This document shows positions 1 to 64,000 of a stretch of 64,000 nucleotides of DNA, piece after piece. This DNA comes from Chitinophagales bacterium. GTDB taxonomy: Bacteria > Bacteroidota > Bacteroidia > Chitinophagales > UBA10324. The notes under the pieces are model-generated. The model had not been told where the DNA came from, ran no database searches, and saw only the letters and a program-made list of their open reading frames with translations. Within the stretch, counting starts at the first letter, position 1; the number at the start of each line of letters is the position of its first letter. Location: positions 38,051 to 102,050 of the forward strand of contig JACDDS010000004.1 of NCBI GenBank assembly GCA_013816805.1, read 5' to 3'. Position numbers and translations under genes: made by a program.

Positions 1-734
1 TCCTGCGTCGTATTAGCTAAATAGCCAAGAGAATGTAAGCCCACCTTCAAATTTTCAGGAGAATGGCCGGCTATTTTCCCTGCTTCTCTGTAAAGATCAA
101 CCAGCGGACGAAATCGGTGTGTTTCACCACCTATAATTGCAACCATCAACGGCAACCCGAGAGTACCGGCTCTCACAAATGATTCTGGTGTACCACCTAC
201 ACCTAACCAAATAGGCAGGGGATTTTGAAAAGGCCTCGGGTAGATCGACTGATTCTTAAGTGCAGGGCGAAATTTTCCTGACCAGGTAACTATTTCATTG
301 TCCCGTATTTTTAGCAAAAGATCCAGTTTTTCAGAAAAGAGCTCATCATAATCCTGCAGGTTCAATCCAAACAGCGGAAAAGATTCTACAAAAGAACCTC
401 GGCCAACTACCATTTCTGCACGACCGTTTGATACCAAATCAAGCGTGGCAAAATTCTGAAATACACGTACAGGGTCGGCTGCACTAAGTACCGTTACTGC
501 ACTTGTAAGACGAATGCGTTTGGTGCGGGATGCCGCCGCGGCCAAAATGATTGTGGGCGCGGAATCAAGAAACTCTTTTCGGTGATGCTCACCAATGCCA
601 AACACTTCGAGACCGATAGAGTCTGCATGTTCTATTCTTTCGAGTAACTGCTGTATCGAATCTGCATTGTTTGTTGTATTACCAGAGTCTTTACCAGGCA
701 TTGCTGCGGCGAAGCTATCAATCCCAATTTCCAT
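1..734 (-). CDS. LLM-class (luciferase-like) flavin-dependent oxidoreductase, 3' end outside the window
   Basis: My own minus-strand translation from the ATG at 734..732 gives [16 protein letters not shown]...[71 protein letters not shown]... The frame stays open to position 1. It is missing from the ORF track because it runs off the edge. Confidence 0.7.
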
Positions 735-1231
735 GCTATTTGTTTTAAATCTGCTTATTTGTGATGAAGCATATAAAGGACTGCATTGGAGTCAATTCAA
801 TACTGAAGTATTATTTTTTGTTCTCAATTCAACGAAGATCCCTTGCAAAAAAGAAAAACTTTTGCCACTTAATTAGAGCGCTTTCTTTATCTGGCATTTT
901 TTAATCTGTACAAGATGTGTGATACTTTTATAATTATGAAAATTTAATAAAATAGAAAATGAAATATTAAACCTTTCCGTTATAAACTGTCATACCATTA
1001 GAATTTTTAAATCTCCTTGCATGGCATTCCTTATCAATAAACGACGGATAGGAAATCAAATAGATTCAGCGGGAAGTTTGAAGTACTCAGATAATACATG
1101 CATAAATGTTTTCTGTTTCGCAAGTGGTCGCGGAGATTTGACAGTAGTAATCTTCTGGGTTAACTGTCATTCATCGTAAACATCAGCCAGATTGCTTATA
1201 AATAATATTCTCAAATGTCCTTCATTAAATG

Positions 1232-2449
1232 TTATTGCTCTTCTTCAATCTCAAACCCCAATTTCTTAATATCTTCCCAAAATCCGGGATATGATTTTTT
1301 TACTACATCAGGGTTTTCAATTTTTATTTTTTCAGACACCATCGCAAGCGGTGTGAATGCCATTGCCATTCGATGATCGAGATAAGTAGAAAAAGCGTAT
1401 TCGCATGGAACAAAATTGCCGGAAATATGAATCTCCTGGTCATTGCGCGCCATAGTAATTCCACACTTTTCTAATTCCTTTCGAAGTGCATCTTCACGGT
1501 CACTTTCTTTGTATTGGAGATGCTCAAGGCCAGTAAATGAAGCTTTCTGAGAAAGTCCTGCGCAGGTAACGAAAAGGGCTGGGGCGAGATCGGGCTGATC
1601 GTTAAGATCAAAATCAAAAACATTATTTGGTTTTGTTTTGGTAAGGTGAATTCTTGCATCACCATAAGTTGTTTTTACCCCGAAATTTTCAGTTAAAGCA
1701 GCGATTGCCGCATCTCCCTGGAAACTATTTTGAAGCAGCCCTATAAGTGTTAGGTCACATTTATCTGAAAACGCTGCCATCTCATAGTAATAAGAAGCAG
1801 CACTCCAGTCCGATTCAATATAAATATCTTTTGGCAGGTATTTTTGTGGGGGCACATGAATGATGTTGTCGCTATGAGTATGGTTTATTCCGAAGTGCTT
1901 CATCAGCGAAAGAGTCATTTCAATATAGGGTTCGGAAACAACATTACCGGTAAGCTCAATCGTTAAACCTTCTTCTAAACAAGGAGCTATCATAAGCAGC
2001 GCTGAAGCAAACTGACTGCTTATACCGGACTGAACGGCTACGCGCCCCCCCTTGATATTACCACCTGAAATTTTTAAGGGCGGATAATTTTCTTGTTCCA
2101 GGTATTCAATAGTTGCACCCAATTTACGAAGCGGCTTCACTAAATCAGAGATCGGGCGTTGCTTCATTCGCCGGCTTCCTGTTAAAATCCATTCGCCTTT
2201 TTTTATGGCAAGAAATGCAGTCATAAAACGGAAGGAAGTTCCGGCATCATGTGCATCGAAAGTTGCTCCTGAAGAACGCAGGAGCTGCTGCAACACTATG
2301 GTATCATTGGAATCGGAAAGATTTTTTTTGGTAATATCCGCTTTCATCAATGCCTCGATAATCAGCACGCGGTTACTGATACTTTTGGATCCACTCAGAT
2401 GGATGATCCCATTAATATTTTTATCTTTTTTTGAAATACAATACTTCAC
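1232..2449 (-). CDS. aroA: 3-phosphoshikimate 1-carboxyvinyltransferase (EPSP synthase)
   Basis: 405 aa. N-terminal LSGSKSISNRVLIIEAL and full-length resemblance to AroA. It is the last gene of an aromatic amino acid biosynthesis cluster. Confidence 0.95.
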   Translation of the reverse strand: MKYCISKKDKNINGIIHLSGSKSISNRVLIIEALMKADITKKNLSDSNDTIVLQQLLRSSGATFDAHDAGTSFRFMTAFLAIKKGEWILTGSRRMKQRPISDLVKPLRKLGATIEYLEQENYPPLKISGGNIKGGRVAVQSGISSQFASALLMIAPCLEEGLTIELTGNVVSEPYIEMTLSLMKHFGINHTHSDNIIHVPPQKYLPKDIYIESDWSAASYYYEMAAFSDKCDLTLIGLLQNSFQGDAAIAALTENFGVKTTYGDARIHLTKTKPNNVFDFDLNDQPDLAPALFVTCAGLSQKASFTGLEHLQYKESDREDALRKELEKCGITMARNDQEIHISGNFVPCEYAFSTYLDHRMAMAFTPLAMVSEKIKIENPDVVKKSYPGFWEDIKKLGFEIEEEQ

Positions 2450-2467
2450 GCAAGTACAGTCTATTAG

Positions 2468-3538
2468 TTATAAGCCTTTATTTAAAAATTTAATGGCATT
2501 ACTAATTTCTTCATCTTTTACTTCGACGTTAATTACCGGTTCGCCAATATTTTTTAATAATGAAAATTGAATTCGTCCATAGCTATTTTTCTTATCATGG
2601 AGCATCAGTTGTTGTAAATTTTCAGAAGCAATCCCTGCCAAATCGATCGGAGGGAAATGGCTTCGTATAAATGACACAACCTTATTCATTTTTTTTGGGG
2701 GGAACCCACAAACCTTTAGAGAAAGATACAGCTCGCCAATCATCCCTGCCGCCACACAATATCCATGCAGCGTTCTAATTCCTGTGCTTATCAGGGCGCT
2801 TTCCACAGCGTGACCAATGGTGTGACCGAAATTGAGAATTTTGCGCAACCCTTTTTCATTCGGATCTTTTTCAGTGACGGATAGTTTTATCTCTATGGAA
2901 TCAGAGACAATTTTTTTCCAATCGACATCTTGCAGTTTTTTTATTGCAGTTACCCGTTTCCAGAATTCACCACCGGAAAGAAGGCCATGTTTTATTACCT
3001 CTGCAAATCCATTCACAGTCTCTTCTAAAGGAAGTGTTTTCAGAAATTCTGTGTTCACAAAGGTCGCGGCAGGATTTTGGAAAATGCCGACCTGGTTTTT
3101 GTAATTAAGAAAATCAATTCCCTGCTTTCCTCCGTACGCTGCATCAACCTGGGCTAAAAGGGTAGTGGGTATATGTATAAAATTGATACCTCGCTTATAC
3201 GTTCCTGCAGCAAATCCACCCAAATCGCAAACTACACCACCTCCCAGGTTGATGAGTACTGCGTTTCGATCAGCATTAGTTTCTGTAAGCTCTTTCCAAA
3301 CCTGCTTTGCAGTATCCAGGTTTTTATGCTGTTCTCCGGAAGGTATTTCAATAACCACATGCTCATTAAAAGATTCGAAGACATTCAGGCAGGCAGGCAG
3401 GCAAAGCTTTGAAGTATTATCATCAACAAGGATAAAAAGTTTTGAATAATTTTTTTTTGTAAGAAAATTTAAAACCTCTTTTCGAAAATTTTTAGAAAAA
3501 ATATTTTTCCTGGTTTGGTTTTGTTTCACAGTAGCCAT
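2468..3538 (-). CDS. aroB: 3-dehydroquinate synthase
   Basis: 356 aa with the AroB nucleotide and metal motifs (LGGGVVCDLGGFAA, NFGHTIGHAVE). Sits between the DAHP synthase gene and aroA. Confidence 0.95.
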   Translation of the reverse strand: MATVKQNQTRKNIFSKNFRKEVLNFLTKKNYSKLFILVDDNTSKLCLPACLNVFESFNEHVVIEIPSGEQHKNLDTAKQVWKELTETNADRNAVLINLGGGVVCDLGGFAAGTYKRGINFIHIPTTLLAQVDAAYGGKQGIDFLNYKNQVGIFQNPAATFVNTEFLKTLPLEETVNGFAEVIKHGLLSGGEFWKRVTAIKKLQDVDWKKIVSDSIEIKLSVTEKDPNEKGLRKILNFGHTIGHAVESALISTGIRTLHGYCVAAGMIGELYLSLKVCGFPPKKMNKVVSFIRSHFPPIDLAGIASENLQQLMLHDKKNSYGRIQFSLLKNIGEPVINVEVKDEEISNAIKFLNKGL

Positions 3539-3611
3539 GTTCCTTTACAATTTCTAACTACTGTTAGAATCGGTTTAGGGAAAATCTAAAAAAAATATAA
3601 TTATTAAGTAT

Positions 3612-4742
3612 TTATGAACGCACCACTTCCCCTTTAGGCTGGTCTTTGCTTGTTATATTCATAATATCCACCTGTGTCCTGATTGATTCATCGTGGATTT
3701 GCATATATAGCTGCTTTACAAAATCACGTTTTAAACCCAGGTTTTCTCCCAATTCAAGCACTTTCTTTAGTACCTCTTCCCAGCGGCTTACCTGGAAAAC
3801 AATCACGTTATTATCGCGCTTCCAATCACCGATCTCTTTTGAAAGAAGCATACGCGAGGATAATGTTTGCAGCAGGTCTTCATCCAGCTCATTAATCTTA
3901 TCCCTTAACTCCTGCAATTTACTCTTCTCCGTTTCTTCTAGAGGATCCCGGATTACGAGATTGGAAATAATCTCGTACAGCCGATCCGGTGTAATCTGCT
4001 GACGGGCATCGCTGAGAGCTCTTAAAGGATCAATATGAGTTTCAATCATCAATCCATCGTAATGTAAATCCATGGCCTTTTGCGATACATGCGCAGTAAG
4101 GTGAGTATTTCCGCAAATATGACTGGGATCGCAAATCATTGGTAATTCAGGGCACATGGTTTTTAATTCAAGAGCTGTTTCCCATTGTGGCTGATTGCGA
4201 TATGCAGTAACTTCGTAGGAATGAAACCCGCGATGTACTGTTGCCATTTTTTTTATCCCTACGCGATTAAAACGTTCAAGAGCACCGATCCACAACTGAA
4301 GATCCGGGTAGGCAGGATTCTTTATAAGAACGGGAACATCAACCCCTCTTAAAGCATTCGCTAATTCCTGAACAGAAAATGGATTTACTGTAGTACGTGC
4401 GCCTATCCAAAGAATATCGATGCCGTTCTTAAGCGCTTTTTCGATGTGCATTGGGTTGGCAACTTCAGTGGTAAGCCAGGCACCTGTTTCTTCTTTCACC
4501 CGCTTCATCCAATCCAGTCCAATAACCCCTATTCCTTCAAACTGGCCAGGCCTGGTACGTGGCTTCCAAATTCCTGCGCGAAAAACAAACTGATTAAAAT
4601 ATTTTTTTATGCCGAGGGCAGTTTTAATCAACTGGTCTTCCGATTCAGCGCTGCAAGGGCCTGCAATAAGTACCGGCTTTGAGTCAAATGGAAGCCATTC
4701 CTGCAAAGGAATAAGTTCAAGTTCTAATCGTTTTGTGCTCAT
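3612..4742 (-). CDS. bifunctional 3-deoxy-7-phosphoheptulonate (DAHP) synthase / chorismate mutase type II
   Basis: 376 aa. The N-terminal ~270 aa look like a KdsA-like type I-beta DAHP synthase (LIAGPCSAESEDQ, CDPSH). The C-terminal ~90 aa is a helical chorismate mutase domain (LRDKINELDEDLLQTLSSRM). Its start overlaps the pheA stop as ATGA. Confidence 0.9.
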   Translation of the reverse strand: MSTKRLELELIPLQEWLPFDSKPVLIAGPCSAESEDQLIKTALGIKKYFNQFVFRAGIWKPRTRPGQFEGIGVIGLDWMKRVKEETGAWLTTEVANPMHIEKALKNGIDILWIGARTTVNPFSVQELANALRGVDVPVLIKNPAYPDLQLWIGALERFNRVGIKKMATVHRGFHSYEVTAYRNQPQWETALELKTMCPELPMICDPSHICGNTHLTAHVSQKAMDLHYDGLMIETHIDPLRALSDARQQITPDRLYEIISNLVIRDPLEETEKSKLQELRDKINELDEDLLQTLSSRMLLSKEIGDWKRDNNVIVFQVSRWEEVLKKVLELGENLGLKRDFVKQLYMQIHDESIRTQVDIMNITSKDQPKGEVVRS

Positions 4743-5578
4743 GATTTTGCATTTGTAAAATTTCCCTTTCGGTATTCACCTAATATAGAAAGATTGAAAG
4801 TTTTTTTCAGCACTCGTGTTATTGCCTTCTCATAATTTGCATACTTATCCCATTCCAAATCCACCAGAAAAATATATTCATTTGGCCTTCCTACGATTGG
4901 TATGCTTTGAATTTTTGTCATGTTGATCCAGTAATCGCCAAAGATATCAACTACTTTCATCAGGCTTCGTGGCGAATTATCCAGCTGGAAACTGATAGAT
5001 GCTTTGTTGGCTTCTGAAATTTTGATATTCTTATCTGTCAGAACAAGAAAACGGGTGTAATTTTTTTTGTGAGTTTCTATGTTACTGTTAAGGATTGTCA
5101 TTCCAAAGGTTTCGGCGGCAGCATCGCCAGCAATCACAGCAGTAGTTGTCAGGTTCTTTTCCCTGACATTTTTTGCACATTCTGCAGTATCATTTAAGGC
5201 AACCACTTTTTTATCCGGATATCGCATTAAAAATTCTTCACATTGCCGGATAGCCATAGGGTGGGAGTGAATGAATTCTATTTCCTCAATCCGGACACCA
5301 TTCAGGCCCATCAGGTGCAATTCAATATGCAGGTACGCTTCACCTATAATTCGAAGCTTATAATCGGTAATAAGATTGTAATTAGTGAGGATGGTACCTG
5401 CTATGGAATTTTCAATTGCCATCACACAGTAATCCGCTTCATTTTCAATAAGTTTTTCGCATGAAAGCCTGAAGCTGTTACATTCTACCAGCTCTATGTC
5501 ACGACCAAAAAACTTTCTTGCAGCAACATCATGAAAGGATGCTTCTATGCCTTGAATTGAAACTTTCTTTTTTCGCAT
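4739..5578 (-). CDS. pheA: prephenate dehydratase
   Basis: 279 aa with a PDT domain followed by an ACT domain (TRFLVL, SLMKVVDIF). It is the first gene of the aro cluster. Confidence 0.9.
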   Translation of the reverse strand: MRKKKVSIQGIEASFHDVAARKFFGRDIELVECNSFRLSCEKLIENEADYCVMAIENSIAGTILTNYNLITDYKLRIIGEAYLHIELHLMGLNGVRIEEIEFIHSHPMAIRQCEEFLMRYPDKKVVALNDTAECAKNVREKNLTTTAVIAGDAAAETFGMTILNSNIETHKKNYTRFLVLTDKNIKISEANKASISFQLDNSPRSLMKVVDIFGDYWINMTKIQSIPIVGRPNEYIFLVDLEWDKYANYEKAITRVLKKTFNLSILGEYRKGNFTNAKS

Positions 5579-5652
5579 CTGGTTAAAATATTGCTGGCAA
5601 CAAAGGTAATTGAAAATGTGAACGAAGAAAGAAAAAGCCGATGAAACGTGCG

Positions 5653-5708
5653 CGGGATAAGGGTTTTAACTAACAAAGGTTAGTTTGCAATCCTATCCGT
5701 ATTTTTTT
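5653..5708 (+). terminator. imperfect long hairpin followed by a T7 run, in the pheA/TraB divergent spacer
   Basis: The inner stem AACTAAC(5668-5674)/GTTAGTT(5679-5685) has 7 bp and a 4-nt loop. The outer stem pairs CGGGATAAGG with CCTATCCG and has two bulges. ATTTTTTT follows at 5701-5708. No plus-strand gene lies upstream, so its function is unclear. Confidence 0.35.
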
Positions 5709-5831
5709 GATGGTGTTAATATAAAGATGAAAGCAATGATCTACAAAAACATGGATTCATATATTCAAAGCATCAAAACAGCGTTCGTAGATTACCTTCG
5801 CGGTTTATAGTTTTAAGTTAAATCAGGCCTA

Positions 5832-7202
5832 ATGAAGAAGCTATCACATTGTAAGTTTAAAGTATGTAAGTTTCAATCTATATTGTCTTTATTTTCCCTT
5901 TATCTTCTGATAGGTTCTTGCTGCGTGGCACAGGGAAATTCCTTATTGTGGGAAATTTCAGGTAATGGGATTCATTCACCTTCATACCTGTATGGCACTA
6001 TGCATTCCCGCGACAACCGGGTATTCCATTTGGCCGATTCAGTGATGATAAAGTTCGAAAAATGCGAGGCCTTTGCTATGGAAGTCGTAATAGACAATGC
6101 ACTGCAGGGAAAAGTGATGGATGCAATTTTAATGGATTCATCCCATTCCTTGATCCGATTATTGAATGAAGCCCAGTTTGATTCAGTGGATGCTTACTGT
6201 AAAAAAAACTTTGGATATAGCATCTCATTTTTCAATAAGGTAAAACCAATATATACAGCTGTATTGTTATCACAGGCAGAAAGTGAAGACAATGACTCGC
6301 TGCATGCGAAGAAATTACTTTTCCTGGATCAGTATTTACAAACTATGGCGATGCACCAGCATAAAAAAATTTATGGACTGGAGACAGCAGAAGAACAGCT
6401 TCTTATTTTTGATGCACTCAGTTATAAAGATCAGGCTTGCATCCTGATGCAAACAATCCGGAAAACAGGAAGTGATGTTTCCGAATATGAAGAGATGATG
6501 AAATATTACACAGGTAATAATTTAGTAAAGATGATGGAGTTTGAAAATGACTTTTCATTACCCGATACCTTATTTAATGCATTGTTTACGCGGCGAAACC
6601 ACCGCATGTGTGAGCACATTGATAGTATAATAAAGAGCTTTAGCACATTCATAGCCGTTGGCGCCGGACACCTTGGGGGTGAGAAAGGTTTGGTGAGCCT
6701 GCTTCGTGAAAAAGGATTTACTGTTATTCCTGTAATCCCTTCGTATAAAAATTATTTAGAAACCGGATGGTATCAGTTTACATCTCCGCAAAATCTTTTT
6801 ACTATTCAATTTCCGGAGCCACCGGAATTAACAGTTGACCGGCGGGATTCTTTAGATCTGTTTCTTTACACAAGCCCTATTGCTGTCACAGAGAAGAGTA
6901 ATTTATATTCCGTTTATATAATCAATTATACGAATATTAAGCCGGACTCTGAAAAATTTTTCTTTGAAAACCCTTCTGCGTTATTCCCGGATGAAACGGT
7001 TATTCCGGGGCACGTTGAGAAAATATTATGGAATGATTGGCCTGCCCGTTCAACTACCTATGTTATGAAGGGCGGAAAAATGATCACTGTTCTGGCGATT
7101 CAGATGAAAAACAAATTAGTAATACTAAAGGCAGAAGACACAAAGAAGATTACAAGGTTAAACCGGGAGCGTTTTTATAATTCATTTAAACTGGTCTCTT
7201 GA
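5832..7202 (+). CDS. TraB/GumN family protein with a ~150-aa C-terminal extension
   Basis: 456 aa. A signal-like N-terminus is followed by LLWEISGNG...SYLYGTMH, the typical TraB/GumN family opening, and later GAGHLGGEKGL. Confidence 0.75.
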   Translation: MKKLSHCKFKVCKFQSILSLFSLYLLIGSCCVAQGNSLLWEISGNGIHSPSYLYGTMHSRDNRVFHLADSVMIKFEKCEAFAMEVVIDNALQGKVMDAILMDSSHSLIRLLNEAQFDSVDAYCKKNFGYSISFFNKVKPIYTAVLLSQAESEDNDSLHAKKLLFLDQYLQTMAMHQHKKIYGLETAEEQLLIFDALSYKDQACILMQTIRKTGSDVSEYEEMMKYYTGNNLVKMMEFENDFSLPDTLFNALFTRRNHRMCEHIDSIIKSFSTFIAVGAGHLGGEKGLVSLLREKGFTVIPVIPSYKNYLETGWYQFTSPQNLFTIQFPEPPELTVDRRDSLDLFLYTSPIAVTEKSNLYSVYIINYTNIKPDSEKFFFENPSALFPDETVIPGHVEKILWNDWPARSTTYVMKGGKMITVLAIQMKNKLVILKAEDTKKITRLNRERFYNSFKLVS

Positions 7203-8191
7203 GGCTGCCTGCTGAGGAAGCTTCTGAATTTTTAACGCACGGTAAAGTTATAGCCGTTCCCACTGAAACCGTGTACGGATTGGCCGCGCTCGCAACAAAT
7301 CCGCAGGCAATAGCTAAGGTTTTTGAAATTAAAAACCGCCCGGCAGATAATCCGCTGATATGCCATTTTTATTCCCTTGAACAAATAGAAAAATTTGCTG
7401 CATCTATTTCCGGTAATACCAGATTTTTGATTAAACACTTTTCCCCCGGACCAATCAGCTACCTGATTGATTTACCCTCAGAGTCACCCCTCTTCTTTGC
7501 AACCTGCGGCAGGAAACAAATGATTGCGCGTATCCCGGATCATCCGGTCTTTCTTACTATACTAAAAAAGATAAATGTGCCTCTTGCAGCGCCAAGCGCA
7601 AATACTTCAGGAAGAGTTTCGCCTACTTCGATTGAAATGGTAGAAAAAGATTTAGGTAACAATATTGATGGCTCAGTTGATGGCGGTTATTCAAAAATTG
7701 GCTTAGAATCCACTATCATAGATGCACGCTCAGTAAATCAAATTATTATACTTCGCCCGGGAGCTATTGGTGAAACAGAAATACAAACCATTTTACCCGA
7801 TGTTTCTATACAAAGGGTTACTTCAGCCAATAGTGCCGAAGCAACGCCCGGATCCAGGTATACACATTATGCCCCAAAAACGCCGATCTATTGGTTACCT
7901 GAGGAACACCGACTTGTTTCAAATGCCATAATACTTCACACAGATGAACAGTTAAAAGATTTTAAATCTGAACAGGGAAAATATTTTTCTAAAAATAATA
8001 TACACCTGGTAAGCCTTGGTTCAGTAAACAATTTACCAGAACTTGCACAGCATTTTTATGAACGCTTGTCTTCCATTGATTTATTGCAGTTGCCAATAGC
8101 ATTCATGCTTAAAGTCAATTGGGGAAACTCTTCACTAAGCAAAGCAATAGAAAACAGGATGGACAAAATAATTCAGCATTCGGAATTTTAA
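7199..8191 (+). CDS. tsaC: L-threonylcarbamoyladenylate synthase (Sua5/YwlC type, YrdC + Sua5 domains)
   Basis: 330 aa with VIAVPTETVYGLAA, NRPADNPLICH and APSANTSG motifs. The TTG start overlaps the upstream stop as TTGA. Confidence 0.9.
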   Translation: MRLPAEEASEFLTHGKVIAVPTETVYGLAALATNPQAIAKVFEIKNRPADNPLICHFYSLEQIEKFAASISGNTRFLIKHFSPGPISYLIDLPSESPLFFATCGRKQMIARIPDHPVFLTILKKINVPLAAPSANTSGRVSPTSIEMVEKDLGNNIDGSVDGGYSKIGLESTIIDARSVNQIIILRPGAIGETEIQTILPDVSIQRVTSANSAEATPGSRYTHYAPKTPIYWLPEEHRLVSNAIILHTDEQLKDFKSEQGKYFSKNNIHLVSLGSVNNLPELAQHFYERLSSIDLLQLPIAFMLKVNWGNSSLSKAIENRMDKIIQHSEF

Positions 8192-8221
8192 TCCCGAAAC
8201 GACTTATGCTTCATTTGAGTA

Positions 8222-9085
8222 TTATTCTTCATGAAAAATTCCTTCATTTACCCAAAAATAACTCCATGTGCCGCCGGATGCGGTGCTCCAATCATTAAGA
8301 TTGAAAGAACCATTTCCATTCAATGCATTTTCAATTTTATAAATTTTTACCGCCTGGCTATTCCTGTTCCAGGTAAGCTTGGTGTTAGGTTGACATACTT
8401 CCGGTCCTAAATCAGTTTTTTGCAGAAAGAAAGCAGTTCCGTTTCCATAGCCAAAAACAGTAGCGATATTATTCGCATCAATGCACACTGCTGTTTCTTC
8501 CTCTACGCCGATACCTTTAGCATTCATACTCCAATCCTGTACCATCCGCGCAAGGAAAACAGTATGCCGCCCCTTGCGATCCGGATTATCGTAATGGGTA
8601 TCGGTGATGGTTTGCTGCAGTATGGGAATATCAATAAAATCATCTCTGCCTAATGTTACTCTCCTGTCGTAAGGATTATTAAGGGCCTGCGAAGAAGTGA
8701 CCGTGCCATATTGTGCCGAAAAATAAACATGGCCGAGGATGGCGCAACCTGCACTCGTACCACCGACAGGCACATGCCTGGTGTTAATCAAATAATTAAT
8801 TGCATCTTCTACTTTGGTATTTTTCCAAAATTTTACATAGTCCCACTGGTCGCCTCCGGCAATAAAAAGTGCCTCTGCATTTTTTATTTTTGATTCGATA
8901 GATGGTTTATTGGCCATTTCTATGGAGGTGATAATAATGGTTTCTACTGAGTTTACCTTACCGAGGTTATAGATATAATCGTTATAGGCATCGGTTCCCG
9001 TTGCGCGTATCACTACAAAGTCTCCACCACCGCTGCGGTCAATCATCCATTCAAACGCTTCATCTACATCGGTGCTTCCACCCAT
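8222..9085 (-). CDS. peptidase S51 / cyanophycinase-like (type 1 glutamine amidotransferase-like fold) protein, main fragment of a split gene
   Basis: 287 aa with GGSTDVDEAFEWM...GGGDFVVIRATG...FIAGGDQW...GGTSAGCAILG. It has no signal peptide of its own. The upstream 72-aa ORF supplies one in another frame. Confidence 0.7.
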   Translation of the reverse strand: MGGSTDVDEAFEWMIDRSGGGDFVVIRATGTDAYNDYIYNLGKVNSVETIIITSIEMANKPSIESKIKNAEALFIAGGDQWDYVKFWKNTKVEDAINYLINTRHVPVGGTSAGCAILGHVYFSAQYGTVTSSQALNNPYDRRVTLGRDDFIDIPILQQTITDTHYDNPDRKGRHTVFLARMVQDWSMNAKGIGVEEETAVCIDANNIATVFGYGNGTAFFLQKTDLGPEVCQPNTKLTWNRNSQAVKIYKIENALNGNGSFNLNDWSTASGGTWSYFWVNEGIFHEE

Positions 9086-9303
9086 TAAACAAAGCCACTC
9101 TGAGTGGTGGTTTGCACATTGGCAGGATCACCTTTAATGAGTGCTTTCTCAGTGGTTTGGGGTATTAACGTTGATTTATTGAAAGGTTGTGAAACGGGTA
9201 TCCTGGATTTATAAACAGGCAATTCATCTTTTTTGCAGCTGATTAATGAAGTAAGGAGCAGCAAAAAAAGTGGAATTATTTTTTTTATGGTTAAAGTCCC
9301 CAT
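9085..9303 (-). CDS. lipoprotein signal-peptide fragment belonging to the downstream S51-like gene (frameshift)
   Basis: MGTLTIKKIIPLFLLLLTSLISCKKDE is a lipobox-type signal. The ORF ends ...SGFV-TAA, and that stop overlaps the next ATG by 1 nt (TAATG). Confidence 0.5.
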   Translation of the reverse strand: MGTLTIKKIIPLFLLLLTSLISCKKDELPVYKSRIPVSQPFNKSTLIPQTTEKALIKGDPANVQTTTQSGFV

Positions 9304-9420
9304 ATAAAGTATTATAAATAAGTCTCACGCATCGATTATATAATACCTTTTTAAGTCGCTAGCTCGCCGATAAGAATCTCCATTCATTTTATTTCTCAAA
9401 TAAAAGCTGCAGGTAATATG

Positions 9421-9762
9421 CTACTTTCTTTTTTTAGTGGCTTTAGCTGCTACGTTGAAGTCAAGAGCAAGACTGATCCAATAATTTAAATCTTTTTTTG
9501 ATTTCATTCCTTCTTTACTGATAAGTACCCATCCTTTGTATTCCCGTCCCCGCATTTTTACTGTTCTGCAACCTTTCTTTTCTACTGCTGCATTGTGCAA
9601 AGCGGGATCAATGCGGCACATTATTTCATCATCACCAACGCTTATACACATTTTTCCATTTACCATAAAAGCGATGCCCCTAAACATTCTTTTTTCTTCT
9701 ACATTTAAAATGCCGGTAAGTGCTTCTCTTACTCTTGTAGCAAGCTTTGGATTATATGCCAT
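9421..9762 (-). CDS. TfoX/Sxy N-terminal domain protein
   Basis: 113 aa. The pattern RVREAL...EKRMFRGIAFMVNGKMC...RIDP matches TfoX N-terminal domain proteins. Confidence 0.7.
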   Translation of the reverse strand: MAYNPKLATRVREALTGILNVEEKRMFRGIAFMVNGKMCISVGDDEIMCRIDPALHNAAVEKKGCRTVKMRGREYKGWVLISKEGMKSKKDLNYWISLALDFNVAAKATKKRK

Positions 9763-9825
9763 AGAGCCGTCTTACTAATGATCCGGAATGTTGAAGCCAT
9801 AAGAATCGTTCCCAGGAAAGTTTCG

Positions 9826-9899
9826 TGATCCCGATGCGATTCGAACGCATGGCCCACAGCTTAGAAGGCTGTTGCTCTATCCAACTGAGCTACGGGACC
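9826..9899 (-). tRNA. tRNA-Arg (anticodon TCT)
   Basis: A 74-nt cloverleaf folded by hand. Acceptor GGTCCCG/CGGGATC (one G-U pair), D arm GCTC-AGTTGGATA-GAGC, anticodon arm ACAGC-CTTCTAA-GCTGT, T arm ATGCG-TTCGAAT-CGCAT, discriminator A. Confidence 0.9.
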
Positions 9900-10011
9900 A
9901 AAAGGAAAAAATAGGAAAAACACGAGTGTACATTTCCAAAGAATGGTATTTTTTCCAGCCTTCTTAATAAATTAAGCGTCACTTTTTACCGTACAATTCC
10001 TAGGAAAAATG

Positions 10012-10206
10012 TCAGGATATCAATCTTACGTTAATGGCATTTTGTCCTTTTTTTCCTTCTGTAACATCAAAAGAAACTTTGTCATTTTCGTTTATCTCAT
10101 TGATCAGACCTGTGGCATGTACAAAGATTTCTTCTCCGGATTCATCATCCACAATAAAGCCGAAGCCTTTTGCCTTATTAAAAAATTTTACTTTTCCAGT
10201 GTTCAT
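10012..10206 (-). CDS. cold-shock protein (CspA family)
   Basis: 64 aa containing the RNP-1 and RNP-2 motifs (KGFGFI, VFVH-like IFVHATG). Confidence 0.95.
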   Translation of the reverse strand: MNTGKVKFFNKAKGFGFIVDDESGEEIFVHATGLINEINENDKVSFDVTEGKKGQNAINVRLIS

Positions 10207-10355
10207 TTAAAGATTATTAATTTTTATTAAAATTGCCCACAAAGATAAAAATTAAAATAACCAAAAATCAATTAACCACTCTGCTGAGTTAAACTTTACC
10301 CAAATCACTAACCGTTTCTAGCGTATTCATCCATTAACATTCATCCTTAATCTGC

Positions 10356-10363
10356 TATCTTTG
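10356..10363 (+). promoter_or_regulatory. candidate Bacteroidota -7 box (TATCTTTG) upstream of lepA
   Basis: Matches TAnnTTTG and ends 6 nt before the lepA ATG at 10370, which would imply a leaderless or near-leaderless mRNA. No clear -33 element was seen. Confidence 0.3.
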
Positions 10364-10369
10364 CAACGA

Positions 10370-12160
10370 ATGGAAAACATCAGGAATTTCTGCATTATAG
10401 CTCATATTGATCATGGTAAAAGTACCCTCGCAGACCGGTTATTAGAGAAGACAAATACCATAACAGGGCGCCAAATGATGGCACAAGTACTCGATGATAT
10501 GGACCTGGAACGTGAAAAAGGAATTACCATCAAGAGCCACGCCATTCAGATGAGTTATTCATTGCACGGTAAGAAATATATACTCAACCTGATTGATACT
10601 CCCGGCCATGTTGACTTTAGCTATGAAGTATCACGGGCCATCGCCTCCTGTGAGGGCGCTTTACTGCTGGTAGATGCCACTCAGGGGATACAGGCTCAAA
10701 CCATATCCAACCTTTATCTAGCCATTGACAGTAACCTGGAAATAATTCCGGTTATCAATAAAATAGATATGGATGGAGCCATGATCGAAGAAACAAAAGA
10801 CCAGATCGTGGACCTTATTGGGTGCAAGCGGGAAGATATATTACTGGCTAGCGGCAAAACAGGAGAGGGAGTTGATGATATGCTGGAAACTATAGTCCAG
10901 CGTGTTCCTGCACCTAAAGGCGATTCTTCTGCACCCTTGCAAGCCCTGATATTTGATTCCGTATTCAATTCCTATCGCGGTGTAATTGTTTATTATCGTG
11001 TATTCAACGGTGAACTAAGAAAAGGCGATCACGTTAAATTTTTTAATGCTGGAAGCGAATACGATGCTGAAGAAGTAGGTGCACTTTTGTTAGAAAAATC
11101 ACCCCGTGAAGCAGTTAAAACCGGCGATGTTGGCTACCTTATAACAGGTATTAAGGATGCAAGTGAAGTAAAAGTAGGGGATACTATTACCCTGAAAGAT
11201 CGCCCGTGCAAAGAATCCATTCATGGATTTGAACATGTAAAGCCAATGGTGTTTGCAGGCGTTTACCCGGTGGATACAGATGACTACCAGGAACTGAGAG
11301 AGAGCATGGAGAAGCTTCGGCTTAATGATGCCTCGCTTACCTTCGAACCTGAATCATCAGCGGCGTTGGGTTTTGGTTTTCGCTGTGGTTTTCTGGGAAT
11401 GCTTCACCTGGAAATTATCCAGGAGCGTCTGGACAGGGAGTTTGACATGCCGGTGATCACTACCGTTCCCAACGTTTCTTATCATGTGTATACTACAAAT
11501 GGTGAAATGAAGATTCTAAATAATCCGAGCGAGTTTCCGGATCCCACGCAGCTTGATCACATTGAAGAGCCTTATATCAAAGCACAGATCATCACCAAGC
11601 CCGAATATATAGGTAGCATCATGTCCCTCTGCATCAGCAAGCGGGGATTCTTAAAGAACCAACATTATCTCACTCCTTCTCGCATAGAGATCACGTTTGA
11701 AATGCCGCTGGCGGAAATTGTTTTCGATTTTTATGATAAGCTGAAATCAATCTCCCGCGGCTATGCTTCTTTCGATTACCATCCCATTGAATACAGACCC
11801 GGGGAGCTGGTAAAGCTCGATATTAAGCTGAATAGCGAAAACGTAGATGCGCTCTCAGCACTAATCCATAAAGACAGAGCGTATGATTTTGGAAGAAGGA
11901 TCTGCGAAAAGCTTAAAGAGCTGTTACCTCGTCAGCAGTTTGTAATCGCCATCCAGGCCGCGATTGGGGCTAAGATCATCGCCCGTGAGACCATTTCTGC
12001 GTTGAGGAAAGATGTAATTGCAAAATGCTATGGTGGCGATATTTCCCGCAAACGCAAACTGCTGGAGAAGCAGAAAAAGGGAAAGAAAAGAATGCGACAG
12101 ATTGGAAACGTGGAAGTCCCGCAAACGGCATTTCTTGCCGTGTTAAAGCTGGAGGATTAA
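10370..12160 (+). CDS. lepA: translation elongation factor 4
   Basis: Starts [25 protein letters not shown] and shows full-length LepA resemblance. I prefer the ATG at 10370 to the TTG at 10361 used in the ORF track. Confidence 0.95.
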
Positions 12161-12279
12161 TTTGTGAGCATTTCTAACTTTTTACTCACTCTTATCGCGC
12201 CCAAGAAGAGACAATCAAAGGTGGTTTTTGGCCTTACATCTTCACAAATACTTATGATAAATAATTCCGGTTTTTAAAG

Positions 12280-13170
12280 ATGACTCTTCTCGATGGCAAG
12301 CAGCTTTCTCTGGAAATACAAAATGAGCTTGCGCAAAAAGTGTCTTTATTAAAATTCGAAGGAAAAAAGGCTCCTCATCTAGCCGCTGTTTTAATTGGAA
12401 GCGACGGCGCGAGTGAAACCTATGTTGCTTCAAAGGTAAAGGCCTGTGAAAGAATCGGCTTCGGGTCTTCGCTGATCACAAGAGATGCTTCTATACTGGA
12501 AAATGAATTACTGCAAATTATTCAGGAATTGAATGACGACGAAATGGTAAGCGGTATTCTGGTGCAACTACCTTTACCTAATCATATTAGTGTCGAAAAA
12601 GTTATTTATGCAATAGATCCGATGAAAGATGTGGATGGATTTCATCCTGTAAATGTAGGGCGAATGGTGAAAGGGCTACCGTGTCATTTACCTGCGACAC
12701 CTTACGGAATTTTATTGTTGCTCGAAAGATATAATATAGACACTTCCGGTAAGCACTGCGTAGTGATTGGCAGAAGTGATATCGTAGGCAAGCCGATCAG
12801 CATACTATTAAGCAGCAACAATTATCCGGGTAATTGTACCGTCACTTTATGCCACAGCAAGACAAAAAATCTGGACGAAGTATGCAGAGGGGCAGATATA
12901 ATAGTAGCAGCCTTGGGTAGAGCTGACTTTTTAAAAGGTGAAATGGTGAAGGAGGGAGCTGTGGTTATTGATGTGGGTATTACCCGTGTTAAGGATGAGA
13001 CAAAAAAATCGGGATTTACGCTTAAAGGCGATGTGCATTTTGAAAGTGTGGCGCCTAAATGCAGCTATATTACTCCAGTGCCTGGCGGTGTAGGCCCCAT
13101 GACCATTGCAGCATTGATGATGAATACGATGAAAGCTGTTGAGATGAATAGCATGTTCATTACTTCATAA
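12280..13170 (+). CDS. folD: bifunctional methylenetetrahydrofolate dehydrogenase / methenyltetrahydrofolate cyclohydrolase
   Basis: 296 aa with [30 protein letters not shown] and [11 protein letters not shown]. Confidence 0.95.
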
Positions 13171-13211
13171 TCTACCTTGTTCTGCTCTAATCCATCGCCA
13201 ATACTGTTTGG

Positions 13212-13254
13212 GATATATTGACTTCCTGCCAAATTCCCATGTTTCTCTATATTT
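13212..13254 (+). repeat. copy A of a ~43-nt imperfect direct repeat (partner at 15925-15966)
   Basis: The first 15 nt (GATATATTGACTTCC) are identical in both copies. My hand alignment gives 36 matches in 43 columns with one 1-nt gap. Confidence 0.7.
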
Positions 13255-13362
13255 CTTGTCCATGCTGGTGTTCCCCGATAGCCGTTGTTGTGTGTTTGAA
13301 AAGGAATGAGAAAAAGCATCACCAACAACTGAAGCGGAGCTATTTTTTAAATTATATGATTA

Positions 13363-15102
13363 TCATCTTATCACCGCCACTTTTCCGTGTGCTATAGATT
13401 TTCCTCTCTGTATCACTTTCCATTCATATATTCCAGCAGGTAACGCACTTATATCCAGCATTCGGTTTTTAAAGTAGTGATATAAATTAATAGTTGCCTT
13501 GCGACTACCAAATGCATCAAATAACTCGAATACAGCATCATCATTTGATTGATAAATCATATTTAGCCATGATGAAACCGGATTCGGTGAAACTCTAAAA
13601 GTACCGTGGTTTTGCGGTTTAGGTATATGCACTGCATCCGCAATATCTAAAAACACCGTTACGGTATCTTCTCTCACATTACAACTGCTGTAAGTGGAGG
13701 TGTCTGTGACGATAAGGTAATACGTGGTAGTGGTATCCGGTGACGCAATAGGTTGTGCAATAGTGGTATCGCTTAAAGTTGGATCTGAATGCCATAGATA
13801 TTTTACCCCTGCAACCGGTGGTATACCAAGCTGTATGGTTTGACCTTTGTTGATGGTGTCATTTGCTCCTGCATCGGCTACGTAATTGCCAAGAGGACTC
13901 AAATCGTAATTAGGAAAATAAGGAATAGATTCATTGTTTAAGTACGGCAAAATAATTCCGTGTTGAACGACACTACAAGCTATTCCCATAATATCCGGGT
14001 TATCAATATAAGTAAGAACGCTATCTCCGTCCCAAGTACAAATATAAATTCGACCATCTAAAGCTAATTGTGTCATTGAAAACCAAGTTGGAAAGGGGGC
14101 ATAAGTTCCGTCATATATTGCTACGGTATCTGGATAATTGAAGAAATTTTTAACTTTTGTGTCATATTGAATTATATTAAGTTGGGAGCAGCGATAAAGG
14201 AATTCGTTATTGGGGGAAAAGGATAAGCCCACAAAATCATTCACCAAATAGGTTGAATTAAAAAATTTATATGGATTGCTCAATTGTCCGGTACAACGAT
14301 CAAAGTTGTAATGTTCTATAAAATAGTCATAGTTACTTTCTATTGCATATTGTGAGCCATCCGATGAAAATTTTGCTTCACCTGGCCCAAAATCATTTAT
14401 AATTATTGATCCTATGCTTTGAGAATACGGACCCTCAATTCCGGTTGGTGTTAGCAACCAAGTATAGAAAATAGTTGAATTCCATTTGTGATCAATAATC
14501 CACCAGTCTTTTCCATTAGCATGCTTACAAGCCGATAATTTTCCTTGTATTAATGTATCTTCAATTAAGTATTCATTCTTAAGAGTAACTGCACCCAAGC
14601 CATTATCTAATCGCATATCAATTACACTGTGGCTTAAATGCATAGCTTCAGTATATAAATTATGATGGTATTTAAATTTTTTTTCGGTAGTTATATAAAA
14701 CAAATCATACAAAAAAATACTATCCGGATGAGGTATTATAATCATACCTTGAGTAAAACCTAAGCCCCTACCGTCATAGTATTGATCGGTAGAATACCCT
14801 GCATTGAATTCATTACAATTTTCGAGCGAATCGTGATTACGATTGGCTATCCATTGTCCATTAGAATAAAAAAGAAGATTACCGAGACTATCGGAAATAC
14901 TTGAATTGGTTATAAAAAAAGACATTTGTCGAAAAACTGTCAAAGTATCAGCAAAGCCAGTAATAAAATTAACCTCAGTAAGATTTTGTTTATTTCTATA
15001 ATCCGGAATTCTGGTTCCACTAAGTTCCCAAGTATTGGTTCTCAATTGGGCAGAAGTAAATGTGCAGACAAGAAGCAAACTTGCAAAAACAATTCTTTTC
15101 AT
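13363..15102 (-). CDS. hypothetical secreted protein with a T9SS type-A C-terminal sorting domain
   Basis: The signal peptide MKRIVFASLLLVCTFTSAQ starts at the ATG at 15102 (the track's TTG at 15126 is less likely). The C-terminus is FRVSPNPVSSWLNM...LPAGIYEWKVIQRGKSIAHGKVAVIR. Confidence 0.75.
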   Translation of the reverse strand: MKRIVFASLLLVCTFTSAQLRTNTWELSGTRIPDYRNKQNLTEVNFITGFADTLTVFRQMSFFITNSSISDSLGNLLFYSNGQWIANRNHDSLENCNEFNAGYSTDQYYDGRGLGFTQGMIIIPHPDSIFLYDLFYITTEKKFKYHHNLYTEAMHLSHSVIDMRLDNGLGAVTLKNEYLIEDTLIQGKLSACKHANGKDWWIIDHKWNSTIFYTWLLTPTGIEGPYSQSIGSIIINDFGPGEAKFSSDGSQYAIESNYDYFIEHYNFDRCTGQLSNPYKFFNSTYLVNDFVGLSFSPNNEFLYRCSQLNIIQYDTKVKNFFNYPDTVAIYDGTYAPFPTWFSMTQLALDGRIYICTWDGDSVLTYIDNPDIMGIACSVVQHGIILPYLNNESIPYFPNYDLSPLGNYVADAGANDTINKGQTIQLGIPPVAGVKYLWHSDPTLSDTTIAQPIASPDTTTTYYLIVTDTSTYSSCNVREDTVTVFLDIADAVHIPKPQNHGTFRVSPNPVSSWLNMIYQSNDDAVFELFDAFGSRKATINLYHYFKNRMLDISALPAGIYEWKVIQRGKSIAHGKVAVIR

Positions 15103-15109
15103 AGAATGT

Positions 15110-15319
15110 CTATCTGGTGATAACAAGTTTGTTTAAAGCTATTCTTTTTTCCGCACTATTTAAATAAACATAGTACAGCCCGTTTGAAAGATGTGATACG
15201 TCTATCTTATTCATCTCATGGCTGGATACTTGCCTATTAATTATTTCCTCGCCATAAGCATTTGATATGGTTAAATAAAGTACGCCATCACTTAAATAAT
15301 TATCTTCAAATGATATTTC
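15110..15319 (-). pseudogene. orphan T9SS C-terminal sorting domain; stump of a truncated cargo gene
   Basis: My translation is EISFEDNYLSDGVLYLTISNAYGEEIINRQVSSHEMNKIDVSHLSNGLYYVYLNSAEKRIALNKLVITR*. There is no N-terminal part or start codon. The frame runs straight into the transposase gene start at 15321. Confidence 0.6.
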
Positions 15320-15320
15320 A

Positions 15321-15869
15321 ATGAGTCGAAAATATAAGATTCTTGATCAAACAAAACTTTACTTTATTTCATTTGCTGTAGTCAATTGGATTGATCTGTT
15401 TATTAGAAATGAATACAGGAACATTTTGCTTGATAGTCTCATGTTTTGTCAAAAGAAAAAAGGATTAGAAGTGTTTGCATGGTGTATTATGACAAGCCAT
15501 ATGCATTTAATCATTGGCACTCAAGGCAATCCAATGGAAGATATTCTGAGAGACTTCAAGAGTTTCACATCAAGAAATCTTCGAATTGCCATCGAGGAAA
15601 ATTCGACAGAAAGCAGAAAGGAATGGTTGGTGAAAATGATGTATGAGGTTGGATTGACAAATAGAAACAATCGCGGCTTTCAGTTATGGCAGCAGCATAA
15701 CCATCCAATAGAATTGGCTACCAATGAAATGATTGTTCAGCGACTCCAATACATTCATTTTAATCCTGTTAAAGCAGGCTTTGTTAGTGATCCCGAAGAT
15801 TATCTTTACAGCAGTGCAAGAGATTATGCAGGTGAGCCAGGATTAGTGAAAATAATCTTGCTTGACTGA
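15321..15869 (+). CDS. HUH/Y1 tyrosine transposase, IS200-like / REP-associated (RAYT) type
   Basis: 182 aa with the HUH motif in CIMTSHMHLIIG and the catalytic Tyr region LQYIHFNPVKAGFV...YLYSSARDY. Confidence 0.8.
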   Translation: MSRKYKILDQTKLYFISFAVVNWIDLFIRNEYRNILLDSLMFCQKKKGLEVFAWCIMTSHMHLIIGTQGNPMEDILRDFKSFTSRNLRIAIEENSTESRKEWLVKMMYEVGLTNRNNRGFQLWQQHNHPIELATNEMIVQRLQYIHFNPVKAGFVSDPEDYLYSSARDYAGEPGLVKIILLD

Positions 15870-15873
15870 TATT

Positions 15874-15895
15874 GGCACAAGCGGACGCTTGCGCC
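15874..15895 (+). repeat. GC-rich near-perfect palindrome 4 nt after the transposase stop
   Basis: GGCACAAGCG-GA-CGCTTGCGCC has 9 of 10 positions complementary. It resembles the REP or subterminal hairpins recognised by Y1 transposases. Confidence 0.5.
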
Positions 15896-15924
15896 AGCTT
15901 AAGAAATTGAGCGAATTCTTTTCT

Positions 15925-15966
15925 GATATATTGACTTCCCGACAAATTTCCCTGAGTCTTATATTT
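15925..15966 (+). repeat. copy B of the ~43-nt imperfect direct repeat (partner at 13212-13254)
   Basis: See copy A. Its 3' end, read one base further (15960-15967, TATATTTG), also matches the TAnnTTTG -7 box, 31 nt before the queE ORF. Confidence 0.7.
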
Positions 15967-15997
15967 GCACTCAATAGATGCAAATTAAAAGTTCGCA

Positions 15998-16633
15998 TTG
16001 ATTACTGAATCCCTTATTCCACTTAATGCAGTTCAGGTTTCCTACCCGGTTATGGAGCACTTCTATACCATCCAAGGAGAAGGTTTCCACCAGGGCACCG
16101 CTGCGTATTTTATTCGGCTTGCGGGGTGTGAAGTAGGCTGCGTCTGGTGCGATGTAAAAGAATCCTGGGACATTGCAAAGCATCCTCTAAAATCCGTGGA
16201 ATCAATAGTTGCTGAAACGGAAAAATTTCCATCGCCTATTGTAGTCATCACCGGCGGGGAACCACTCATGCACGATCTTACGGAGCTAACCAGCCTTCTG
16301 CATAAAAAAAATAAAAAAACTCACATTGAAACTTCTGCAGCCTATCCGTTGAACGGAGAATGGGACTGGATCTGCATCTCCCCAAAAAAATTTAAAGCGC
16401 CGTTACCCGAAAATTTAGCCTTTGCCAGTGAATTAAAAGTTGTAGTCTTCAATACAAGCGATTTTAAATGGGCTGAAAGTTTTACCCATTTGGTTTCTGC
16501 AGATTGCAAGCTTTTTTTACAGCCTGAATGGAGCCGTGAAAAAGAAATGCTTCCTTTCATCGTTGATTATGTGAAGCAGCATCATCAATGGAATGTTTCT
16601 TTGCAAATTCACAAATATTTAAATGTGCCTTGA
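15998..16633 (+). CDS. queE: 7-carboxy-7-deazaguanine synthase (radical SAM)
   Basis: 211 aa with MEHFYTIQGEGFHQGTAAYFIRLAGCEVGCVWCD (Cx14CxxC-type QueE cluster). The exact start is uncertain; the track uses a TTG. Confidence 0.9.
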   Translation: MITESLIPLNAVQVSYPVMEHFYTIQGEGFHQGTAAYFIRLAGCEVGCVWCDVKESWDIAKHPLKSVESIVAETEKFPSPIVVITGGEPLMHDLTELTSLLHKKNKKTHIETSAAYPLNGEWDWICISPKKFKAPLPENLAFASELKVVVFNTSDFKWAESFTHLVSADCKLFLQPEWSREKEMLPFIVDYVKQHHQWNVSLQIHKYLNVP

Positions 16634-16639
16634 AATAAA

Positions 16640-18625
16640 ATGACCAGGTGCCGGACAACTTTGAATGAGGTAACAGTTATTCATCTTTCGAAAGAATTTT
16701 TTCAGTTTAAAATTTTTGCTATTTTATTTTTTTCGGCTTTTCTTTTTTCAGATCATCCTTGTTTTGCTCAAAAATATTCCACCTATAAAAATGCATCGAA
16801 AAGATCGCTGAAAGCTTATGGCGATGCATCCCAATATGTAATTGGTAAAAATTATTCGGGTGCATCCAAAACGCTGGAAGAATTAACTGCTGCCGATCCA
16901 ACATTCATTGATGCATGGATCATGCTGGGTGAAGTATACAAGGAACAAGGAAATTACGTGAAGGCAAAAGAATCATTAGAAAAAGCTATTTCTCTTGACC
17001 CTGCTTATTCATGGCGTGAGCTTTTTTTCCTCGCACAATGTGATTGGAATTTAGATAACTACGATGATTGCATCAGTAACTGCCAGCAATTCCTATCACT
17101 TAGGGACATTTCCAAAGAGAGAGAGCGTGACGCAACCCGTATGCTTGCTAATGCAGGTTTTGCAAAAGAAGCGGTAAAAACCCCGGTTCCTTTTGATCCG
17201 AAAAATTTGGGTTCCGGCATTAACACCGAAGCTCCCGAATACCTTCCCTCACTTACCGGTGATGAGCAGGCAATTATTTTTACGAGACGCGTTGGTACGG
17301 GAAAATATTCGAATGAGGATTTTTTTGTAAGCTATAGGAAGAATAGCGAATGGATGCCAGCTCAAAATATAGGCGGAATTAATACCGCTGATAATGAGGG
17401 AGCACAATGCATATCACCGGACGGGAATACCATCTATTTTGCCGCATGCAACAGACCGGATGGCGCTGGAAGCTGCGACATTTATTATTCTCAAAGGAGT
17501 AACGACCAATGGAGCAGACCAAAAAATATGGGCGCACCAGTCAATTCTGTTTCCTGGGAATCGCAGCCAAGCATTTCCGCAGACGGCAAATCGCTCTATT
17601 TTACCAGTACTAGAGTTGGGGGTAAGGGTGGAAGCGATATCTGGGTTTCTTATAAAAATGAAACCGGAAGCTGGGAACTACCGGTTAATCTCGGAGATTC
17701 TGTAAACAGTCCTTTCGATGAAAAATCTCCTTTTATACATCCTGATGGCAGCACTTTATACTTCTCATCCAATGGCCGGCCATGCATGGGCGGTGATGAT
17801 ATTTTTTATTCCCGGAAGAAAAATGACGGCACCTGGTCTGCACCGGTAAACCTTGGCTATCCTATTAATACCAAAAATGATGAGAACAGCTTTATCGTTT
17901 CTCTGAATGGTCAGCACGCTTACTTTTCTTCTGACCGGATTCAGCAAAAACACAGCATGGACCTGTATGAATTTGATCTGTATGATAAGGCGCAGCCCAA
18001 CCCTGTAACGTATGTAAAAGGCAAGGTAGCGGATGCAGGTTCAGGATTGCCTATTGCTGCCACCATTCAATTGATTGATCTGGATAATGGTAAAATAATA
18101 ATGGCTGCCAATTCAGACCCAAACCGCGGAAACTATTTGGTCAGCATTCCCGCAGGAAAAAATTATGCGCTTAATGTTGCTGCGAAAGGATATTTATTTT
18201 ATTCGGAAAATTTTTCCCTGAAAGAGCATAATGCAGATAAGCCTTATTTAATAGATGTGGCGCTAAAGCCTATTGAAGTAGGATCGAGTGTAATTCTTAA
18301 AAATATTTTTTTCGAAACAGATTCTTATGTTTTGAAAGATCAGTCTAAAGCAGAGCTCAATAAGCTCATTGATTTGCTGAAGCAAAATACCTCGTTAAAA
18401 ATTCAAGTCACAGGGCATACCGATGACCAGGGGAGCGATGATCATAACCAGAGGCTTTCAGAAAACAGGGCTAAATCGGTATATGATTATCTGGTTGCAA
18501 ATGGAATATCGCCGGCGCGATTGAGCTTTAAAGGTTTTGGAAAAACAAAACCGATCGCTTCAAATAGCAATGAAGAGGGAAAGGCTCAGAATCGAAGAAC
18601 AGAGTTTACCGTGACTGCGCAATAA
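16640..18625 (+). CDS. OmpA-family outer-membrane/peptidoglycan-associated protein with TPR and TolB-like beta-propeller repeats
   Basis: 661 aa. TPR repeats lie near the N-terminus, followed by repeated PD40-type segments (ISPDGNTIYFA, ISADGKSLYFTS, IHPDGSTLYFSS). The C-terminal OmpA domain reads TGHTDDQGSDDHNQRLSENRA...NRRTEF. Confidence 0.85.
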   Translation: MTRCRTTLNEVTVIHLSKEFFQFKIFAILFFSAFLFSDHPCFAQKYSTYKNASKRSLKAYGDASQYVIGKNYSGASKTLEELTAADPTFIDAWIMLGEVYKEQGNYVKAKESLEKAISLDPAYSWRELFFLAQCDWNLDNYDDCISNCQQFLSLRDISKERERDATRMLANAGFAKEAVKTPVPFDPKNLGSGINTEAPEYLPSLTGDEQAIIFTRRVGTGKYSNEDFFVSYRKNSEWMPAQNIGGINTADNEGAQCISPDGNTIYFAACNRPDGAGSCDIYYSQRSNDQWSRPKNMGAPVNSVSWESQPSISADGKSLYFTSTRVGGKGGSDIWVSYKNETGSWELPVNLGDSVNSPFDEKSPFIHPDGSTLYFSSNGRPCMGGDDIFYSRKKNDGTWSAPVNLGYPINTKNDENSFIVSLNGQHAYFSSDRIQQKHSMDLYEFDLYDKAQPNPVTYVKGKVADAGSGLPIAATIQLIDLDNGKIIMAANSDPNRGNYLVSIPAGKNYALNVAAKGYLFYSENFSLKEHNADKPYLIDVALKPIEVGSSVILKNIFFETDSYVLKDQSKAELNKLIDLLKQNTSLKIQVTGHTDDQGSDDHNQRLSENRAKSVYDYLVANGISPARLSFKGFGKTKPIASNSNEEGKAQNRRTEFTVTAQ

Positions 18626-19438
18626 TTATTGAAGCGCTTTTCTAATCTTCACAAGTTTTTCTAAAAGCCCTTTCAATTTGCTTAATGAAAGCATGTTTGC
18701 TCCATCTGATTTTGCTTTGGAGGGGTCAGGATGTGTTTCGATAAAAAGCCCATCTACACCTACAGCAATTCCTGCTTTGGAAATAATTTCAATCATTTCA
18801 GGAATACCACCCGTTACTCCAATGGCTTGGTTAGGCTTTTGCAATGAATGCGTACAATCTAGCACTACAGGATACCCGAGTCGCTGCATTATTGGTATTC
18901 CACGATAATCTACAATCAGATCCTGATAACCAAACGTAACACCCCGGTCAGTGAGAAAAATATTTTCATTCCCGGCGTCTTGCACTTTTTGAGCAGCAAA
19001 TTGCATTTGCTCCGGCGCCAGGAATTGGCCTTTTTTAATATTCACTGCTTTGCCGGTTTTACCTGCGGCAGTCAACAGATCTGTTTGCCTGCAAAGAAAT
19101 GCCGGTATCTGCAATACATCCACATATTCGGCGGCCAAAGCAGCATCGGAAGTTTCATGAATATCTGTGAGTGTCGGTATATTAAATTCTATTCCTGCTT
19201 TTCTTAATATCGAGAGCGCAAGCTCATCGCCTATTCCCGTGAAGGAATCTGATTTTGAACGGTTCGCTTTTTTAAAAGATGATTTAAAGATGAACGGAAT
19301 TTCCAGCTGATCTGCGATACGTTGAATTTCTCCTGCCGTTTCGAAAACTATTTTTTCACCCTCCACCACACATGGTCCAGCGATAAGGAAGAAATTATTT
19401 CCTTCAGTGAATTTCAATTTAGGAATGGAAGGAATCAC
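18626..19438 (-). CDS. kdsA: 3-deoxy-8-phosphooctulonate synthase
   Basis: 270 aa with FLIAGPCVVE, FKSSFKKANRS, QIPAFLCRQTDLL and DCTHSLQ. Confidence 0.95.
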   Translation of the reverse strand: MIPSIPKLKFTEGNNFFLIAGPCVVEGEKIVFETAGEIQRIADQLEIPFIFKSSFKKANRSKSDSFTGIGDELALSILRKAGIEFNIPTLTDIHETSDAALAAEYVDVLQIPAFLCRQTDLLTAAGKTGKAVNIKKGQFLAPEQMQFAAQKVQDAGNENIFLTDRGVTFGYQDLIVDYRGIPIMQRLGYPVVLDCTHSLQKPNQAIGVTGGIPEMIEIISKAGIAVGVDGLFIETHPDPSKAKSDGANMLSLSKLKGLLEKLVKIRKALQ

Positions 19439-19508
19439 GATTATGGTTACAGGTTTAAGGTTTCGGGTTAAAGAGAAAATAGCCGTTATAAGTAAAGTAA
19501 TCCGAAAG

Positions 19509-20189
19509 TTAAATTTCTATAGTTTCTCCAATCTTCATCAGAATCAGTTCTTTTCCTTTTGATTGAAAGGCATTCAAGGCATCCTGGTGGTCGATCTTTA
19601 TCTGCGGGAAAGAATCGTAGTGCATTCCAATCACTTTATTGCATTCAATAAAATCACAAGCAACGACCGCATCCTTATAATCCATGGTATAATAACCGCC
19701 GATTGGAAGAAAAGCAAATTGTAACTTACATATCATCGGAATTAATTTCATATCCATCGTTAATGCAGTATCGCCTGCATGATAAAAGTTTCCTTCTTTG
19801 GTTTCTATAACAAACCCACCTGGATTGCCGCCACTCGATCCATCAGGAAACTGGCTGGAGTGAATGGCGTTGACATAATGCACAGTCCCAAAATCGAGCA
19901 CTAATTTTCCACCATAGTTAATCCCCTGCCCGCCCTTTAAACCTTTTTTAGCAAACCACTTATTCATTTCATTATTAGTAATTATAGGAGCATTGGTATT
20001 GTGCGCAATTTCTTCCGCATCTGCCATGTGATCGCTATGGGCATGCGTAATAAGAATAAAATCTGCTTTGATGGATTTTATATCGATTGAGGAAGCAAGA
20101 GGATTTCCTTTTATGAATGGATCAAATAATACGTTAAAATTTCCAATTTTAATCCCCACGCAGGATTGTCCATAATAAGTTATATTCAA
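19509..20189 (-). CDS. UPF0173-type metal-dependent hydrolase (metallo-beta-lactamase fold)
   Basis: 226 aa with ITYYGQSC...LFDPF...ILITHAHSDH. Confidence 0.85.
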   Translation of the reverse strand: MNITYYGQSCVGIKIGNFNVLFDPFIKGNPLASSIDIKSIKADFILITHAHSDHMADAEEIAHNTNAPIITNNEMNKWFAKKGLKGGQGINYGGKLVLDFGTVHYVNAIHSSQFPDGSSGGNPGGFVIETKEGNFYHAGDTALTMDMKLIPMICKLQFAFLPIGGYYTMDYKDAVVACDFIECNKVIGMHYDSFPQIKIDHQDALNAFQSKGKELILMKIGETIEI

Positions 20190-20443
20190 GGACGAGTTTT
20201 TTACAAAATAACAGTTTTCAATTCTAAGTAAAGCACAGAAGGTGTAAAAGGTACACTGACGTGATCCCAGGCAAAGCTAATCATGTTATGATTTTTGTTA
20301 TCTGTTTTTAGATCAACTGGTTACACGGATCTATAATAATCGTTAAGAAGTACTGAATTTCAATACAGGAGAAGCGGAATCTCATTCAACTGCTGCTTTT
20401 TCCCGTTCAACTTCATTCATTAGTTTTTACTTTAAATCAGTCA

Positions 20444-20451
20444 TAATTTTG
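20444..20451 (+). promoter_or_regulatory. candidate -7 box (TAATTTTG) upstream of the FG-GAP gene
   Basis: Exact TAnnTTTG match, 18 nt before the ATG at 20470. Confidence 0.35.
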
Positions 20452-20469
20452 CCCTTCAATAAATAAGTC

Positions 20470-23079
20470 ATGAAAAAATCAACTCTAATTCATTTTATAG
20501 CTTTTGCTATGCTTTTACCTTTTCTCTCTTATTCACAATCAAGTAATAAACCCTTGTTTGATAGCGCCTGGTATGGATTTAATACCGGCTATTATCCCGA
20601 TGGCCAAAGTCCTTCATCGGTAAAATCCGGCGACCTGGATAATGATGGAGATTCCGACCTGGTGGTTTCCCAGGAAAATTTTTCCAATGGTTTCGTAATG
20701 CTGAAAAATTTAAAAAAGGGAATCTATGACTTACCCGTCAAATACGCGTCTAAGAATGCTTCGAAAGATATTGTAATAGCCGATTTTAATAATGACAGCT
20801 TGCAGGATGTTGCTCTTACCAACACGGGGGTAAATTTTGATGGCAACACCATTTCTGTTTATATAAATAAAGGCAGGGCGGTTTTTAAGAAAGCAGTAAA
20901 TTATACAGTGGGCTCCTCTCCTGTAGGTATTGCCGCTGCAGATTTCGACAATGACGGTGACATAGATCTTGCCGTAGCTAATAATAAAAGTGCGACGGGT
21001 ACTTTATCTCTCCTGATTAACCAGGGAAGTGGAGTATTCGCCCCTGCTGTCACTTTTCCCTCGGGCTTAACTCCTTATAAAATCACTGCTGCAAAAATCA
21101 ATAGCGATAACCTTATTGACATAGTGATTGGCAATGAAGGAGAGAAAATGAATATTTTATTTAACGGCGGTAACAATGATTTTTCTAATAGGGTAGAGAT
21201 GAATGTGCTTGGTTTTGTATATGGAGGTGATGCAAATGCAAATGTAGAGGCAGCTGATTTTGATAATGACAACGATAATGATATTATCTATTCAAGCGCC
21301 TGGACTACTGATGGTACTGAGGGACAGATCGCTTTATTCAAAAACCAGGGAAACGGAACCTTTTCGCCCGTCCAATTTATTAACCTTGTTGCCTATACCG
21401 GTGGAGCTGTAGATATGAGCGTTGCCGACTTAAATGGTGATGGCTGGAAAGATATTGTTGGAGCGAATTTCCAGGGTAGAGTAGGAGATGGATACCAGGT
21501 AGTTCTGAATAATGGCAGCGGCGGCTTTTTACCGGCGGTGGTTATACCGGCTGGTCAGAGTACGTATACGCTAACAACGGCTGATGTAGATAAAGATGGA
21601 AAAATAGATGTGATTACTACGGATTGGTATTCACTTCAGGTTACTGTACACAGGAACTTTGGGAAAGCAAATTTTGGAGTTCCATCTACTTACTTCACCA
21701 ATAATGGTGTACCTGGGTCACTTGATGCGGCAGATATTGATGGGGATGGAGATCTTGATGTAGTGACGTCTGCTTCAAGCATCGCTGCTGTGGGCGTAGT
21801 GGTTACGGTTCAAAAAAATATGGGCAACGGAAAATTTACGAATGGCACTGCTTATTCCATAAGAAGTGGTGGTGTTCAGGCAAAGTTCCGTGATCTGAAT
21901 GGCGACCGGAAGCCCGATCTTATTTTTGCATCGGCCATCTCTTCACCACCTTACGATTTTCATACTGCCATAAATAATGGCGACGGAACCTTTGGCCCCC
22001 GACAAACCTGGAGTATGAACGCCTGTGGCTGGAGTGATATTGATGCATTCGATATGGATAATGATGGTGACCTGGATGCAGTATTAACGGAATGGCTCGG
22101 CTGCACGAATGATCCCAACTCCGCACGAAGAATATTTATCAGTAAAAATAATGGAAGCGGAACCTTTGGAGCTCCACTTATTAAAATAATAGATCCTTCT
22201 CCAAGCTGCCTGGCAGGCGGAGATATGAACCATGATGGCAAAATTGATCTGGTAACAGGGCAATCATTATCTGTAGATGTCCACATTGGAACGGGAACCG
22301 GGGATTTACAGCCACCCTTGCAATATGCAACAGAAAATTCTCCTTACGACATCCTGTTAAATGACTTTAACGGCGATGGAAACCTGGATGTCGCAACATG
22401 TACGGAGTATAATTTCGAAGGAATGAGTGTATTGCTTGGAAATGGTAACGGAACACTGCAGCCTGCACAAAATTACAAAGGAGCCTACTCTCCGGACCTG
22501 CGAAATGAATCCGGCATCACTTCCGGGGATGTAGATGCAGATGGGGATATTGATATTATAGTAGGCAACTCCGCTTCCAATGATGTATCTATATACCTGA
22601 ATAACGGAGACGGAACTTTCATTTTTAAAATGCGGTATGGCCTCTATTACAGTACTGCTTCTCCTTTTTATGCTGATTTTACCGGAGATGGCAAGAATGA
22701 TATTGTTGCAGCAGTATCTTTACCGCCTAGTGGTTTAACAGGAGCTATTGCTTTGATTAAAGGCAAGATTGTAACTCCCTTGGCAAAAAATTCGGCTGAC
22801 GTTATTATTGAAAACGATGCAGCCGGAAAAGGTTTAGTTGTTATGAACAACCCGTTCGTAAGTTATATTGATGTAAGATTTGAAGACATCGTATCCGGAT
22901 CCTTTACCTTAAAGCTAACTGATCTTTCAGGAAGGGTGATAGCGATTTCAGGCTTTACAAATGCTTCACCATCTGTTTTTCGGTTTAATTTAGGTACTGA
23001 TATTTTGCCGGAGGGTGCCTATATCCTTTCTGCAACAACTGAAGAAAAAACCTATGCAAAAATGGTGGTGAAGCAATAA
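20470..23079 (+). CDS. FG-GAP/VCBS repeat protein (about 14 repeats) with a T9SS C-terminal sorting domain
   Basis: 869 aa with a signal peptide. About 14 Ca-binding-type loops are visible (DLDNDGDSDLVV, DFDNDGDIDLAVAN, DIDGDGDLDVVTS ...). The C-terminal tail is NNPFVSYIDVRF...LPEGAYILSATTEEKTYAKMVVKQ. Confidence 0.85.
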   Translation: MKKSTLIHFIAFAMLLPFLSYSQSSNKPLFDSAWYGFNTGYYPDGQSPSSVKSGDLDNDGDSDLVVSQENFSNGFVMLKNLKKGIYDLPVKYASKNASKDIVIADFNNDSLQDVALTNTGVNFDGNTISVYINKGRAVFKKAVNYTVGSSPVGIAAADFDNDGDIDLAVANNKSATGTLSLLINQGSGVFAPAVTFPSGLTPYKITAAKINSDNLIDIVIGNEGEKMNILFNGGNNDFSNRVEMNVLGFVYGGDANANVEAADFDNDNDNDIIYSSAWTTDGTEGQIALFKNQGNGTFSPVQFINLVAYTGGAVDMSVADLNGDGWKDIVGANFQGRVGDGYQVVLNNGSGGFLPAVVIPAGQSTYTLTTADVDKDGKIDVITTDWYSLQVTVHRNFGKANFGVPSTYFTNNGVPGSLDAADIDGDGDLDVVTSASSIAAVGVVVTVQKNMGNGKFTNGTAYSIRSGGVQAKFRDLNGDRKPDLIFASAISSPPYDFHTAINNGDGTFGPRQTWSMNACGWSDIDAFDMDNDGDLDAVLTEWLGCTNDPNSARRIFISKNNGSGTFGAPLIKIIDPSPSCLAGGDMNHDGKIDLVTGQSLSVDVHIGTGTGDLQPPLQYATENSPYDILLNDFNGDGNLDVATCTEYNFEGMSVLLGNGNGTLQPAQNYKGAYSPDLRNESGITSGDVDADGDIDIIVGNSASNDVSIYLNNGDGTFIFKMRYGLYYSTASPFYADFTGDGKNDIVAAVSLPPSGLTGAIALIKGKIVTPLAKNSADVIIENDAAGKGLVVMNNPFVSYIDVRFEDIVSGSFTLKLTDLSGRVIAISGFTNASPSVFRFNLGTDILPEGAYILSATTEEKTYAKMVVKQ

Positions 23080-23121
23080 CATAATACTCGTTCCAGAAAT
23101 TGTCAGGTTATATAGTATATC

Positions 23122-23160
23122 ACGCTTCCGAATCAAATTCAGAAGCGTAATATTATTTTG
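23122..23160 (+). terminator. possible intrinsic terminator after the FG-GAP gene
   Basis: ACGCTTC(23122-23128)/GAAGCGT(23142-23148) forms a 7-bp stem with a 13-nt loop, followed by AATATTATTTT. The U-run does not start immediately after the stem. Confidence 0.35.
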
Positions 23161-23311
23161 TTGATTGTAGACTTTAAAAATAAGATCTTATTTAAAAGAC
23201 CTGTATACAATTCATTGCTTACATAAGTTACCGAGTAGTCAAAAAAATCAAGACTTTTTCTTTCATTGAATCATCTCGATAGGTTTACTACCGGGATGAC
23301 ACAATTATGTT

Positions 23312-25444
23312 TCAATATTTGAGAATCACCATCTTTTTAGTATCTATCGTTGTTCCGTCCACAATAAGTGAATAGTTATAGGTACCTGCAGAAAGGGAAC
23401 CGGCATCCAGTTTCAATACTCCTTTTCCCTGAGTTGAAATATTATTTTGCCTCACTATTTTACCTGCCTGGTCGCTGATTATTATTTGGGCTGAAAAGAA
23501 TTTGGATGGCAGAGCATACTGGATCTCTGTAGATTCATTAAAAGGATTAGGTGTGTTTTGTTCTAATGAAGCACTCGAAAGTGTTATAGCATTTTGAGAA
23601 ACATGTTCGATGTTGCCTTTTAACAATGATTGAACCTGGACCTTGAGCTCATCAATTTGAATTTGCAGATCGCTCATTTTTATATCCTTTTCATCATTTT
23701 TTGCTGAAAGCTCTTGCACTGCCTTAACCAATGGTACTACAAATTCTGCATAGCGTAAGCCATATAAATCTTTATCATTTTTTGCAGCATCAACGCCGCT
23801 AAAATCATAATTCAATTCTTTAGCTGCTTTCTCTACGTCTTGTGCAATAAAGCCGGTGTAGACAATTTGCTCCTTTTCTTTACGTGAAACTATTTCTTGC
23901 GGTGTAGTTTCCCTTATTTTGCCATTAGACATTTTAATAGCAGGGCGTTGTACAATTTTATCCATTGCGTTCAAATCAAAATTGAAGGTTACAGGTTGTA
24001 GCTTATTTATAAATGTTAGGCCAGGCACATTGGCTTTAATATTTTTCTTTACCCGACTATCAGAAGTAAAAGTCCAATCAACCTGACCTCCGATACTTGT
24101 TACATTTGTGTTACCAATACGCACCTGATTGCTTGCCGAAACGTAGGAGAAATAACCTATTGCAGTAGAATTACCTATACTACCAGGTGTTGACACATCG
24201 GCCTGAAGACCTATAGCTGTGTTGTATGATCCTGTAGTGTTACTGGCAAGGGCAAAATTTCCAGTTGCGGTATTGCCATATCCAGTAGAATAAGCAAGCG
24301 CACTATAGCCAGTAGCCGTATTGTCTGAAGCGGTTGTATTAGAATATAATGCTGACTCGCCAAACGCAGTATTGAAATTTCCAGAGGTATTAAGGTATAA
24401 TGAATGATATCCATTTGCTGTATTATCATGACCCGTAGTGTTATAAGAAAGAGCATTATAACCGTTAGCAGTATTGTTATTACCTGTAGTATTGCTCATC
24501 AGTGCATTGCTTCCGGTAGCTGTATTATAATTACCGGTATTAAATTCTAAAGCGAGAGAACCATTGGCTGTATTTGAAATGCCTGTTACGTTAAAATAAA
24601 GAGCCTTATATCCTGTTGCAGTATTATCACCTGCAGTGGTGTTTGAGTAAAGGGCGCTAATTCCATTGGCTGTATTATGGCCGCCGGTAGTATTTGAATA
24701 AAGTGACTGATATCCATTTCCCGTATTAGATTGTCCTGTTGTATTGGAATACAATGCCTGGAAGCCTGTTGCAGTATTATCGTAACCTGAAGTATTGGAG
24801 TAAAGTGCCTTTGATCCGATGGCAGTATTTGCAGTTGCATAAAAAAAGAGAGGCGCTCCATTATCATTATTAAATAATGCAGAATCGCCGATAGCAACAA
24901 TATTATGACGGATTACATTGCTATGTAAAGCATTAGTGCCTATAGCAACATTACTATAACCCGTGGTATTTAGTAAAAGCGTATTCATTCCAAATGCAGT
25001 ATTCCCATTAACAGGGTTTAATTCTCCTGCAGTGATGTTATTTACCCGAAATTTTAATGGCTGTAAGTCAGTAGTGCCAATAAAATTTATTGCAGGATCA
25101 ATAGCCGAATTTCCTGTAAGTAACCATCCTTTGGATTTTGATGTAACTGCCAACCATTTTGTTCCATCATAATAATAAAACCCTGGAGTACTATTGGTCT
25201 GATAAATTAGTAGTCCCGTTGCAGGTGTGGAAATCGCATCACGCTGAGCTTTTGTCATCCGCGGTGCAAGCATTCCCTTGGTGGTACTTATCATATCAAG
25301 AAGTGAAGATGTATTGGGTGTAGTAGTACCAATTCCTACACTTCCTGTAGAAGGAAAGGTATTTTGCGCATTACTGTAGTTAGTAATAACCGTAATCCTT
25401 ATCATTAATAGGAATACGACTGTTAAACGTTGAAGATTTTTCAT
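23312..25444 (-). CDS. tail-fibre-like surface protein: collar, ~17-residue repeat stalk, S74 intramolecular chaperone domain, coiled coil, T9SS sorting domain
   Basis: 710 aa with a signal peptide. About 15 repeats of the form NTAxGxxALxSNTTGxx span aa 148-430. SDSRVKKNIKANVPGLTFINKLQPVTFNF at aa 461 is the S74 chaperone signature. The C-terminus reads LEQNTPNPFNESTEIQY...GTYNYSLIVDGTTIDTKKMVILKY. Confidence 0.8.
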   Translation of the reverse strand: MKNLQRLTVVFLLMIRITVITNYSNAQNTFPSTGSVGIGTTTPNTSSLLDMISTTKGMLAPRMTKAQRDAISTPATGLLIYQTNSTPGFYYYDGTKWLAVTSKSKGWLLTGNSAIDPAINFIGTTDLQPLKFRVNNITAGELNPVNGNTAFGMNTLLLNTTGYSNVAIGTNALHSNVIRHNIVAIGDSALFNNDNGAPLFFYATANTAIGSKALYSNTSGYDNTATGFQALYSNTTGQSNTGNGYQSLYSNTTGGHNTANGISALYSNTTAGDNTATGYKALYFNVTGISNTANGSLALEFNTGNYNTATGSNALMSNTTGNNNTANGYNALSYNTTGHDNTANGYHSLYLNTSGNFNTAFGESALYSNTTASDNTATGYSALAYSTGYGNTATGNFALASNTTGSYNTAIGLQADVSTPGSIGNSTAIGYFSYVSASNQVRIGNTNVTSIGGQVDWTFTSDSRVKKNIKANVPGLTFINKLQPVTFNFDLNAMDKIVQRPAIKMSNGKIRETTPQEIVSRKEKEQIVYTGFIAQDVEKAAKELNYDFSGVDAAKNDKDLYGLRYAEFVVPLVKAVQELSAKNDEKDIKMSDLQIQIDELKVQVQSLLKGNIEHVSQNAITLSSASLEQNTPNPFNESTEIQYALPSKFFSAQIIISDQAGKIVRQNNISTQGKGVLKLDAGSLSAGTYNYSLIVDGTTIDTKKMVILKY
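24155..25003 (-). repeat. intragenic ~51-nt (17-codon) tandem repeat array of the tail-fibre-like gene
   Basis: The periodic NTA.G..AL.SNTTG.. units are visible in the translation. They also produce the two out-of-frame track ORFs at 24211-24456 and 24586-24900. Confidence 0.7.
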
Positions 25445-26299
25445 AGTGTATAGATATAATTGTTGCCTACTCTCGGAAAGGATTTTCGGCTTCCTCCTTA
25501 TAATGTTTTATAGTAATCAATAATATATAAAAGCGAGTTGCTTATTTAACAGATAAGCCTGTGACTATTCTTTGAAGCTATCATATGATTTGTCTGATAA
25601 TATTGAAAACAAAAGTAACCTGGTGAGGAGCCTGCGTCAAGTGCATGATGTGGTAGTAAGAGCAGACTTAAGTTTATTAAAGCTTTAAATGGTTAGATAA
25701 AATCTCACGATTGTAAGCTCTAATCAGAGTATGAGACAAATTCAAAATGAATAATAAACTATCCAACATTAAAAGTCGAAATCTTCTCTTCAAAAGACTT
25801 CGACTTTAATCAGCAAGTACCACTTCAGAATAAAAGGCATGAAATCAACCTGTTTATTCTAACATCTCATACTCATTTACTGGCAGGGGACTGAAATTGC
25901 ATAACCGAAACAGAATGATTTGCAGGGGACAATGAGTATCCCTGATTCAAGTGCAAGAAGTGATAATAGGTAAGTACTTAGTGAAACTTGAAATTGAGAA
26001 AGAGGGGCTTTTCAGAGTTTTAGCTGTGTAACCAGAGGTTAGAATCTTCTGAGTGATGGCTTTCAAATGTCTTCAGTCATGAATGAACGTGAAGATTCTC
26101 AGAATTTTTTCGATATAAAAGCGACCCCTGTTAATTAATTCAAGTCTGCTGCAAATCACTTCATATTTTAGTTCAAGAGGAAAAGGCAGCAGAATTTCTC
26201 ACGTCATTGTGAACCTAATCCAAAGATTCTCTTCTCTTGAAAATAAGGGAAGTGATTTCCAAAGATTTAAAAGATAATACAGTCCTTTCGAATAAAGAG

Positions 26300-28393
26300 C
26301 TATCGAACTTGAATAATTTTCTTAGAGAAAATTATTCCATCCACTATCATCCTTACGAAATAAATCCCTTCACTATTTCCGCTGAATGAATACTGATACT
26401 CTCCAGCAATTTGACTTTCATTTCGCAAAATCATTTTTACTTTTTGTCCGAAGAGGTCAAAAACTTCGAGTGAGACAGTAGAATTTTTTTGAAGTTTGTA
26501 ATGCAGTGTTGTTGACCGTTGAAAGGGATTGGGATAAATAGAAAAGGAAAAAGCATCTGCTTCAACATCCGGAGCACTGAGAATATTCTGAAGTGGCCGC
26601 TTCCAAACCCCTGCGCCGTAAGTGGGTGCATAAATTTCCGTACTGCTTAAAGCAAGTGAATACACTTTCAAATTCGATAATCCATCATTTACAGAAGTCC
26701 AGGTATCGCCCTTATCATTGGATAATAAAACGCCTGAGTCAGTTGCTGCAAAAATGTTTGTTCCGGAAAATTTTAGATCCCATACGAAATTGAATACCCC
26801 CTGCCCAATTTGATCCCATGTAGCTCCTTGATCCAAAGAACGAAGCTCTGTGATGGTGCCGCCATCGAAATAGCGGACATAAAGCGCAGAGTCAGATAGG
26901 AAAAGACAACAAGGAATTGCGAATGAATCAAGCGGGAGATTGGTAGCGCTAAATGTAGAACCGTTATCAGAAGAGTAATAAATATTGTTGGTATAATTGG
27001 GGGAATGAACAATAGTATACACTTCGCCGTTTAGGACAGAAACCTCATAAATGTGATCCAAAGAATCTGTAATTAGGATATTTTCCCATGTTACTCCATA
27101 GTCAGAAGAATGATACAGATAAGGATCATAAGAATCACCGGGCACAACATAGATGTCCGGGCTGTCAAGTGCTATAAATCCGAAAGAGAAGCCCGGGTTT
27201 GGAAGCTCAGACCACGATGAAGAAAACGGCGACCATTTAAACCAGTCGTAATAGTTGAAAAGAAAAAGGTTGTTTCCATCAGTAATCAAGTTACCGTACC
27301 ATGGATCAGGAGTAAAAACTAAGCCATCATTTGCTATGCTCCAGCTTGCACCATCATCTTCTGACCTGATTACACCTTTGGTTTCATAATCTTCAGTGAA
27401 CAAATCACCCCCACTCCAGGCGAGTGCATTACAACCTGATGCAACTAATCCCTCATTGGAGTAAGTCCAGTTAAGCCCATTATCATAGGAAATTGACACG
27501 CCGGCAACATCACCCATGAAAAGGTTTGCTCCTGAGAGCATGAGAGCAAAAACATATTTATCAGTTGAGTGCTGCCACGAGGTTCCATTGTCTGTAGAAA
27601 TCTGAACTCCTGTTGGCGAGCCTGCGATGAATGATGAACCAGTTTTTATCATTGCCGTCACGTATTCATAATTGTTAAGATGGCTCCAAAAATTCCAGGT
27701 TACGCCCCCATCATCGGATTCACGGATAAGCCCAAAATTTTCCTCGTACAAAGTATCTGAATCTGATAGCACAAGATGTGAGTACGCCAAAATATTCCCC
27801 TTCAAATTCCAATTAATGCCGTTGTCATTTGAAGAAAAAATTGCACCTGCAATAGTGCTTGCATAAACCTCACTTCCTGAAAGCAATGTTGAATTGATGC
27901 GTGAAGAAGAAGTTAAACCTGATTGACAGATGTTCCAGGTTGCGGCATTGTCGGAAGAATAATACATGCCGGAATCTGTTCCTGCCAACAGCATGGTGCC
28001 GGATTGAACCAAGGTGTTCACATTTAAATTCCCCAATCCGCTATTGCTCTCAGTCCAGTTGATACCTAAATCAGTTGAAAGATAAATTCCGCCGCCATAG
28101 GTGGCAGCGAACATTCCTGCGGGAAGAATAGCGTTGATTTTATAATACGGCAATCCGCTGTTTTCTTTTACCCATTCATTTCCGAATCCTGATACGCTGT
28201 AAATCTGACCTCCCGCGGTTCCGGCATAAATGGTAGTACCGATTTGTGCAAGCGCAGTTACACTTCCACCCTGAGGTCCCCTAGTTTGGGTCCATTGCGC
28301 GGTTGCCATTTGAATATGGAGTAGCATAAGGAAGCCGGAGAAGAGAGTAAATAATTTTCGACTCCCGATGTAATGCCGTTGAAATTTTTTCAT
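26300..28393 (-). CDS. BNR/Asp-box repeat beta-propeller protein with a T9SS sorting domain (paralog B)
   Basis: 697 aa with about 11 SxDxGxxW boxes (STDLGINWTE, SSDNAATWN, SDDGGVTWNF, STDNGTSWQH, SEDDGASWS, SSDYGVTWEN, SLDQGATWDQ, SNDKGDTWTS ...). The C-terminus reads FSIYPNPFQRST...GIYFVRMIVDGIIFSKKIIQVR. Confidence 0.8.
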   Translation of the reverse strand: MKKFQRHYIGSRKLFTLFSGFLMLLHIQMATAQWTQTRGPQGGSVTALAQIGTTIYAGTAGGQIYSVSGFGNEWVKENSGLPYYKINAILPAGMFAATYGGGIYLSTDLGINWTESNSGLGNLNVNTLVQSGTMLLAGTDSGMYYSSDNAATWNICQSGLTSSSRINSTLLSGSEVYASTIAGAIFSSNDNGINWNLKGNILAYSHLVLSDSDTLYEENFGLIRESDDGGVTWNFWSHLNNYEYVTAMIKTGSSFIAGSPTGVQISTDNGTSWQHSTDKYVFALMLSGANLFMGDVAGVSISYDNGLNWTYSNEGLVASGCNALAWSGGDLFTEDYETKGVIRSEDDGASWSIANDGLVFTPDPWYGNLITDGNNLFLFNYYDWFKWSPFSSSWSELPNPGFSFGFIALDSPDIYVVPGDSYDPYLYHSSDYGVTWENILITDSLDHIYEVSVLNGEVYTIVHSPNYTNNIYYSSDNGSTFSATNLPLDSFAIPCCLFLSDSALYVRYFDGGTITELRSLDQGATWDQIGQGVFNFVWDLKFSGTNIFAATDSGVLLSNDKGDTWTSVNDGLSNLKVYSLALSSTEIYAPTYGAGVWKRPLQNILSAPDVEADAFSFSIYPNPFQRSTTLHYKLQKNSTVSLEVFDLFGQKVKMILRNESQIAGEYQYSFSGNSEGIYFVRMIVDGIIFSKKIIQVR

Positions 28394-28403
28394 ATCGTTT
28401 TTG

Positions 28404-30515
28404 TTATGGATATTTTAGCTGAATAATTTTTTTAGAGAAGATTTTTCCATCCACTATCATCTTAATGAAATAAATCCCTTCACTATTTCCGCTGAATGGA
28501 TACTGATGCTCTCCAGCAACCTGGCTTTCATTTTGCAAAATCGTTTTAACTTTTTGTCCAAGGAAATTATAGACTTCGAGAGATATAATAGAACTTCCTT
28601 TGAGTGTGTAATGCGTTAAGGTTGCCTGCTGAAATGGATTGGGATAAATAGAAAAGTTGAAATTATCTCCTGCAATATCAGGAATACTGAGAATACTCTG
28701 AAGAGATCGTTGCCATATTCCCTGGCCCATAGTGGTTGCATAGATTTTCGTTTCCTGTATTTCAAGATGACGGACATCCGTTTCCGGTAGTCCTTCATTT
28801 ACAGAAATCCATGATGTTCCTTCATCAGCCGATAAAAACACTCCTGAATCCGTAGCTGCAAAAATGCTTGCTCCCGAAAATTTCATGTCGTAGACGTAAG
28901 TGAATACACCTTTCCCAATTTGATTCCATGAAGTGCCATGATCAGCGGAGCGAAAAGCCGCACTCGTGTAAGCATTAAAATAATTGGCATACAGTGCAGA
29001 GTCAGAGAGAAAGATTGAAAGAGGATCTTTGTAGAACAATTGACCTGAATCGGGCCGAGGGATTGAGAAAAATGTATTGCCATTATCAGGGGAAAAATAA
29101 AAAGAAGACCAGGTAAGAGCGTACAGTTCATTTTTTGAGAATACCACATCAGAAATGTAATTGACGGTATCCGCAACCAGGATGTTGTTCCAGGTTGTGC
29201 CATAGTCAGGAGAGTGATGCAGATAATGATCATAATAATCCTGAGAGGCAACATAAATATCAGGGCTGTCAATTGCAATTCCAGAAAAATTAAAGCCGGT
29301 GTTAGGAAGTGCAAGCCAGGATGAGGAAGATGGCGACCAGGCAAATAAATTATAGTAGTTACTTATAAAAAGATTATTTCCATCGGCTAGCAGTAGACCG
29401 TACCATGGGTCATATGACAAGGGTAAGCCATCATTTACCATACTCCAGGTTTCACCATCATCTTCCGACCTGAATACTCCCTGATCCTCATAATCTTCAG
29501 AAAACAAATTACCAGCACTTGAAACAAGTGCGTAACAATTGGTGGCAACTAAACCCACATTGGAGTAAGTCCAGTTAATACCATTATCATAAGAAACGGA
29601 TGCTCCGGCATAATCACCCATATAGAGGGTTGTTCCTGAAATCATGATTGCATTTACATGTGTTTCTGACGAGTAGAGGTAGTGTTGCCACGATACTCCA
29701 TTGTCAATAGAAATTTGAACGCCTGTAGACGAACCTGCTATAAAGGATGAGCCACTTTTTATTAGCACCGTTACGGGAAAATAGTTAGTATAGGTCCATA
29801 CACTCCAGGTCAAACCTTCGTCCTCTGATTTACGGATCGGTGCACCTCCAGACGGATATGCTGCATACAACACACCTGCATCTGATAACATGAGTTGCAT
29901 TCCTGCCTGCAGGTTTGCCTTCCAACTCCAGTTCACCCCATTATCATCAGAAACAAAAATTTCACCTATGGAAGTGCTTGCAAAAACTTTAGTGCCTGAA
30001 AGCAGTATTGAATTGATGCGTGAAGAAGAAGTTAAACCTGATTGGCAGATATTCCAGGTTGCGGCATTATCTGAAGAGTAATACATGCCGGAATCTGTTC
30101 CAACCAAAAGTATTGAGCCGGATTGAACCAACGTGTTCGCATGGAAATTTCCCAAGCCGTTGTTGCGTTCGATCCAGTTAATTCCCAAATCAGTTGAAAG
30201 ATAAATTCCCCCACCATAAGTGGCGGCTAACATTCCCTCTGGAAGAATAGCATTGATTTGATAACCATACAGCCCGCTGTTTTCTTTTGTCCACCCATTA
30301 CCGAATTCAGAAGTTCTGTAGATCTGACCTCCGGCAGTTCCAGCATAAATGGTAGTACCGATTTGTGCAAGCGCAGTTACACTTCCGCCCTGAGGTCCCT
30401 TAGTTTGCGTCCATTGCGCGGGCGCCAGTTGACTATAGAATACCAAAACGAAACTGAAGAGGATAGAAACTAATTTTAAAGACTTCAGGTATTGCTGCCG
30501 GTATACATTTTTCAT
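28404..30515 (-). CDS. BNR/Asp-box repeat beta-propeller protein with a T9SS sorting domain (paralog A)
   Basis: 703 aa with the same architecture as paralog B. The N-terminal ~170 aa and the C-terminal tail are nearly identical to paralog B. Only a 10-nt spacer separates the two genes. Confidence 0.8.
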   Translation of the reverse strand: MKNVYRQQYLKSLKLVSILFSFVLVFYSQLAPAQWTQTKGPQGGSVTALAQIGTTIYAGTAGGQIYRTSEFGNGWTKENSGLYGYQINAILPEGMLAATYGGGIYLSTDLGINWIERNNGLGNFHANTLVQSGSILLVGTDSGMYYSSDNAATWNICQSGLTSSSRINSILLSGTKVFASTSIGEIFVSDDNGVNWSWKANLQAGMQLMLSDAGVLYAAYPSGGAPIRKSEDEGLTWSVWTYTNYFPVTVLIKSGSSFIAGSSTGVQISIDNGVSWQHYLYSSETHVNAIMISGTTLYMGDYAGASVSYDNGINWTYSNVGLVATNCYALVSSAGNLFSEDYEDQGVFRSEDDGETWSMVNDGLPLSYDPWYGLLLADGNNLFISNYYNLFAWSPSSSSWLALPNTGFNFSGIAIDSPDIYVASQDYYDHYLHHSPDYGTTWNNILVADTVNYISDVVFSKNELYALTWSSFYFSPDNGNTFFSIPRPDSGQLFYKDPLSIFLSDSALYANYFNAYTSAAFRSADHGTSWNQIGKGVFTYVYDMKFSGASIFAATDSGVFLSADEGTSWISVNEGLPETDVRHLEIQETKIYATTMGQGIWQRSLQSILSIPDIAGDNFNFSIYPNPFQQATLTHYTLKGSSIISLEVYNFLGQKVKTILQNESQVAGEHQYPFSGNSEGIYFIKMIVDGKIFSKKIIQLKYP

Positions 30516-30682
30516 GCTTGGTTTATTTATATTTATTTAAATACTTTCTAAAATACTATTCATTACCATCATTGTGAGAGGTAATGCCTGCAGCGGGCGA
30601 AAATCGGATTTGGATAAACCGAGGGTCCCTACTTTCTTTTTCGTTGTTCATTGCTTATACAATCGTTATGCGGAGCCGAATA

Positions 30683-31333
30683 TTAAACCAATTTATGTTT
30701 CAGTGCTTTTGAAACTGCTTCAGTCATAGAATGGACGTGCAGTGTTTCATAAATTTTGCGAATGTAAAAGCGAACGCCGTCAATAGTAATATTCATTTCC
30801 GCCGCAATCATTTTATAGCTGAGCCCTTGGGTAAGTAATGAGAGCACTTGTTTTTCTTTTTCATTCAGCATGAATACTTCACCGGACTTGGGTGCTGAAT
30901 TTTTTTGAAACAAATTCAGCACTTTGCTTGCAATCACAGGTGTCATAGGCGCACCGCCGGCGATCACTTCATGAATGGCTTCAATTAATTTTGTGCCGGA
31001 AGTATTCTTAAGCAAATATCCTGAAGCGCCTGCACAAATGGATTGAAACACCATATCATCTTCATCGAAAATCGTTTGCATCAGAATTTTTACATCTGGA
31101 AAATTTTCCCGGATCATCTTAACACCTTCAATTCCATTAATGCCGGGCATGTGAATGTCCATCAGCACTACATCGGGTGTGGCGAGATTAAGTTCTTTGA
31201 TCAGGTTATTGCAATCCGGATATGCACCGTATAATTCAAAACCGGGTGAGCGTTCAATAAGCTGAGACAAACCATTGCGTAAAGATTTATTGTCTTCGAA
31301 GATTGATACTTTAATCACCACATGTCCATTCAT
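30683..31333 (-). CDS. response regulator transcription factor (REC + LuxR/NarL-type HTH)
   Basis: 216 aa. The receiver domain has the phospho-acceptor context DVVLMDIHMPGING. The C-terminal HTH reads LNEKEKQVLSLLTQGLSYKMIAAEMNITIDGVRFYIRKIY. Confidence 0.9.
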   Translation of the reverse strand: MNGHVVIKVSIFEDNKSLRNGLSQLIERSPGFELYGAYPDCNNLIKELNLATPDVVLMDIHMPGINGIEGVKMIRENFPDVKILMQTIFDEDDMVFQSICAGASGYLLKNTSGTKLIEAIHEVIAGGAPMTPVIASKVLNLFQKNSAPKSGEVFMLNEKEKQVLSLLTQGLSYKMIAAEMNITIDGVRFYIRKIYETLHVHSMTEAVSKALKHKLV

Positions 31334-31391
31334 CTCAAGTTATTCTAAGTTGCAAAATTCTACTATCGATTTTCATCTATCAAGTACATAT

Positions 31392-31990
31392 TCATGTAGC
31401 AGGAAAAAAAAGATGAATAGTTGTTCCTTTTCCTTCCGCTGATTGAATGCTAATATCCCCCTTCATTTCTTCACTGCGTCTTCTCATGCTCAACAATCCA
31501 TATCCAGGGGTGTAATCATTCAAATCAAAGCCCTCGCCATCATCTTCAATTTTCATTTTCAGCATTTTTCCTTCAAGCCTCAATTTAATTGTGCAAGTCT
31601 TAGATGAAGAATATTTTGCTACGTTGTTTACTGCTTCCTTAAAGATGAGATACAGATTTTTTCTGTTTTCCATCGACAACTTCAATCCCGGCAGAGAAGA
31701 GGAGGCATCAAACTTTAAATCAATATTTTTTGCCTCGAGAATTCCTGATGCAAACGTGCGCATGCGTTGGAGTATGTTTTCAAAGCGATCATTCTTTGGG
31801 TTGATTGCCCACACCACATCACTCATTGATTCGATGGTGCCCCGAGCATTCTCATTGATGGTATAAAGCAGCGATGATGCTTTCGGAGATTTCTCTTTCA
31901 CTTCTTCATTCACGAGTTCGCTATAGATGGCAATGCTGCTAAGCATGCTGCCAACATCATCATGCAGATCACCGGCAATTTTATTTCTAA
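31392..31990 (-). repeat. transmitter-module repeat, copy 1 of 3 (~600 nt)
   Basis: Long nucleotide identity with 33437-34040 and 36799-37400. For example, the segment near 31601-31670 is identical to the HK3 copy. Confidence 0.8.
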
Positions 31991-32567
31991 TCATTTGCAA
32001 TTTCAAGGTTTGCCTTAGGCGCAAGCGATTGATGAAAAGAAATGCTATAAAGAGGAACAGGGCGAAACCGGTTATAAGAACATTTTTGATAATTCGTTGT
32101 ACCCAGACTTGCTCTGTGTGAAGCTCGTTATCTCTATTAAGCAGAGAAATTTGAGCATCTTTCTTTTCACTTTCATATTGCTCTTTCATTTGGGCAGTTA
32201 GCTTGCTGCTTTCTTCATTTAGCAACGTGTCTTTCATATCAGAATACAACTGGTGATACTCGTAAGCTTTTTTGTAGTCATTCGCCCCTGCAGACGCCTC
32301 TGCCAAACCTGCATATGCTTCTTTAATATCATTTCTACCTCCGATTTCTTTTGAAACTGAGAGTGCATCCTCTAAATACTTTCTTGCCTCTGGAAATTTT
32401 TTAAGTTTAATATTAACTAACCCGAGACTGATGTAGGAATTAGCAATCCCCTCCTTGTCTCCGATTTCTTCTCTTATTTTCAAAGAAGCAAAATAATTTT
32501 TCACCCCCTCGGGATAGTTTTCTTGCTCAGAATAAACATTTCCGATATTAACATAATCGATAGCCAT
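31392..32567 (-). CDS. sensor histidine kinase, C-terminal fragment of a frameshifted TPR-input kinase (TPR, coiled coil, TM, HisKA_3-like DHp, HATPase_c)
   Basis: 391 aa with IRNKIAGDLHDDVGSMLSSI (H-box), KEAVNNVAKYS (N-box), IEDDGEGF and GYGLLSMRRR. It begins in the middle of a TPR unit. Confidence 0.8.
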   Translation of the reverse strand: MAIDYVNIGNVYSEQENYPEGVKNYFASLKIREEIGDKEGIANSYISLGLVNIKLKKFPEARKYLEDALSVSKEIGGRNDIKEAYAGLAEASAGANDYKKAYEYHQLYSDMKDTLLNEESSKLTAQMKEQYESEKKDAQISLLNRDNELHTEQVWVQRIIKNVLITGFALFLFIAFLFINRLRLRQTLKLQMIRNKIAGDLHDDVGSMLSSIAIYSELVNEEVKEKSPKASSLLYTINENARGTIESMSDVVWAINPKNDRFENILQRMRTFASGILEAKNIDLKFDASSSLPGLKLSMENRKNLYLIFKEAVNNVAKYSSSKTCTIKLRLEGKMLKMKIEDDGEGFDLNDYTPGYGLLSMRRRSEEMKGDISIQSAEGKGTTIHLFFPAT

Positions 32568-33060
32568 TCCCTTCTTGTCCTTATTTCTTCTTTTATTTTC
32601 AAAGAAGCAAAATAATTTTGCAGTGCTTCAGGATAGTTGCCTTGTTTTCTATGAGCAATTCCGATATTACCGTAAGAAGCAGCGATCCCGATTTTGTCTC
32701 CAATTTCTTCAGAAACTTTTAGGCAAGCAGAGTAATTATTTAGTGCTTCGGAAGTATTGCCCTGCTCGTAATAAATAAACCCGATGTTATTGTAATTATT
32801 TGCAAGTCCGTTTTTGTTTCCGATTTCTTCATCTATTTTCAAGGAGGTAAAATAATTTTTCAATGCCTCCGGATAGTTGCCTTGATAATCATATATAATG
32901 CCGATGTTGCCATAACAAGTAGCGATTCTTTTTTTGTCTCCGATTTCTTCACTTATTTGCAGGGAAGCAAAATAATTTTTTAATGATTCCGGATAGTTAC
33001 CTTGATCGGCATAAATAACTCCAATGACGTTATGAGCGTCGGCTTCGCCAATTCTAAAAG
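32341..33060 (-). repeat. intragenic 120-nt tandem repeat array (TPR units)
   Basis: The motif (C/T)(G/A/T)ATTTCTT(C/T) recurs at 32342, 32462, 32581, 32701, 32821 and 32941. The spacings are 120, 119, 120, 120 and 120 nt. Confidence 0.8.
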
Positions 33061-33283
33061 TTATTTTTTCAGAGAGGGCTAAAGCATTGTTACCATATTT
33101 CTTTGCCTGAGCGTAGTCTCCCATTTTCCAAAATTTACGAGCCAGAGCGTTTAATATCTTTACTTTGCTCGTGTCTTCAGTTGCTGTTTCCAACACTTGC
33201 TTGAGCGAATCAATTTTACTCTGTTGGGCCATCCCCGAAAATGATGCAACACAAATGCTGATGATCAAAAAAAATTTATTCAT
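32501..33283 (-). CDS. signal peptide + TPR repeat fragment; N-terminal part of the frameshifted TPR-input kinase
   Basis: 260 aa. MNKFFLIISICVASFSGMAQ is followed by repeated GNYPEALKNYFASLKIxEEIGDK units. The last 17 codons are out of register with the repeat consensus. Confidence 0.75.
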   Translation of the reverse strand: MNKFFLIISICVASFSGMAQQSKIDSLKQVLETATEDTSKVKILNALARKFWKMGDYAQAKKYGNNALALSEKITFRIGEADAHNVIGVIYADQGNYPESLKNYFASLQISEEIGDKKRIATCYGNIGIIYDYQGNYPEALKNYFTSLKIDEEIGNKNGLANNYNNIGFIYYEQGNTSEALNNYSACLKVSEEIGDKIGIAASYGNIGIAHRKQGNYPEALQNYFASLKIKEEIRTRREWLSIMLISEMFILSKKTIPRG

Positions 33284-33404
33284 TGCGTAAAAGTTTTCTC
33301 TTTTAAAACAGATTGTCTAACAGGAAATATGCAGAAATAAATTTAGAAACTCAAATGAGTAGATTACCAAACCTGTGCACATCCACGGCAACGGCTATAA
33401 AGGA

Positions 33405-33429
33405 CTTTCCTAAATTCTTATTAGGAAAG
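33405..33429 (-). terminator. hairpin directly after the second kinase gene
   Basis: CTTTCCTAA/TTAGGAAAG forms a perfect 9-bp stem with a 7-nt loop, 7 nt below the stop at 33437. The downstream tract on the minus strand (TCCTTTAT) is only moderately U-rich. Confidence 0.4.
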
Positions 33430-33436
33430 TTCATAA

Positions 33437-34040
33437 TCATGTAGCGGAACATGAAAGATGAATTGTAGTTCCTTTTCCTTTTATTGACTGGATGTTGAGG
33501 TCACCCTTCATCTCCTCGCTGCGCCTTTTCATGCTCACCAATCCATTGCCTGCGGCGTAATCATTCAGATCGAAGCCTATTCCATCATCTTCAATTTTGA
33601 TGTTAAGTATTTTTCCTTCAAGCCACAATTTAATTGTGCAAGTCTTAGATGAAGAATATTTTGCAATGTTGTTTACAGCTTCCTTAAAGACGAGGTACAG
33701 ATTTTTTCTTTTTTCCATTGACAATTTCAAACCCGGCAGGGAAGGGGAGGCATCAAACTTTAGATCAATATTCTTTGCCTCGAGAATCCCTGATGCAAAG
33801 GTTCGCATGCGCTGAAGAATATTTTCGAAGCGGTCGTTCTTCGGGTTGATTGCCCATACGATGTCGCTCATTGCTTCGATGGTTGTGCGCGAATTCTCAT
33901 TGATGGTTTCGAGAAGTGAGGAAGCTTTTTTGGATTTATCTTTTACTTCTTCATTCGCCAATTCACTGTAAATGACGATGCTGCTGAGTGTGCTGCCGAT
34001 ATCGTCGTGAAGGTCGCTGGCGATTTTGTTTCTCACGTGT
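33437..34040 (-). repeat. transmitter-module repeat, copy 2 of 3
   Basis: See copies 1 and 3. A stretch of more than 90 nt around 33700-33800 differs from the HK3 copy at a single position. Confidence 0.8.
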
Positions 34041-36589
34041 TGTAGTTTCAAAATCTGCTGGAGGCGGTAATAATAAATCCCATAAAGCATTCCACAGAAA
34101 AGAATCAGGCATAGTGTATAAAACCACCATGTTCTCCAAAATGGGGGAAAAATAAAAATGTGCTCGGTAGCGCCGTCAATATTCCATACGCCATCATGAT
34201 TTGTACCGATAACATGCAATGTGTAGTTACCGGGGTTTAGATTCGTATAGTTGGCAAAGGTTCTGTTGCCACAGAAGTTCCAATTCTTGTCTAAGCCATC
34301 GAGTTTATAGGCGTATTGATATCTTTCAGGAGATATGTAATCCAGTGATGCAAAATTAAAGGAGACAAAATTTTGTTGGTAATTCAAATCAATCTGTCGT
34401 TTGTAGCTGATGGATGTATCGGAGGCGTAATCTTTCCCGAATATTTTGAAATCGGAAAGAATAATGGGAGATGGATGAAAGCTGATTGGGAATGAATTCG
34501 GATCAAACATCATTAAGCCCTTTTCATAGACAAAATAGATCCATCCGTCACTGTCCATAAGAGAAGCACCTGTTATTTCATTTCCCGGGCAGCCATTTTT
34601 TATATTAAAAACCTGAATGAAATTTTTGTTTGACGGAAATGATGTGTAAGCATTTTCCTGATATGAAGCATACAAGGAATCGGTGATGATTCTGCATAAG
34701 CCGGCATTGGTTTCCACCCATAGATTTCCATTTTTATCAGCAATCACGTCATGCACGTAGTCGCCAGGTAAACCATCTTCTTTACTGATTAGAAAATTTT
34801 TTTTTCCTTCTTTGGGAAGCCCGATGAGACCTTTGGTATAACCGCCGATCCAAAGGATACGATGAGAATCCTCTGAATGCCCGCTCAAAAATAAAAGTTG
34901 ATGAGAAAATTGTTCAGTGTGTTGGGGAAATAAATTAATCAGTTCATCGGTTTCCCAGTTGTAGGTATACACTCCGCTTTGATCATCGAAGCACAATAGC
35001 CCCTCAGCATTTTCATAAAAATGACTGACGTCGGAATTGTTGAAGATTTTTAAAGACGATGAATCATTATGATAACGGCTGAATTTTCCTGTGATGTAAT
35101 CAAAGGTTTTAATTCCTTTTAAGCCAATGCTTATCCAAATTGTTCCCTGATTATCTTCGTATGCATTAGCAATATCGTTGTCCTCAGATAGGGTGAGATC
35201 AAATGGGGCAGGTAAATATGACTTTATTTTTTTTGACAAAGGGTCAAAAAATATCAACCCTTTACCGCGTGTCGCAACCATCAAGTCATCATCTCTAATT
35301 TCCTGAATCGAATTAATTTGCAACCCTTGCAGAACAGAAGCAACAGCGGGATCTTTAGTATAATTGATGAATGATCCCGTATATTTATTCAGAGAAATCA
35401 AGCTTCCCTCTTCAGTACCAATCAGGATATTTTTCTTTTTATCCTGTCCAAAACAAACAATGGACTCATCGGGCAGCGAATATTTATCGGTTGAGCTATA
35501 ATTAAAAGTGAAAAAATTCTCACAATTGAGATTTACGATGTTTATTCCAGCATTGTATGTACCGATCCAAAGCTGGCTTTTAGAATGGTTTGTAAAAATG
35601 CACGTTATGTAATTATCGCTGATAGAGTAATTATCATTCTCATTACTGTTATACCAATGTACTTTACCGGTTTTTTCATTGAAGAGCGAAAGCCCGGCTC
35701 CGAGTGAACCAAGCCAAAACAATTTCTTATCGTCCTGGAAAATACAATTTATTAAATTTTCATTCTGCGAAGTGCTATCTTCAAAAGATTTTGAATAACA
35801 GGTAAATATACCCGTCTCCTTATTATAAGAATCGAGGCCGCCACCTAAGCCTCCTGTCCATAAAACGCCGGAGTCGTCCTCGAAAAGTGCCTGTACCCAA
35901 CCATGATGAGCACCATTTGGGTCAGTTGCCTTATAAGGATGGTAAGTAAAATTTTTGTTGAGAAGGTCAAATGAGTAAAGTCCACCACCAAGTGTACCTA
36001 TCCAGACTGTTTTATTTTTGTCTTTGCAGAAACATTTTACATAATTTGCTCGTGCGTGCGCATTCTTCGGGTCGAGAACATAACATTTAAACTGTTTTGT
36101 GGATGGATCAAATATATTAAGTCCACCGCCATTCGTGCCAATCCAAATTTTTCCTTCATGATCTCCCATCAGACAAAGCAGCTTGTTGCTGGAGACAGAA
36201 TTAGGATTTAATGAATCATGAATATAATGAGTGAATTTTTCAGACACCAAATCCAGCATATCCAGTCCGCCGCCATCTGTTCCAATCCATAAGTGATTAT
36301 GATGATCAGAATATAAACAACGAATTGCTCCCGAAGTCAAGGAGTTTACAGAATCCTCATGCTTGAAAATTTTGAAATGCTGCCCGTCATAACGGTTCAA
36401 TCCATTTTGCGTTCCAACCCACATGAATCCCAAACTGTCCTGCGTGATGCAATAGACGCTGTTTTGAGATAGACCATCTTCAGTGGTAAGATGTTGGAAG
36501 TTAAGATTAAAATTTTGAGAATAAAGAGGAGGAGTGATTAAGAAATAAAAAAGAAGTTCAAATAGCAATATTTTTTTCAAAATTGTCAT
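33437..36589 (-). CDS. sensor histidine kinase with a periplasmic two-component-regulator propeller + Y_Y_Y input domain (non-hybrid)
   Basis: 1050 aa. After the signal sequence come many Reg_prop-like units (GLSQNSVYCITQDSLGFMWVGTQNGLNRYDG, WIGTDGGGLD, WIGTNGGGLN ...). A Y_Y_Y region follows (YQYAYKLDGLDKNW...YTLHVIGTN), then a TM segment and the shared transmitter module. Confidence 0.85.
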   Translation of the reverse strand: MTILKKILLFELLFYFLITPPLYSQNFNLNFQHLTTEDGLSQNSVYCITQDSLGFMWVGTQNGLNRYDGQHFKIFKHEDSVNSLTSGAIRCLYSDHHNHLWIGTDGGGLDMLDLVSEKFTHYIHDSLNPNSVSSNKLLCLMGDHEGKIWIGTNGGGLNIFDPSTKQFKCYVLDPKNAHARANYVKCFCKDKNKTVWIGTLGGGLYSFDLLNKNFTYHPYKATDPNGAHHGWVQALFEDDSGVLWTGGLGGGLDSYNKETGIFTCYSKSFEDSTSQNENLINCIFQDDKKLFWLGSLGAGLSLFNEKTGKVHWYNSNENDNYSISDNYITCIFTNHSKSQLWIGTYNAGINIVNLNCENFFTFNYSSTDKYSLPDESIVCFGQDKKKNILIGTEEGSLISLNKYTGSFINYTKDPAVASVLQGLQINSIQEIRDDDLMVATRGKGLIFFDPLSKKIKSYLPAPFDLTLSEDNDIANAYEDNQGTIWISIGLKGIKTFDYITGKFSRYHNDSSSLKIFNNSDVSHFYENAEGLLCFDDQSGVYTYNWETDELINLFPQHTEQFSHQLLFLSGHSEDSHRILWIGGYTKGLIGLPKEGKKNFLISKEDGLPGDYVHDVIADKNGNLWVETNAGLCRIITDSLYASYQENAYTSFPSNKNFIQVFNIKNGCPGNEITGASLMDSDGWIYFVYEKGLMMFDPNSFPISFHPSPIILSDFKIFGKDYASDTSISYKRQIDLNYQQNFVSFNFASLDYISPERYQYAYKLDGLDKNWNFCGNRTFANYTNLNPGNYTLHVIGTNHDGVWNIDGATEHIFIFPPFWRTWWFYTLCLILFCGMLYGIYYYRLQQILKLQHVRNKIASDLHDDIGSTLSSIVIYSELANEEVKDKSKKASSLLETINENSRTTIEAMSDIVWAINPKNDRFENILQRMRTFASGILEAKNIDLKFDASPSLPGLKLSMEKRKNLYLVFKEAVNNIAKYSSSKTCTIKLWLEGKILNIKIEDDGIGFDLNDYAAGNGLVSMKRRSEEMKGDLNIQSIKGKGTTIHLSCSAT

Positions 36590-36798
36590 GCAATTGAGAA
36601 TAAATTATAATTTATTTCAGGAAAGGGAAGAAGTAAATGTATTAAACAGGAAACCAATTCTGGCAAGTTAGCATTCCAGTTCCCTTCATCACGCAAGTCT
36701 GTGCCAATTTTCTTTCGTTTCCCTGTGAAGCTAGCAATCCGCATATGATCCCTTAAATATATGATACCCAAGCGAGAGAGAATGCTGCAAGTGCGTAA

Positions 36799-37400
36799 TC
36801 ATGTAGTTGAAAATGAAAGATGTATCGCTGTTCCCTTTTCTTTGATTGAGCTAATGTCGAGATTACCCTGCATTTCCTCGCTTCTCCTTTTCATGTTCGC
36901 CAATCCATTGCCTGCGGCGTAATCATTCAAATCGAAGCCCGTTCCATCATCTTCAATTTGCATGTTGAGTATTTTTCCTTCAAGCCACAATTTAATTGTA
37001 CAAGTCTTAGATGAAGAATATTTTGCTACGTTGTTTACTGCTTCCTTAAAGATGAGATACAGATTTTTTCTTTTTTCCATTGACAATTTCAAACCCGGCA
37101 GGGAAGGGGAGGCATCAAACTTTAGATCAATATTTTTTGCCTCGAGAATCCCTGATGCAAAAGTGCGCATGCGCTGAAGTATATTTTCAAAGCGATCGTT
37201 ATTTGGATTAATTGCCCAGACAATATCGCTCATGGATTCCATAGTGGTTCTAGCGTTTTCATTGATGGACATAAGAAGCCCTGTGGTGCGCCCCGATTTA
37301 TCTTTCATCTCTTCATTCGCCAGTTCACTGAAGATTGCAATGCTGCTGAGCGTGCTGCCGATATCATCATGAAGGTCGCCTGCAATTTTATTCCTGAGCT
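36799..37400 (-). repeat. transmitter-module repeat, copy 3 of 3
   Basis: See copies 1 and 2. Confidence 0.8.
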
Positions 37401-39879
37401 TTTGTGATAGTATGTAACGCTGTAGCCTGAAACGATAGAAAATGTAAATAATAGTCGCAGCAATTAACATCAGGATAAACATTGCACTCAATTGGAACCA
37501 TACCGTCTTGTAAAAAAGTGTTGCCACATAAATCTGTAACGGCTTAATAATTTCACTCCAATGCGATCCATCTGTAGTGGCTTTTACACGAAAGGAATAA
37601 TTGCCGCCGGGCAAACTGGTGTAGTTTACGAACTCCCTGGTTCCGGAAGCAATCCAATTCTTATCGTACCCTTCAAGCATGTAAGCATATTGATTGTCGT
37701 GTGCGTTCAGCATATTGGGAGCACTAAAATCAAACGAAAAGGAGTTCTCCATAGCAGATAAATTCACCAGGCTATCATCCTTCCAACTCCTCAAATTGCC
37801 CAACACCTTAAAAGATGTGATGACAGGATAAAGGGGTTCAATTTTTTTTTGAATGCTGTCAGGATCGAAGAAGATGATTCCGGTATTTGAGGCGACATAG
37901 AATTTATTTCGTGTGGAATCAAAAAAGATTGAATTCATGGATCTTTCTGGCAATCCATCTTTTAAAGTAAAGTTTGTGAATTGAATAGTTTGAGGATTGA
38001 AGCTCGAGATTCCCTCCTCTGTTCCCATCCAGATTATTCCATTATTATCGTGGTCAATTGTCCAAATTCCTTCTCCTCCCAAGCCATCTGCCCGCCGATA
38101 CCTTCGGCAAATCTGCGAATTAAGTGAGCATTGAATCAAACCCGCCAAGGTGCCAACCCAAATAGTTCCATGATTATCATTGAACATGGAGACGATGTTG
38201 TCATTTTTTAGCTCATTATAAAAAGGAGGTGGAAGCTCAATAAAGCGTTCTGATTTATAATCAAAGCAGGTGATGCTACCTCTGGAATAGGCCATCCAAA
38301 TGTGACCCTCACCATCTTCTGCTGCACTATCAAAATGCCTGAAAGGAAAATGATGCGCTCCGCTATCCTCCATGCCATAATGAATAAATTGATTTGTTTT
38401 TCGATTCCAGCTAAACAACCCATACTGCCCCCACATGCCTATCCAGATTTGATGCTGGTAATCTTCGAAAAAAAATACAGCAGTGATGGTATCTAATAAG
38501 GGAGGATGAGGAATAAGAAATTTATTGATAGCCGGAATTTTAAGATTAATCGTATAGAGTCCAACATGCGCTCCGTTATCTACATCAGATGCTGAGACAA
38601 GTATGTTTTGAGGATCCAAACCAATTACAGACCAAAAAGTATTTTTCTTATTTGCATCAGGATAAGCATAACGATATTGCTTTAGAGAATGAGTTTGGAT
38701 ATTCATTATAAAAAATCCATTGGCAGTAGGGATAAGAAGGTTAGAGTCAACAAGAATTACTTGGATTATTGCATTTTTAATATCGGGCGCTTCAGGAAAA
38801 TAGTTTCCGAATTCTTCATAGAAATGAAACGGATTTTTATCAATTTTATATCGGGTGAGCGCATCAGAAGCAAACCAGATATTACCTTTTCTATCCTGCA
38901 TAAAACTATTGCACCCCCCCAATCCCTGCGGAAGCTCCGGAGATACATGTGCGAGTATGGTTTGAAATGTTTCAGTAGCAGGATCGAATAGATAAAACTC
39001 ACGATGCTTCGAAAGAAGCAGAATCTTTCCATCATGCAAAATAAGTGATCCGCCCGTGAGCAGCATTTCATTCAAAGCCGGATAATACTTCAATTCATTT
39101 TGCGTGGGATTGAATTTATAAATTCCATTATTGCCCGTTAGCCAGAGGTTTCTTAAGCTATCTTCACTCAAACCGGTATTAGTCACTTCAAACATTTTCC
39201 AGTGCTTAGGGTTGTGTTTTGAATTATAAACAGTTCCGCTTTCAGCATCAATGGCATTGAGCGAGCTATTAATGGATAACCATATGTTACCCGAATGATC
39301 TTCCAATAGTAGCCCCCCGCTTATCCAGTTAACATTTTTATCCAGCCAATAGAATGAATCTTTTTTATTCCACTTCCTGATTACGTTAAATTGATGATCA
39401 AATTCAATGAGGGCATCAATTCCCAATACCCATATATTTTTTTTATGATCTATAAGGAAACTAGATACCTTATTTCCTAATTCTGCCAGATGATCACCCA
39501 GAGCATCACGATGAGCATTTGTTCTCGGATTAAAAATCACTATACCATCGCGATTGGTTTGCAGCAATAAATTATTCTCAGCATCCTCTGCTATTTCACG
39601 AATCGCATTGATGTAGAGGGTTTTTTTCAAAGAATCAGAAAGGTAGATCGGGATGAATGTTTTACCATCGAAGCGGTTCAACCCATAACCGGTACCGACC
39701 CATAAAAATCCCTGATGATCCTCGTATAAAGAAAGAATAGATTGATCGGACAAGCCATCCTTTGTTCCGAACTGTTCAAAGCGAAATGAAGTGGTTTGAG
39801 AATAAGAAACACCGGTACTCAGAAAAAAAATGACCGTAAAGATCTTACCAGAAATCCGGAATAGCATACAGTGGTTCAT
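36799..39879 (-). CDS. sensor histidine kinase with a propeller + Y_Y_Y input domain (non-hybrid), second paralog
   Basis: 1026 aa with the same architecture as the second kinase (YAYMLEGYDKNW...YSFRVKATTDG). The sensor part is strongly diverged from it, but the transmitter is nearly identical. Confidence 0.85.
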   Translation of the reverse strand: MNHCMLFRISGKIFTVIFFLSTGVSYSQTTSFRFEQFGTKDGLSDQSILSLYEDHQGFLWVGTGYGLNRFDGKTFIPIYLSDSLKKTLYINAIREIAEDAENNLLLQTNRDGIVIFNPRTNAHRDALGDHLAELGNKVSSFLIDHKKNIWVLGIDALIEFDHQFNVIRKWNKKDSFYWLDKNVNWISGGLLLEDHSGNIWLSINSSLNAIDAESGTVYNSKHNPKHWKMFEVTNTGLSEDSLRNLWLTGNNGIYKFNPTQNELKYYPALNEMLLTGGSLILHDGKILLLSKHREFYLFDPATETFQTILAHVSPELPQGLGGCNSFMQDRKGNIWFASDALTRYKIDKNPFHFYEEFGNYFPEAPDIKNAIIQVILVDSNLLIPTANGFFIMNIQTHSLKQYRYAYPDANKKNTFWSVIGLDPQNILVSASDVDNGAHVGLYTINLKIPAINKFLIPHPPLLDTITAVFFFEDYQHQIWIGMWGQYGLFSWNRKTNQFIHYGMEDSGAHHFPFRHFDSAAEDGEGHIWMAYSRGSITCFDYKSERFIELPPPFYNELKNDNIVSMFNDNHGTIWVGTLAGLIQCSLNSQICRRYRRADGLGGEGIWTIDHDNNGIIWMGTEEGISSFNPQTIQFTNFTLKDGLPERSMNSIFFDSTRNKFYVASNTGIIFFDPDSIQKKIEPLYPVITSFKVLGNLRSWKDDSLVNLSAMENSFSFDFSAPNMLNAHDNQYAYMLEGYDKNWIASGTREFVNYTSLPGGNYSFRVKATTDGSHWSEIIKPLQIYVATLFYKTVWFQLSAMFILMLIAATIIYIFYRFRLQRYILSQKLRNKIAGDLHDDIGSTLSSIAIFSELANEEMKDKSGRTTGLLMSINENARTTMESMSDIVWAINPNNDRFENILQRMRTFASGILEAKNIDLKFDASPSLPGLKLSMEKRKNLYLIFKEAVNNVAKYSSSKTCTIKLWLEGKILNMQIEDDGTGFDLNDYAAGNGLANMKRRSEEMQGNLDISSIKEKGTAIHLSFSTT

Positions 39880-39938
39880 TCAAAGGAAAAGCAAAATAAA
39901 GATAGCACTTCATCCAGGACCTTGATCAAAGTAAGTTT

Positions 39939-40233
39939 CTATAAACCTGGACGAACAAAGCCAACAGCATGGTATCTTGCCACCCCTTTAAAATCATTTT
40001 TCTTTGACCATATGTTTAAGGTAGGGTTATATTCGCAGAAATCATTTCTATAACCTTCATTACCATTATCATATCCAGTCCCGATATATGCAATGTTTCC
40101 AATTGCAAAATCCAAAGGCGCCATATTTTGCTATACCTCCGAAATCGGCTCTCTGTCTCCATGTATCCAGCAATAATCCCTTCTGTAAATACAACGCAAA
40201 CAGTATTGCGATAAAAAGTGCAATTTTTTTCAT
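39939..40233 (-). pseudogene. Kelch-like repeat protein gene stump (frameshifted and 3'-truncated)
   Basis: The ATG at 40233 gives MKKIALFIAILFALYLQKGLLLDTWRQRADFGGIAKYGAFGF. The track ORF continues in the +1 frame with ...FAIGNIAYIGTGYDNGNEGYRNDFCEYNPTLNIWSKKNDFKGVARYHAVGF. Removing one T from the TTTT at about 40105 joins the two. The reading frame stops after about 1.5 Kelch units, 59 nt from the kinase gene start. Confidence 0.55.
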
Positions 40234-40257
40234 TGGAATTTTCTCACAAGAATTTAA

Positions 40258-40611
40258 TTATTTAATCACCTTCAATTTCTTTAATTCCTCTACAGAAACC
40301 GTTGGCGGCATTTCTCCTTTTTTCATTTTGGTGATCACCAGCTGCGCCACTTTCTCTGCATCTGCCTTTGTTTTAAATCCATCATTGCCCGGCATTGCCG
40401 GAATACTCAGTTGATGAATAACCAACTTGCTATCGGCATACAAGTCGTAACCAAAAGTTTTATCGGAAGCATCAATGATTTTATAGGTGAATTGGGTGTT
40501 TATTACTGCGCTATTCTGCTGCGAAGATGCAGGCGATAATGGTGCTGCCTGTTGGGCATGAAGGATATTTATTGAACAGTAAAAAATGGAAATAAAAAAG
40601 AGTGTTTTCAT
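40258..40611 (-). CDS. small secreted protein, DUF4907-like
   Basis: 117 aa with a signal peptide, then FGYDLYADSKLVIHQLSIPAMPGNDGFKTKADAEKVAQLVITKM. I recall this pattern as the Bacteroidota DUF4907 family, which is usually paired with Kelch proteins. Not verified by search. Confidence 0.5.
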   Translation of the reverse strand: MKTLFFISIFYCSINILHAQQAAPLSPASSQQNSAVINTQFTYKIIDASDKTFGYDLYADSKLVIHQLSIPAMPGNDGFKTKADAEKVAQLVITKMKKGEMPPTVSVEELKKLKVIK

Positions 40612-40893
40612 AAGATGTGATTAAAGAAGATTAAAGATTTCCTGAGGTGTATTTTCGAAGAAAGCTAATCATATTTTACAAGAAATCTTTATATAAAATA
40701 AAAAAATTCATCCTCAAATCTTATAGTTAAATACAGTAGTAAAATATAACAAATTGTATTTCCTCATCTGATTTTGTTTAAAAGAATGTACTTAGAATTG
40801 TTGCTTCGTGACAAGAATTGCATTGAAACAGGCCGTGTGATTACAGAAAATGGAATAACAGATCAGGAAACCATAATCCTCTGCAGAATCCCA

Positions 40894-42054
40894 TTAAGCC
40901 TTTAAAATAATCCGGAAGGTGGTGCCTTTACCAGGCTGGGATTCTTTTACAAATATTTTCCCTTTGTGATATTCTTCCACAATTCGTTTAGCAAGTGACA
41001 GGCCTAAACCCCATCCCCGTTTTTTTGTAGAATAGCCCGGTTTAAAAACAGTTTTAAACTTTGACGCAGGTATGCCCTTGCCACTATCTTTAATATCCAC
41101 AAAAACCTGATGCTCTTCTTTTTTCAGGAAAATGTCGATGCTGCCATTACCACTTATTGCATCAAGGGCATTTTTCATCAGGTTCTCAATTACCCATTCA
41201 AATAAAGGCGGGCTGATAAGCGCATCTAAATTATTTTCCTGTTCTGCATAAATATTGATGGATACTTTTCCCGAAGCTCTTCGCCGTATATATTCAACGC
41301 TGTGCTCCATTTCTATATACAGGTTGGTAGATACTAATTCCGGCTTTGAGCCAATCTTTGAAAAGCGCTGTGCAATCAACTCCAGTCGTGCTATATCTTT
41401 TTCAACATCGGGAATCACCGAGGCTGCACTATGGTTTCCCAGTATAAGCTTCATATGCTCTACCCAACCGGAAAGCGCGGATATTGGAGTTCCCAACTGA
41501 TGAGCGGTTTCTTTAGCCATCCCTACCCATACCCGGTTTTGCTCTGCACGCCTGGAGGTGCTGAATGTTAAATATGCTACCAGCAGGAAAGCCAGAATGA
41601 TTGAAAACTGTATAAATGGAAAATACCGCAGCTGTACCAGTAAATAAGAATCACTATAGTAAATGTATTGATGTGCATCAGCGGTATATTTAATGTCGAT
41701 TGGCTTGTGCGCTGCTTTCATTGATGCAAGCTCACGGCGTATATAGGACGTATCCTGAGCTGCGCGTAATGTATCAAGGTTTTTATAGCCCCTGACAATT
41801 CCACTATCATCAATCAGAATAAGAGGAACGGTTTCATTAGTTTCAATTACATGAAACATGAAACCAACATCTTCATTTCCTGTGGGGTTTCTGATACGCT
41901 GGTATACATCAGCAATCAGTTCCATTTTTTTTCTTTCCTCTCGGGCAAGCTTACCGGCGAGGAAGTTAGTATACCACACAGAAGCGGAAATAATAAGGAG
42001 CAACACAATCAGCAAAATCATCTTCCAGCGGTTCCTCTGTTCGTAGATGCTCAT
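40894..42054 (-). CDS. sensor histidine kinase (two TM segments, HisKA + HATPase_c), no adjacent response regulator
   Basis: 386 aa with H-box ETAHQLGTPISALSGW, N-box ENLMKNALDA, DSGKGIP and GWGLGLSLAKRIV. Its start overlaps the upstream stop as ATGA. Confidence 0.85.
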   Translation of the reverse strand: MSIYEQRNRWKMILLIVLLLIISASVWYTNFLAGKLAREERKKMELIADVYQRIRNPTGNEDVGFMFHVIETNETVPLILIDDSGIVRGYKNLDTLRAAQDTSYIRRELASMKAAHKPIDIKYTADAHQYIYYSDSYLLVQLRYFPFIQFSIILAFLLVAYLTFSTSRRAEQNRVWVGMAKETAHQLGTPISALSGWVEHMKLILGNHSAASVIPDVEKDIARLELIAQRFSKIGSKPELVSTNLYIEMEHSVEYIRRRASGKVSINIYAEQENNLDALISPPLFEWVIENLMKNALDAISGNGSIDIFLKKEEHQVFVDIKDSGKGIPASKFKTVFKPGYSTKKRGWGLGLSLAKRIVEEYHKGKIFVKESQPGKGTTFRIILKA

Positions 42055-44741
42055 CGGTTATCCCTGGGAAGCGATTTCGGTTTAAATATATTTTTAAAAT
42101 TACTTACTGCCTTCTGCTGTTTCTGCTGTGTATTGGTTTTCTCAGATGCAGTATTACTGCTGGTAATATCATCTGAAGAATCATTTTCAAATTGCAGGTA
42201 TTGAGCTTCAGAAGGAGCTTTCCAGTCTTTCATCTGGTTGTGGTTATCTGCCTGTTTATTAAACTCGTTATTCAGGGCATCCTTTAAATTATTTTTCTCC
42301 TTATGGAGGTCCTGTGCTATTTCTTCTTTCACCTTTTGCTTATCATACCTGATTAAGGGATTTCCTGCCTTACCTGCCATGGTTAAATAGAGGTTCAAAA
42401 ATCCCTGCGTATTTTGTTCTGCATCGTCCACAGTCAAGCTGCTTTTACGAAACTTTGTTGTTAGCAACTTGAGCAGGTTTAACTGCACTTTATAATCAAT
42501 ATCATTTTCAAAGCTATGGGTGCCGGAGAGCTGGAGATTCAACGCATTTGTAAAGATGCTTGTTATCGGGATGTTGATGGTTCTATCTTTTATTTCCACC
42601 TGGTTCTGCAATCTGCTAAACTGAATATTTTTTAACTCCTCTACTTTTACAAAACTCGCAAGCGCCATCATCGGTTGAAAATTATTCAGTTCACCGTTCT
42701 CTATAGTTACATCAGCAAGTGCATACAACTTTGAAGCATCGAAAATTTTTCCATTCCATGCGGCGTGCAGGACAATAGTTGATGTCACAAATCCCTTCAG
42801 ATTCTTAGACGTTAAGATACCCTGGCCGAAATTGTCAAATTCATAAAAAAGCTGGGTAATGTCAATTTGGTTCACCTTTGCCGTAAGGTCAAGCAGGTTG
42901 TGGCTTTTATCCGATATGTCCAGCTTTCCATTGGTAAGTAACGTGCCGTTTTGGGTATTCATACCCACATCATTAAAAAATATAATCTCACCGGGCAATA
43001 CTACATTTCCATGTAGGTTTGAACCAGAGAATTTTAGATAATTAAAATGTTCTACGTTACCTGTAATATTTCCCTGCAAAAAATAAAACACCGGCGGAAT
43101 GGAAAAATTGGATCTTCCAGGTGTATCATTGACCGTTGTAACAGAGGTTCCCACCAGGTCTTCCCATTGTAAATGGTGAGATGACAGCGCCACATTTGCA
43201 GTTATTTTTTGAGTGTTTCGGCCGGAAGTATTGAGCGAAGTGATTAAGAAAGGAATTACATTTTTAATAGTTCCCTCAAATTGCAGATCGCTCTCACGTG
43301 CATTGAATCGAAACTGCTGGAAGGAGATTTCATTATTATTAATTTGAAAACTGCCGTTTAAGTGTGTATAGACAGCTTTTGCAGTTGCCACCTTTACATC
43401 ATCCAGTTTAAAACTGCCACCAGCGGCTATGTTATTAAAATTTGATGCTGAAACCAAGGAGTTCATTGCACCCCTAAAATAAAACTGACTGAAGGATACA
43501 GAACCATCCATATCCTTTATTAAATCGGATTCAAGCATAGGTGCCAGATTCCTCAGGAAAAGGTTTCCGTTAAGATTAATATCAAAATAGGGATTCTCCA
43601 AGTTGCGAACTACTGCCGACCCCTCAATCCTGTTTCCCTGAAAAAGCGCAGACAGGTTATTTAATTCCACATAGGATGTTCCGCGGTTATGACTTTGGCC
43701 ATTTGAGTAAACCCCGTTAAGATTAACATGGTCAAAGGTGGCTTTCATATTATCGTGAGTTATTGACCCATCCTTCATTACGAAAGAGCAGTTAACCAGC
43801 GGAGATTCATCAGCAGAGTTATTACCTTTAATACTGAGGTCAAATCCTAAATTTCCGCGACTTGAAAAATGAGAGCAATAGGTTGCCAATTTTAATGGCA
43901 GCAGCGAAGCAATTTTTTCAATTTTTAATTCTTTTCCTGAAATGTGTAAATCAAGCTGATTTCCCTTTACCAGCGAAAGTACATTACCGTCAATAGCAAA
44001 CCGATTACCGGCAATCTCAACAGTTCCATTTTTAAAAGAATAAAAGTTTTTAGCAAGGTCAATATCTATTCGGCAGGATAATTTTATATCCCGTTCAGGC
44101 AAAAAGTCTTCTCCGTTTATGAGCAATTGCTTAGCTAAGAGGTCAGATTGAATGTCAAGTAAAAAATGATCTGATGAGAAGTCTCCGCTCAGAGAGGATT
44201 CATGTGTTTGTAAAACACATCGCTGATTTGAGCGGTCATCAATGTAGTCAATAAGGATGTTAGACAATATTGCATTATTAATATTCAGCCGGAAATCTGA
44301 TGGTTTCGAAGATGCAGTCTTTTTAATAATATCAAAGTTAGTTTGCCCCTGAGCTGTAACATGAATATTAACTGCTCCGTCACTCATAATTATCTTTACT
44401 ATTTTATAGTTGCTTCCAAGCAGATCCCACACGTTAAATAGTAATGAGATTTTCTGAGCAGAAAGCAAATTATTTTTTTCTGGAAGCGATTCGGTGATTT
44501 CTACCTGGTTAAACTGTAGAGAAGCATAGGGAAAATGGCTGAGGAAAGAAAATGAAACGTCACCATTCACCTTTACCTCTGTTGCGAGTTGCTTATTGAG
44601 TTCCCTGATGGCAATTCCTTTTATTGAATTTTCAAATGCAATAGTGATGAAAATCGCAGCCACCATCAAAAGCACCACCGTAATGGAAGTGACTTTTATT
44701 ATTGCCAGGAAAATTTTCGAAAACCTAATTGTACTCTTCAT
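42051..44741 (-). CDS. AsmA-family / AsmA-like C-terminal region protein
   Basis: 896 aa. A single N-terminal TM anchor is followed by a long beta-rich body typical of AsmA-like proteins. The call is by overall pattern only. Confidence 0.7.
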   Translation of the reverse strand: MKSTIRFSKIFLAIIKVTSITVVLLMVAAIFITIAFENSIKGIAIRELNKQLATEVKVNGDVSFSFLSHFPYASLQFNQVEITESLPEKNNLLSAQKISLLFNVWDLLGSNYKIVKIIMSDGAVNIHVTAQGQTNFDIIKKTASSKPSDFRLNINNAILSNILIDYIDDRSNQRCVLQTHESSLSGDFSSDHFLLDIQSDLLAKQLLINGEDFLPERDIKLSCRIDIDLAKNFYSFKNGTVEIAGNRFAIDGNVLSLVKGNQLDLHISGKELKIEKIASLLPLKLATYCSHFSSRGNLGFDLSIKGNNSADESPLVNCSFVMKDGSITHDNMKATFDHVNLNGVYSNGQSHNRGTSYVELNNLSALFQGNRIEGSAVVRNLENPYFDINLNGNLFLRNLAPMLESDLIKDMDGSVSFSQFYFRGAMNSLVSASNFNNIAAGGSFKLDDVKVATAKAVYTHLNGSFQINNNEISFQQFRFNARESDLQFEGTIKNVIPFLITSLNTSGRNTQKITANVALSSHHLQWEDLVGTSVTTVNDTPGRSNFSIPPVFYFLQGNITGNVEHFNYLKFSGSNLHGNVVLPGEIIFFNDVGMNTQNGTLLTNGKLDISDKSHNLLDLTAKVNQIDITQLFYEFDNFGQGILTSKNLKGFVTSTIVLHAAWNGKIFDASKLYALADVTIENGELNNFQPMMALASFVKVEELKNIQFSRLQNQVEIKDRTINIPITSIFTNALNLQLSGTHSFENDIDYKVQLNLLKLLTTKFRKSSLTVDDAEQNTQGFLNLYLTMAGKAGNPLIRYDKQKVKEEIAQDLHKEKNNLKDALNNEFNKQADNHNQMKDWKAPSEAQYLQFENDSSDDITSSNTASEKTNTQQKQQKAVSNFKNIFKPKSLPRDNR

Positions 44742-44962
44742 GCAGGTAAAATTATAATAAACACAACGCGATCAACCTGGGCGCCACCAGGGTTTTAAAC
44801 AGGAATATGTGAATTGAAGTATTCAGGCTTCAGTTATTTACTTTTCTCATTCAACAAATTACTTTACCCGCTCAGAAACGAAGATTTGCGGGCAGTATTT
44901 CCTGTTGCTATTTTTAAGATCTCTTTTGGTTGTTGTGATGAGAGAACTGAGAGGAGTTTTGG

Positions 44963-44994
44963 AAGGGATTCGTAGACGCATGCGAATCCCTTTT
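44963..44994 (+). terminator. orphan terminator-like hairpin in a 576-nt gap
   Basis: AAGGGATTCG(44963-44972)/CGAATCCCTT(44983-44992) forms a perfect 10-bp stem with a 10-nt loop, followed by TT then AAATT. No annotated plus-strand gene lies upstream. Confidence 0.35.
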
Positions 44995-45317
44995 AAATTA
45001 ATGTGGGTTGATAACTATCATTACTTAATTGACCATCGTTGCCAATTACTGTTTTAGGAATTATTCGTGTTTAATCCTACAAGCTCCAGCATCTTTTTAT
45101 CCGAACCGGTTGTAAATCCGGACACTATAATTTCTTCATCAGTTACTATCAATTGTTTAGTTTACTAGCAAACAAACAATTGTGATACGATAAAGGTTAA
45201 TGTGTAATTTCTCAATGGCATTCCAGCGCTTAATGATAAATTTCAGTACCAGATTTACATGTTTGGTAATTACATTTAAAGCTTTATAAAGTCTTTGCTC
45301 TTTTCTATTTTCACAGA

Positions 45318-47261
45318 ATGAGTAAGAGGCAATTACGCCAAAAAGCAGAGACACAGAAAAAACCTAACGCTGCGAAAAGAGAGCCTGGCACCTTTTTTCA
45401 GCATAATCGTTCGCTGTGCCTTGTAATAGCAATTTTTACTTTTCTTGCTTATGCACACTCGTTAAGCAATGGATGGACGGATTGGGACGACGAAGGTTAC
45501 GTATTAAAAAACACATTGGTAAAGACTTTCGATCTGAAAGGCATATTCACCTCGTACGTATTAGGCAATTATCATCCGGTAACGGTTTTAGTGCAGTCAA
45601 TTGAATATCAATTCTTCAGTGATAATGCTTTTGGATTCCATCTTGTTAGCCTGCTGCTGCACATCATTAATTCTCTGCTTGTTTTTTGGTTTACTCTTCT
45701 TCTTACAAAAAATAATAATATAGGGCTCATAGCTGCCATTCTCTTTGCGGTTCACCCCTTGCATGTGGAATCAGTATCGTGGATAGCCGCCCAGAAAGAC
45801 CTCTTATACGTATTGTTTTATTTGGGAGCGCTGATCCAATATGCAAAATATTCCAATGAAGGAAAAATCGATCGAAAGAAATATGTGCTAATCATTCTGC
45901 TGTTTTTGCTGTCACTTTTATCGAAAGGACAGGCAGTAACCTTACCTGTTATTATGATTTTGATAAATTGGTTTCAAAAGAAAAAGATATCGATTCGCAG
46001 TCAGTTAGATAAAGTTCCTCTTTTTATCATCGCGATTATATTTGGGATAGTCGCCATATTTGCACAGCAATCGGTACATGCGGTTCAGGATATAAATGCT
46101 TATTCAGGAACCCAGCGTTCAATGTTTGCCTCTTATGCTATAATTAATTACCTGCAGCGGCTTTTTATTCCTGTTAAGCTTTCTGCCTACTACGCTTATC
46201 CGCAGATTATTGATGGAAAATATTTGGCAATTGTTTATGCTTCGCCTGTGCTGTTGCTGATTATCTCTTTTTTAGTGTTTTATTTTAGAAGAAACACGCT
46301 GTTAGTATTTGGCAGCCTGTTTTTTATCATTAATATTTTTCTGGTGCTTCAGTTTCTTCCGGTAGGAGGAGCCTTGACAGCGGACAGATATTCTTATTTG
46401 TCATTTCTTGGACTATTTATATGGCTCGCTTCAATGGTAGCCAGGGCATGGGAAAATTATAAAGTAAAAAGTGCTGGCATTTTAATAATCATTGCCGCTA
46501 CGTGGGTTATCTTTTTATTTATAGATACTGTTATTCGTTCTGGAGTATGGAAAAACAGTGAAACATTATGGACTAATGTAATAGAAAATTATAAAGGTTT
46601 TCCTATCGCTTACAATAACCTGGGATGGTACTATTTACAGACGAATCAGCTTTTGCTGGCGAAGAGTAATTTTTACGAAGCTTTAAGATTAAATCCCACT
46701 TATGATAATGCACTCATTAACAGGTATTCTGTTTTTAAAAAGTTAAACAACATGGATTCAGCTTTAATAGATGCGAAGAAGGTAATGAAGATAAGACCGG
46801 ATTTGGCAGATCCCTATATGGATCGTGGAGTGTCTTTTGGCATGGCAGAAAAGTTTGACAGCGCTTTGATGGATTTCCACACTGCGTTAAAAATAAAGCC
46901 AAAGTATGCAGATGCTTATCAAAATATTGGAAATTTATATGGAATGAGGAATATGCCTGATTCCGCTATTTCAAACTATCAGCTGGCATTGAAATATGAC
47001 CCAAAAATTACCGGTCTTCACAGTAATCTGGGTTCCTTATACTTGCAGAAACCTGACTATAAATTGTCCATTGAAGAATATACGAAAGCAATTCTTGAAG
47101 ATGGAAGTAATGGAAACAACTATTATGGAAGAATGCAGGCTTTAGAAAAGTCCGGTCAATTCAGTGCCGCATATCAGGATGCCCTGCAAGCGGTAAAGTT
47201 AGGAATAGATATACCGCAGGATTTAATAATTCATTTAAAAAATAAGGCAGGAATAAAGTAA
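45318..47261 (+). CDS. multi-pass membrane protein (PMT_2/DUF1736-like glycosyltransferase-type N-terminal domain) fused to C-terminal TPR repeats
   Basis: 647 aa. About 10 hydrophobic segments follow GWTDWDDEGYVLKN. At least 5 TPR units come next (ALRLNPTYDNA, ALKIKPKYADAY, ALKYDPKITGL). Confidence 0.7.
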   Translation: MSKRQLRQKAETQKKPNAAKREPGTFFQHNRSLCLVIAIFTFLAYAHSLSNGWTDWDDEGYVLKNTLVKTFDLKGIFTSYVLGNYHPVTVLVQSIEYQFFSDNAFGFHLVSLLLHIINSLLVFWFTLLLTKNNNIGLIAAILFAVHPLHVESVSWIAAQKDLLYVLFYLGALIQYAKYSNEGKIDRKKYVLIILLFLLSLLSKGQAVTLPVIMILINWFQKKKISIRSQLDKVPLFIIAIIFGIVAIFAQQSVHAVQDINAYSGTQRSMFASYAIINYLQRLFIPVKLSAYYAYPQIIDGKYLAIVYASPVLLLIISFLVFYFRRNTLLVFGSLFFIINIFLVLQFLPVGGALTADRYSYLSFLGLFIWLASMVARAWENYKVKSAGILIIIAATWVIFLFIDTVIRSGVWKNSETLWTNVIENYKGFPIAYNNLGWYYLQTNQLLLAKSNFYEALRLNPTYDNALINRYSVFKKLNNMDSALIDAKKVMKIRPDLADPYMDRGVSFGMAEKFDSALMDFHTALKIKPKYADAYQNIGNLYGMRNMPDSAISNYQLALKYDPKITGLHSNLGSLYLQKPDYKLSIEEYTKAILEDGSNGNNYYGRMQALEKSGQFSAAYQDALQAVKLGIDIPQDLIIHLKNKAGIK

Positions 47262-47262
47262 A

Positions 47263-47991
47263 TCACCTGATCTTGAGGAGATCCTCAGGAGTATCAATAG
47301 CCACCGTTTCTATTTCAGTTAATGCGGTATGTATTGTAAATCCGCTGGAAAGCCAGCGTAGCTGTTCCAGTGATTCAGCTTGTTCTAAACGGTTTGGTGG
47401 CAATTTAACCAGGTGCAACAATTCCTTAATTCGATACCCATATATACCTATGTGTTTAAAATAGTCTGTAGAATAGACCCATTCTTTTTGAGGCTTATCT
47501 CTCAAGAATGGTATTGGTGAACGGCTGAAATACAATGCTTTTCCGCTGATATCAGTTACACATTTAACTACATTTGAATCGAATAGCTCTTCCTGCTTTT
47601 CAATTTTTTTTATCAGAGTAGCAATTTTAACCGTGTTATCGAGGAAGCAACGGCACAACATCTTTAATTGAGTATGCTCGATAAAAGGCTCATCACCCTG
47701 CACATTTATTATTACTTCAAAATTACCACCGATTTTTTCTGCTGCCTCTGCACATCTACCCGTTCCTGATTGATGATGAAGGGATGTCATTATCACATCT
47801 CCGCCAAAGTTTTCCACTGCTTTTTCAATTCGCATATCATCCGTTGCAACCACTGCTCTTTCAAACAATCCACTTTCCTTTACCCTTTCAAAGACATGCT
47901 GAAGCATGGGTTTGCCATTAATTAATTGCAACGGCTTTCCAGGAAAACGTGTGGAGGCATATCGTGATGGGATGATGGCAAGAAATCTCAA
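47263..47991 (-). CDS. kdsB: 3-deoxy-manno-octulosonate cytidylyltransferase
   Basis: 242 aa with IIPSRYASTRFPGKPL and NVQGDEPF. Confidence 0.95.
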   Translation of the reverse strand: MRFLAIIPSRYASTRFPGKPLQLINGKPMLQHVFERVKESGLFERAVVATDDMRIEKAVENFGGDVIMTSLHHQSGTGRCAEAAEKIGGNFEVIINVQGDEPFIEHTQLKMLCRCFLDNTVKIATLIKKIEKQEELFDSNVVKCVTDISGKALYFSRSPIPFLRDKPQKEWVYSTDYFKHIGIYGYRIKELLHLVKLPPNRLEQAESLEQLRWLSSGFTIHTALTEIETVAIDTPEDLLKIR

Positions 47992-48063
47992 AAAATCTAT
48001 AATTTAAAGGTTGAAGGTAAATTTTTGAAATGAACTCCTGTTTACATAGCTGGCAGAAAAAAG

Positions 48064-48090
48064 AAAAGCTCCTATTGATTGAGAGCTTTT
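48064..48090 (-). terminator. intrinsic terminator (also readable on the plus strand)
   Basis: AAAAGCTC(48064-48071)/GAGCTTTT(48083-48090) forms an 8-bp stem with an 11-nt loop. On the minus strand it is followed by CTTTTTTC. It lies 24 nt below the stop of the decayed T9SS tail. Confidence 0.55.
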
Positions 48091-48114
48091 CCATAATCCA
48101 TTAAAATTACTTTG

Positions 48115-48260
48115 TTACTTCTGATACATGATACGACCGTTATACAGTTTACCGTACGCAATCACCCTAACAAAAATATACTATGGCAGGGTTTGCAATA
48201 ACAGCTGCAAGGGAGATACTGCCACTGTACTCCAAACATTTGTATTGCAATGCAATACGA
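48115..48260 (-). pseudogene. decayed T9SS C-terminal sorting-domain remnant
   Basis: My translation is ...STVAVSPLQLLLQTLP*YIFVRVIAYGKLYNGRIMYQK*, with an in-frame TAG at 48181-48183. Compare the neighbouring intact tail ...GVYFISLAFEGKFYTGQIVYQK*. Confidence 0.45.
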
Positions 48261-48423
48261 TATAATTCCTTTTTTCTTATAATAATTTATTCAGTGAAAG
48301 CATTGCCTAAGGGTACATAGAAATTTTAATGAATAGCAAGTCTTTCATTACGCTTTGGATTTATTAAGCTTCTATACTTTAAGAAAGCAGATCACATATC
48401 CTGAAAAGTTCCTTTCCCAAATT

Positions 48424-51400
48424 TTATTTCTGATAGACTATCTGACCTGTGTAAAATTTGCCTTCAAACGCCAAACTTATAAAGTATACTCCAGAGGGAA
48501 TAGCAGCAGGAAACGTTATATTTTTTTCCAAACCGCCATTAATGACCTGTGAGTTATCAGCATACACTATCTGGTTCAAAGCATTGTAAATTTTCACTAC
48601 AGCGCTCGTATTTCCTTCATCCTTTAATTGAAGCGTGATTCTAAAACTTCCACTGGAAGGATTTGGGTATACAGAAAAAAGGCTGAATGAATTCTCCGCC
48701 ACCATCGCATCTAACCTGCAACCGACTACGGTTTTTGTTTTAGAATATTTGGTGCAACCATCCGGAGTAGTGGCTAAATATTTATAAGTTCCCGGCTGGG
48801 TTGCGGTGTACGTAGAATTAGTGGCTCCTGCAATAGGATTTTTATCTATATACCATTGAAACGAATATCCTGTAACCACTTGTGCATTCAAAATAACAGA
48901 GCCCGTTGAACATATATTCAAATTTCCTGTATTAGTAATTTTTACAGATACAATATAGTTGGCTAAGGTGGTTTTGGGACTCGTGGCTTTACATCCATTG
49001 GCATCAGTGATGATTACAGAATAAGAAGCCTTAACAGAAGTAGTATACGAGCTTTTGGTAGCTCCCGAAATGTTGGTGGATCCTTTTATCCATTGATAAC
49101 TGTATCCGCCTGAAGTATTAGCTGTAAAGGTTTGATTGACTTTTGGACATACCGTTACAGTTCCGGAAGGAGTGATGGTTGCAGTTGGCAAGGGATTTAT
49201 AGTTATAGTGGTTGCAGATGAGGTAGCGGAGCATGAACCTGAGAAAACGGTGACAGTGTACGATCCGGCGGCACTGGCAATAAAGCTTGATGAAGTTGCC
49301 CCTGAAACAGGAATTCCATCCTTATTCCATTGATACGTCAACCCGGATCCGGTATTGGCTTGCAGCGTAACTGTGCTTCCGGCGCAAATCGCTATGGCGC
49401 CTGAAGGATTAACAGATGCGCTAACAATACCTTCATCAGTTTGCCCATTGCAGTTATCATCCACACCATTGCATACTTCCACCGCTCCGGGATAAATATT
49501 TCCGTTGCCATCATTACAATCCCCACTGTTGAAAACATAGCCAGGAGGCTGGCTGCATGACTGAATCGTTACGTTTGCATTTCCATAAGTATCATTGTCG
49601 GCATCGGCATAAAACGTGGTCTTTACACCTTCATCCGTTTGACCATTGCAATTATCATCGATGCCATTGCATATTTCCGAAGCATTTGGATGTACACTGG
49701 CATTACCATCATTGCAATCTGTGTTATTTGCAACATAGCCAGGAGGCTGGCTGCATGACTGAATCGTTGTATTTGAATTACCATAACTGTCCCCATCTGC
49801 ATCGGCATAAAACGTGGTCTTTACACCTTCATCCGTTTGACCATTGCAATTATCATCGATGCCATTACAAACTTCTGCAGCATTGGGATGCACGTTCATA
49901 TTTGCATCATTACAATCCGTATTATCTGCTACATAACCCCCCGGTGGAGTAGGAGACAAGCTCAGGATAGAACTGCCGGAGTTGCCATATCCGTCATTAT
50001 CTGCATCAGCATAATATGTATAAAGAACGCATCCTTCATCAACCTGCCCATTGCAGTTGTCATCAGTTCCATTACCGCAAACTTCCGCTGCACCGGGATG
50101 AACTGATGCATTTGCATCATTGCAATCCGAGTTATCAGATACATAACCTGCCGGGGCGGCACAACGCTGCAGGCTCATAGAAGGAGTGCCATAGCCATCC
50201 CCATCGGCATCAGCATAAAAGACAGATGTTGCAATACCTTCATCTGTCGTACCATTACAGTTATCATCAATGCCGTTGCAGCTCTCCGATGCACCGGGAT
50301 GAACGGTGGCATTGTTATCGTTGCAGTCTGTATTATTGGCAACATATCCTGCAGGTGCAGCACAGGCTGATTGAGCTACTGAAGGATTTCCAAAAGTGTC
50401 TCCATCACTATCAGCATAAAAAGTAAAGGACGTACACGGCGTTATGTTAATGCTATAATCTTCCGTTTCACCATTGGTAAAGGCAACGCACGGATCCACA
50501 GGTTCTGCTGAATATTCCACGCGCACCCGCATCCCTGTAATCCCGGTAAGGGCAGTGATCGGAATACTGATATTGCTATTAAGCGTTTGACCACTTCCAC
50601 TGCCGAGATAGGTTCGTTCATTTGCATCGAAAAAACCGTTATGATTAAAATCAACCCAGATGCTCACGTATTCTGTTCCCCCGTTGCCTACAGTTACTGA
50701 GATTGCAGGATTGGTGCCTTGTGTAGCTGTTGCCGTCGAGGACGTGTAATTGGCATATCCATTTACAGAGCAGGCAGAGCTCTTATTTATTCCCCCAAAA
50801 GTTACATTAGTGATATTATCGTCCTGAGAGCAATCAGAGCCTCCCGGAACGCAGTAACAAACATTGAAGGGGCTCATAGTAACCTGCAATGGTGTTGACA
50901 ATATGGAAAGTCCCGAAAAAGAGCAACCTACCTGGCAGCGATAATAGGTGGCAGTATTTTGCGAAGTAGTATAAGATGCATTTGTCGCACCCGGAATTGA
51001 AGTATACGATGATCCATTGATAGAAGTTTGCCATTGAAATGTAATTCCAATATTTACATAAGATGTACTTAATGATAAAGTGAAAGGAACGGAATTGCAT
51101 GAAGGATTTATGCTGCTCAGCGTGGAGCTTGATGAAGGTGTGCCGCTGCAGTTGACAGCTGTAGCTATAGTTATTCTGAAATCTTTAGTTTCTCCAAAGG
51201 TTTGATCAGAGGAACAGCTGGATGAAGGCAATGCAGAAAGGTTATTGCGTATTCTTAACCGGTGCGTGCCCGCCGCAGCTGTAAGTGATATGGCAATAGA
51301 ACCACTAAGTGTAGTACCGGGGCCACCGCTGTAAACCAGCTCGCCTGCATCTTCGAAAGAAGCATTGTCATTAAAATCAATCCAGATTTTTGCATAGTCA

Positions 51401-52761
51401 TCGGCATCTCCAAGCGTAAGTGTGAAGGTGCTGGTAACACCTTGCGTAGTAGAGGCAGTAGTTCCGATATCTGCATAACCAGGACTGGAAACACAGCCGC
51501 CTCCTGAATAATTAATTCCTGAAAAAGTGAATGCTGAGATTTTATCTCCTCCACAACCACCTTCCGTGGTAAACGGGGTGCAATAGTTTACCGTTTTATT
51601 TCCACCAGGATTTAAAGCAATGGCAGGAACAGATCCCGGGTTGTTAGCACCACCTGATGCAATTATGGTAATGCCGCCGGTATTTATTCTGGCATCCAGA
51701 ATATCATTTACAACTGCTGAAATTTTTATATCAAAAGTGATCCAGACGTAATTTACCCCTGAGATCAGAACTGACGACAGGCCAGTTAAAGTTGCCGATC
51801 CCGAAGAAAATGATTGTCCGCTTCCTATTTGAGTGGTAGGGCCAGAGGAATTACCGATCCAGACTTTAACCCCATTTACAGAAATATCTGCATCATTAGT
51901 ATTTTTAGATATGATGGTTATGGATGAAAGTGTTAATGTTCCCAAAGATCCGTTCACCGGAATATCAACTCTTAAAATGGTATTGTTTATTGTTGCCGGT
52001 GCTGCATTCCCCGTTTGTTGTACAGACGTTATGGTGACTACCGTTTTTGGTGAAGGAATTGGGGGAGTCCACTCAAAAGTTTCACCGGGCAAAGGCTTTA
52101 CTGCGATATTGTAAGTACAGGTAGCACCTGCGGTAGTACCCGCAGTGGTAGCAGCCCAGCTTACAGAGGTAGTTCTGTTATTGAAATCTGCATTGGTAGC
52201 ACCACGAATTCCAACCTGTAAATTTTGAGAAGTTATACCCGGGCAAGATCCGTATACAAACTGAATTTTATTGGTTCCCTCCAATAGCTTTATTTGAAAA
52301 TTAAACTCATTTCCACCCCCTGAACTGAAAAATCCCCAGTTTGTCCATTCAATTGTGAGCACTCTGCTGCCTGCTGCCCCGCTTGTTTGATAGGAAATTT
52401 GAGCACCGGGAGTTACTCCGTATAGGTCATTATTAAATGCTGAAATTACATTATTGGTAAGGCCGGAGCTTATGGCGTTATTACTCGTAACAGGAACAGC
52501 ACCCAGGCTGATAAATCCATTCGCATTGATGCCAAAGGTAGTATAGTCATTTCCGTTATAATTAAATGTAAAACCGATAGGAAATGTGCCGAAGTTATCG
52601 TCATCGGCCGTAATAGCAACTATTACCGTTCCGGCACCTCCTGAGACAGATGAATATAACCCAACAGAAGAGCCAAATGAGTAAGAGGATACCTGGCCAT
52701 AGGTACAGACAGAAAAAATAAATAAAATTGCAAAACAAGGCAGTTTGTAGAGTGTATTCAT
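48424..52761 (-). CDS. giant adhesin-like T9SS cargo: two GEVED-type domains, five MopE-like Cys-rich repeats, Ig-like repeats, T9SS sorting domain
   Basis: The likely start is the ATG at 52761 (MNTLYKLPCFAILFIFSVCTYGQ), not 52890. GETKDFRITI and GETEDYSINI mark the GEVED domains. Five copies of FYADADGDxYG...GYVxNNTDCNDxNAxVHPxAxExCNGIDDNCNGQTDEG follow. The C-terminus reads FSVYPNPSSGSFRI...GVYFISLAFEGKFYTGQIVYQK. Confidence 0.8.
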   Translation of the reverse strand: MNTLYKLPCFAILFIFSVCTYGQVSSYSFGSSVGLYSSVSGGAGTVIVAITADDDNFGTFPIGFTFNYNGNDYTTFGINANGFISLGAVPVTSNNAISSGLTNNVISAFNNDLYGVTPGAQISYQTSGAAGSRVLTIEWTNWGFFSSGGGNEFNFQIKLLEGTNKIQFVYGSCPGITSQNLQVGIRGATNADFNNRTTSVSWAATTAGTTAGATCTYNIAVKPLPGETFEWTPPIPSPKTVVTITSVQQTGNAAPATINNTILRVDIPVNGSLGTLTLSSITIISKNTNDADISVNGVKVWIGNSSGPTTQIGSGQSFSSGSATLTGLSSVLISGVNYVWITFDIKISAVVNDILDARINTGGITIIASGGANNPGSVPAIALNPGGNKTVNYCTPFTTEGGCGGDKISAFTFSGINYSGGGCVSSPGYADIGTTASTTQGVTSTFTLTLGDADDYAKIWIDFNDNASFEDAGELVYSGGPGTTLSGSIAISLTAAAGTHRLRIRNNLSALPSSSCSSDQTFGETKDFRITIATAVNCSGTPSSSSTLSSINPSCNSVPFTLSLSTSYVNIGITFQWQTSINGSSYTSIPGATNASYTTSQNTATYYRCQVGCSFSGLSILSTPLQVTMSPFNVCYCVPGGSDCSQDDNITNVTFGGINKSSACSVNGYANYTSSTATATQGTNPAISVTVGNGGTEYVSIWVDFNHNGFFDANERTYLGSGSGQTLNSNISIPITALTGITGMRVRVEYSAEPVDPCVAFTNGETEDYSINITPCTSFTFYADSDGDTFGNPSVAQSACAAPAGYVANNTDCNDNNATVHPGASESCNGIDDNCNGTTDEGIATSVFYADADGDGYGTPSMSLQRCAAPAGYVSDNSDCNDANASVHPGAAEVCGNGTDDNCNGQVDEGCVLYTYYADADNDGYGNSGSSILSLSPTPPGGYVADNTDCNDANMNVHPNAAEVCNGIDDNCNGQTDEGVKTTFYADADGDSYGNSNTTIQSCSQPPGYVANNTDCNDGNASVHPNASEICNGIDDNCNGQTDEGVKTTFYADADNDTYGNANVTIQSCSQPPGYVFNSGDCNDGNGNIYPGAVEVCNGVDDNCNGQTDEGIVSASVNPSGAIAICAGSTVTLQANTGSGLTYQWNKDGIPVSGATSSSFIASAAGSYTVTVFSGSCSATSSATTITINPLPTATITPSGTVTVCPKVNQTFTANTSGGYSYQWIKGSTNISGATKSSYTTSVKASYSVIITDANGCKATSPKTTLANYIVSVKITNTGNLNICSTGSVILNAQVVTGYSFQWYIDKNPIAGATNSTYTATQPGTYKYLATTPDGCTKYSKTKTVVGCRLDAMVAENSFSLFSVYPNPSSGSFRITLQLKDEGNTSAVVKIYNALNQIVYADNSQVINGGLEKNITFPAAIPSGVYFISLAFEGKFYTGQIVYQK
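49440..50430 (-). repeat. five tandem ~198-nt (66-codon) Cys-rich repeats
   Basis: The same roughly 60-nt string (AAAACGTGGTCTTTACACCTTCATCCGTTTGACCATTGCAATTATCATCGATGCCATTGCA) starts at 49611 and again at 49809, a spacing of 198 nt. Confidence 0.8.
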
Positions 52762-52914
52762 TGCAGAAATAAGGGGTTTGGCAGGAAGAATATCTGTTAC
52801 CAGGCAATACCGCAAAGGAACTCGAAAGGTTCCATTCTTATAATTCGAATTATTGCGTTTTGTTACTATATCTAATGGATTTTTTTTCACAGTGATACTC
52901 TAATTTGGAATTAA

Positions 52915-52922
52915 TAGTTTTG
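52915..52922 (+). promoter_or_regulatory. candidate -7 box (TAGTTTTG) upstream of the 52960 gene
   Basis: Exact TAnnTTTG match, 37 nt before the ATG. Confidence 0.3.
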
Positions 52923-52959
52923 CGACTCTCTAATACTTCAATTAACCAAAACCAAGAAC

Positions 52960-55005
52960 ATGAAAAGAATTATCCTTATAACCGGTTACCTGATTTTATG
53001 TCTTCCTGCAAGCATCCTTTTTGCACAGGCCAGAAAATACGTTTTATTTGAACATTTCACCAACTCCAGCTGTCCTCCCTGCGCTGCATTGAACCCCGGG
53101 TTTGAATCATCCATACTTGATGCCAACAAAAGCACAGTAAGGGGCATCGCCTATCACGGATGGTGGCCCGTGAATAATGACCCCATGTATCTATCCAATA
53201 CATCGCAAAATGCCGATCGTATTAATTATTATGGTGTCACCGGCGTTCCTACCGTTATTGAGATGGGCAGTAAAAAAAATGCTTCTCCAGGAGCATATTC
53301 TCAAATTGATGTAGATGCACAATTAGCTGTTTCTACTTCAGTAAAAATTGAGGTCGCAGATACTGCTTATGGCACCTTGCACAACGTTTTTGTAACAGTG
53401 AGTTCAGTCGGAGACCCTACGTCTGCCGGAACCATTCACCTTCGTACAGCAGTAATTGAGAGAACAGTATTTTATAATGGGGATAACGGGGAAACTGTTT
53501 TTCCAAATGTTATGAGGCTGATGCTTCCTGATACAGATGGTGAGTTGCTTACTCTTCCTGCCAATGGCAGTGATACCACTTTTTATTTTACCTATACTCA
53601 GGATTCTGCATGGAACCCTTCAGAACTTGCAATAGTGGCTTTTGTTCAGGATGATTTCAGTAAAGAAGTGTTTAACTGCGGTTCCTCTTTCGATCCGACA
53701 GCGAATGTAGTCAATAATGAAAATGTAACAAGTGCCGGTATGCCCGGAATAGTTTCGGATTTTAGCTTACAAGCGGAAAACAGTGGAAAAGAAACCGAAA
53801 ACTACCGGTATTCTATTTCCTCTAACGCTCCCTCGGACTGGTCGGCAACCTTCATGGTTAATGGAGTTACTTATTCCGATTCTGCTTTTATAACAATTGA
53901 GCCTGGTCAGTCTCTGCCTATTACTGTTGATGTGACGCCCGGAACAACTCCCGGCTTCGCACAATACACGCTTACTGCAACGTCCGTTTCCCATCCTGAA
54001 GATGATGCTGTAAGCAATACTGTATATGTGATCTCTGGTATCACCGATCTTGTTGTAAATAATGATGGTAATAAAGGAGATGGAGAGGCAGAAAATGCAT
54101 CTCATTGGGAATCCGTGTATCTCCAGGGATTAAGTACTTCGGGTTCGACCACATATACCTCGATGGGCTCGGGAATAGCCACCAAGGCAAGCAGCGAAAG
54201 TTCGCTGGCTGGTGTAAAGAACATTTTTTATAATGTAGGCTGGACGTTCCCCGCTCTTACGGAAGAATGGGCACAGCAATTAGAAAACTTTATGAACGCC
54301 GGAGGCAATCTTTTTATCAGCGGGCAGGACATTGGCTGGGACATTTCAGCTGATCCATCTGCCGGCGGACATGCTTCTCCTCTTTTACAGGATTTTTACA
54401 CCAATTACCTGTTTGCACAGTTTATTGGTGATGGCGACCTCACTAACAGGCCATTGACAGCCAATCCAGTTGATCCTGTGTTTGGCAGTTTGGGTACCAT
54501 CACTCTTATTAATTATTATGGCAATTATTTTTATCCTGATCAGATTGCACCTGCTGGCATTGGAACACCTATATTTTATTATAATAACGACACGAATAAA
54601 GTTGCGGGGGTCCGGGCAGATAACGGGACTTTTAAAGTAGTGTATATTGCTCCGGGTCCTGAAATGATGTCATCCCTGACACGGGATAACGTGATAAAAG
54701 CGGCCTACGATTGGTTTTACGGCATTACAGGAATAGAACAAGTGAACAACGCTTCTGTATTGATTGGTCAGAACTATCCAAATCCGAGTGATGAATTCAC
54801 TTCTATCCTTTTAGGAAATCTGACCAATGATTATACATTCATTTTGACTGATGTTGCCGGAAGGATAATGCTGACTAAAAATGTTTCCAGTAATGCTTCA
54901 TTAATCGAAATCAATACTTCATCATTACCGCAGGGAATTTATTTCTATTGTTTACAGAACGGAAAGGAACACAGTGCATCGAAATCGCTGCAGGTGATAC
55001 ATTAA
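52960..55005 (+). CDS. Omp28-related / thioredoxin-like N-terminal domain protein with a T9SS sorting domain
   Basis: 681 aa. After the signal peptide comes YVLFEHFTNSSCPPCA, a CxxC motif as in Omp28-related proteins. The C-terminus reads IGQNYPNPSDEFTSI...LPQGIYFYCLQNGKEHSASKSLQVIH. Confidence 0.65.
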   Translation: MKRIILITGYLILCLPASILFAQARKYVLFEHFTNSSCPPCAALNPGFESSILDANKSTVRGIAYHGWWPVNNDPMYLSNTSQNADRINYYGVTGVPTVIEMGSKKNASPGAYSQIDVDAQLAVSTSVKIEVADTAYGTLHNVFVTVSSVGDPTSAGTIHLRTAVIERTVFYNGDNGETVFPNVMRLMLPDTDGELLTLPANGSDTTFYFTYTQDSAWNPSELAIVAFVQDDFSKEVFNCGSSFDPTANVVNNENVTSAGMPGIVSDFSLQAENSGKETENYRYSISSNAPSDWSATFMVNGVTYSDSAFITIEPGQSLPITVDVTPGTTPGFAQYTLTATSVSHPEDDAVSNTVYVISGITDLVVNNDGNKGDGEAENASHWESVYLQGLSTSGSTTYTSMGSGIATKASSESSLAGVKNIFYNVGWTFPALTEEWAQQLENFMNAGGNLFISGQDIGWDISADPSAGGHASPLLQDFYTNYLFAQFIGDGDLTNRPLTANPVDPVFGSLGTITLINYYGNYFYPDQIAPAGIGTPIFYYNNDTNKVAGVRADNGTFKVVYIAPGPEMMSSLTRDNVIKAAYDWFYGITGIEQVNNASVLIGQNYPNPSDEFTSILLGNLTNDYTFILTDVAGRIMLTKNVSSNASLIEINTSSLPQGIYFYCLQNGKEHSASKSLQVIH

Positions 55006-55026
55006 AAGTCTGTTAGAAAGTATTTT

Positions 55027-55057
55027 AAAACGGGGCTTGAAACGCTCCGTTTTTTTA
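55027..55057. terminator. bidirectional intrinsic terminator between convergent genes
   Basis: AACGGGGC(55029-55036)/GCTCCGTT(55044-55051) forms an 8-bp stem (one G-U pair) with a 7-nt loop. It is preceded by A-rich sequence (TTTTAAAA), which gives a short U-tract on the minus strand, and followed by T6. Confidence 0.6.
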
Positions 55058-55078
55058 TGTAGTACAGATGGAACGTGA

Positions 55079-58000
55079 TTAGATACCTGCAATCAAAATC
55101 TTGCTGAATCCATTACTGCCTTTTTCCAATTGTATTTGGGTTTCTATTCTTTCTTTTAAGGATTCAATATGAGATATAATTCCTATCGTTTTATTACTTT
55201 CTATTTGCAACTGTTCAAGCGTGGAAATAGCAAGGTCGAGTGATTCAGGATCGAGGCTGCCGAACCCTTCATCGATATAAAGACTTTCGATCTTCACATT
55301 TCTTGAAGCCAGATCTGATAAAGCCAGGGCCAGGGCTAAGCTAACTATGAAAGTTTCGCCACCGGAAAGCGTCTTTACGGACCTTCTTTCCTCACCCAGG
55401 TAGGTGTCTATAATTGTTAGGTCATCATCTTCTTCACTCCGGGGAATATCCAGTAAATACCTGTCGTTAAGCTTTTTTAAGCGTTCGTTGGCCAGGATAA
55501 TTAATTTTTTTAATGTTAGGCCCTGTGCAAAAGTGCTGAAATTTTTTCCGGTAGCGTCGCCAATATGTTTACAGAGAAGCTCCCACTTAAGGTTTGCCTG
55601 CCTCGTTTCATCAACTTGTTCCTTTAGTTTAATGATCCTGTTTTTTCTCGTTACGTTTTGAATTTTTTCAGCCCGGTATTCCAACAGGTTTTGTTTAGCA
55701 TGATTAAGTGTTTGTATCATCTCAGCAAGCTCCTCTGATAACTGTTCTTTTGTTTTTGTTGAGTCATCATTTGGAAGAAGCTGCTTTTTTCTTTCATTCG
55801 CATTTTCAATAAGCGCCTGCACCCTTTTAAGGTTTCCATCAAAAGATGATAGTTGATATTTCAGGTTATTAAATTCTGCATCAGGAAGAATATCTTTGAA
55901 TGACGATAGAATATCACTATAGCCAAAAGACGAAAGTGTGGGTTTCAGGATATTTTCACTCTTCAGCTGTTGCCTATTCAATTGATCCATTTGCGTTTTG
56001 TATGAATTTATTTTTCCTTCGCTTGTTTGAATTTCATCGTTTAACTTATTAAGCGGGCTGCTTAATGTATCGCAATCTCCGCGTATGTTGGTTCCTGTGT
56101 AACGTGATTCTACTTCTTTCTTTGCTTTCGCATATTCATTAAGACGTTGAGTGTATACATCAACCTCTTTTTTAAATTCATGCAAATCATTTTTTGTTAA
56201 AATCAATTTTTCTAATTCAGCAACAGATTTTATTTCATTCTCAATTTTGGCTATCGAAGCTTCCAGCGTATGCACATTACCCACTTTTTCTATGGCAAGC
56301 TGCTTTTTACGCACTGCAATTTTATTCTGCTGACTCACCATTTCATTCTCAATTACCATTTTTTCTTTTTGCAGCGCCTGCAATCTTCCGGAATTGACAC
56401 TAATTTCACTTTGTAAGTCTTGTATTTCATTTTCATACCTGTTTCTCTCATTCTCTAAATCCTGCAGCTCCTTTGTAAGCTCAGAATTGTTATTAAAATA
56501 CTCATGGATATATGGATGATGAGGCGAGCCACATAAAGGGCAAGGTTCTCCCTGCTTCAAATGTTGCCTCTCTTCTTCAAGATTTTTTTCTCTTAATTTT
56601 TTTTCACGCTTATCTCTTACCTCTGTAATTTTTGAGCTGACCTTATTTTTTCGTTCTATAATTTTTTCAAGTTGAGGCTCTTGTTTTTTAATCAGCTCCG
56701 CAGTTTCGAGTATTGCATTTTCGTTTTCCTTTTGTTTTTCACGGTTTTCAGTAAAATTCTCTACCTGAAATTTTAAATCCTCTGTTGCTCTCAATTTTTC
56801 TCTCAGCAACTCAATGTGGCTGCTTAATTTTTCAGGGTTTATTCTATTTTGTTTTATTAATATATCAACGTTGGCTGAAACTGCAGAAAGCTCGTTACAG
56901 ACTTTCGAATTTAACTCGCTAATCCTTTCCCCACTTTCATAATTTTTATATTGAACAAGCGCCGGCTTCTTAAGATGGCTTACAATTTTTAATTTTTGTT
57001 CGTTTAATGCCTTTTCAACAGCAATTTTTTTTGTGACATGATATATTACTTGGTCACGATAATCGGTCAAAGCTTTAATTGCATTTTGTGCTTCAACTTT
57101 CGAATTAATAAGCTTGCTTATAGAATTTAAGGTTTTACTTACTTCATCTTTTTTATTCTTTAATTGCGTCTCCTCGTTTTTAATCTCTTCATTAAATTTT
57201 TTTATTGAATCATTGCCGGAGATATAATTTCTTATTTCATTAAGATAAGGCAACAGCTGCTCATGCCTGCTGATACGTTGCGCATGCTGCTGCCTGAAGA
57301 TTTCGAGATTGCCCGTTATTTGCTTTTCTTCATTGTTGTAATTCTTTATTTCCTCTTCTATCTGCTCAACATTTATTTTTACTTCGATTGCTTTTTTAAT
57401 CTTAGAGTGGCACGTCTCTTTGTTATTGATTTCATCATTTATTGTATGAATTAAATTTTCTAACTTATCTTCCCTTTCCTGGGTTAGCAGCTGGCCTTCT
57501 TCCGATTCTATAATGTCAACTTTTGTTTTAATCCCTTCATTTTTTTCTTTAGACTTTTCAAAGGCTCTTTTCCCAATCTCCCTGTAAATACTCATTCCTG
57601 TAATATCTTCCAGAAGTTTACCACGTTCATTTTTATCCGATTTCAAAAATTTTGCAAACTCCCCCTGCGATAACAGTATTGACTTTATAAACTGGTCATA
57701 GTTAAGGCCAATCAGTTCTGCATTCTTGATGGGTACTTCCTTATTACCTGAAACAATTATTTCACTCGTTACCGCATTAACGAGCTCCATGTCATTTGCG
57801 CGAAGACCACCTCTTTTATTTTTTGCTACAGACCACTTCGAGCGGTAAGATCCTTTTTTGCAGCTATAGTCTACCTCTACAAAACAATCTGTTTCATTTC
57901 TTGTAAGTATAGAGCCTGCTTTTTCAATGAAATTTTTAGAAATAATATTTGATTCAAAGCGCGGTATTTTGTTGAATAGCGCCAGTGTAATTGCATCAAG

Positions 58001-58138
58001 AATGGTGGATTTGCCGGAGCCGGTTGGGCCTGTAATAGCAAACAAGCCTGCTTCTGAAAGGGGAGGTGCTTGAAAATTGATTTCCCACTCGCACCTCAGG
58101 CAGTTAATATTTTTAATCTTAATTTTTAAGATCTTCAT
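55079..58138 (-). CDS. sbcC: exonuclease SbcC (SMC-like ATPase)
   Basis: 1019 aa with Walker A GPTGSGKST. A very long coiled coil has a central zinc hook CPLCGSPHHP. The C-terminus carries the signature and Walker B motifs LSGGETFIVSLALALAL...LYIDEGFGSLD. Confidence 0.85.
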   Translation of the reverse strand: MKILKIKIKNINCLRCEWEINFQAPPLSEAGLFAITGPTGSGKSTILDAITLALFNKIPRFESNIISKNFIEKAGSILTRNETDCFVEVDYSCKKGSYRSKWSVAKNKRGGLRANDMELVNAVTSEIIVSGNKEVPIKNAELIGLNYDQFIKSILLSQGEFAKFLKSDKNERGKLLEDITGMSIYREIGKRAFEKSKEKNEGIKTKVDIIESEEGQLLTQEREDKLENLIHTINDEINNKETCHSKIKKAIEVKINVEQIEEEIKNYNNEEKQITGNLEIFRQQHAQRISRHEQLLPYLNEIRNYISGNDSIKKFNEEIKNEETQLKNKKDEVSKTLNSISKLINSKVEAQNAIKALTDYRDQVIYHVTKKIAVEKALNEQKLKIVSHLKKPALVQYKNYESGERISELNSKVCNELSAVSANVDILIKQNRINPEKLSSHIELLREKLRATEDLKFQVENFTENREKQKENENAILETAELIKKQEPQLEKIIERKNKVSSKITEVRDKREKKLREKNLEEERQHLKQGEPCPLCGSPHHPYIHEYFNNNSELTKELQDLENERNRYENEIQDLQSEISVNSGRLQALQKEKMVIENEMVSQQNKIAVRKKQLAIEKVGNVHTLEASIAKIENEIKSVAELEKLILTKNDLHEFKKEVDVYTQRLNEYAKAKKEVESRYTGTNIRGDCDTLSSPLNKLNDEIQTSEGKINSYKTQMDQLNRQQLKSENILKPTLSSFGYSDILSSFKDILPDAEFNNLKYQLSSFDGNLKRVQALIENANERKKQLLPNDDSTKTKEQLSEELAEMIQTLNHAKQNLLEYRAEKIQNVTRKNRIIKLKEQVDETRQANLKWELLCKHIGDATGKNFSTFAQGLTLKKLIILANERLKKLNDRYLLDIPRSEEDDDLTIIDTYLGEERRSVKTLSGGETFIVSLALALALSDLASRNVKIESLYIDEGFGSLDPESLDLAISTLEQLQIESNKTIGIISHIESLKERIETQIQLEKGSNGFSKILIAGI

Positions 58139-58141
58139 TTC

Positions 58142-59362
58142 CTATACTGCCTCATTTATCTCATTATATAGCTCGTCGAAAGCTTCACTTATTAATTCCT
58201 TTTGCTTCTCATTTACATTTTCAGCTTCCAGTTTTTTTAATAAAACTTCCCGCGGAGTCAGGTCTTCTATATTTTTATCTTCTGCATGGAATTTTTCTGT
58301 TTCAGATAGTTTATTTAAGAACTTCACCTTATAGGTTAAAATCTGTACTTCATCACTTTGAAATTCAGTAATAAATTTATGAATGTCAACCGTGAGCAAC
58401 GGGCTGCTGCTCTGCTCAATAATCTCTAATTCTGCAAAGCATTTCAATCGTTTGGAATTTTTAAAGTTTTTTAACTGCGACTGTACCTCGTTAAAAGTTC
58501 CTGTGAATCTTTTAAGTGTTCTTGCCGACGGTATTTCATGAACCGATACCTGCCGGATGCAATCATTGAATACTTCTAATTCCAAAATAATTTTTTTATC
58601 GTGTTTTTCACTAAAGCTCAATGGAATAGGAGAGCCGGAGTACCTTATATTTTCACTGTTGCCTACCTTTTGCGGTTTGTGAATATGGCCTAAAGCAATG
58701 TATTTACAATTTTTAGGGAAATCATTCGAACTAAACATTTCTGCACCGCCTCTTTGAATATCTCGTTCGCTGTCTGAAGTAGCAACGCCTGACGTAAATA
58801 AGTGCCCCATCAATATAACAGGAATTTTTTCTCCGTATTTTTCAAAAGCAAAATTTACCAATGTTTCAAAATAATTTTTCATTCCTAAAAATTTCTGCTC
58901 GACCCGGCTTTTATAAGTTTCGCCTTCCATTGCCAATCTAATATCTGAATCACGCAAATAGGGTACAGCGCAAACAACGCATTCAATTTCTCCATTCTTA
59001 TTTTTCAGTTCAATAATACTGTCTTCCTTTGTTTCTGGAATGCTCGCCACAATATTTACATTTAACATTGCCAGGATAGCTTTGGGACCATTTAAAACGG
59101 CTGGTGAATCATGATTGCCCCCGGTGATAATTACTTTACAATTAACGTGAATAAGCTTCTCCAGAAACAAATAATAAAGATGCCTGGCCTCTGAAGCAGG
59201 GTTAGCCTGGTCGAAGATGTCGCCTGAAATTAAAAGCACTTCAATCCCTATTTCCTTAATGAGATTTATTAACCATTCAAAGAAAATTTTATGGTCTACG
59301 GAAAGATCTGCTTTATGAAGTTTAATTCCCAAATGCCAATCGGCTGTATGTAATATTTTCAC
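58142..59362 (-). CDS. sbcD: exonuclease SbcD (Mre11-type phosphoesterase)
   Basis: 406 aa with MKILHTADWHLG, LISGDIFD, GGNHDS and LGHIH. Confidence 0.9.
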   Translation of the reverse strand: MKILHTADWHLGIKLHKADLSVDHKIFFEWLINLIKEIGIEVLLISGDIFDQANPASEARHLYYLFLEKLIHVNCKVIITGGNHDSPAVLNGPKAILAMLNVNIVASIPETKEDSIIELKNKNGEIECVVCAVPYLRDSDIRLAMEGETYKSRVEQKFLGMKNYFETLVNFAFEKYGEKIPVILMGHLFTSGVATSDSERDIQRGGAEMFSSNDFPKNCKYIALGHIHKPQKVGNSENIRYSGSPIPLSFSEKHDKKIILELEVFNDCIRQVSVHEIPSARTLKRFTGTFNEVQSQLKNFKNSKRLKCFAELEIIEQSSSPLLTVDIHKFITEFQSDEVQILTYKVKFLNKLSETEKFHAEDKNIEDLTPREVLLKKLEAENVNEKQKELISEAFDELYNEINEAV

Positions 59363-59660
59363 CCTGCAAAAATATTTAAGTTAAAGTAAGTACTTCAACC
59401 AGATGAATAATAATCCTGCTTACATTTTATGATTGAAATAGGAATGCTAGTCCGGCTTGACCTAAAGGAAGAATAAATTAAATAATCATTTGCCAGTATC
59501 TCAAAATGCGGATGCTCTTATAAATAAAGTATTGCGCTACAAGTATTACTTGATTGACCCTGAACAAAATGAGCGTCAAATCATAAAATTTTCCTGGAGT
59601 TATAACAGGTAAAACTGATAAAGCTTGGTTCCCGCGGCTTCTAAGAAAGCGTTAATATGC

Positions 59661-60038
59661 TTAATTAAATTTCTCTGAGATATATTCAATCAATTTTTCA
59701 TCACTCATTTTATTTGAAGTACTTTCCTTCGAAATAACATTTTTAAACTGTGGTGTTTCCGAAAGAAAATGCTTAAACTGTTCCTGTGCCGTACCTGTGC
59801 CTGTAACATGCACTTCTTCTGCATTTTGCATATGGGAACTAATCTCTTTAAAAAATTTGTGCAGTAAGGTATGCTCCAAATTGTTTGCAGTATTTTCATT
59901 GGAGTTACTGCCGGCGCCATCATTTTTAGCATGGCCCAATACTATAAAGTTCCCGGTTTCAATATGCTCTCGGCCTACTACCGTAGCATGATGTGAGTCC
60001 ATCCAAACTCCGAATTGTTTTTTATTTTTTTCAGACAT
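59661..60038 (-). CDS. hypothetical protein
   Basis: A 125-aa ORF with coding-like composition and no overlapping competitor of comparable quality. I recognise no domain. Confidence 0.45.
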   Translation of the reverse strand: MSEKNKKQFGVWMDSHHATVVGREHIETGNFIVLGHAKNDGAGSNSNENTANNLEHTLLHKFFKEISSHMQNAEEVHVTGTGTAQEQFKHFLSETPQFKNVISKESTSNKMSDEKLIEYISEKFN

Positions 60039-60220
60039 CGTGTTTTTGGTTCGAGGTTAAAAAGTTATAAGTTGAAAGGTATCTATAAATTATAAGAACA
60101 ATTGCTAAAGATCTGCAAGATGACTTGTTATAAAGAAAGGAGCATGTACCGAAACAATTGAAAGCACACCTGCTGAAACATATATTTGCCAGTCAGATTA
60201 GATTCCAGATATCGGAATAC

Positions 60221-62359
60221 TTAATCTTCCGGCAGCCCCAAATCTTTTTCCATCGCCTTAATATCTGGTGCGTGGCCTCGGAAATTCCGGAACATGGTAT
60301 TGTAGTCTTCCGTATTTCCACGTGACAAAATGAGGTCGCGGAAACGCTGCCCATTTGCCCTCGTTAACCCACCATTTTCTTCGAACCACGAATAAGCATC
60401 TTCTTCCAGCATCTTCGTCCACTGGTAAGCATAGTATCCTGCAGCATAGCCATTACTCCAGATATGCAGGAAGTAACTAGAACGATAGCGCGGAGGAACT
60501 TGTGGAAGATCTAATCCCGTAACATGAAGTGCAGTTTTTTCAAATGCATCGGCATCCTTTACTTCATCATTGGCACCGAGCTTATGCCATTGCATATCGA
60601 GTGAGGCTGCGGCAATGGCTTCTGTGAGCTTATAACCTTCGTTAAAAGAAGATGCTTTTTTTATCTTATCAACAAGGCTCTGAGGTATTGCTTCACCTGT
60701 TTTATAATTAACTGCATAATGGTTCAGCACTTTAGGATCCAACGCCCAATGCTCATTAAACTGCGAAGGGAACTCTACGTAATCCCGGGCTACGTTTGTA
60801 CCTGAAAGAGTAGGATATTCCTGGCTCGCAAACATACCGTGCAGCGCATGGCCAAATTCATGGAACATGGTAGTTACATCATCAAAACTGATGAGTGCAG
60901 GTTCCCCTGGCGCAGGCTTCGTAAAATTGCAGATATTGTACACTACAGGTTTCGTACCAAGCAACTTTGACTGACCTACCAGGTTACTCATCCACGCTCC
61001 GCCAGATTTGTTATCACGCTTAAAATAATCGCAGTAAAACAAAGCAAGCGATTTATTGTCCTGGTCGAATACTTCAAACACCCTAACATCAGGCTGATAA
61101 ACCGGCAGATCGTGACGCTCTGTAAATGTTAAGCCATATAATTGGTTCGCTGCATAGAACACTCCGTTTTCCATTACCTTGTATAATTCGAAATACGGTT
61201 TAATCTCTTTATCATCAAGGTTGTATTTTGCTTTACGCACCTGCTCGGAATAATAGGTCCAATCCCAGGGCTGTAATGTGAATCCACCTTTTTGCTGATC
61301 AATCAAGGCCTGGATATCTGAGGCTTCCTGTTTTGCTTTAGCAGTAACGGATGGAACCAGCTTGTTTAAAAATTGATCTACGGCTTCGGGTGTTTGTGCC
61401 ATTTGGTCCTGCAGTTTCCAGGCCGCATAATTGGCAAACCCCATCAGGTTTGCCTTTTCCTCACGGATAGCTGCAATACGTGTAATGACTGCGCGGGTAT
61501 TATTAGAGTCATTTTTTTCTGCACGGTTCCAGGATGCTTCAAATAATTTTTGCCTTGTGGCACGAACGGATAGCGACTGTAATTTTGGTTGTTGGGTAGT
61601 ATTTTGTAAAGGTATCAGCCATCCTGTAAGGTTTCGGGCTTTGGCATTTTGTGCAAACGCATCCAGATCTGATTTAGATAAGCCCGCTAATTCCGATGAA
61701 TCTTTTATTAACAATGCTCCTTCCTTTGCTGCATTTACCAACTGATTTGAAAATTTAGCATTTAATGTTGCTTCTTCCTCATTCAGCTTTTTCATTTTTG
61801 CCTTATCTGTTTCAGAAAGTTTGGCACCAGCAAGCACAAACTCCTGATATTGGTATTCAATGAGTCTCTTTGCCTCAGCGTCCTTAATTGCATTACGAGT
61901 ATTATAAATGGATTCAATACGCTTAAATAATTTTGCATTAAGATAAATGGCGTCCTGGTTGGCAGCCAGCTTAGAAGCAATTTCTTCCTGCAGCTGCTGC
62001 AGGGTATCATTGGTATTTGCGCCTGTAACCAAGCTGAAAATATTATTCACACGGGTCAATAGCTGCCCGCTTCTTTCCATTGCCTCTATAGTATTTTCGA
62101 AAGTCGGAGATGCTGTATTGTCCGCAATCTGATTGATCTCTTTTTGCTGCTCTTTAATTCCTTCTTCCAGTGCAGGCTTAAAATCAGAATCTTTAATTTT
62201 ATCAAAAGCCGGGGCCTGGTAAGGCAGGGTGCTTACTGTTATCAAAGGATTCGTATCAGGAATGTTACTACTGTTCATGGCGGGTATGTTACCGTTATTC
62301 TTTAAGGAAAATAATGATATAAATAATACTGCAAACGGCAACATCACGAATTGTTTCAT
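60221..62359 (-). CDS. dcp: M3-family peptidyl-dipeptidase (Dcp-like) with a signal peptide
   Basis: 712 aa. Contains the zinc motif FHEFGHALH with a downstream E, and shows full-length M3 resemblance. Confidence 0.9.
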   Translation of the reverse strand: MKQFVMLPFAVLFISLFSLKNNGNIPAMNSSNIPDTNPLITVSTLPYQAPAFDKIKDSDFKPALEEGIKEQQKEINQIADNTASPTFENTIEAMERSGQLLTRVNNIFSLVTGANTNDTLQQLQEEIASKLAANQDAIYLNAKLFKRIESIYNTRNAIKDAEAKRLIEYQYQEFVLAGAKLSETDKAKMKKLNEEEATLNAKFSNQLVNAAKEGALLIKDSSELAGLSKSDLDAFAQNAKARNLTGWLIPLQNTTQQPKLQSLSVRATRQKLFEASWNRAEKNDSNNTRAVITRIAAIREEKANLMGFANYAAWKLQDQMAQTPEAVDQFLNKLVPSVTAKAKQEASDIQALIDQQKGGFTLQPWDWTYYSEQVRKAKYNLDDKEIKPYFELYKVMENGVFYAANQLYGLTFTERHDLPVYQPDVRVFEVFDQDNKSLALFYCDYFKRDNKSGGAWMSNLVGQSKLLGTKPVVYNICNFTKPAPGEPALISFDDVTTMFHEFGHALHGMFASQEYPTLSGTNVARDYVEFPSQFNEHWALDPKVLNHYAVNYKTGEAIPQSLVDKIKKASSFNEGYKLTEAIAAASLDMQWHKLGANDEVKDADAFEKTALHVTGLDLPQVPPRYRSSYFLHIWSNGYAAGYYAYQWTKMLEEDAYSWFEENGGLTRANGQRFRDLILSRGNTEDYNTMFRNFRGHAPDIKAMEKDLGLPED

Positions 62360-62660
62360 AGGGCTCTATTTGTTATGGTTGAAAGTTATACAAATCTCCA
62401 GAGATAATTAATTTCTTTTATTCTGGCAGCGGCAATTTTAGGGAATCCTACTAATAAAACACAGTAGACTCTAGACTTAAATGACGCTAGATTTTATAGA
62501 TTGAATATAGCTATTTACCGTAAAGGACGCGATTGAAATTTTAGCTTTTGAATTTTTATTTCCGGCAAGATGCTATAACAAAAAACTACATAAGGTAAAT
62601 GTGAATTCTGATCAGTAAGGCTTTAAAACATTATACATTCACGGATTATAAATTAAAATT

Positions 62661-63458
62661 GTGCATGCTAAAACAATACAGCTGAGGACAGTAGATGTAA
62701 TCCGGTATGTTACACCATTGCGCGAAGGTGGTTCTTTGCCGGCCATTGCAGATGCAGATGATGGGTTTATGTATGTAATCAAGTTTCGCGGAGCAGGGCA
62801 GGGTGCAAAAATGCTTATAGCAGAATTGATTGCAGGAGAAATTGGGCGGGCGCTTGGATTAAAGGTTCCTGAAATTGTGTTTGCAAACCTGGACCCTGCA
62901 TTCGGTCGCTCAGAGCCTGATGAGGAAATTCAGGATCTGTTGAAAGCCAGCACTGGCTTAAACCTTGCGCTTCACTTTCTTGCCGGTTCCATAACGTATG
63001 ACCCGGTAACAACAACCATCGATGAAAATCCTGCATCTCAAATTGTATGGTTCGATTGCTTTGTGACGAACGTAGATAGAACAGTGCGCAATACTAATAT
63101 GCTGATTTGGAATAAGGAATTATGGCTCATTGACCATGGAGCATCATTGTATTTTCAACATTCCTGGGACCGGTTTGAAGAACAGGCACAAAAACCCTTT
63201 GTGCAGGTAAAAGACCATGTACTGTTACCGCATGCAACTGAATTGGATAAAGTTGATAAAGCATTCCGAAAAATCCTTACTGCAGAACTTCTTGAATCCA
63301 TCGTTTCTTTAATTCCTGATGAATGGCTGCATAATGGTTCGTCGGAACAATCGGCAGATGAAAAGAGACAGGTGTATCTTCACTTCCTGAAAACAAGGTT
63401 GGAAGCGTCAGAAATTTTTATCAATGAAGCCAGGCATGCAAGAGAAACACTTATATGA
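62661..63458 (+). CDS. HipA-like family kinase (uncharacterised subgroup)
   Basis: 265 aa, GTG start. Contains a Gly-rich loop KFRGAGQGAK, a catalytic-loop-like TNVDRTVRNTNML, and LIDHGASL. Confidence 0.65.
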   Translation: MHAKTIQLRTVDVIRYVTPLREGGSLPAIADADDGFMYVIKFRGAGQGAKMLIAELIAGEIGRALGLKVPEIVFANLDPAFGRSEPDEEIQDLLKASTGLNLALHFLAGSITYDPVTTTIDENPASQIVWFDCFVTNVDRTVRNTNMLIWNKELWLIDHGASLYFQHSWDRFEEQAQKPFVQVKDHVLLPHATELDKVDKAFRKILTAELLESIVSLIPDEWLHNGSSEQSADEKRQVYLHFLKTRLEASEIFINEARHARETLI

Positions 63459-63819
63459 ATATGCGATAATCCGGCTTGTGCCGCGCGTTGAGCGGGAGGA
63501 GTTCCTCAATGTGGGAGTAATCCTGTATTGTGCTGATCAAAATTATTTAAAAACAAAATTTGAATTGCGGCATGATAAGTTTCGAGTCGTTTCTGATGGT
63601 CTGGATATCGAAGAACTTACGGCTCGTTTGTGTTCCTTTCAACAGATTTGTTCGGGAATGGAACAAGGAGGATCCATCGCTAAGCTTCCGATTGCTGAAC
63701 GTTTTCGATGGCTCACTGCAGCTCGAAGCACTATGATACAATTGTCTCCCGTACATCCCGGCCTCTGCGAAGATGCTGAGGAAACGCTTGATAAATTATA
63801 TCTGTCGCTTGTTCAGTAA
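63424..63819 (+). CDS. DUF3037-like protein
   Basis: 131 aa (or 127 aa from the second Met at 63436). The opening YEYAIIRLVPRVEREEFLNVGVILYC is what I recall for DUF3037. It overlaps the kinase gene by 23-35 nt. Confidence 0.6.
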   Translation: MKPGMQEKHLYEYAIIRLVPRVEREEFLNVGVILYCADQNYLKTKFELRHDKFRVVSDGLDIEELTARLCSFQQICSGMEQGGSIAKLPIAERFRWLTAARSTMIQLSPVHPGLCEDAEETLDKLYLSLVQ

Positions 63820-64000
63820 CATTTATTTGCACTCCGCTTAATTATCTCACAATGGAATGGGATATAATTTCATTTCAATTTTTAAGCTGAAAGAAAAGAA
63901 AGTATTCATCTCTTTTTCTTCCCTCCTAATAGGCTAATTCACATCATTGGTGGTTTTTCCTAACTCTCCGTGGCGGATGGCTTTACATTTAAACATTAGT

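Follow-up and report, generated by a model that had tools for sequence, protein, structure and literature searches.

How do histidine kinases with different sensors come to carry closely similar transmitters beside a single response regulator? This question is raised by a 64-kb stretch of DNA, referred to here as the window, from an uncultured, Chitinophagales-like member of the Bacteroidota. Two propeller/Y_Y_Y kinases (HK3 and HK2), a TPR kinase (HK1) and a REC-LuxR regulator lie head-to-tail on its minus strand. The locus is probably a NarL-class system in which three tandem kinases feed one regulator, with an old shared transmitter module overlaid by recent gene conversion of the CA (ATP-binding) core.

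Anatomy of the locus

ORF and Pfam analyses agree with the first-pass annotation, which was made from the sequence alone, on the basic arrangement: HisKA_3/HATPase_c domains are found in three genes and REC plus GerE in one. A tblastn search of the whole window returned three transmitter copies, no more, and a single REC regulator. The genes share a strand, and the short intervals between them (209, 153 and 58 nt) contained no terminator-like sites when scanned. The features are summarized in Table 1.

Table 1. Features of the three-kinase locus (positions in the window)
Feature	Position	Strand	Basis
HK3: signal peptide, Reg_prop propellers, Y_Y_Y, one TM helix, HisKA_3, HATPase_c; 1026 aa	36799..39879	-	ORF, Pfam
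HK2: propeller/Y_Y_Y kinase of a separate, anciently diverged sensor lineage; 1050 aa	33437..36589	-	ORF, Pfam
HK1 N-terminal fragment: signal peptide and about five 40-aa TPR units, stopping past the frameshift	32501..33283	-	ORF, Pfam TPR_12/TPR_1, 120-nt tandem repeats
HK1 frameshift site, 1-nt deletion	32577..32583	-	Sequence reading, three-frame translation, repeat spacing
HK1 C-terminal fragment (391 aa, starting at an internal ATG): a pair of TPR units, then coiled coil, TM helix, HisKA_3, HATPase_c	31392..32567	-	ORF, Pfam
Response regulator, REC + GerE/LuxR, NarL class; no other REC protein found in the window	30683..31333	-	Pfam, tblastn
CA-core tract, HK3 copy; codons 74-170 from RNKIA (RMRTF...MKRR)	36883..37173	-	Recombination tests, trees
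CA-core tract, HK2 copy	33521..33811	-	Recombination tests, trees
CA-core tract, HK1 copy	31476..31766	-	Recombination tests, trees
HK3 DHp: H-box helix, loop, helix 2; protein-similar, no recent conversion	37198..37395	-	pS, bootstrap
HK2 DHp	33836..34033	-	Translation; pS 0.75-0.81 vs paralogues
HK1 DHp	31791..31988	-	Register matches HK2 and HK3 copies
Pair of BNR/sortilin-like T9SS cargo genes, paralogues with 61% aa identity, immediately 3' of the regulator	26300..30515	-	Pfam, blastp

The TPR input and the position of HK1 had been recognized, but not that its reading frame is split near 32580 into two ORFs by a 1-nt deletion. The spacing of the TPR repeats is 239 instead of 240 at the break, and the otherwise gapless repeats are interrupted at 32580-32582. 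Repairing the frame gives a protein of 630 aa whose alignment with intact TPR kinases runs from end to end. With HK1 frameshifted, the present circuit may be down to two functional kinases, unless the deletion is an assembly error.

As the first-pass annotation stated, the sensor parts are unrelated (TPR versus propeller) or strongly diverged, the HK2 and HK3 propeller sensors having about 23% aa identity and saturated synonymous sites (pS 0.77). Both propeller types match kinases elsewhere, with transmitters 40-55% identical, better than they match one another; the HK2 and HK3 transmitters are 82% identical to each other. Relatives were drawn from a handful of metagenome-derived loci. Among these, L002 and L082 represent one sequence that was deposited twice, on a contig from a MAG and on one from a JGI metagenome, with 1 mismatch in 13.4 kb. 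The HK3 sensor is orthologous to those of L161_HK (57.6% aa identity) and L2_HKa (50.7%). The repaired HK1 sensor is 43.5% identical to that of the intact TPR kinase of L164, and the HK2 sensor 26-27% identical to those of the single kinases of L163 and L165.

Divergence along the transmitter

The transmitters had been described as almost the same sequence for about 600 nt, from the H-box to the stop codon, which overstates their likeness. Nucleotide identity among the three copies is 73-76% in the DHp/H-box third (codons 0-65), rises to 88-94% over the approximately 290 nt of the CA core (codons 74-170) and falls to 67-75% across the final 28 codons (84 nt). Within the tract, 271/288 nt are identical between HK2 and HK3, 259/288 between HK1 and HK3, and 253/288 between HK1 and HK2. 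Alignment with DesK places this tract in the CA domain, from just past the DHp-CA linker, via the N-box and G1 box, up to the G2 region. Synonymous divergence (pS) between copies follows the same segments: 0.65-0.81 in the DHp, 0.15-0.32 in the CA core and 0.57-0.66 at the C-terminus. A peptide reported to be common to the three kinases, DRFENILQRMRTFASGILEAKNIDLKFDAS, is indeed identical in all of them. Its first 23 of 30 residues, DRFENILQRMRTFASGILEAKNI, are found unchanged in L003, L164 and L165, with the remainder near-identical, and the whole peptide is present in L002, so its amino acid identity alone is of little information. In the DHp, saturated pS and low pN (0.11-0.15) indicate that similarity is maintained by purifying selection, not recent conversion. 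Beyond the tract, saturation of synonymous sites permits neither dating nor the exclusion of older conversion.

Gene conversion among the transmitters, as first proposed, is strongly supported, beyond what the first-pass annotation could demonstrate, but only for the three CA cores; the DHp shows no sign of recent conversion. Third-position differences range from 10/99 to 19/91 inside the tract, compared with about 50% outside (max-chi-square permutation p<=0.003-0.007 for all three pairs). A GENECONV-like permutation test on nine sequences recovers fragments at codons 66-160, 72-173 and 78-149 (global p<0.0005, <0.0005 and 0.014); the tract of the L002 pair is marginal in this test after multiple-test correction (global p=0.07). 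The recombination tests were our own implementations rather than published programs. CA-core pS falls under 0.5 solely in within-genome pairs (0.15-0.32 in the window, 0.30 in the L002 pair), as opposed to 0.51-0.80 in 41/41 between-genome pairs. Orthologous between-genome pairs yielded no significant low-divergence tract (W_HK3 vs L2_HKa, p=0.22; W_HK2 vs L2_HKb, p=0.70).

Simple neighbour-joining trees with bootstraps, from which L003 was left out, switch topology between the two domains. The DHp tracks sensor orthology, grouping W_HK3 with L161_HK (90%) and L163 with L165 (98%) and giving 0% to the window trio. The CA core clusters by genome, with 100% for the window trio (98% on third positions only), 100% for the L002 pair and 0% for W_HK3 with L161_HK. 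The gene layout, the tract with its statistics and the incongruence of the trees are direct observations; conversion, rather than other recombination, is the mechanism that we infer.

A single transmitter could instead have been copied recently onto three sensors, with the rest diverging fast and no conversion at all. Lineage-specific expansion with domain shuffling is a documented source of kinases with a common kinase domain and different sensors (PMC1630713), and the orthogroup's transmitters do form one clade against the outgroups. However, silent sites are saturated on either flank of the tract and unsaturated within it, and the adjacent DHp pairs W_HK3 with L161_HK and not with its neighbours, the reverse of the CA core. 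Two topologies within 600 nt are incompatible with one duplication date, and L002 shows independent homogenisation of the same tract. Duplication with sensor swapping alone is therefore very unlikely.

Constraint at the nucleotide level is another conceivable cause of few silent changes, if the CA-core DNA held an internal promoter, an RNA or an overlapping ORF. The genes are in tandem and the tracts lie 84-374 nt upstream of the stop codons, which leaves room for an internal promoter of the next gene. Yet orthologues from different genomes, at pS 0.51-0.80, have no third-position reduction in the tract. Rfam gave no match at E<=0.1 across 30400-40700, no ORFs of at least 100 aa overlap the tracts, and promoter and terminator scans, based on a sigma-70 consensus ill-suited to Bacteroidota, were at or under background. 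Such constraint is exceedingly improbable.

Short-read metagenome assembly might also have blended reads from paralogues or co-existing strains. The source assembly is very fragmented (contig accession number >12 million) and the HK1 frameshift may itself be an error. Moreover, the L003 contig begins inside the kinase, and over the opening 126 nt of the contig 122/126 positions match W_HK2, after which identity drops to about 77%, so L003 may have a chimeric end; L003 is absent from the decisive trees. The three window tracts, however, are non-identical (6-12% differences) and lie between unique flanks on one 68-kb contig. Collapse predicts identity, not graded similarity with genome-specific amino acid signatures, and the L002 pattern is present in both deposits. 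An assembly artefact is highly unlikely.

Within the tract, a finer mosaic had been described, and its local patterns are as reported. In alignment columns 454-484, HK1 equals HK3 and HK2 differs at 5 sites, while a single difference separates HK2 from HK3 in the approximately 100 nt upstream. Its statistical support is weak: the longest HK1=HK3 run is 5 (p=0.043, uncorrected), the overall runs test gives p=0.20, and global p values of 0.07 and 0.56 come from a GENECONV-style test on the three sequences. The mosaic is only marginally non-random.

Partners of the regulator

The regulator belongs to an orthogroup of 78-91% identity, after which identity drops to 63%. Its NCBIfam matches all fall under curated cut-offs, as do the NarL, NarQ and NarX matches. 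In other genomes, orthologues adjoin a single kinase, of TPR type in L164, HK3 type in L161 and HK2-like type in L163 and L165 (a weaker link). The transmitters of all sampled kinases adjoining these orthologues fall in one clade. The HK-HK-regulator order is kept in L002. T9SS cargo genes also stand 3' of the orthologous regulator in L003 and L082, making three loci with the window, whose own pair are candidate targets of the regulator.

The many-to-one wiring proposed at first is plausible on gene order and comparative genomics, including the habit of this kinase family to be followed directly by a regulator (123/141 copies), and all three kinases most likely signal to the regulator in Table 1. 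HK2, HK3 or both could nevertheless belong to independent systems and signal to regulators encoded elsewhere, which would leave no many-to-one circuit regardless of the history of the CA domains. About 20/66 DHp positions differ among the three kinases and are not homogenised, and the regulator count covers the window only, so further regulators or paralogues are possible. Orphan kinases are a known result of lineage-specific expansion (PMC1630713). Against this stand the same-clade transmitters found beside regulator orthologues with each sensor type (weakest for the HK2-like kinases), the tandem one-strand layout with its short, terminator-free gaps, and the order conserved in L002. Independent systems are unlikely.

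The DHp/H-box holds the residues for kinase-regulator specificity. The suggestion that conversion keeps the three kinases wired to one regulator is unsupported because the tract ends short of this regulator-docking domain, whose silent sites are saturated. If all three kinases serve one regulator, DHp conversion ought to be tolerated; its absence could reflect tuning of every DHp to the sensor it is joined to, or to some other partner.

Known systems and a possible history

Hybrid two-component systems carry a fused receiver and an AraC-type output. Like those of Bacteroides, the window kinases have periplasmic Reg_prop beta-propellers and Y_Y_Y ahead of a membrane helix, but they lack the fused receiver and AraC-type output and instead have a HisKA_3 DHp and a separate REC-GerE regulator. 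The contrast with hybrid polysaccharide sensors was thus drawn correctly, yet it is not unusual: Bacteroidota have many non-hybrid Reg_prop/Y_Y_Y plus HisKA_3 kinases followed by a NarL-type regulator. Homologues number >1,100 at E<=1e-20, and a regulator is <=400 nt downstream in 123/141 sampled kinase copies. The best solved-structure relative of the transmitter is DesK of the B. subtilis DesK-DesR system (3GIG, 3EHF, 5IUJ and others; E=2.8e-18, residues 1-202), which supplied the DHp/CA boundaries for placing the tract. DesK differs in being a membrane thermosensor that has five TM helices and a single cognate regulator, and in having Gln at His+5 (HDTLGQ) where the window kinases have Ser (HDDIGS).

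Many-to-one signalling is known from B. subtilis KinA-E to Spo0F and V. harveyi LuxN/LuxQ to LuxU, and E. coli NarX/NarQ with NarL/NarP is listed as many-to-many (PMC12471899). Here too, sensors with different inputs would meet at one receiver, and NarX/NarQ-NarL is also HisKA_3/NarL-class; the window kinases differ in that they are tandem paralogues, their periplasmic sensors are of propeller or TPR type, and no phosphorelay protein is present. Expansion of histidine kinases with a common kinase module, differing N-terminal sensors and extra copies without an adjacent regulator has been described (Alm, Huang and Arkin 2006; PMC1630713), in a paper that contains no mention of gene conversion. 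The window kinases likewise share a related module under different sensors, but with a CA-only tract homogenised after speciation and with copies in tandem beside the regulator, not scattered.

Two layers of history are proposed. In the older, the whole DHp+CA module would be one clade specific to the regulator's orthogroup; its presence under unrelated or much older sensors points to sensor swapping or older homogenisation. In the more recent, ectopic conversion between tandem copies would have homogenised the approximately 290-nt CA core after the split from the sampled relatives, and the related genome L002 would have undergone the same independently. The DHp, which links the sensor and docks the regulator, escaped recent conversion and follows sensor orthology. 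Homogenisation was probably not an adaptation; recombination, seeded by highly conserved motif-coding DNA, would have produced it as a by-product that was tolerated.

Concerted evolution of bacterial duplicates via gene conversion is known from tufA/tufB and rRNA operons. There, as here, within-genome paralogues are closer than between-genome orthologues and tract edges are sharp; in the window, however, one domain of a multidomain protein is homogenised and neighbouring domains retain orthologous signal. The locus is an ordinary NarL-class system with new evolutionary detail, and a clear but modest example of domain-limited concerted evolution.

Anatomy of the kinase array

Three histidine kinases (HK1 with TPRs, HK2 and HK3 with propellers) and one response regulator lie co-directionally on the minus strand, separated by gaps of 209, 153 and 58 nt. 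A tblastn search of the 64 kb window found three copies of the transmitter, no more, and a single REC regulator, and no two-component protein of HisKA_3/NarL type was present among the other large ORFs of the window. The only further kinase (40894-42054) is AtoS/ZraS-like and unrelated to the array. The nearest relatives of the window's proteins are found in Chitinophagales and other Bacteroidota metagenome bins. No terminator-like site was detected by scanning the gaps of the array; the promoter and terminator scan gave counts at or below the shuffled background, and its sigma-70 consensus fits Bacteroidota poorly. A small DUF4907 protein is encoded just upstream of the array (40258-40611), and is a recurring neighbour, as it is also found in the related locus L003 (3848-4228) beside a T9SS protein with Kelch repeats, on the downstream side of the regulator.

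Features of the kinase array (window positions)
Feature	Position	Strand	Content	Basis
HK3 kinase	36799-39879	minus	Reg_prop + Y_Y_Y + HisKA_3 + HATPase_c, 1026 aa	ORF + Pfam
HK2 kinase	33437-36589	minus	Reg_prop + Y_Y_Y + HisKA_3 + HATPase_c, 1050 aa	ORF + Pfam
HK1 N-terminal ORF	32501-33283	minus	signal peptide + TPRs	
HK1 C-terminal ORF	31392-32567	minus	TPRs, TM helix, transmitter	
Regulator	30683-31333	minus	REC + GerE	Pfam
CA-core tract, HK3 copy	36883-37173			
CA-core tract, HK2 copy	33521-33811			
CA-core tract, HK1 copy	31476-31766			

In Pfam, all three kinases score 37-42 bits against HisKA_3, where the cut-off is 24, and 39-51 bits against HATPase_c, where it is 26.4. Their H-box DLHDD lines up with DesK His188, and the regulator scores 78.4 bits for Response_reg and 45.9 bits for GerE. 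Matches to the named NCBIfam equivalogs (NarL, UhpB, NarQ, LiaS and others) all fell far under the curated cut-offs, e.g. 122 against 250 for NarL and 78 against 408 for UhpB. The system is thus of the HisKA_3/NarL class, without membership in any named system. HK2 and HK3 resemble Bacteroides-type hybrid two-component systems in their sensor of periplasmic Reg_prop propellers and Y_Y_Y (Reg_prop 132 and 85 bits, Y_Y_Y 67 and 56 bits). However, they differ in having neither a fused receiver nor an AraC-type output: no Response_reg or HTH_18/AraC domain was found in either by Pfam, and HATPase_c forms the protein end.

The first-pass annotation had described a single TPR kinase at 31392-33283. 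A TPR/transmitter gene is present there, but it is split into two ORFs by a 1-nt frameshift, which had been overlooked. The deletion lies near 32580 (32577-32583) within a 120-nt TPR repeat unit, and the frame shifts between EEI and GDKKG. The spacing of the repeats at the break is 239 nt rather than 240, and gapless repeat families stop at 32580-32582. When repaired in silico, HK1 comprises 630 aa and aligns end to end with intact TPR-HisKA_3 kinases of other genomes, with an intact counterpart in the 640-aa kinase adjoining the orthologous regulator in locus L164. Unrepaired, the C-terminal ORF begins at an internal Met and has no signal peptide, and HK1 may be inactive owing to the frameshift. 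Either HK1 is a very recent pseudogene that still participates in conversion, or the break stems from faulty assembly.

Divergence along the transmitters

Between the HK2 and HK3 sensors, identity is 23% and silent sites are saturated (synonymous difference, pS, 0.77). Likeness among the three kinases sets in where the TM helix meets the cytoplasm and extends to the stop codon, but it is uneven. Counting codons from RNKIA, the H-box domain (DHp, codons 0-65) has nucleotide identity of 73-76%, pS of 0.65-0.81 and non-synonymous difference (pN) of 0.11-0.15. The core of the ATP-binding domain (CA, codons 74-170) has identity of 88-94%, pS of 0.15-0.32 and pN of 0.03-0.07, and the last 28 codons return to 67-75%, 0.57-0.66 and 0.13-0.26. 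The transmitters had been described as almost the same from the H-box to the stop, which overstates the likeness of the DHp and the C-terminus.

The boundaries of the low-divergence segment were located using max-chi-square on third codon positions, and in all three pairs it runs from codon 74/78 to codon 169/177 (permutation p<=0.003-0.007). Third-position differences inside and outside the segment number 10/99 and 49/99 for HK2-HK3, 15/95 and 47/103 for HK1-HK3, and 19/91 and 56/107 for HK1-HK2. By alignment with DesK, the segment starts just past the DHp-CA linker and spans the first CA helix and strand, the N-box, the G1 box and the G2 region. Zero Rfam matches were found in 30400-40700, and no overlapping ORF of at least 100 aa lies on the tracts. 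The 30-residue peptide noted earlier (DRFENILQRMRTFASGILEAKNI) is indeed identical in the three kinases. However, its first 23 residues recur exactly in the kinases of L003, L164 and L165 and the peptide is near-identical elsewhere in the orthogroup, so its amino-acid identity reflects family conservation.

Comparison with related loci and evidence for conversion

A regulator search defined an orthogroup at 78-91% identity, followed by a gap down to 63%, and the loci of its members were compared. L002 has two propeller kinases (L2_HKa and L2_HKb) and a regulator; L161, L163 and L165 each have one propeller kinase and a regulator; and L164 has one TPR kinase and a regulator. L082 was rejected as a separate genome, being the same sequence as L002 with 1 mismatch. 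By sensor orthology, HK3 pairs with the L161 kinase (57.6%) and L2_HKa (50.7%), and HK1 pairs with the L164 kinase (43.5%). The sensor of HK2 pairs loosely, at 26-28%, with L2_HKb, L163 and L165; the L163 and L165 sensors are 65% identical to each other. Downstream of the regulator in L161 (4419-7003), three successive short ORFs of 199, 328 and 291 aa all have Reg_prop matches. This stretch resembles a propeller protein broken into pieces, and may be what is left of a further kinase sensor.

L003 was left out of the decisive trees and of the incongruence evidence, as its contig begins in the matching stretch and may be chimeric. Nucleotides 1-126 of JBBSDT010000096.1, covering DHp codons 18-59 of its kinase, are identical to HK2 at 122 of 126 positions (window ~33856-33981). 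The remainder of that kinase gene is ~77% identical to HK2, and the adjacent regulators have pS of 0.51. The 5' match is either between-lineage recombination or a chimeric contig end.

The two domains give conflicting trees. In neighbour-joining bootstraps, the DHp tree groups HK3 with the L161 kinase (90%) and L163 with L165 (98%), as the sensors do, and the window trio has 0%. In the CA-core tree the trio has 100% (98% with third positions alone), the L002 pair has 100%, and the grouping of HK3 with the L161 kinase has 0%. Recent duplication without conversion is contradicted by these two topologies within 600 nt. The DHp follows sensor orthology, its similarity being held by purifying selection.

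Shared fragments were examined using our own GENECONV-like permutation test on nine sequences, namely the three window kinases, both L002 kinases, and those of L161, L163, L164 and L165. Fragments were found for HK1-HK3 (codons 66-160, global p<0.0005), HK2-HK3 (codons 72-173, global p<0.0005) and HK1-HK2 (codons 78-149, global p 0.014), and the L002 pair was marginal (pairwise p=0.04, global 0.07). Limited to the three window sequences, a GENECONV-style test was not significant (p=0.07 to 0.9, the best global p being 0.07) because three copies provide too few informative sites, and the relatives were therefore added. The earlier proposal of conversion among the three transmitters is thus upheld for the CA domain, whereas the DHp has not been recently converted. 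The finer mosaic described within the tract, with HK1 matching HK3 in one part and HK2 matching HK3 in another, is marginal overall: there is an HK1=HK3 run of five sites (p=0.043, uncorrected), but a runs test gives p=0.20. At 33665-33695, HK2 has five private changes in 31 nt of near-identical tract, two of which alter residues (I->V, V->I), and none of the four changed codons equals the codon of any sampled relative. This cluster may have arisen by chance, or by micro-conversion with an unseen paralogue as donor.

CA-core pS is below 0.5 in same-genome pairs only (0.15, 0.23 and 0.32 in the window; 0.30 in L002), whereas all 41 of 41 between-genome pairs fall at 0.51-0.80, a level like that of the orthologous regulators (0.51-0.65). 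No low-divergence tract was found between orthologues of different genomes (p=0.22 and 0.70), a result that makes both a mutational cold spot and a nucleotide-level element less likely; this comparison contradicts nucleotide-level constraint as the source of the tract. An assembly artefact is unlikely, since there are differences of 6-12% among the tracts and two separately deposited records both show the L002 pattern. The tandem kinase pairs of L023 and L092 have transmitters with 70-76% amino-acid identity, saturated silent sites and no recent tract (p=0.55-0.59), so such arrays do not in general undergo recent conversion. The kinases at L163 2999-6121 and L165 3-2939 are sisters in the DHp (pN 0.06) and not in the CA core (0% bootstrap, pN 0.19), and CA-core exchange with unseen paralogues may have taken place in those genomes as well.

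Sharing of the transmitter module also has an older layer. The HK2 sensor scores 258-326 bits against kinases of many other genomes and 142 bits against the HK3 sensor. The five best matches to the HK2 sensor have transmitters just 40-55% identical to that of HK2, and the HK3 sensor behaves likewise. Identity between the transmitters of HK2 and HK3 is 82%, the nearest transmitter outside the window being 76%, and every transmitter that goes with this regulator orthogroup falls in one clade against outgroups. One transmitter clade on old sensors indicates that the DHp and CA module was joined to, or homogenised across, the three sensor types at a time before the sampled lineages diverged. Such a pattern is named lineage-specific expansion with domain shuffling (PMC1630713).

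Proposed mechanism, probable wiring and implications

In a simpler reading than maintained wiring, recombination between the tandem copies would be seeded by the strongly conserved DNA coding for motifs (WAINPKNDRFENILQRMRTFA; N-box). Exchange of the CA domain would be tolerated since the domain is interchangeable, and exchange of the sensor-coupled DHp would either fail for want of identity or be removed by selection. It is conceivable, though improbable, that in kinases sharing one genome sensor and DHp form one orthologous unit with the CA as a freely exchanged cassette, whose homogenisation is recurrent and selectively maintained instead of a neutral by-product, e.g. through a need for equal responses to a common factor acting on the CA or for matched catalytic rates feeding one regulator. 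This is hinted at because the window and L002 were homogenised independently and because L163 and L165 group as sisters by sensor and by DHp, though not by CA core.

Partner specificity in two-component systems sits in the DHp helices. The first-pass annotation had proposed that the wiring of three inputs to one regulator is kept up by conversion; this is not supported, as the tract lies in the ATP-binding domain and the specificity-bearing DHp lies outside recent conversion. The regulator directly follows the kinase, within 400 nt, in 123 of 141 family copies, and tandem kinase-kinase-regulator arrays are a recurring minority (the window, L002, L023 and L092). Regulator orthologues (78-87% identity) adjoin a TPR kinase in L164 and an HK3-type kinase in L161, and those of L163 and L165 adjoin HK2-like kinases, a weaker link at sensor identity to HK2 of just 26-27%. 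Because regulator orthologues adjoin single kinases of TPR or HK3 type, and HK2-like kinases by the weaker link, and the array is co-directional with short gaps and no terminators, all three window kinases most likely converge on one regulator. Possibly they are instead independent systems that are merely adjacent in the window.

The H-boxes lie near 37365-37385, 34003-34023 and 31958-31978, and the kinase family reads HDD(I/V/L)G(S/A). DxxxQ is the phosphatase motif of HisKA_3 kinases. DesK has Gln at His+5 (HDTLGQ), whereas this family has Ser or Ala there. The phosphatase activity of these kinases may therefore differ, which, if true, would bear on the way that signals from several kinases are combined at a shared regulator.

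The regulator is followed directly by two tandem BNR/sortilin-like paralogues (26300-28393 and 28404-30515; 61% amino-acid identity) with T9SS sorting domains and sub-threshold matches to the F510_1955-family glycosylhydrolase model. T9SS-sorted proteins come after the regulator in the window, L003 and L082, and the cargo genes at 26300-30515 may be targets of the regulator. The window is rich in other T9SS cargo genes (20470-23079, 23312-25444 and 52960-55005), and 48424-52890 encodes a 1488-aa T9SS-sorted protein with five metal-binding motifs of MopE type and a pair of GEVED domains. An IS200-like Y1 transposase ORF (15321-15869; Pfam Y1_Tnp, E=7.5e-6) lies amid housekeeping genes.

Full-text literature searches turned up no case in which paralogous histidine kinases were described as undergoing gene conversion or concerted evolution. 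As far as those searches show, CA-restricted concerted evolution is apparently undescribed; it is an evolutionary detail and not a new mechanism. As a NarL-class two-component system of Bacteroidota the locus is ordinary and of a very common kind, and its worth lies in the natural experiment that it offers on the modularity of kinases, in which the ATP-binding domain was repeatedly swapped among kinases with unrelated sensors and the sensor-coupled, regulator-docking DHp was left alone. The pattern supports interchangeability of the CA among paralogues and a DHp held by selection. This is a small addition to the evolution of the two-component family that leaves the view of how such systems work unchanged. 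It also provides a concrete candidate, in an uncultured lineage, for three sensors feeding one regulator, which may control type IX secretion cargo genes.
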